NCBI GenBank assembly: GCA_038279365.1
Contig: JAYODI010000067.1
Coordinates: 1-20,230, forward strand
Source: Candidatus Latescibacterota bacterium
GTDB lineage: Bacteria > Latescibacterota > UBA2968
Length of the DNA: 20,230 nt
Direction of reading: 5' to 3'
The notes beneath the pieces were generated by a model that had not been told where the DNA came from, did no database searches, and was given only the letters and a program-made list of their open reading frames with translations. Below are positions 1 to 20,230 of this stretch, piece after piece; position 1 is the stretch's first letter; every line of letters starts with the position of its first letter. The position numbers were made by a program, and so were the translations under genes.

Positions 1-139
1 CGGTCACAATCTCAGTAAAAGTTTGCCGATACGGTGATGATTCACCCGGAGCCAACCCACCCCGATCAATTTCATAAAGCGCCACGCCTTCGCGCGGAGA
101 GCCTTCTAAAACAAATACACGGACTTCTGTAATCTTCAT
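1..139 (-). CDS. Mandelate racemase/muconate lactonizing enzyme (enolase superfamily) protein, N-terminal fragment running off the window edge
   Basis: Not in the ORF track. ATG at 139 (minus) preceded by AAGGTGGA; translates MKITEVRVFVLEGSPREGVALYEIDRGGLAPGESSPYRQTFTEIVT..., the typical MKIT.V...(E)I.TD start of MR/MLE-family proteins. Only 46 codons visible. Confidence 0.6.
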   Translation of the reverse strand, partial: MKITEVRVFVLEGSPREGVALYEIDRGGLAPGESSPYRQTFTEIVT

Positions 140-274
140 CTATTCCACCTTTATGATCATTTCTTTTTAAAAAACTCTGCTTGTGCATTGATCAAACCCA
201 AAGTCATAACACCCACCCTCTTCATTACAGTCCAAAGGGAAAAACTTCGGCGAAGGTAATCCTATTGCCTCACA

Positions 275-1039
275 TTAATAATCGGCTTTGCTTGCATCGC
301 CATCAAAAAACAACGATTTTCGAGAACTAAAATAAGGTGGTTCAAACAGCAATTCTTGTCTGGGTGTTAACGTCACACCTTCGGGGGGTTGAATATGTTT
401 GGGCGACCATGATTGTTGCGCCGGGCTGTATTTGAATAACAGCGATCGACGTTCGTGATCAGCCGTCCAAGCTGCGGTACCATGTGTTAATGCCTCCGTA
501 AAAATAACCAACGATCCCGCCTTGGCTTTGGGCACCACCACACATTCGGCATCGGTGTGGGCTTCTCGAAATTCTTTAGGCAAACGATAGTTGGCTTTGT
601 GACTTCCCGGTACACAACAAAACCCACCGTGTTCTGGCCCCGCATCCGTCAAATTCCAAGCCACAACCGTCAAACCATTATACATACGTCCTTCGCGGTA
701 GTGATAATATTCGGGTGGGTCATACGGTGTGTTTGATCCATGAAGCCCATTCACCGTGCCACCTTTTTCCATATAAATGGCATAATAATGATCCATACGA
801 AATCCATCGCCCAAAATAAACTTTAAAAGCGGCATAATGCGTTCATGGTCAATGAGATCCACAAACGCTTGCCCCCACGACAAAAAACCACCCGCATGGC
901 GCTTATTTGTTTCTTCATTTACGCCTGGGTGGTTTTTGTCAATCAACCCGTTTAAAATATTCAATGCGTCTTGTGACAAAACATCTTCCACAACCAAATA
1001 CCCACGCAAATCAAAGAGATACTTTTCTTTTTCTGTCAT
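275..1039 (-). CDS. Phytanoyl-CoA dioxygenase (PhyH) family Fe(II)/2-oxoglutarate enzyme
   Basis: Motifs FDLRGYLVVEDVLS, WNLTD...GGFCCVPGSHK, KAGSLVIF...HGT, RRSL. Start moved from 1111 to ATG 1039 (GGGGAGG SD; removes the overlap with the upstream gene); 254 aa. Confidence 0.88.
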   Translation of the reverse strand: MTEKEKYLFDLRGYLVVEDVLSQDALNILNGLIDKNHPGVNEETNKRHAGGFLSWGQAFVDLIDHERIMPLLKFILGDGFRMDHYYAIYMEKGGTVNGLHGSNTPYDPPEYYHYREGRMYNGLTVVAWNLTDAGPEHGGFCCVPGSHKANYRLPKEFREAHTDAECVVVPKAKAGSLVIFTEALTHGTAAWTADHERRSLLFKYSPAQQSWSPKHIQPPEGVTLTPRQELLFEPPYFSSRKSLFFDGDASKADY

Positions 1040-1058
1040 TTTCACAACCTCCCCAGAG

Positions 1059-1364
1059 TTATTTCTTTTTAAATTTTTGACTGCCAGCAATAAGTGTGAT
1101 AACACCGCCATACATCACCACAATCAAATAAAGCATACCCATAACCATACCAAGCGTTTTATTGGCCATCCAAGACGAAACAAAAACCGCCCCAAAAGAC
1201 AACACGCCCATAACCAACATCACATTGCCCGTCCACTTGGCCAGTCCATTTTTGTCTTCATATTCGTCGGCCTTATAACCTGCCAAAATCTCAACCCACT
1301 TGCCCACCCTTAATACAAGACCCAAAACAAGGAGCAAGATCCCAGTTAATGTAAATGCAAGCAT
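1059..1364 (-). CDS. Small membrane protein, DUF3784-like
   Basis: 101 aa, three hydrophobic helices, ILAGY...DKNGLAKWTG loop resembling DUF3784, basic C-terminus; AGGGG SD; sits in line with its neighbours. Confidence 0.65.
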   Translation of the reverse strand: MLAFTLTGILLLVLGLVLRVGKWVEILAGYKADEYEDKNGLAKWTGNVMLVMGVLSFGAVFVSSWMANKTLGMVMGMLYLIVVMYGGVITLIAGSQKFKKK

Positions 1365-1373
1365 ATCTGCCCC

Positions 1374-2159
1374 CTATCCTGCCAATTCAATCAGCCCCTT
1401 CACGGTTGCAAACCAAGCACCTTGATCTTTGGCATATTGAATCACATCTTTCACCACTTGCACTTCGCCAGGGTTAATCATCAACATCCACGGGTGCACC
1501 ACCAACCCAGTCATCAACCCCTTCTCTTTTGCCCAATCCAAATTGGCCATCCACTTTTGGCGTGCATAAGTCGGGCTAAAGGCTTCCTCATGCACCTCTG
1601 CCCAATACGGTCGCCGGTCGGTATAATCCGATGCCCCTCTGTTTTGACCACCCGGAATAAGCACCTTTAAATCGGTTCCCTCAACAACTCGCCATTGTGG
1701 CACCACTGCATCTTTGTCTCGTATACGCGACTCCACATACGTGATACCCATCTCAGCCGCCGCCTGCAACGTGTGTTCATCAGCCATGCCATGATGCGGG
1801 CACCCAATCCCTTGCACCGTTATGCCACAAGCCGATGCAATACTGTCTCGCATACGCCGCATTTCATGTCGTTGTTCATTTAACGGGCGCCCTTGAAATG
1901 CTGGCTCATGATACATGCCATGCCCATATACCTCATGGCCAGCTTCAACAATATCGGCTATCAAATTGGGAAACATCTCTGCCGTAATGCCCAACACACA
2001 AAAAGACACATGCACATCTAACTCAGCCAGCATATCCAACAAATTGATCACCGACACTTTGGTCAACCGATAATCACCCGTATAACGCTGAGCTTCTACA
2101 TGCTCGACATCAATGCGCAACTTAAATGCGAAGGTATGTCCATGCCAATCCATTGTCAT
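1374..2159 (-). CDS. Polysaccharide deacetylase (NodB/CE4-like) family protein
   Basis: IDVE (motif 1), GHEVYGHGMYH (metal-binding HxxxH), LVVHPW (motif 5); GGAGG SD; ATGA overlap with the upstream gene. Confidence 0.82.
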   Translation of the reverse strand: MTMDWHGHTFAFKLRIDVEHVEAQRYTGDYRLTKVSVINLLDMLAELDVHVSFCVLGITAEMFPNLIADIVEAGHEVYGHGMYHEPAFQGRPLNEQRHEMRRMRDSIASACGITVQGIGCPHHGMADEHTLQAAAEMGITYVESRIRDKDAVVPQWRVVEGTDLKVLIPGGQNRGASDYTDRRPYWAEVHEEAFSPTYARQKWMANLDWAKEKGLMTGLVVHPWMLMINPGEVQVVKDVIQYAKDQGAWFATVKGLIELAG

Positions 2160-3202
2160 GCCTCCGTTCCATCAAGAACAACCGTTTCACCGGTTTCATG
2201 TGCGCGTTTATAGGCCAAAATCAAATCCAAAGTACGAAGCCCTTCAACCTGCATCAACAGCGGATCACCCTCACCACGGCACACCGCCAACCAAGCATCT
2301 AATTCGCGTTGGGTATGATTCCATGTAGGCACATCTCTTTTATCAATGCCATCGGGTGTATGCACCTCTATATCATTGCCCACAATGGCCAATGCCCCTT
2401 CATCGCCAATTACATAAGCCGATCGTGCAGGTGGAAATGGGTGATGCATGGAAAGCACCAAATCGACAGATGCCATCGCCCCATTAACACAGGAGATCAA
2501 ACACTTGCCATTGTCAATATATGGAATACCTCGGTGATCCAAATTTTCACCCACCCCCATCACGGTTACGGGCTCACTTTGCATCAACATACGCATCGCA
2601 TCAAAGGCATAAAAACCCACTTCAAGCTCTGGGCCCGCCGCCATAGATGTATCACTCTTCCACCCGCCCAGCGTCAAATGGTGCGCCATAGAAAAATGCC
2701 CACTGATGGGGCGACCAATGGCACCTTGTGTTACAATGTCCATAGCGGTTGCCCAAAGAGGGCGAAAGCGCTGTGGCAAATCGGGTGTGGCAATCACACC
2801 CTTTTTTTGCGCAGCACCAAAAATGCGTTCGGCCTCTTCGCGCGATTTGGCAAATGGTTTGGGCAAAAAAACATGCATCCCACCATCAATCGTACGCATC
2901 GCATACTTTTCACGCAAATAATCTTCCGTACAAATGCACAATGCGTCGGGCTTGCCTTTTTCGATCAACTCATCTGCCGACTCATACACAGGCACACCAA
3001 AGGTTTCGGCATACCCTTCTATTGTCTTCGGATACTTTGTGAGCCACGGCAAATTGAGTGCATCTCGAATATACTTGGGGTCGCGCCCCAAATAAGCCAT
3101 GCCCACAAATTCCACATTGGGCAATTCACCCAATGCTTGGCCGTAATGCAAGCTATAACTCGACACGGCACCAATGATGCCCACTCTTATTTTTTCGGCC
3201 AT
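2156..3202 (-). CDS. Gfo/Idh/MocA family NAD(P)-dependent oxidoreductase
   Basis: IRVGIIGA Rossmann start, DALCICT, HVFLPKP (EKP-like), QRF.P, GAIGRP, GDEG. Start placed at ATG 3202 after AAGGGG. Confidence 0.88.
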   Translation of the reverse strand: MAEKIRVGIIGAVSSYSLHYGQALGELPNVEFVGMAYLGRDPKYIRDALNLPWLTKYPKTIEGYAETFGVPVYESADELIEKGKPDALCICTEDYLREKYAMRTIDGGMHVFLPKPFAKSREEAERIFGAAQKKGVIATPDLPQRFRPLWATAMDIVTQGAIGRPISGHFSMAHHLTLGGWKSDTSMAAGPELEVGFYAFDAMRMLMQSEPVTVMGVGENLDHRGIPYIDNGKCLISCVNGAMASVDLVLSMHHPFPPARSAYVIGDEGALAIVGNDIEVHTPDGIDKRDVPTWNHTQRELDAWLAVCRGEGDPLLMQVEGLRTLDLILAYKRAHETGETVVLDGTEA

Positions 3203-3234
3203 ACAACCCCTTATCACTGACAAACGCGTTAGAA

Positions 3235-4302
3235 TTATAACGGGAGTTCAATGGGTCTGTGTTCTTCGCCCGAACGATAAGCCGCCACCAACACCTCAAG
3301 TGTGCGACGCCCCTCTTCACCTGGAATATCGGCTGGGCGACCTTCAAGGGCCGACAAAGAAAAACGGTCAATATAATCTAAAAATGGATAAATATTGGCA
3401 TCAAACGTCAACGTGGTCCAATCTCCCTTGGTCAAACCGTCAACATCCTTATCGGTATAGACCAACAACTCACCCTTGTTAAACACAATTTGTCCAGCCG
3501 TACCATAAATGCGATTGCCCGACAATTCCGTTCCACGAATCCCCACAGCCTTTGCTCCTGGCACACATGAAGAGGCAACAATGGTACCCAATGCACCATT
3601 GCTAAACCGCAAAGTCACCGTAATAAAATCTTCTATTTCTGCATCGGTGCGAAACGTATCCATTTCAGTAAACACCCGCTTCACATCCAAATCGGTAATA
3701 AACAACATCCGATGAATGTCGTAGATATAATTCATAATTAAAATACCACCACCCGACTGTTCTTTAGACATGCGCCACGTGGTATGCACACGGTTGCTAT
3801 ACCCACCCGTCCAATAACTCAAAGGCTTGTTCGACGCACCTTGAATTTGCACCGCCATCACCTCACCAATGGCCCCTTGCTGAACCAGTTCTCTGGCCTT
3901 AATGGTAGCATCGTGATACCGCACACCACCTTCTTTGGCAGAGCACAAAACCCCATTTTTTTTGCACGCTGCCAACAGTGCATCGGCATCTTCCATCGTC
4001 GTTGCCATGGGTTTTTCAACAATCACATGCTTTCCTGCTTCCGCTGCTTGAATCCCCAAAGGAGCATGTAAAAAGTGTGGCGTAGACACAATGACGGCTT
4101 CCACTTCGGGGTGATTGAGTACGGCATCCAAATCGGTACCACAGGGGATACCAAATTCTTTTTCATAAGATTCAGCCACATCAGCAACGGGGTCTACCCC
4201 TATTACCATGCGAGAATGTTGGGCTTGCTGAAATAATTTTCCCGTCGACTTATACGCAATCTCACCCAAACCAATCAAACCATATCCAAGTTTTTTTGCC
4301 AT
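3235..4302 (-). CDS. Gfo/Idh/MocA family NAD(P)-dependent oxidoreductase
   Basis: GLIGLGEI, AVIVSTPHFLH, AGKHVIVEKPMA, GAIGEV, WR...SGGG, ED...LRFSNGALG; GGAGAGG SD. Confidence 0.92.
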   Translation of the reverse strand: MAKKLGYGLIGLGEIAYKSTGKLFQQAQHSRMVIGVDPVADVAESYEKEFGIPCGTDLDAVLNHPEVEAVIVSTPHFLHAPLGIQAAEAGKHVIVEKPMATTMEDADALLAACKKNGVLCSAKEGGVRYHDATIKARELVQQGAIGEVMAVQIQGASNKPLSYWTGGYSNRVHTTWRMSKEQSGGGILIMNYIYDIHRMLFITDLDVKRVFTEMDTFRTDAEIEDFITVTLRFSNGALGTIVASSCVPGAKAVGIRGTELSGNRIYGTAGQIVFNKGELLVYTDKDVDGLTKGDWTTLTFDANIYPFLDYIDRFSLSALEGRPADIPGEEGRRTLEVLVAAYRSGEEHRPIELPL

Positions 4303-4350
4303 GTATTCCTCTCCCGTTGAATGGCGTTGTCACGCTTTTGTGCATGAATG

Positions 4351-5100
4351 TTATATCACAACTTCTCTTCTGACACCACGCAAATCCATTTCAAATTCAA
4401 TCTCAACAATGGGGGGCCGCGCATGAAACCACTGCACCCCGTGAATGGCCGAATCACCCATCTTGGGAAACACCACATCTTCCAACACATCAATCACTGG
4501 ATGAACTGTATAGACACTTGCACTCGAAACCGCATTCCAAGAACCACCCAAACCCGTCATGCGTTTTTCCATCACCTGCATCACATACACCGCTTTTTCG
4601 TGCATTGCCTCAGAAGAGGTTTCACCACGCCGAATAATGGCCTCAGAAATCAACTTAGGAGAATTCAACTCTCCAGCACCTGCGGCCACAAATGTTTTTC
4701 CTACAGGCCCCTGAGCCGGAACTGTATAGGAAAAGCCATATAACGCAGGTGCTTCAAAACCGCCAAACGCAGGTGACACATTTGTTCTGGCCACAGGATT
4801 CATATCGTCTAAATACAAATCCAAATCTTTCAAAACCTCACAATAGACCTCATTAAATGCCACAAACCCATCCATTGAATAAGGTTCTGGGCAACGCAAT
4901 TCCACACCACAAAGTGCAAACAGTTCTTGACCTTCGTCCTTTAAATGTTCAGACAGTCTCTCAAAGCCTTTTTGCCACTGCAAAGGTTTTTGAAAGTGTG
5001 CATGTACAATCTCATAACCAGGCAATGCAACCGCACCACTGGAATAAGGTGCAATACCTTTTAAAAAAGCAAAATGGCCACGTTCATTTTCAACCAACAT
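4351..5100 (-). CDS. CnbZ-like (2-amino-5-chloromuconate deaminase family) protein, RidA-like fold
   Basis: PYSSGAVALPGYEI, LCGVELRCPEP, GFVAFNEVY, NPVARTNVSP, FSYTVP, TFVAAGAGE and ARPPIVEIEFEMDLRGV match my recollection of CnbZ-family sequences; GAGGAGG SD. Confidence 0.72.
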   Translation of the reverse strand: MLVENERGHFAFLKGIAPYSSGAVALPGYEIVHAHFQKPLQWQKGFERLSEHLKDEGQELFALCGVELRCPEPYSMDGFVAFNEVYCEVLKDLDLYLDDMNPVARTNVSPAFGGFEAPALYGFSYTVPAQGPVGKTFVAAGAGELNSPKLISEAIIRRGETSSEAMHEKAVYVMQVMEKRMTGLGGSWNAVSSASVYTVHPVIDVLEDVVFPKMGDSAIHGVQWFHARPPIVEIEFEMDLRGVRREVVI

Positions 5101-5109
5101 ATCCCCTCC

Positions 5110-6123
5110 TCAAATTGCCAACTGGTCAAAATAGGGTTTCATAGAATACTGCGCCTCAAATCCCATCAAGTCTTTGGCCAATCGCCAATCAATCAACGAT
5201 GCCGAATCCTCTAAGTGGCCACGCACAGGCACATTGGGATAAAACAAATCTGCCAACACTTTTGATTCTTCACCAATCACATTGTGTTGATCCACAATAA
5301 ACACAGGATGACTGCCTTCATAATCGGCCACCAACGCGCGTTCCATCCCCACATTGGCATCTCGTGGATCTACGAATGAAAAATAATTATGTACCAGATT
5401 CATCGTCTGCAATTCAACAGGTGTCAGACCCTCCCATTCGCGTTTTGTTTCCCACGGTGAAACGGCACGGTTTTTGTCATACACATTTTGAATACGCGTC
5501 ACTTCAGCACGACGTTCCCCCTCAGACATGGCCAACAAATCGCGAATCAACTGCCGGATAGCACAAAAGCGATCTTTGTTTTCTCCTGCAAAATCTTCAA
5601 CCACCACATTGAGCCCAGCGCCAAATCGCACACAAGCACTGCTGATGCCTTCTCGTCGCCAAAAATATTGGCCAATATCCTCCAAAATTTTTTTGCTAAA
5701 TGAATACGCATCGGTTGTAAATGACGGATGCGCTTCATCAACAGGCAAATAATCCAGTTGAAACCCTTTGCGCCCAAAAAAGAAACCAATCGCATTTACA
5801 GAACTGGCCGCCACAACTCGTTTGATCCCCAGCTCTGCACACGCCTGAAAAACGTGAAACGCCGCATAGTCGTTTAATTCAAAAATCTTTTCGGGTGTGC
5901 CTTCTCGGGGAGATGCCAACGCCGCCAAATGCAACACCGCATCCGCCCCAGCAACGCTTGCTTTGACGGCTTCATAATCTTTTAAATCACACGTGTGAAA
6001 TGCCACACCGGGTGTGTTTGCATCCACCACATCTACACCACGCACATCAAAGCCACGATCCACCAAGTGCGCACACACACGTTTTCCAACACGCCCAGAA
6101 CTGCCCGTTACCAAAACCCGCAT
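5110..6123 (-). CDS. NAD-dependent epimerase/dehydratase family (extended SDR) protein
   Basis: MRVLVTGSSGRVG, DAVLHLAA, ASS, YSFSK (YxxxK), FVDPRD. Start moved to ATG 6123 after GAGGT, which removes the overlap with the upstream SDR. Confidence 0.88.
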   Translation of the reverse strand: MRVLVTGSSGRVGKRVCAHLVDRGFDVRGVDVVDANTPGVAFHTCDLKDYEAVKASVAGADAVLHLAALASPREGTPEKIFELNDYAAFHVFQACAELGIKRVVAASSVNAIGFFFGRKGFQLDYLPVDEAHPSFTTDAYSFSKKILEDIGQYFWRREGISSACVRFGAGLNVVVEDFAGENKDRFCAIRQLIRDLLAMSEGERRAEVTRIQNVYDKNRAVSPWETKREWEGLTPVELQTMNLVHNYFSFVDPRDANVGMERALVADYEGSHPVFIVDQHNVIGEESKVLADLFYPNVPVRGHLEDSASLIDWRLAKDLMGFEAQYSMKPYFDQLAI

Positions 6124-6136
6124 TGGATACCTCGCT

Positions 6137-6964
6137 TTATCGCAATTCAATACCTGGGTGGTCACGGAAAAACTTTGCCTGTGCCCATCCAAAATTTTCT
6201 TGTAGTTGGATGGTCAACCCACCATCAACCGCCAACGATTGCCCCGTAATAAACGATGCTTCATCTGAGCACAAAAAACGAACCGCATTGGCAATGTCTT
6301 CTGGTTTACCAGCACGCCGAACTGGGTATTGCGCCTCTGTTATCGCAAACAAACCAGGGTTTTTCTTCCAATTCTCGGCAATCTTCTCCGTCACAATATG
6401 CCCAGGACACACGGCATTCACACGAATACCCTTGGGGCCAAAATCAATGGCCATCTGTCGTGTCATGCCCACCACAGCTGTTTTGGCCGTGTCATAAGCC
6501 AATGTATTAGGTGCAGCCAACAACCCATGTACCGAAGCCGTGTTCACAATCGCCCCACCACCCGACTTGACCATTTCGGGCACCGCAAATTTGACCCCTA
6601 AAAAAATGGCCTTGGTTAAAATATTCATCACCCAATCCCACGAACTCTCGGTCAAGGTCTCGGCACTGCCATCGGGCTCTTTACGCCCCCACCCATTGTT
6701 CACCAAAATATCCAATCGCCCCCACACATCTACTGCATGTTTTACCATTGCCTCAATGTCTTCGCGCTTAGTCAAATCGGTCACGCACGCTTCTGCTTGC
6801 CCACCTGCTTGGCGAATACGTGCAACATTTTCTTCGGCCCATTCGCCATTTACATCGGCCACCAACACCCGTGCACCTTCTTCGGCCAACCGACGCGCCG
6901 TTGCCCCACCAATGCCACGTGCCCCACCTGTTACAATGGCCACACGGTCTTGTAAACTCGACAT
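6137..6964 (-). CDS. Short-chain dehydrogenase/reductase (classical SDR)
   Basis: TGGARGIG, LDILVNNG, NTAS, YDTAK, IRVNAVCPG, FITGQSLAVDGG. Start at ATG 6964 after GGAGAAG. Confidence 0.93.
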   Translation of the reverse strand: MSSLQDRVAIVTGGARGIGGATARRLAEEGARVLVADVNGEWAEENVARIRQAGGQAEACVTDLTKREDIEAMVKHAVDVWGRLDILVNNGWGRKEPDGSAETLTESSWDWVMNILTKAIFLGVKFAVPEMVKSGGGAIVNTASVHGLLAAPNTLAYDTAKTAVVGMTRQMAIDFGPKGIRVNAVCPGHIVTEKIAENWKKNPGLFAITEAQYPVRRAGKPEDIANAVRFLCSDEASFITGQSLAVDGGLTIQLQENFGWAQAKFFRDHPGIELR

Positions 6965-6996
6965 ATCTTCTTCTCCGTTTTTCAATAAATTTCAGC

Positions 6997-7018
6997 GCAG
7001 GAATAAATTCTGCCCTAC
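6997..7018 (-). repeat. Possible single GTAG-type REP-like palindrome
   Basis: Minus strand reads GTAGG-GCAGAAT-TT-ATTCCTGC: a GTAG tetranucleotide followed by an imperfect hairpin, in an intergenic gap. Only one copy in the window. Confidence 0.3.
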
Positions 7019-7123
7019 CAATGGGAAAGTCCTGCGGACTCAAAATCACTATCAAACCATTGGCGATTCATTGAAATGACTTTCATAAACAAACACTCCA
7101 AAAGTCGCTTCGACATTCATCCC

Positions 7124-8059
7124 CTAATTTCCAACTTCTGTTTGATTGATCGGGGTATGATGACGCCCTTTCATCAGCTTTGTAAGCGCATCATTATACG
7201 GTGCTTTGAGGCCCAATTTTTCACTTTCGCGTACCACATATCCATTCAGTGCATCAATTTCGGTCATGCGTCCCCGATCCAAATGTTGTTTCATTGACAC
7301 GCGATGAAACTTAACAGCAGAATATTCCTTTATAAATTTTAGTGGATTTTTCTCGGGTATTTGGATGCCCTTTGCCTGAACCAATGCCAAAACCTCTTCA
7401 ATAATCAATGTTTGAAATTCATCCAATTCGGGTACCTCGCGAATATGGCCAGGGCGCAGATTGGTAATGGCACAAATGGCATTCAACCCACAATTGTGCA
7501 CAAACTTGCCCCAAATGGTCGCCATAATATCGTCTTCCAAAACAGGCTCCACATCAGCCTTGTGCATACGGTCATATACGGCTTGTAACCGCTCAGATTT
7601 GACCTTGTTCAACTCCCCCAAATAGGTGGGCCCTTTGTTGGTATGTGTCACCTGTCCTGGTGCTTTCAGATCGCCACTGTGAAAAGTCAACCCCGCCATC
7701 ACACGATCTTGCCCCAACACCTCGGTCAACACCTCCACATTGCCCAATCCATTTTGCAATGTCAGCGCAAACCCATCGTCCTTAAGCAAGGCCTTTGCCG
7801 CTTCTGCGGCATCACGCGTGTTATACGCATTTACCGTAATAATGGCCACATCGGCTTTTTTTGCTTCGGCAGGATGCATTGTTGCATCCACTTTGGCAAC
7901 AAAGTCTCCGTGTAAACCCGACATCTGTAACCCACCCGCACGCATGGCATTAACGTGATCTTCCCACACATCAATCATGGTCACATCTTCGCCAATACGT
8001 GCCAAATTTGCGCCATAAACACAGCCCATATTGCCAGCACCAATCACTGCAAAATGCAT
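7124..8059 (-). CDS. Ketopantoate reductase (PanE/ApbA) family protein
   Basis: VIGAGNMG, LTLQNGLG, IWGKFVHNCGLN (catalytic Lys), SMKQH...TEIDALNG (catalytic Glu). Start is ATG 8059 or GTG 8065 after AAAGGGG. Confidence 0.9.
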   Translation of the reverse strand: MHFAVIGAGNMGCVYGANLARIGEDVTMIDVWEDHVNAMRAGGLQMSGLHGDFVAKVDATMHPAEAKKADVAIITVNAYNTRDAAEAAKALLKDDGFALTLQNGLGNVEVLTEVLGQDRVMAGLTFHSGDLKAPGQVTHTNKGPTYLGELNKVKSERLQAVYDRMHKADVEPVLEDDIMATIWGKFVHNCGLNAICAITNLRPGHIREVPELDEFQTLIIEEVLALVQAKGIQIPEKNPLKFIKEYSAVKFHRVSMKQHLDRGRMTEIDALNGYVVRESEKLGLKAPYNDALTKLMKGRHHTPINQTEVGN

Positions 8060-8079
8060 ATTCACATCCCCTTTAAAAA

Positions 8080-8853
8080 TTACAAATCACTGCGCCAACT
8101 GTCACCCACATCGGCGGTTTGACCACCATCAACCGCCAAAATCGCTCCCGTTATAAAAGACGCCTCATCAGAAGCCAAAAACAAAACCGCTTGTGCCAAC
8201 TCTTTGGACGTGCCCAACCGCCCCATCGGAAACGTACGGGCAAATGTATCGCGCACATCATCGGGCAAATTTTCACGCAACATGGCTGTATCTGTTGGCC
8301 CAGGTGCAATGGCATTGACCCTCACATTGTCTTTGGCATGATCAATGGCCATCGCCTTGGTCAAAAGCGTCACGCCACCCTTTGATGCCACATAAGCCGC
8401 CGTATTGCCTTTGGCATCATGCGCACCCGTAGACGACGACACATTCACAATCGCGCCACCACCGTGTTTTATCATCTCAGGAATCACGGCCCGACAACAC
8501 AAAAACGTCCCATCCAAATTCACGCCCATCACACGCCGCCACACCTCATAGTCCATATCAATCACCGAACCAAAGGCCAAAATACCTGCACAATTAAACA
8601 AAATATCCACACCACCAAAAACCACCACCGTTTGATCGGCCATTGCCTTCACAGATGCCTCATCCGACACATCCACCTGACAAAACTGCGCTTGCCCACC
8701 TCCTTCGACAATACCCTGTGCCACATCTTGACCAGACAATGCATAATCGGCCACCATCACGCGGGCACCTTCTCGGGCAAATAACTCGGCCGTCGCTTTG
8801 CCAATGCCAGACCCACCACCGGTAACAATGGCAATTTTATTCTGTAGTTTCAT
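8080..8853 (-). CDS. Short-chain dehydrogenase/reductase (classical SDR)
   Basis: TGGGSGIG, DVSD, NCAG, NVSS, YVASK, VRVNAIAPG, FITGAILAVDGG. Confidence 0.93.
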   Translation of the reverse strand: MKLQNKIAIVTGGGSGIGKATAELFAREGARVMVADYALSGQDVAQGIVEGGGQAQFCQVDVSDEASVKAMADQTVVVFGGVDILFNCAGILAFGSVIDMDYEVWRRVMGVNLDGTFLCCRAVIPEMIKHGGGAIVNVSSSTGAHDAKGNTAAYVASKGGVTLLTKAMAIDHAKDNVRVNAIAPGPTDTAMLRENLPDDVRDTFARTFPMGRLGTSKELAQAVLFLASDEASFITGAILAVDGGQTADVGDSWRSDL

Positions 8854-8901
8854 AGATTTTATCTTTTCTTGTCAACAACCATGGGCGCAAAAACCGCGCA
8901 C

Positions 8902-10305
8902 CTATGCATTAGCAAAACCGTTCCAAAACGTCTTACCCCACTCACTCTTTTCATCATCCCAATCATCGCGCCACTGAAACAAAATTGCACGCATTTTTTC
9001 AAGCGTCTCTGCCTGGGCATCATCACCTGCCAAATTGTGCAACTCAAAAGGATCGTTTTGCAAATCGAACAACTGCGTTGTCCGTCGGCCATCCACCACA
9101 TATTCGATCAACTTAAACCGATCATCTTTCACCATGCGTTGATACTGTCGATAGGCAGAAAACAACGTATCTCGCACATGATTGTTGGCATCATGTAATG
9201 CAGATACCAAACTCTTACCTTCAACAGTCTTTGGTATATCCACACCGACCAAATCGCACAGCGTTGGAAAAATGTCTAACAAATAGACATACGCATCTCG
9301 GTGCTCTCCTTTGGGCACACCCTTACCAGAAAAAACAAGGGGCACGCGCACGCTGTGTTCATACATATTCTGCTTGCCAAACAAACCATGTTGCCCAAGT
9401 GCCAACCCATTGTCACCTGCAAAAACCACAATTGTATTGTCGGCTTTTCCTGTGGCGTCAAGCGCTGCCAATACCCGTCCCATCTGTGCGTCCAAATGGG
9501 TCACCATGGCATAATATTCGGCCAAATGCCGTTTCACGTCGTGTGGGTCGCGGGGAAAATCTGCCAATACCTCATCGCGCACTTTCAGATCACCATTGTC
9601 AAATGGATGCCCCCCCATAAAGTTGGCAGGTAACGCGATTTTTTCGGGATCATAGATATCCAAAAATTCTTGTGGCATCGTGCGGGGGTCATGAGGTGCC
9701 ATAAAAGACAGGTACATCATAAAAGGATCATCCGAGTCATATTCCTCAAGATAATCGATTGCAGCTTCAGCAAACAATTCGCTTGAATGTTTACCCGCCG
9801 TCACATGATCACCACGTCGAACTTTGAGTTCATTAGATCGAAATGCGTCAGGGCATTGTGGCAAACGCCCTTCATATTTGCCCAATGGGTCATAATCAAA
9901 TGCCGGAACATTCCAATGATCATCCATTCCACCAAAGAAAATTTCTGCACCATTTGAAAAACTACGGGCATAAGACGCTGGGCCATTGTGCCACTTGCCC
10001 GTTCCCCAAGTTTGATATCCTTGTGCCTGAAAATGCTCCCCCATTAACACATGTTCATCGGGGATGTTTTGCCCAGCACCCTCCAAATGAAACAACGTAC
10101 GCCCCGTATGCAACATGGCCCGACTCGGCATACAAATCGCCCCCGACGTGCCGCCCGGAATATGTGCATGCGTAAAGGTTGTACCTTCGGCCACCAAACG
10201 ATCCATTGTGGGCGTTTGAATTTCGGCATTGCCCAAGGCATGAATGGTATCAAAACGTTGATCATCCGTAAAAAAGAACAGAATATTGGGTTTGCCATTG
10301 CTCAT
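8902..10305 (-). CDS. Formylglycine-dependent (Cys-type) sulfatase, probably cytoplasmic
   Basis: KPNILFFFTDDQR, CMPSRAMLHTG (CxPxR), GKWH, APHDP, GDNG, GKQNMYEHSVRVP, LFDLQNDPFE; GGAAGGA SD; no signal peptide. Confidence 0.95.
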   Translation of the reverse strand: MSNGKPNILFFFTDDQRFDTIHALGNAEIQTPTMDRLVAEGTTFTHAHIPGGTSGAICMPSRAMLHTGRTLFHLEGAGQNIPDEHVLMGEHFQAQGYQTWGTGKWHNGPASYARSFSNGAEIFFGGMDDHWNVPAFDYDPLGKYEGRLPQCPDAFRSNELKVRRGDHVTAGKHSSELFAEAAIDYLEEYDSDDPFMMYLSFMAPHDPRTMPQEFLDIYDPEKIALPANFMGGHPFDNGDLKVRDEVLADFPRDPHDVKRHLAEYYAMVTHLDAQMGRVLAALDATGKADNTIVVFAGDNGLALGQHGLFGKQNMYEHSVRVPLVFSGKGVPKGEHRDAYVYLLDIFPTLCDLVGVDIPKTVEGKSLVSALHDANNHVRDTLFSAYRQYQRMVKDDRFKLIEYVVDGRRTTQLFDLQNDPFELHNLAGDDAQAETLEKMRAILFQWRDDWDDEKSEWGKTFWNGFANA

Positions 10306-10525
10306 AACAAATATCCTTCCCCAGTCTCATACGTTGTGTATAGATAACAACGGTCCAAGGTATATTTTGAGGCCTGCTTATATCAAACGGAATCCACCCT
10401 CAGATAACGGCAATTAACTTCTATCTCAAATGAAAGTCAAGCCGATCGAAAGCCCCTGCCTTTGCACTTTCAAATTGGGCGCCAAGACCCTATATTACCC
10501 ACTCATCCCAATGAGGAGACGATCA

Positions 10526-11632
10526 TTGAACCACATAATATACCTGACCATTGCGCTCATATCTCTTTATCCTACAATTGGATACGCGCAGAGCAACATT
10601 CTAAGAAAGGAACGCAATATGAAATATCATATGTATGTCGCCGTTTTTGGCGACCAAAAAATTCTGCGCTATGATCTCAACCCCGAAACCGGTGCCCTCA
10701 CGCCCGTTGGCGAAGTTGATGTCGATGGGGGGGTAGGCCCTCTCTGTACTGATCCCCAACAACAATATTTGTATGCCGGATTGCGCTCCACCCAAAAAGT
10801 ATCGAGTTTTGCCATTGATCAAACAAATGGCGCCCTTGAACTCATCAACACCGTAGACTTTGATTCTGACCCCTGTTATCTCAGCACAGACCGAACGGGT
10901 CGCTATCTTTTTTCTTCTTTTTATGGTGCAGGTGTGGCTGCAGTAAATGCACTCGACAGCACCGGAGCCGTAACAGCCCCACACCGACAATGGATCACCA
11001 CCAAAGGCCATGCCCACTGCATTCACCCCGACCGCACCAACCAATATGTGTTTGTGCCACACACCATGCCCGCAAATGTCATTTACCAATTTACATTTGA
11101 CGAAACCACCGGTGACCTAACGGCCAACAACACCCCCACAATCAAACCACCACGCGGCGAAGGCCCCCGTCACTACGAATTTCATCCCACGCTTAATGTG
11201 GTATATACCTCCAATGAAAATGGCAACAGCGTAACGGTCTATGATCACGACATCAAAACAGGAACACTCTCACGTCGTCAAAACCTCTCAACATTACCCG
11301 AAGATTTTGACGGCAAGAGCACCTGTGCACAAATACATATCCATCCTAAGGGTAAGTTTTTATACATCACAAATCGCGGGCACGACAGCATTGCACGCTT
11401 TGGTGTCAAAGCCGATGGTTCACTCGAAGCCTTGGGACAAACCCCCACAGAGCCCATACCACGCGTCTTTAACATCGATCCTACAGGCAACTTCTTATTT
11501 GCCGCAGGTCAAGGTTCCAACAAAATGGAAGGTTTTCGAATCAACCCTGAAACAGGTGATCTCAAATCGCTCAAGATCTACGACATTGGCAAACAACCTA
11601 TGTGGATCATGATTTTGAAATTGGGCAAATAA
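10526..11632 (+). CDS. 6-phosphogluconolactonase / cycloisomerase-2 family 7-bladed beta-propeller lactonase
   Basis: PCYLSTD, HAHCIHPD, GPRH, NRGHDSI and PRVFNIDPTG are Pgl/YbhE-family motifs. Start is uncertain: TTG 10526 (GAGGAG SD, gives a signal-peptide-like N-terminus), ATG 10511, or ATG 10619 (AAGGA SD). Confidence 0.88.
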   Translation: MNHIIYLTIALISLYPTIGYAQSNILRKERNMKYHMYVAVFGDQKILRYDLNPETGALTPVGEVDVDGGVGPLCTDPQQQYLYAGLRSTQKVSSFAIDQTNGALELINTVDFDSDPCYLSTDRTGRYLFSSFYGAGVAAVNALDSTGAVTAPHRQWITTKGHAHCIHPDRTNQYVFVPHTMPANVIYQFTFDETTGDLTANNTPTIKPPRGEGPRHYEFHPTLNVVYTSNENGNSVTVYDHDIKTGTLSRRQNLSTLPEDFDGKSTCAQIHIHPKGKFLYITNRGHDSIARFGVKADGSLEALGQTPTEPIPRVFNIDPTGNFLFAAGQGSNKMEGFRINPETGDLKSLKIYDIGKQPMWIMILKLGK

Positions 11633-11655
11633 CCCCAACCTACCAAGATGTATTT

Positions 11656-11688
11656 AAAAAGGCGATCTCTTATGAGATCGCCTTTTTT
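11656..11688 (+). terminator. Rho-independent terminator (bidirectional-type) after the lactonase gene
   Basis: AAAAAGGCGATCTC-TTAT-GAGATCGCCTTTTTT: perfect stem with a T-tract, 23 nt after the stop codon. Confidence 0.9.
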
Positions 11689-11711
11689 GTTCGTAACAAA
11701 TGAGAAAACCA

Positions 11712-11823
11712 TGATGAATTTTTCTACAGCGAGGCGTTGAATTTTTCCACACCCACCAACTGCCTAAACAGATTATAAACAACCAGTTAAAAAAACATCT
11801 CAAAAGTGTTGAATAATACAACA
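11712..11823 (+). promoter_or_regulatory. Three 17-bp upstream activator (enhancer-binding protein) sites
   Basis: TGATGAATTTTTCTACA (11712-11728), CGTTGAATTTTTCCACA (11735-11751) and TGTTGAATAATACAACA (11807-11823): a shared near-palindromic TGT-N11-ACA pattern about 100-210 bp upstream of a sigma-54 promoter. Confidence 0.7.
11777..11789 (+). promoter_or_regulatory. IHF-like binding site
   Basis: AAACAACCAGTTA, one mismatch to WATCAANNNNTTR, between activator sites 2 and 3. Confidence 0.4.
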
Positions 11824-11869
11824 TTTCCCACAACCAATCGCCTCCCCATCAAAAATCCAAGCAAATTAA

Positions 11870-11882
11870 AAACAAACACTTA
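11870..11882 (+). promoter_or_regulatory. IHF-like binding site
   Basis: AAACAAACACTTA, one mismatch to WATCAANNNNTTR, with an A-rich 5' flank, between the activator sites and the -24 box, which is the usual IHF position. Confidence 0.5.
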
Positions 11883-11896
11883 AGCAAAAAAAACCA

Positions 11897-11913
11897 TTGG
11901 CATACACCTTGCC
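11897..11913 (+). promoter_or_regulatory. Sigma-54 (-24/-12) promoter
   Basis: TTGGCATACACCTTGCC: GG (11899-11900) and GC (11911-11912) separated by exactly 10 nt, close to YTGGCACGNNNNTTGCW; 48 nt before the ATG of an operon that encodes a GAFTGA activator. Confidence 0.88.
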
Positions 11914-11961
11914 ATACCATCAAGCAACCCACACCCTTCATTTTAACAGGAGGAAAAGTTC

Positions 11962-12624
11962 ATGGTTGCCATATTTGTCGTACTCACCATTCTCGTTTGT
12001 GTGTCCATTGACGCACTTGTACAAAGAAAACAAATACCACAAACAGAGAATCAAGTCATCAGTAATCTCATGCCCGAACAAGCACGATTGTATTCTGGAC
12101 ACACCTGGGCAACAATTGCCGCGCCCAATCAAGTAGATATTGGCATAGACGAATTTGTCAGCCAAGCCTTAGGCCCCATTGATCGCTTGATCGTTCGGCC
12201 AGCGGGTACTCAGCTCTTACAGGGAGAACCTATGTTAGAAATAGAGCGAGGCAGTCGCAGCTTGCAAGTGCAGGCCCCCATAAGTGGCATCATAAAAAAA
12301 AGCAATTCTCAATTTTGGAATCAACAAAGATTTTTACCCGAAAACCACCCGAACTCGGAAAATTGGATTTATACCATTCACCCCACAAACCTCCTGACCG
12401 AATGGCCCAACCTGCTCACCGGGCAAGTGGCACGTCAGTGGTTGGAAGCTGAATGGCAACGCTTGGCGCAATGGTTAACCAACGGTCACACATTGCGCAC
12501 GGAATACGCCTTGCAAGATGGTGGATTGCCCGTACCGGGTATCTTACAACACCTCGATCATCAGGAATGGCAAGCCTTTCAAAAAATATTTCTGAACACC
12601 TCGAAGGGAGGCGATCTCACATGA
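11962..12624 (+). CDS. Membrane-anchored glycine-cleavage-H-like protein (no lipoyl lysine), copy 1
   Basis: N-terminal TM helix, then YSGHTWA...IGIDEF...LG, G..L.QGEP, APISG and NWIY, which are GcvH-fold landmarks; C-terminal LQDGG extension; AGGAGG SD. Confidence 0.8.
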   Translation: MVAIFVVLTILVCVSIDALVQRKQIPQTENQVISNLMPEQARLYSGHTWATIAAPNQVDIGIDEFVSQALGPIDRLIVRPAGTQLLQGEPMLEIERGSRSLQVQAPISGIIKKSNSQFWNQQRFLPENHPNSENWIYTIHPTNLLTEWPNLLTGQVARQWLEAEWQRLAQWLTNGHTLRTEYALQDGGLPVPGILQHLDHQEWQAFQKIFLNTSKGGDLT

Positions 12625-13370
12625 CCACAGTAGGCATGTTAATTGACCTCACCCGATGCAAAGGGTGCAATGCCTGTGTGTATGCCTGTAAAGAACAAAA
12701 CAACTTGCCAGCAGACAATCCAAACCAATTGGGTGCACACACGTGGGTGGCCGTTCAACAAAAAGAAAACACATATGTGAGAAAACAATGCATGCACTGC
12801 ATAGACCCAGCCTGTGTCTCTGTGTGCCCCGTGGCAGCCCTACAAAAACAAAAAAATGGCCCTGTCACTTATGACGAAGACCGCTGCATGGGCTGTCGAT
12901 ATTGCATGATGGCCTGCCCGTTTCAAATTCCCAAATACGAATGGGCCCAAACCCAGCCCCGTGTGCAAAAATGCATTTTATGCGCAGAAAAAAGGCTCAA
13001 ACAAAACAAACAACCTGCTTGCACAGAAATTTGTCCCACGCAGGCAGCCATATTTGGAGATCGCGAAAAACTCATCCTCGAAGCCCAAACGCGCATCCGC
13101 AATCATCCCAAACGCTATGTCAATCATATTTATGGATTACAAGAAGTGGGGGGCACATCGGTATTGTATCTCTCGGCAGTCCCTTTTGCACAGTTGGGTT
13201 TTCCCACAGGCGTTGAAACAGAACCCTATCCGCGCCTTACTTGGAAAGTATTGTCACAGATACCCAATGTACTGGCAGTAGGTGGCACACTGATGTTGGG
13301 GCTGTGGTGGATCAGTAACCGCCGAGAAAAAGTGGCACGTGAAGAATCCACCCAAAATAAGGAGGTATAA
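12621..13370 (+). CDS. HybA/NrfC/DmsB-family 4x[4Fe-4S] protein with a C-terminal membrane anchor
   Basis: CKGCNACVYAC, CMHCIDPACVSVCP, CMGCRYCMMACP, CILC...PACTEICP (16 Cys); HIYGLQEVGGTSVLYLS as in HybA/FdnH; C-terminal TM helix. Start at ATG 12621 (GGGAGG SD, ATGA overlap), 249 aa. Confidence 0.92.
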   Translation: MTTVGMLIDLTRCKGCNACVYACKEQNNLPADNPNQLGAHTWVAVQQKENTYVRKQCMHCIDPACVSVCPVAALQKQKNGPVTYDEDRCMGCRYCMMACPFQIPKYEWAQTQPRVQKCILCAEKRLKQNKQPACTEICPTQAAIFGDREKLILEAQTRIRNHPKRYVNHIYGLQEVGGTSVLYLSAVPFAQLGFPTGVETEPYPRLTWKVLSQIPNVLAVGGTLMLGLWWISNRREKVAREESTQNKEV

Positions 13371-13371
13371 C

Positions 13372-14913
13372 GTGAAACGGCGTTTTACATTTTGGCAAAC
13401 AATTGGCATCCTCCTGATGCTCTTCGGTCTATGGGCTACCTTTATTCGTATAACAAAAGGTTTGGGAGCCATGACCAACCTATCCGATGCCGTTCCTTGG
13501 GGCATTTGGATTGGGTTTGATGTCTTGGTTGGTGTCGGTTTGGCAGCTGGTGGTTTCACCATTACAGCAGTTGTACATATTTTTGGGCTCGAGCGATTCA
13601 AACCCATCGTGAGACCCACCATTCTCACCGCATTTTTGGGCTACCTCTTGGTCATCGTAGGGCTCTTATTTGATCTGGGACGTCCCTTTCGCATTTGGCA
13701 TCCCATCATTATGTGGAACCCACACTCGGTCATGTTTGAAGTTGCCTGGTGTGTCACACTCTATACCACGGTTTTAATGCTCGAGTTTAGTCCCATTGTT
13801 TTAGAAAAATTCAACCTGCAAAAACCACTCAAAATTGTGCGTGCCATTACCGTGCCCACCGTCATTTTAGGCGTCCTGCTCTCCACCCTTCACCAATCTT
13901 CATTGGGCACCCTCTACATTATTATGCCCGATAAACTTTATGGTCTTTGGTACACACCTTTTTTACCCGTTCTCTTTTTTGTAAGTGCCATTGCCGGTGG
14001 ATTGAGCATGGTCATTGTCGAATCGGGTCTAAGTGCTCGCGTATTTGGTAGACACCTCGAAAACGATTTACTCACAGACATGAGTCGTGTCATTGTTGCG
14101 GTACTCACGCTCTATTTGGTGATCAAATTGCAAGATATGGCCAGTCGAAATGCCCTTCCTCTTCTCCTGATCGCAACCCCCGAATCCTTTTTGTTTTGGG
14201 TTGAAGTTGGTTTTGGCGCCATTTTGCCCCTTATCTTACTTGCCATTCCCCCCATTCGCCAAGATCCTTCAGCACGTTTTTATGCCGCCCTTCTCGTCGT
14301 TTTGGGATTTGTGCTCAACCGCCTCAACATTGCCACAACAGGTATGCAACGCGGCCTTCAAGCAAACTATTTTCCATCGCCTTACGAATTGGCAATTACG
14401 GGCATGCTCCTTGTGCTGGGTTTTGTCGCCTTTTCATTGGCCGTAAAGTACCTACCTATTTTTCCCCAACAAGAATCGCATCTCTCACCAGCACTTTCTC
14501 ACCCGACGCCCCATTGGGTTTCTGTTGCCACGCGCGGCGCATTAATGGGGTTGGCAGCCGTTTTGTTGGGAGGTGTCTTCTTTATTGACTTTGGCGTTCC
14601 GATTATGGCATCAGAAACCAAACCTATGCCTCGCATCGTGGCAAATGACACACCCATTCGCCTGCCCCAAGCCATCACCTTGCCCAGAAGCCCTGACAGC
14701 CCAGGTCCAGTCACGTTTCGACATACCACGCATGTCGATCAAAACACACCAGCGTGTGGTAATTGTCATGCAAATACCTATTCCTTGTTTATACGCACCA
14801 CCCAGTCATTGGGTGAAACCATGCATTCGCCTCACTATTGTGGACAATGTCACAATGGAGAAAAAGCTTTTAACTGGGAAGACAACTGCGAATCTTGTCA
14901 TGTAGAACCCTAA
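13372..14913 (+). CDS. HybB/NrfD-family integral membrane subunit fused to a C-terminal c7-type triheme cytochrome c
   Basis: TNLSDAVPWGIWIGFDV, LAAGGF, DLGRP, SVMFEVAWC, STLHQSSLG and NRLN are HybB/HmcC-type motifs; the tail GPVTFRHTTH...CGNCH...M...CGQCHNGEKAF...CESCH has three CxxCH. Start at GTG 13372 after TAAGGAGG; 513 aa. Confidence 0.92.
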   Translation: MKRRFTFWQTIGILLMLFGLWATFIRITKGLGAMTNLSDAVPWGIWIGFDVLVGVGLAAGGFTITAVVHIFGLERFKPIVRPTILTAFLGYLLVIVGLLFDLGRPFRIWHPIIMWNPHSVMFEVAWCVTLYTTVLMLEFSPIVLEKFNLQKPLKIVRAITVPTVILGVLLSTLHQSSLGTLYIIMPDKLYGLWYTPFLPVLFFVSAIAGGLSMVIVESGLSARVFGRHLENDLLTDMSRVIVAVLTLYLVIKLQDMASRNALPLLLIATPESFLFWVEVGFGAILPLILLAIPPIRQDPSARFYAALLVVLGFVLNRLNIATTGMQRGLQANYFPSPYELAITGMLLVLGFVAFSLAVKYLPIFPQQESHLSPALSHPTPHWVSVATRGALMGLAAVLLGGVFFIDFGVPIMASETKPMPRIVANDTPIRLPQAITLPRSPDSPGPVTFRHTTHVDQNTPACGNCHANTYSLFIRTTQSLGETMHSPHYCGQCHNGEKAFNWEDNCESCHVEP

Positions 14914-14968
14914 AGAAATCATGCATATCTCACATTTGTGAGGTAATGTTATTCATAGAGGCAGTCCT

Positions 14969-15601
14969 ATGGTCGTCTTATTGGTAGCACTCACATTTGT
15001 CATCTGTTTTTTGATAGACAGATTGGCAAATCAAAAACCCAACATCCCCCATTCCATATGGATCCAACCCGACCAAGCCTTTCAAAAAACGCTTGGTGTA
15101 GAATATAGAGTAGATGGCTATCGCATAAGATCAAACGTTTATTTTCATACCGGACACATGTGGGTCAAACCAGAGGGGCCACATAGGGCGCGCATTGGTT
15201 TAGATGACTTTGCTTGTCAACTCAACGCACCCATCCATACCATCACCCGAACACACGAACATCAACTCAGGCAAGGTGCGCCATGCCTGCGCATTCATAC
15301 ACACGCACACACCATAGACCTTCTTGCACCTATTGGCGGTAAAATTATTGCCACCAATGAAACCGTCTTCCAAAACCCGAACCAAATGACAACAGACCCA
15401 TTTGGAGCCTGGTTATTTGTTGTTGAAAACAAACACCTCCCCACAGAACAAAACAATCTCATACAAGGTGAGTGGGTTTTTGTTTGGGTCAAACAAGAGG
15501 CGGCCCAATTAAGACAGAGCTACCGAATGGGCCTACATATAAACGATGCGTTTCTCAATACATTCTTTGGGCATGAGGCGGCATCATGTTCTGGTCATTA
15601 A
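14969..15601 (+). CDS. Membrane-anchored glycine-cleavage-H-like protein (no lipoyl lysine), copy 2
   Basis: N-terminal TM helix; YFHTGHMWV...ARIGLDDFA, LRQGAP, APIGGKIIATN and NPNQMTTDPFGAWLF are GcvH-fold landmarks; GAGG SD. Confidence 0.8.
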   Translation: MVVLLVALTFVICFLIDRLANQKPNIPHSIWIQPDQAFQKTLGVEYRVDGYRIRSNVYFHTGHMWVKPEGPHRARIGLDDFACQLNAPIHTITRTHEHQLRQGAPCLRIHTHAHTIDLLAPIGGKIIATNETVFQNPNQMTTDPFGAWLFVVENKHLPTEQNNLIQGEWVFVWVKQEAAQLRQSYRMGLHINDAFLNTFFGHEAASCSGH

Positions 15602-17205
15602 GCGTTCGTTTATTCACCCTCATCTTTGTCACAGCCATCCTCTGTTTGGGTGGATTGGCTTGGTTTGAGGTCAAAAACCACACCGCGCATTTAGAAGAAG
15701 AAAGCATTCGCGGGGCCCAGCGTCTAAGCGACACCATTAGGCGCAGCACGCGATCAAGTATGCTCAACAACCGCAAAGAAGATGTATATGAAATTATTCA
15801 AAATGTGGCTGCACAACCAGGCATTGAACGCATTCGCCTCTTCAAACGCACAGGCCACATACGTTATACCACAGACAACACCGAAGCAGGTTCCATAGTT
15901 GATGTCGAAAAAGAGGCCTGTCTGACTTGCCATCAGGATAACCAAAAACCCATAAACGGCCAAGGATGTCGTGCCCGTACCCGCATATTTTATAGTGGCA
16001 AAAACCGTATTTTGGGCCTCATCACGCCCGTTTATAATGAAAACACATGTACTGGCGCAAGTTGCCATGCCTCCGTGACAGAGGAACCCATTTTGGGGGT
16101 ATTAGATGTACATCTCTCATTAAAAGAAATCGACGACACCCTCATAGAGCAAAATCGCGATTTTTTGCTCATCACCTATGTGCTCATGCTGGGGCTTGCA
16201 ACCATCTGCGGGGTATTTGTTTGGCAATTTGTACACAAACCTGTCAAATCACTCATAACCGGTACCACCCAATTGTCGAAAGGCAATCTCGGCCATCGCA
16301 TCCCCATCCAATCACATACAGAAATGGGATGCTTAGCCGAATCATTCAATCAAATGGCAAGTGAATTGGAACTGGCCCAACAGCAACTCACAGACTGGAA
16401 CCACTCTTTAGAAAAACGTGTGGAAGAAAAAACCCTTATCTTAAAACAAGCACAAACCAAATTGATACAAAACGAAAAAATGGCCTCTTTGGGCACTCTA
16501 TCTGCCGCTGTAGCACACGAAATCAACAACCCTTTAAGTGGTGTGCTCACATACACACGTTTGTTAAGAAAATTATTAGATACAGTCCCATCATCCCCAG
16601 AGCGCTTACCCGACATCCACAAATATTTAGAAGTCATCGCCTCAGAAGTTTCACGATGTGGCAAAATAGTGAGCAATCTGCTCGATTTTTCGAGACAATC
16701 AAACATCCGCATTGCTTCGGCCAATCTAAACCAAGTGCTCGATCGCGCCCTCTTCTTAATTGGCCACAAACTGAAATTGCAAAATATACAATTGCAACAA
16801 GACCTCTTGCCAGATCTACCACAAATCACCTGTGATGCCGATCAAATTCAACAAGCCCTCTTGGCCTTATTGCTCAATGCCATAGAAGCCATGCCCGATG
16901 GTGGAAGCTTAAAAGTAACCACCAGAAAAACAGATGTAGAGGTTCAAATCTTCATTACCGACACGGGGCTTGGCATGTCTCCTTCACAAATTGCACATAT
17001 TTTTGAGCCCTTTTACACCACCAAAAGTGCGCTCAATGGTGTTGGTTTGGGCTTGGCCATTGTATACGGCATCATCCACCGACACAAAGGACACATCGAC
17101 GTACAATCAAAAGAAGGTTCTGGCACAACGTTTGAGATATCACTGCCCATAGCCACACAGATTACGGAATACGATACTTCTCAGTTTGAAGGAGCGGTCC
17201 TATGA
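15586..17205 (+). CDS. Membrane sensor histidine kinase (NtrB-type) with HAMP domain and heme-c motifs in the extracytoplasmic domain
   Basis: Two TM helices flank a domain containing CLTCH and CTGASCH; HAMP (PVKSL...EMGCLAESFNQM); H-box AHEINNPL; N-box NAIEAM; DTGLG, FEPFYTTK, GVGLGL. Confidence 0.95.
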   Translation: MFWSLSVRLFTLIFVTAILCLGGLAWFEVKNHTAHLEEESIRGAQRLSDTIRRSTRSSMLNNRKEDVYEIIQNVAAQPGIERIRLFKRTGHIRYTTDNTEAGSIVDVEKEACLTCHQDNQKPINGQGCRARTRIFYSGKNRILGLITPVYNENTCTGASCHASVTEEPILGVLDVHLSLKEIDDTLIEQNRDFLLITYVLMLGLATICGVFVWQFVHKPVKSLITGTTQLSKGNLGHRIPIQSHTEMGCLAESFNQMASELELAQQQLTDWNHSLEKRVEEKTLILKQAQTKLIQNEKMASLGTLSAAVAHEINNPLSGVLTYTRLLRKLLDTVPSSPERLPDIHKYLEVIASEVSRCGKIVSNLLDFSRQSNIRIASANLNQVLDRALFLIGHKLKLQNIQLQQDLLPDLPQITCDADQIQQALLALLLNAIEAMPDGGSLKVTTRKTDVEVQIFITDTGLGMSPSQIAHIFEPFYTTKSALNGVGLGLAIVYGIIHRHKGHIDVQSKEGSGTTFEISLPIATQITEYDTSQFEGAVL

Positions 17206-18554
17206 TCGCCACACCCAACATTCTTGTTGTAGACGATGAAAAAGTGATTCGTGACTCATTGCACGATTGGTTTGCCGAAGATGGTTATGATATTGATGTG
17301 GCCGAAAATGCCCAAGAAGCACTTAAGCATATAGATCACACAATCTACGACATTGTACTGCTCGACATCAAAATGCCATGCATGGACGGCTTAACCTTAC
17401 AAGAAAAAATAATCAAACAAATTCCTCAGGCCATCATCATTATTATGACCGCTTATGCTTCTGTGGAAACAGCCGTTCAAGCCCTTAAGATGGGCGCTTA
17501 TGATTATCTTCAAAAACCCATAGATCCCGATGAACTGCAGCACATCATCGAAAAAGCCGTAGAACGCCAACATTTGGTTCATGAAAATCGCCAACTCAAA
17601 AAACGTCTTGAAACCCTCTCACAAGAAGACATGCCCGAACTGGTTGGGCAAAGCCCACAAATGCAACGCGTCAAAAGTTTGATTCACACGGTGGCTCCAA
17701 CTGATACCACGGTACTCATATTGGGAGAAAGTGGTACCGGCAAAGAACTCGTTGCACGTGCCATTCATCGTCATAGCCCTCGCCACCACATGCCCTTGGT
17801 CACTGCACATTGTGCAGGCTTACCAGAAGGCCTTATTGAAAGCGAACTGTTTGGACACGAAAAAGGGGCCTTTACAGGAGCAGCATATCGGCGCAAAGGC
17901 AAATTTGAACTCGCAGATAAAGGCAGTATATTTTTTGATGAAATTGCCGACATCAGCCCCAAAACCCAAATAGACTTACTGCGTATTTTACAAGAACGCA
18001 ATTTCACGCGATTGGGGGGAACTCATCCTATTGAAACAGATTTCCGCGTGATTGCGGCAACCAACCGCAACCTTGCACTTGCCGTATCAGAAGGCCACTT
18101 TCGCCAAGATTTGTATTATCGGCTCGATGTTTTTACCATAGAAATTCCCCCCCTGCGTGAACGCCCCCAAGACATTGTTCTTTTGGCCCAACACTTTCTC
18201 ATAAAATATTCTCAAAAAATGAATAAATCTATCCAAGGTTTTTCACCAGATGCCACAAAAGCCCTCACCCAATATTATTGGCCAGGAAATGTGCGTGAGC
18301 TCGAAAACACCATCGAGCGTGCTGTGGTCATTCAAAAAGGGAGTGAAATACACATAGATAACTTAAAAGAAGCCCAATCCAAAACATCAACAGACACAAC
18401 CAATCTATCCCTTGCCGCCCAAGAAAAACAACACATTGCATCCGTCCTTCAACTCATGCAAGGCAACATCAGCCAAACAGCCAAAACCCTCGACATCGAC
18501 CGGGTTACTCTTTATAACAAAATTAAGAAGTATGACCTCAAACGCTCACACTAG
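17202..18554 (+). CDS. Sigma-54-dependent NtrC-family response regulator (REC-AAA+-Fis HTH)
   Basis: LVVDDE, LLDIKMP (phospho-Asp), QKP; GESGTGKE, ESELFGHEKGAFTGA, FFDEI, FRQDLYYRL, WPGNVRELEN; HTH NISQTAKTLDIDRVTLYNKIKKY; ATGA overlap with the kinase. Confidence 0.97.
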   Translation: MIATPNILVVDDEKVIRDSLHDWFAEDGYDIDVAENAQEALKHIDHTIYDIVLLDIKMPCMDGLTLQEKIIKQIPQAIIIIMTAYASVETAVQALKMGAYDYLQKPIDPDELQHIIEKAVERQHLVHENRQLKKRLETLSQEDMPELVGQSPQMQRVKSLIHTVAPTDTTVLILGESGTGKELVARAIHRHSPRHHMPLVTAHCAGLPEGLIESELFGHEKGAFTGAAYRRKGKFELADKGSIFFDEIADISPKTQIDLLRILQERNFTRLGGTHPIETDFRVIAATNRNLALAVSEGHFRQDLYYRLDVFTIEIPPLRERPQDIVLLAQHFLIKYSQKMNKSIQGFSPDATKALTQYYWPGNVRELENTIERAVVIQKGSEIHIDNLKEAQSKTSTDTTNLSLAAQEKQHIASVLQLMQGNISQTAKTLDIDRVTLYNKIKKYDLKRSH

Positions 18555-18558
18555 TGCC

Positions 18559-19098
18559 ATGCCCAGCATTCACTTCTTGCAAATAGGCCATATCTCCCCC
18601 CAGTTATTCTCACCCATCGCACAAGGCATCCAAAACAGTATGAACATGCCCATTCGGCACCACACCGAAACACTTCCGGCACAAACATATGATGCCACGC
18701 GTGGGCAATACCACGCCACGCGCTTACTCGAATTTGTTGAATCTCAGACCCTGCCCTCCCAAGACCTCATATTGGGCCTCACCAATGTTGACCTGTTTAT
18801 TCCAATACTCACATTTGTCTTTGGTGAAGCACGTCTCAACAAACCCAGTGCCATACTATCTCTTTTTAGGCTCATGCCACAATATTACGGCCTGCCTCCC
18901 AATGACACACTCACCATACAACGCACCATCACAGAATCCGTCCATGAACTTGGTCACGCATTGGGGCTGCTTCATTGTAGCCAATATGACTGTGCCATGC
19001 ACACCTCTCGCACGGCTGACGACATAGATCTAAAAAAACCCCACTATTGCCCCAATTGTACCCACCATTTACACAAACCACATCACACCCTTACATAA
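18559..19098 (+). CDS. Archaemetzincin (peptidase M54) family Zn metalloprotease
   Basis: YDATRGQY, TNVDLF...FVFGEA, HELGHALGLLHC-x4-C-x-M...CPNC, the archaemetzincin signature with the second Cys4 zinc site. Start moved to ATG 18559, 4 nt after the regulator stop; 179 aa. Confidence 0.92.
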   Translation: MPSIHFLQIGHISPQLFSPIAQGIQNSMNMPIRHHTETLPAQTYDATRGQYHATRLLEFVESQTLPSQDLILGLTNVDLFIPILTFVFGEARLNKPSAILSLFRLMPQYYGLPPNDTLTIQRTITESVHELGHALGLLHCSQYDCAMHTSRTADDIDLKKPHYCPNCTHHLHKPHHTLT

Positions 19099-19126
19099 AA
19101 AAAGACGCCCTTTAAAAAGAGCGTCC
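19097..19126 (-). terminator. Rho-independent terminator between convergent genes (best formed on the minus strand)
   Basis: Minus strand GACGCTCT-TTTTAA-AGGGCGTC-TTTTTTT, a stem with one G-U pair and a 7-T tract, about 20 nt after the stop at 19148. Confidence 0.75.
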
Positions 19127-19147
19127 TTGGTCAAATTCATATTTTTG

Positions 19148-19792
19148 TTAATCGGCACCAATAAACCAAGCAAAAAACCAACACAACCCACCAATCAAAA
19201 TCAACACAAATGGGTTGATAAATGGATATTTTTGTCGCCAACGCCGAAGCCATCTTTGCGTGGGCGTTTCACTTTTGCGCCTTCTGCGCCGTCGTTTGCC
19301 CGAATCGTCGGCAGGTTGCCCTTGCCACACATGTTGATTGTCGAGAAAAACGGGGTCACCCTCTTTGTACTTTTTTTGGCCTTCATAAAATGGAGGCTCC
19401 AAGGCCCGCCAAATTTCTCTTACCAAAACATTGATGCGAAAGGGTTTGGCAATAAAGGCCGAAATGCCCAGCTTATTGATCACTTCTCGAGCGGCCTTAT
19501 CGATACTGGCCGAAACAATAATCACAGGCGTTGTTGCACCAGATTCTCGCAAAAACTGCAACAGCTTCACACCATCAATATTGGGCATCACCAAATCGAG
19601 CAAAATCAGATCGGGGTCATTCTCAGCCAAAGCATCCAATGCTTCGGTCCAAACATTGGCTGTGATCGTTTTAAAACGATTATGGCGCAACACATGCGTG
19701 ATCGACGTCATAATAGACGGATCATCTTCAATAACCAAAATCGTTTTTTCCTCGGCAATGATACCAGGATTGGGTGTGTAAGATTCTTCCAT
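19148..19792 (-). CDS. Response-regulator receiver domain protein with an Arg-rich linker and C-terminal TM helix
   Basis: ILVIEDD, LILLDLVMP, VSA and AKPF form a complete REC domain; followed by GKRRRRRRKS and the hydrophobic FVLILIGGLCWFFAWFIG at the extreme C-terminus. Confidence 0.85.
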   Translation of the reverse strand: MEESYTPNPGIIAEEKTILVIEDDPSIMTSITHVLRHNRFKTITANVWTEALDALAENDPDLILLDLVMPNIDGVKLLQFLRESGATTPVIIVSASIDKAAREVINKLGISAFIAKPFRINVLVREIWRALEPPFYEGQKKYKEGDPVFLDNQHVWQGQPADDSGKRRRRRRKSETPTQRWLRRWRQKYPFINPFVLILIGGLCWFFAWFIGAD

Positions 19793-19835
19793 AACCGTCG
19801 CAAAAGTAAAATGAAGGGTGTCTCAACATCACCAT

Positions 19836-19864
19836 AAGTTATTCACTTTAATCAAATAAGTCAA
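19836..19864 (-). promoter_or_regulatory. Putative sigma-70 promoter for the receiver-domain gene
   Basis: Minus strand TTGACT (19864-19859), 17-nt spacer, TAACTT (19841-19836), with a T-rich upstream flank. Confidence 0.5.
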
Positions 19865-19898
19865 AAAAAACAAGCACACAATATCACCCACAACCCAT

Positions 19899-19932
19899 AA
19901 AAAATACCGCTGGTAAGCAAATACCAGCGGCA
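19899..19932 (-). terminator. Rho-independent terminator
   Basis: Minus strand TGCCGCTGGTA-TTTGCT-TACCAGCGGTA-TTTTTT, about 25 nt after the stop at 19957. Confidence 0.8.
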
Positions 19933-19956
19933 CCCTGATAACCCCGTTCACTCGGC

Positions 19957-20230
19957 TTATTCTTCAACCCTAAAATAATGCAGATAAACAGATGTTGTAA
20001 CCGTTTTCTCAGCAGTGGTATCAGACACGTTGCTGTAGACCAACCGATAGATGCCAAACTCCGAAAGAGACAAATTGATTTCACCTGAGGCAACCGTCCC
20101 AGATTCATAGATCTTTGTTGCCGAACCAGAACGTTGCCATATCAAAAATTCGGCCTCTGTCATCACAAAAATCTGAATATTGCTATTGCCCACACCACTG
20201 GCCGAAAAACTTCCTCGCACAGTGATATCT
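19957..20230 (-). CDS. Hypothetical protein, C-terminal fragment; beta-rich, GOLD-domain-like
   Basis: The frame is open to the window edge (DITVRGSFSASG...NIQIFVMT...GIYRLVYSNVSDTTAEKTV...). G.Y.L..SN.....K.V resembles the emp24/GOLD motif; followed by a terminator. Confidence 0.55.
   Translation of the reverse strand, partial: DITVRGSFSASGVGNSNIQIFVMTEAEFLIWQRSGSATKIYESGTVASGEINLSLSEFGIYRLVYSNVSDTTAEKTVTTSVYLHYFRVEE

Follow-up and report, generated by a model that had tools for sequence, protein, structure and literature searches.

We wondered what role an NrfC/NrfD-type quinone redox pair might play in an operon that encodes no catalytic subunit and adds two GcvH-like membrane proteins, a sensor kinase with haem motifs, a sigma-54 activator and an archaemetzincin. 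The operon lies in a 20,230-nt stretch of DNA from a Candidatus Latescibacterota bacterium, which was analysed as a whole and is called the window below.

Gene content and boundaries of the operon

A first-pass annotation of the window had proposed seven co-oriented, tightly packed genes behind a -24/-12 site. Indeed, all seven ORFs were confirmed, forming a unit (11962-19098, plus strand) of overlapping or tightly spaced reading frames (Table 1), and the promoter motif was found as well. The genes for GcvH-like 1 and the FeS protein share an ATGA overlap, as do those for kinase and activator. The remaining neighbours are separated by 55 nt (NrfD/GcvH-like 2) and 4 nt (activator/protease) or overlap by 16 nt (GcvH-like 2/kinase). 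For NrfD, the start at GTG 13372, which lies 1 nt behind the FeS stop codon and 6 nt behind an AAGGAGG sequence, is more likely than GTG 13339, which would create a 32-nt overlap. The mechanical ORF of the archaemetzincin begins at TTG 18412 and overlaps the activator gene; ATG 18559 was adopted.

Terminators had been placed at both ends of the unit, and this holds on the left, where a perfect hairpin followed by a T run is the intrinsic terminator of a lactonase-like gene upstream. The downstream hairpin was scored as a minus-strand terminator in the terminator scan, and no T run was found 3' of it on the plus strand. It thus clearly terminates the convergent response-regulator gene; it could also, but need not, end the operon.

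The -24/-12 motif TGGCATacaccTTGC sits 50 nt before the first ATG. By chance, 0.29 matches are expected per window, and at least one match occurred in 23 of 100 shuffles. In 30 of 61 loci, a similar site (GGCAC-N5-TTGC-like) lies no more than 350 nt ahead of the first gene of the cassette (GcvH-like/NrfC); 1.65 Mb of sequence contained 107 loose matches in all. Given its location ahead of the first gene and its recurrence at other loci, the promoter is more than a chance match. A 16-nt direct repeat occurs three times between 75 and 185 nt before the -24 element, and its copies are candidate activator-binding sites.

Table 1. Features of the operon and its borders in the window.
Feature	Position	Strand	Evidence or remark
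Upstream terminator, left limit of the unit	11656..11692	+	14-nt perfect arms (11656-11669/11674-11687), then TTTTTTG
16-nt direct repeat, three copies	11713, 11736, 11808 (span 11713..11823)	+	75-100% identity to reference copy GTTGAATTTTTCCACA
-24/-12 promoter, TGGCAT-N5-TTGCC	about 11898-11913	+	Sole match in the window
GcvH-like 1	11962-12624	+	PF01597
FeS protein, NrfC/HybA/HmcB-like, four clusters, C-terminal TM helix	12621-13370	+	Fer4_11, 74 bits
NrfD-c7	13372 (or 13339) to 14913	+	PF03916 (NrfD), 92.8 bits; PF14522 (Cytochrome_C7), 41 bits
GcvH-like 2	14969-15601	+	PF01597
Sensor kinase	15586-17205	+	HAMP/HisKA/HATPase
NtrC-type activator	17202-18554	+	Response_reg, 107 bits; Sigma54_activat, 227 bits; HTH_8, 44 bits
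Archaemetzincin	18559-19098 (ATG start)	+	NF033823, 154 bits (cut-off 145)
Downstream hairpin, right boundary	19101..19128	.	12 pairs, between operon and convergent response-regulator gene

Protein families of the cassette

The FeS protein scored below cut-off with the NCBIfam models HmcB (255 bits, cut-off 420) and HybA (226, cut-off 263), and its best solved relative is FdnH (1kqf_B, 2.7e-33). Examination of its N-terminus in the window revealed no Tat signal, which corrects the first-pass annotation. Among the cassettes, the FeS protein lacks a Tat signal in 27 of 44 loci and carries one in 17. In known complexes, the FeS partners of NrfD lie on the periplasmic face, and FdnH is exported together with its catalytic partner.

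The NrfD/HybB/HmcC-like subunit (HmcC 330 bits, cut-off 550; HybB 279, cut-off 450) comprises about ten TM helices, an extra TM segment and a trihaem c7 domain (CGNCH, CGQCH, CESCH; TIGR04257 60 bits, cut-off 40), and a PDB sequence search with it matched c7 domains only (3ov0_A, 3.4e-18). The c7 haems noted at first are present, but as part of the NrfD polypeptide itself, where the c7 domain follows an additional (eleventh) hydrophobic segment. CxxCH motifs occur in 9 of 45 homologous NrfD frames and the fused cytochrome is absent from the other 36, making the fusion a minority form of the cassette. The dihaem kinase is almost always there, so that the wire from c7 haems to kinase haems suggested by the first-pass annotation cannot be the general mechanism.

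Both GcvH-like proteins match GCV_H (42 and 44 bits; E 1e-10 for GcvH-like 1 and 1.9e-11 for GcvH-like 2) and reach 34-37 bits with the GcvH equivalog TIGR00527 (cut-off 116; GcvH-like 1, 34 bits). GcvH-like 1 (220 aa) starts with a TM helix, continues with an H-protein fold and ends in a helical extension whose D-G-G motif (residues 186-188) is invariant in the alignment. GcvH-like 2 (210 aa) has an N-terminal TM helix and an H-protein domain, and the D-G-G motif is absent from it. The AF2 model of GcvH-like 1 (mean pLDDT 84.6) had H-proteins as top Foldseek matches (1onl_A, E 2e-11, TMt 0.81). The description of both proteins as lipoyl-less was borne out by the alignment. The lipoyl-lysine column holds serine in GcvH-like 1, alanine in GcvH-like 2 and lysine in none of 11 aligned family members, often with a basic residue in the next position, and no Cys, Lys or other attachment-type residue was found among the invariant columns. 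Without the lipoyl lysine the proteins, judged by their alignment, cannot be lipoylated. Receivers are fused to GcvH-like domains in one reading frame in all four Eisenbacteria-type loci (Pfam on locus L081), and positive residues follow the N-terminal helix. This suggests that the H-fold domain faces the cytoplasm and is tied to signalling. The fold is shared with the H protein of glycine cleavage. Like the cassette proteins, the lipoate-binding LbpA of the sHdr sulfur-oxidation system is, in the part of its description available, an H-protein relative encoded beside a redox system other than glycine cleavage (PMC6067878); the missing lipoyl lysine, the N-terminal membrane anchor and the D-G-G extension set the cassette proteins apart from both.

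The kinase is built from a TM helix, a putatively periplasmic PAS-like domain, a second TM helix, HAMP, HisKA and HATPase (Pfam). Its haem-c motifs, CLTCH (residue 112) and CTGASCH (residue 155), both lie within the PAS-like domain, are invariant or nearly so in the alignment and are kept in 31 of 33 orthologues, in agreement with the initial annotation as a haem-motif kinase. In Foldseek searches (AF2 model, pLDDT 86.1), the best matches of the sensor were to the haem-free WalK extracellular domain (E 4e-8 to 5e-6), and the haem-c PAS-like domains of the Geobacter chemoreceptors GSU0935 and GSU0582 were also among the matches (PDB 3b42, 3b47; E 2.3e-4 and 5e-3, 17-20% identity). The extracytoplasmic PAS-like fold with CxxCH is common to these receptors and the window domain, which in contrast feeds a histidine kinase and carries two motifs (CxxCH, CxxxxCH). 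The activator has GAFTGA in its AAA+ translation.

The archaemetzincin, an M54 zinc protease present once in its genome, is predicted to be cytoplasmic and carries HELGHALGLLH plus four Cys; HExxHxxGxxH is kept in 27 of 27 cassette-linked archaemetzincins. It has HExxHxxGxxHCx4CxM...CxxC in common with AmzA/AMZ-tk and scores above the family cut-off. As far as the sources describe them, archaemetzincins are archaeal or mammalian proteins with no known natural substrate (PMC3427221, PMC4681839), whereas the bacterial subgroup found here is tied by genome context to a sigma-54 two-component system. Complex prediction of the protease with GcvH-like 1 (residues 30-220) gave a median score of 0.39 (best control 0.00), and the runs shared at least 86% of contacts (partner pLDDT at least 78) and returned no interface. 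Of 157 solved complexes, 116 reach the mark for this score, as do 2 of 215 mismatched pairs; 18 of the 157 and both passing mismatches lie at or below 0.60. These counts apply only roughly to self-made alignments such as ours. According to the calibration of the method, a pass in this range is more often wrong than right unless the pair is likely beforehand, and the prediction lends weak support to a possible contact between the two proteins.

Conservation across phyla

Using the GcvH-like gene as sole anchor, we surveyed 53 GTDB loci. NrfC and NrfD were present in 40 of these, kinase and activator in 24, the protease in 21 and all five gene classes in 18. When only the 27 loci with no cut closer than 1.5 kb to the cluster were counted, the numbers were 24, 16 and 14 for NrfCD, kinase plus activator and protease, respectively. 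The cassette spans about ten phylum-level labels of uncultured sediment bacteria. In 37 of 42 loci, NrfC is preceded by a GcvH-like gene that stops fewer than 400 nt before it. A strong TM-GcvH-like match was obtained in 8 of 168 genomes from the window's phylum, and all eight also carried an archaemetzincin; seven other genomes hold the cassette or its halves. The co-occurrence seen in the window is therefore conserved across phyla, and the annotated flanks contain no hydrogenase or molybdoenzyme. We searched the literature for the cassette and found no published description, so that it is apparently both widespread and undescribed.

Kinase, activator and protease form the most constant unit. 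All 21 protease-bearing anchored loci also contain kinase and activator, and a family search in other genomes yielded 10 more archaemetzincin copies, 8 of which adjoin the same pair. The linkage is frequent and not obligate: NrfCD is missing beside the GcvH-like genes in 3 of the 27 uncut loci, 11 of the 27 have no kinase and activator nearby, some trios (L092, L094) have no GcvH-like genes within 9 kb, and four archaemetzincin copies of the phylum sit in unrelated contexts. Genomes with GcvH-like loci minus the D-G-G tail carry an archaemetzincin elsewhere in 4 of 5 cases, so that tail and protease are not exclusive to each other at the genome level.

Possible functions and relation to known systems

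Our preferred reading, to which we give about an even chance, is that the cassette is a redox-induced module of the Cbc4/SirCD type that transfers electrons between quinol and periplasm, with H-fold cytoplasmic adaptors and a regulatory trio. In the trio, a membrane kinase with two covalent c-type haems would report a periplasmic redox or ligand state and would be paired with the NtrC-type activator and the archaemetzincin. The other half would be a sigma-54 target operon of one to three membrane-tethered, cytoplasm-facing, non-lipoylatable GcvH-fold proteins plus a HybAB/HmcBC-type FeS protein and NrfD. As both halves stand behind a single recognisable promoter in the window, this unit would switch itself on. 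The FeS/NrfD pair with its fused trihaem c7 domain would connect the menaquinone pool with periplasmic carriers by electron exchange and would thus represent a minimal quinol:cytochrome c oxidoreductase, as predicted for CbcSTU and SirCD. The GcvH-fold proteins may act as non-catalytic adaptors on the cytoplasmic face that link the module to the trio, and the D-G-G-tailed type possibly serves the protease as a client, either substrate or partner. A signal-less FeS protein beside a c7 domain that must be periplasmic stands in tension with this reading, and the lack of a cytochrome in 36 of 45 NrfD frames, which leaves most cassettes with no evident electron partner, also speaks against it.

The missing signal might instead point to assembly. 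HybD/HycI-type endopeptidases trim hydrogenase large subunits during assembly, and by analogy the protease could trim a cassette protein while the tethered H-fold proteins hold the FeS subunit before export or docking, both being maturation factors for FeS/NrfD with no signalling role. An FeS subunit without its own export signal, as in 27 of 44 loci, would need some helper; NrfC directly follows a GcvH-like gene in 37 of 42 loci, and in the window the stop codon of one overlaps the start codon of the other; and the catalytic motif of the protease is intact throughout. We nevertheless regard this as unlikely: the protease gene accompanies kinase and activator, between which it can lie (HK-AMZ-NtrC order), and not NrfCD; trios (L092, L094) and GcvH-like pairs with a trio (L023, L026) exist without NrfCD; the receiver fusions point to signalling; and we know of no H-fold proteins that serve as chaperones. 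The signal-less FeS protein would equally be explained if the module were the membrane anchor of a periplasmic enzyme encoded elsewhere, as part of a larger respiratory complex, with a Tat-exported hydrogenase, molybdoenzyme or other redox enzyme carrying the FeS protein across the membrane. The FeS protein would fit, being built like FdnH: it has a TM helix at its C-terminus and no signal. However, Pfam annotation of a subset of recurrent flank ORFs across phyla revealed neither hydrogenase nor Mo enzyme; several of these flanks hold ImcH-, CbcL- or MtrC-like multihaem cytochromes. The window's genome (98.5% complete) gave no NiFe hydrogenase match, and each of its three Mo enzymes is either provided with FeS/NrfD partners of its own or of the cytoplasmic NuoF/NuoG type, leaving no orphan. 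The initial view that no catalytic partner is encoded here held for the annotated flanks. Moreover, the 17 FeS proteins with their own Tat signal still have no catalytic gene nearby, and the fused or adjacent redox partner, where present, is a c-type cytochrome. An anchoring role is therefore quite improbable.

We see only a slim chance that the GcvH-like proteins are true carriers of another covalent group or small molecule on the hairpin, shuttling between cytoplasmic metabolism and the membrane module as LbpA might suggest by analogy. The H-protein fold is retained with high confidence, the position after the former lysine is often basic, and LbpA is described as serving a redox system beyond glycine cleavage (PMC6067878). 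Against this, the alignment offers no attachment-type residue, and no lipoate ligase or sulfur-transferase gene was seen in the window or the annotated flanks. To our knowledge, NrfD also lacks a cofactor that could take electrons through the membrane to a carrier in the cytoplasm. Similarly remote is shared regulation alone, in which GcvH-like proteins and protease would form an envelope or redox-stress response within the same sigma-54 regulon, uncoupled from the quinone module. The cassette halves are indeed found separately, but the tight translational coupling of GcvH-like 1 to the FeS gene in the window and the GcvH-like/NrfC adjacency across about ten phylum-level labels are seldom preserved by co-regulation alone.

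The preferred reading, an electron-transfer module with its own regulators, has its closest parallels in systems of similar composition. The best-scoring NCBIfam models belong to HmcB/HmcC of Desulfovibrio Hmc and HybA/HybB of E. coli hydrogenase 2, all four below cut-off, and unlike those systems the window locus has no HmcA/D/E/F, hydrogenase or Tat signal on the FeS subunit. That NrfC/NrfD pairs normally need a separate partner, as assumed at the outset, was overstated: the accessible descriptions of Cbc4/CbcSTU (GSU0068-0070, Geobacter sulfurreducens) and SirCD (Shewanella) present such pairs with only a small cytochrome as predicted quinol dehydrogenases (PMC13591261, PMC11434368, 10.1101/2021.04.15.440034). 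FeS protein, NrfD/PsrC-type subunit and small multihaem c cytochrome are common to these and the window, a catalytic subunit is absent from either, and theirs are predicted or shown, in these sources, to pass electrons from quinol to periplasmic carriers; the likeness to CbcT/CbcU rests on description and not on sequence comparison. In the window, NrfD itself carries the cytochrome as a trihaem c7 domain, whereas CbcS is described as a tetrahaem protein in its own right, anchored in the membrane; the available accounts of Cbc4 do not mention GcvH-like genes, a dihaem kinase, a sigma-54 activator or an archaemetzincin. A parallel in regulation is offered by BccR-CbcBA of Geobacter sulfurreducens. 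In the portion of its description available, CbcB is a dihaem b-type cytochrome and not an NrfD/FeS pair, and no haem-c kinase, GcvH-like protein or protease is described. The same account lists hypothetical proteins of no assigned role in that operon and, as we propose for the window, a sigma-54-dependent regulator that induces an inner-membrane quinol:cytochrome oxidoreductase operon upon redox change.

Layout of the operon and its conservation across phyla

The window is the entire 20,230-base contig C51 of a genome of 6.03 Mb, which is assembled in 199 contigs and estimated to be 98.5% complete. Its cassette encodes two GcvH-like proteins, an NrfC-like FeS protein, an NrfD protein carrying a c7 cytochrome domain (NrfD-c7), a kinase with haem motifs, an NtrC-type activator and an archaemetzincin (M54 protease). 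The junctions between the seven genes, several of them overlaps, identify them as one operon. Upstream of the first gene lies the motif TGGCATacaccTTGC, which has the GG and GC dinucleotides 10 nt apart of a sigma-54 promoter (TGGCAC-N5-TTGC) and is the sole such site in the window, where 0.29 would be expected. Sites resembling GGCAC-N5-TTGC were found no more than 350 nt before the first gene of the cassette at 30 of 61 loci, against a background of 107 loose matches in 1.65 Mb counted on both strands. Three direct repeats further upstream are possible binding sites of the activator. The first-pass annotation had placed terminators at both ends of the operon. This holds for the upstream hairpin; the downstream hairpin has a T run on its minus-strand side only, so it clearly serves the convergent gene and only possibly the operon. 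The sugar-modifying genes and the lactonase gene in the rest of the window are unrelated to the cassette. Altogether, sensor, activator, promoter and target are assembled in a compact and self-contained unit of 7.4 kb.

Features of the operon and its surroundings in the window
Feature	Position	Strand	Description
Sugar-modifying gene run	275-11632, with the lactonase gene	-	PhyH-like dioxygenase, polysaccharide deacetylase, two GFO/IDH/MocA oxidoreductases, epimerase, two SDRs, ketopantoate-reductase-like gene, sulfatase
Seven-bladed lactonase gene		+	Follows the sugar-modifying run
Upstream hairpin	11656-11692		Perfect 14-bp arms and T run
Spacer			270 nt, A-rich, 3' of the upstream hairpin; contains the three direct repeats
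Three 16-nt direct repeats	11713-11823		Reference GTTGAATTTTTCCACA; 75-185 nt upstream of the -24 element
Sigma-54-type promoter motif	11898		50 nt upstream of the first ATG
Seven cassette ORFs	11962-19098	+	
GcvH-like 1/FeS junction		+	ATGA overlap
NrfD start, more likely	13372	+	GTG, 6 nt 3' of AAGGAGG
NrfD start, alternative	13339	+	GTG, giving a 32-nt overlap
NrfD/GcvH-like 2 junction		+	Gap of 55 nt
GcvH-like 2/kinase junction		+	16-nt overlap
Kinase/activator junction		+	ATGA overlap
Activator/protease junction		+	Gap of 4 nt
Archaemetzincin start, most likely	18559	+	ATG, rather than the TTG of the mechanical ORF
Downstream hairpin	19101-19128		12 pairs, common to the operon and the convergent gene
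Convergent gene	19148-19792	-	Receiver domain, arginine-rich stretch and C-terminal hydrophobic helix; predicted to be an unusual membrane-anchored single-domain response regulator

The proposed association of these gene families proved to be conserved across phyla. Within the phylum of the window, strong matches to the membrane-anchored GcvH-like protein occurred in 8 of 168 genomes including the one studied here, and the remaining 38 matches were weak (E 3e-7 or worse). Using the seven window proteins as tblastn queries, we examined eight loci that come from the other seven genomes. Two loci carry the full set in changed gene orders (L024, L027), one has the set without the protease (L025) and in two the set is cut by contig ends (L028, L029). 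One genome (G093) has a split arrangement, with GcvH-like, FeS and NrfD-c7 genes at one locus (L022) and two GcvH-like genes, kinase, activator and protease at another (L023), which the last locus (L026 of G092) resembles. For a scan of GTDB with one genome per species, an alignment of the 11 closest GcvH-like proteins was used because an alignment of 27 such proteins was too diverse; 53 loci were confirmed from 144 pattern matches. Their record titles name Ignavibacteriales, Chlorobiota, Bacteroidota, Calditrichota, Zixibacteria, Poribacteria, Acidobacteriota/Terriglobia, Deltaproteobacteria/Deferrimicrobiaceae, Eisenbacteria and Tectomicrobia, so that the cassette is found under about ten phylum-level labels among sediment and soil bacteria. 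NrfC and NrfD genes were present at 40 of the 53 loci (24 of the 27 that are uncut within 1.5 kb of the cluster), kinase and activator genes at 24 (16 of the uncut loci), the protease gene at 21 and all five classes at 18 (14 of the uncut loci). At 37 of 42 loci, fewer than 400 nt separated the end of a GcvH-like gene from an NrfC gene downstream. These data show that the linkage of all cassette parts is conserved. The redox and regulatory halves also occur apart, so their linkage need not mean physical coupling.

The GcvH-like proteins and the redox subunits

The GcvH-like proteins (220 and 210 aa) match GCV_H (PF01597) with 42 and 44 bits at a cut-off of 22.2, and the AlphaFold model of GcvH-like 1 (pLDDT 84.6) retrieved H-proteins in Foldseek (1onl_A, E 2e-11, TM 0.81 on the target); domain and structural match together assign them to the H-protein fold. 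The GcvH equivalog TIGR00527 was not reached (34.4 and 37.5 bits vs 115.85). At the start of each protein stands a hydrophobic helix (MVAIFVVLTIL...), and basic residues come after it, so by the positive-inside rule the H-fold domain would be cytoplasmic. We located the lipoyl-lysine column by alignment with the canonical GcvH encoded in the same genome (contig C184). The VK motif is absent, the column being occupied by S in the first protein and by A in the second, and none of 11 family members has K there. Judged by this alignment, neither protein can be lipoylated, and the cassette reveals a large family of proteins that resemble H-proteins but have lost the residue defining H-protein function. 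The model of GcvH-like 1 also has a confident helical C-terminal extension with an invariant D186-G187-G188 motif, a tail that GcvH-like 2 does not possess.

Other arrangements of the family were also seen. Four Eisenbacteria-type loci (L067, L073, L075, L081; approximately 9350-10550 in each) encode in-frame receiver-GcvH fusions, assigned by Pfam in L081 to Response_reg plus GCV_H. This gene lies downstream of c7 cytochromes, NrfC and NrfD, after a second kinase gene and a stand-alone receiver gene. A search through 1047 candidates for longer, fused GcvH-like forms gave none at E <= 0.001, which is weak evidence; the receiver-GcvH fusions emerged from the inspection of loci. At three loci with Ignavibacteriales or Bacteroidetes records (L031, L033, L074), GcvH-like pairs without NrfCD nearby are followed about 170 nt 3' by a conserved lipoprotein-like ORF of 194 aa with no Pfam match. 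The small ORFs without Pfam matches that adjoin some loci contained no D-G-G motif and showed no other link.

The FeS protein is of the four-cluster type with a C-terminal transmembrane helix. HmcB and HybA are its nearest models, with the HybA and HmcB equivalogs (NF008134, NF045715) not reached (226 vs 263 and 255 vs 420 bits), and FdnH is its best solved relative. A Tat signal was sought and not found in the window protein (N-terminal region 12621-12680), which has neither RRxFLK nor a hydrophobic stretch before its first Cys cluster. A classical RRxFLK signal was present on the FeS subunit of 17 of 44 loci and absent from 27, and all seven c7-fusion loci with a visible FeS N-terminus were signal-less. 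In some Terriglobia records (L066, L068, L069, L072) an RRFLN remnant stands in open frame just 5' of the start codon, as though the signal had been cut back. In known complexes the partners of NrfD bind at its periplasmic side, and no Tat-bearing partner for the signal-less subunit is in sight. The missing signal is a real difficulty for the proposed function: in most lineages a subunit expected in the periplasm no longer carries its export signal, which poses a puzzle of membrane-protein biogenesis.

The NrfD-c7 protein belongs to the NrfD/PsrC family (PF03916; 92.8 bits vs 25.8, residues 46-336); its nearest models, the HmcC and HybB equivalogs (NF045714, NF008133), were not reached (330 vs 550 and 279 vs 450 bits). 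Read from the translation, a strongly basic N-terminus precedes about ten hydrophobic segments with alternating positive loops, an eleventh segment and a trihaem c7 domain (TIGR04257, PF14522; 60.2 bits vs 40 for TIGR04257), whose motifs CGNCH, CGQCH and CESCH lie within residues 454-521. Sequence matches in the PDB were confined to the c7 part and identify the c7 domains of GSU1996 as relatives. Because of its c7 domain, NrfD must have a periplasmic C-terminus. The opposite orientation, in which NrfD is inverted and the FeS subunit lies in the cytoplasm, was rejected because of the strongly positive N-terminus and because the c7 domain, past the eleventh helix, is necessarily periplasmic. The c7 fusion is the minority form, since CxxCH motifs were found in 9 of 45 NrfD frames and were absent from 36; the majority of cassettes thus have no fused cytochrome. 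One of the nine frames, in a Poribacteria record (L039, 9357-11594), extends into a domain that carries ten CxxCH motifs in place of three.

The first-pass annotation had found no catalytic partner beside the cassette, and the search of the whole genome likewise uncovered no orphan NiFe hydrogenase or molybdopterin enzyme. The NiFe large subunit gave no matches, and none of the three molybdopterin enzymes is an orphan: that on contig C32 comes with FeS and NrfD-like genes of its own, that on C135 with a dedicated FeS gene, and the third (C146, 14332-17169) is a cytoplasmic formate dehydrogenase of NuoF/NuoG type with a NuoF-like gene upstream. Its NuoG-like gene contains one in-frame TGA, and as the frame reads through this codon, it is probably a selenocysteine enzyme. 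To describe the flanks of the homologous loci, we clustered flank ORFs all against all and ran Pfam on representatives, so that the annotation covers recurrent genes rather than every gene; greedy ORF calling gave spurious antisense frames in high-GC loci. The recurrent genes encode secreted repeat proteins and ABC transporters, joined in several lineages by multihaem cytochromes, and no hydrogenase or molybdopterin enzyme was among these annotated recurrent genes. The cytochromes were of the NapC/NirT-plus-c7 (ImcH-like), multihaem-plus-cytochrome-b561 (CbcL-like) and MtrC/MtrF-like kinds. Several cassette copies adjoin cytochromes of extracellular electron-transfer type, and in Eisenbacteria c7 arrays lie directly upstream of NrfC. 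The genome of the window itself encodes 22 ORFs with at least three CxxCH motifs (at most 20 in one ORF), hence a quinol dehydrogenase would have no shortage of periplasmic partners. Clusters of such ORFs on contigs C57 (3476-14129), C193 (70-6237) and C49 (27878-34226) fit a way of life that involves electron transfer in the periplasm or outside the cell.

Kinase, activator and archaemetzincin

Besides HAMP, HisKA and HATPase domains, the kinase carries in its periplasmic part the motifs CLTCH and CTGASCH, both of which are retained in 31 of 33 orthologues. Its sensor was modelled as a PAS-like domain (pLDDT 86.1). The best Foldseek matches were to the extracellular domain of WalK, and the haem-c sensors GSU0935 and GSU0582 were among the significant fold matches (E 2.3e-4 and 5e-3, respectively). 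The kinase is accordingly a candidate haem-c PAS-like sensor of the GSU0935/GSU0582 type, with haem attachment predicted from its motifs. The activator has all three Pfam domains of the NtrC type, namely a receiver, a sigma-54 AAA+ domain with GAFTGA and a Fis-type HTH. The protease matches the archaemetzincin models (NF033823, PF07998) with 154.1 bits vs 145 for NF033823 and carries HELGHALGLLH and four Cys; HExxHxxGxxH is retained in 27 of 27 linked copies. The protease is predicted to be a catalytically intact metzincin.

The archaemetzincin of the window is the sole M54 gene in its genome. At all 21 protease-bearing loci among the 53, kinase and activator genes were present. We also searched ten further genomes for the M54 family and inspected the loci of the 10 copies obtained: the same full-length kinase (37-41% identity) and the activator lay beside eight of them, an NrfC, NrfD or GcvH-like gene was near five of those eight, and two copies stood alone. 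These constant neighbours indicate that this protease subgroup belongs with the two-component system. In the phylum of the window, M54 genes occurred in 13 of 168 genomes, among them all eight with the GcvH-like family. One more phylum copy lies at a contig start, 3' of an NtrC-type gene, and four (two in G006, one each in G007 and G030) have unrelated contexts. Both genes of G006 (L085, L086) stand directly 3' of an aldehyde dehydrogenase gene, with a microcompartment EutN gene also upstream in L086. The cassette thereby gives bacterial archaemetzincins, a family of whose biological role hardly anything is known according to a published account (PMC3427221), a conserved genomic context.

Proposed function of the cassette and relation to known systems

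Few quinone-coupling units of anaerobic respiration are as common as NrfD-type modules and, to our knowledge, little has been established on how cells judge when to use them. We propose that the kinase would read the redox or ligand state of the periplasm and that the activator would then open the sigma-54 promoter. Since this promoter stands before the GcvH-like and NrfCD genes, these genes would be the regulated output. FeS and NrfD-c7 may pass electrons between menaquinol and periplasmic cytochromes, and the H-fold proteins at the cytoplasmic face may link this module to the trio of kinase, activator and archaemetzincin. Alternatively, the trio together with the lipoate-less GcvH-fold proteins might constitute a portable, proteolysis-coupled signalling device placed on varied membrane redox modules, here the FeS/NrfD-c7 quinone module, with D-G-G-tailed H-fold proteins on the cytoplasmic face of the module reporting or setting its state and the protease acting on them. 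A complex model of archaemetzincin with GcvH-like 1 (residues 30-220) reached a median score of 0.39, with 0.00 for the best control, and is read against a mark that 116 of 157 solved complexes and 2 of 215 mismatches attain, of which only 18 of the 157 solved complexes and both passing mismatches do so at scores of 0.60 or lower. As the runs used alignments made for this analysis, these counts hold approximately. The runs agreed in at least 86% of contacts with partner pLDDT of at least 78; the model returned no interface and weakly suggests a contact. We also looked at whether tail and protease occur only together: ten loci without D-G-G frames (L066-L069, L072, L073, L075, L076, L080, L081) have no archaemetzincin, yet we rejected this as evidence because they represent about three lineages, one locus is cut at the trio and four of five of their genomes carry the protease elsewhere. 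On balance we regard the separate device as rather unlikely. It would be the bolder and more novel finding, as it would provide the first natural substrate for archaemetzincins and give the H-protein fold a cofactor-free role as a signalling adaptor.

In the literature searched, which leaves most subscription journals outside its coverage, we found no joint account of NrfD, NrfC and GcvH, none of glycine cleavage H together with sigma-54 and NrfD, and none of an archaemetzincin with sigma-54 and a histidine kinase. One candidate paper (PMC5701242) mentions only an ordinary gcvH gene and is irrelevant here. Among the papers listed on archaemetzincins, bacteria and substrates there was only structural or enzymological work on archaeal enzymes. 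The cassette is both real and conserved and, within this search, apparently undescribed. Its parts come from known families, and its core is like known minimal quinol dehydrogenases, placed under sigma-54 control. The electron transfer suggested for FeS and NrfD-c7 is as predicted for Cbc4/CbcSTU of Geobacter and SirCD of Shewanella, which are predicted NrfC/NrfD-type quinol dehydrogenases with a small cytochrome; the likeness of Cbc4 to the cassette is one of composition only. The control logic of the cassette would parallel the BccR-dependent induction of CbcBA.
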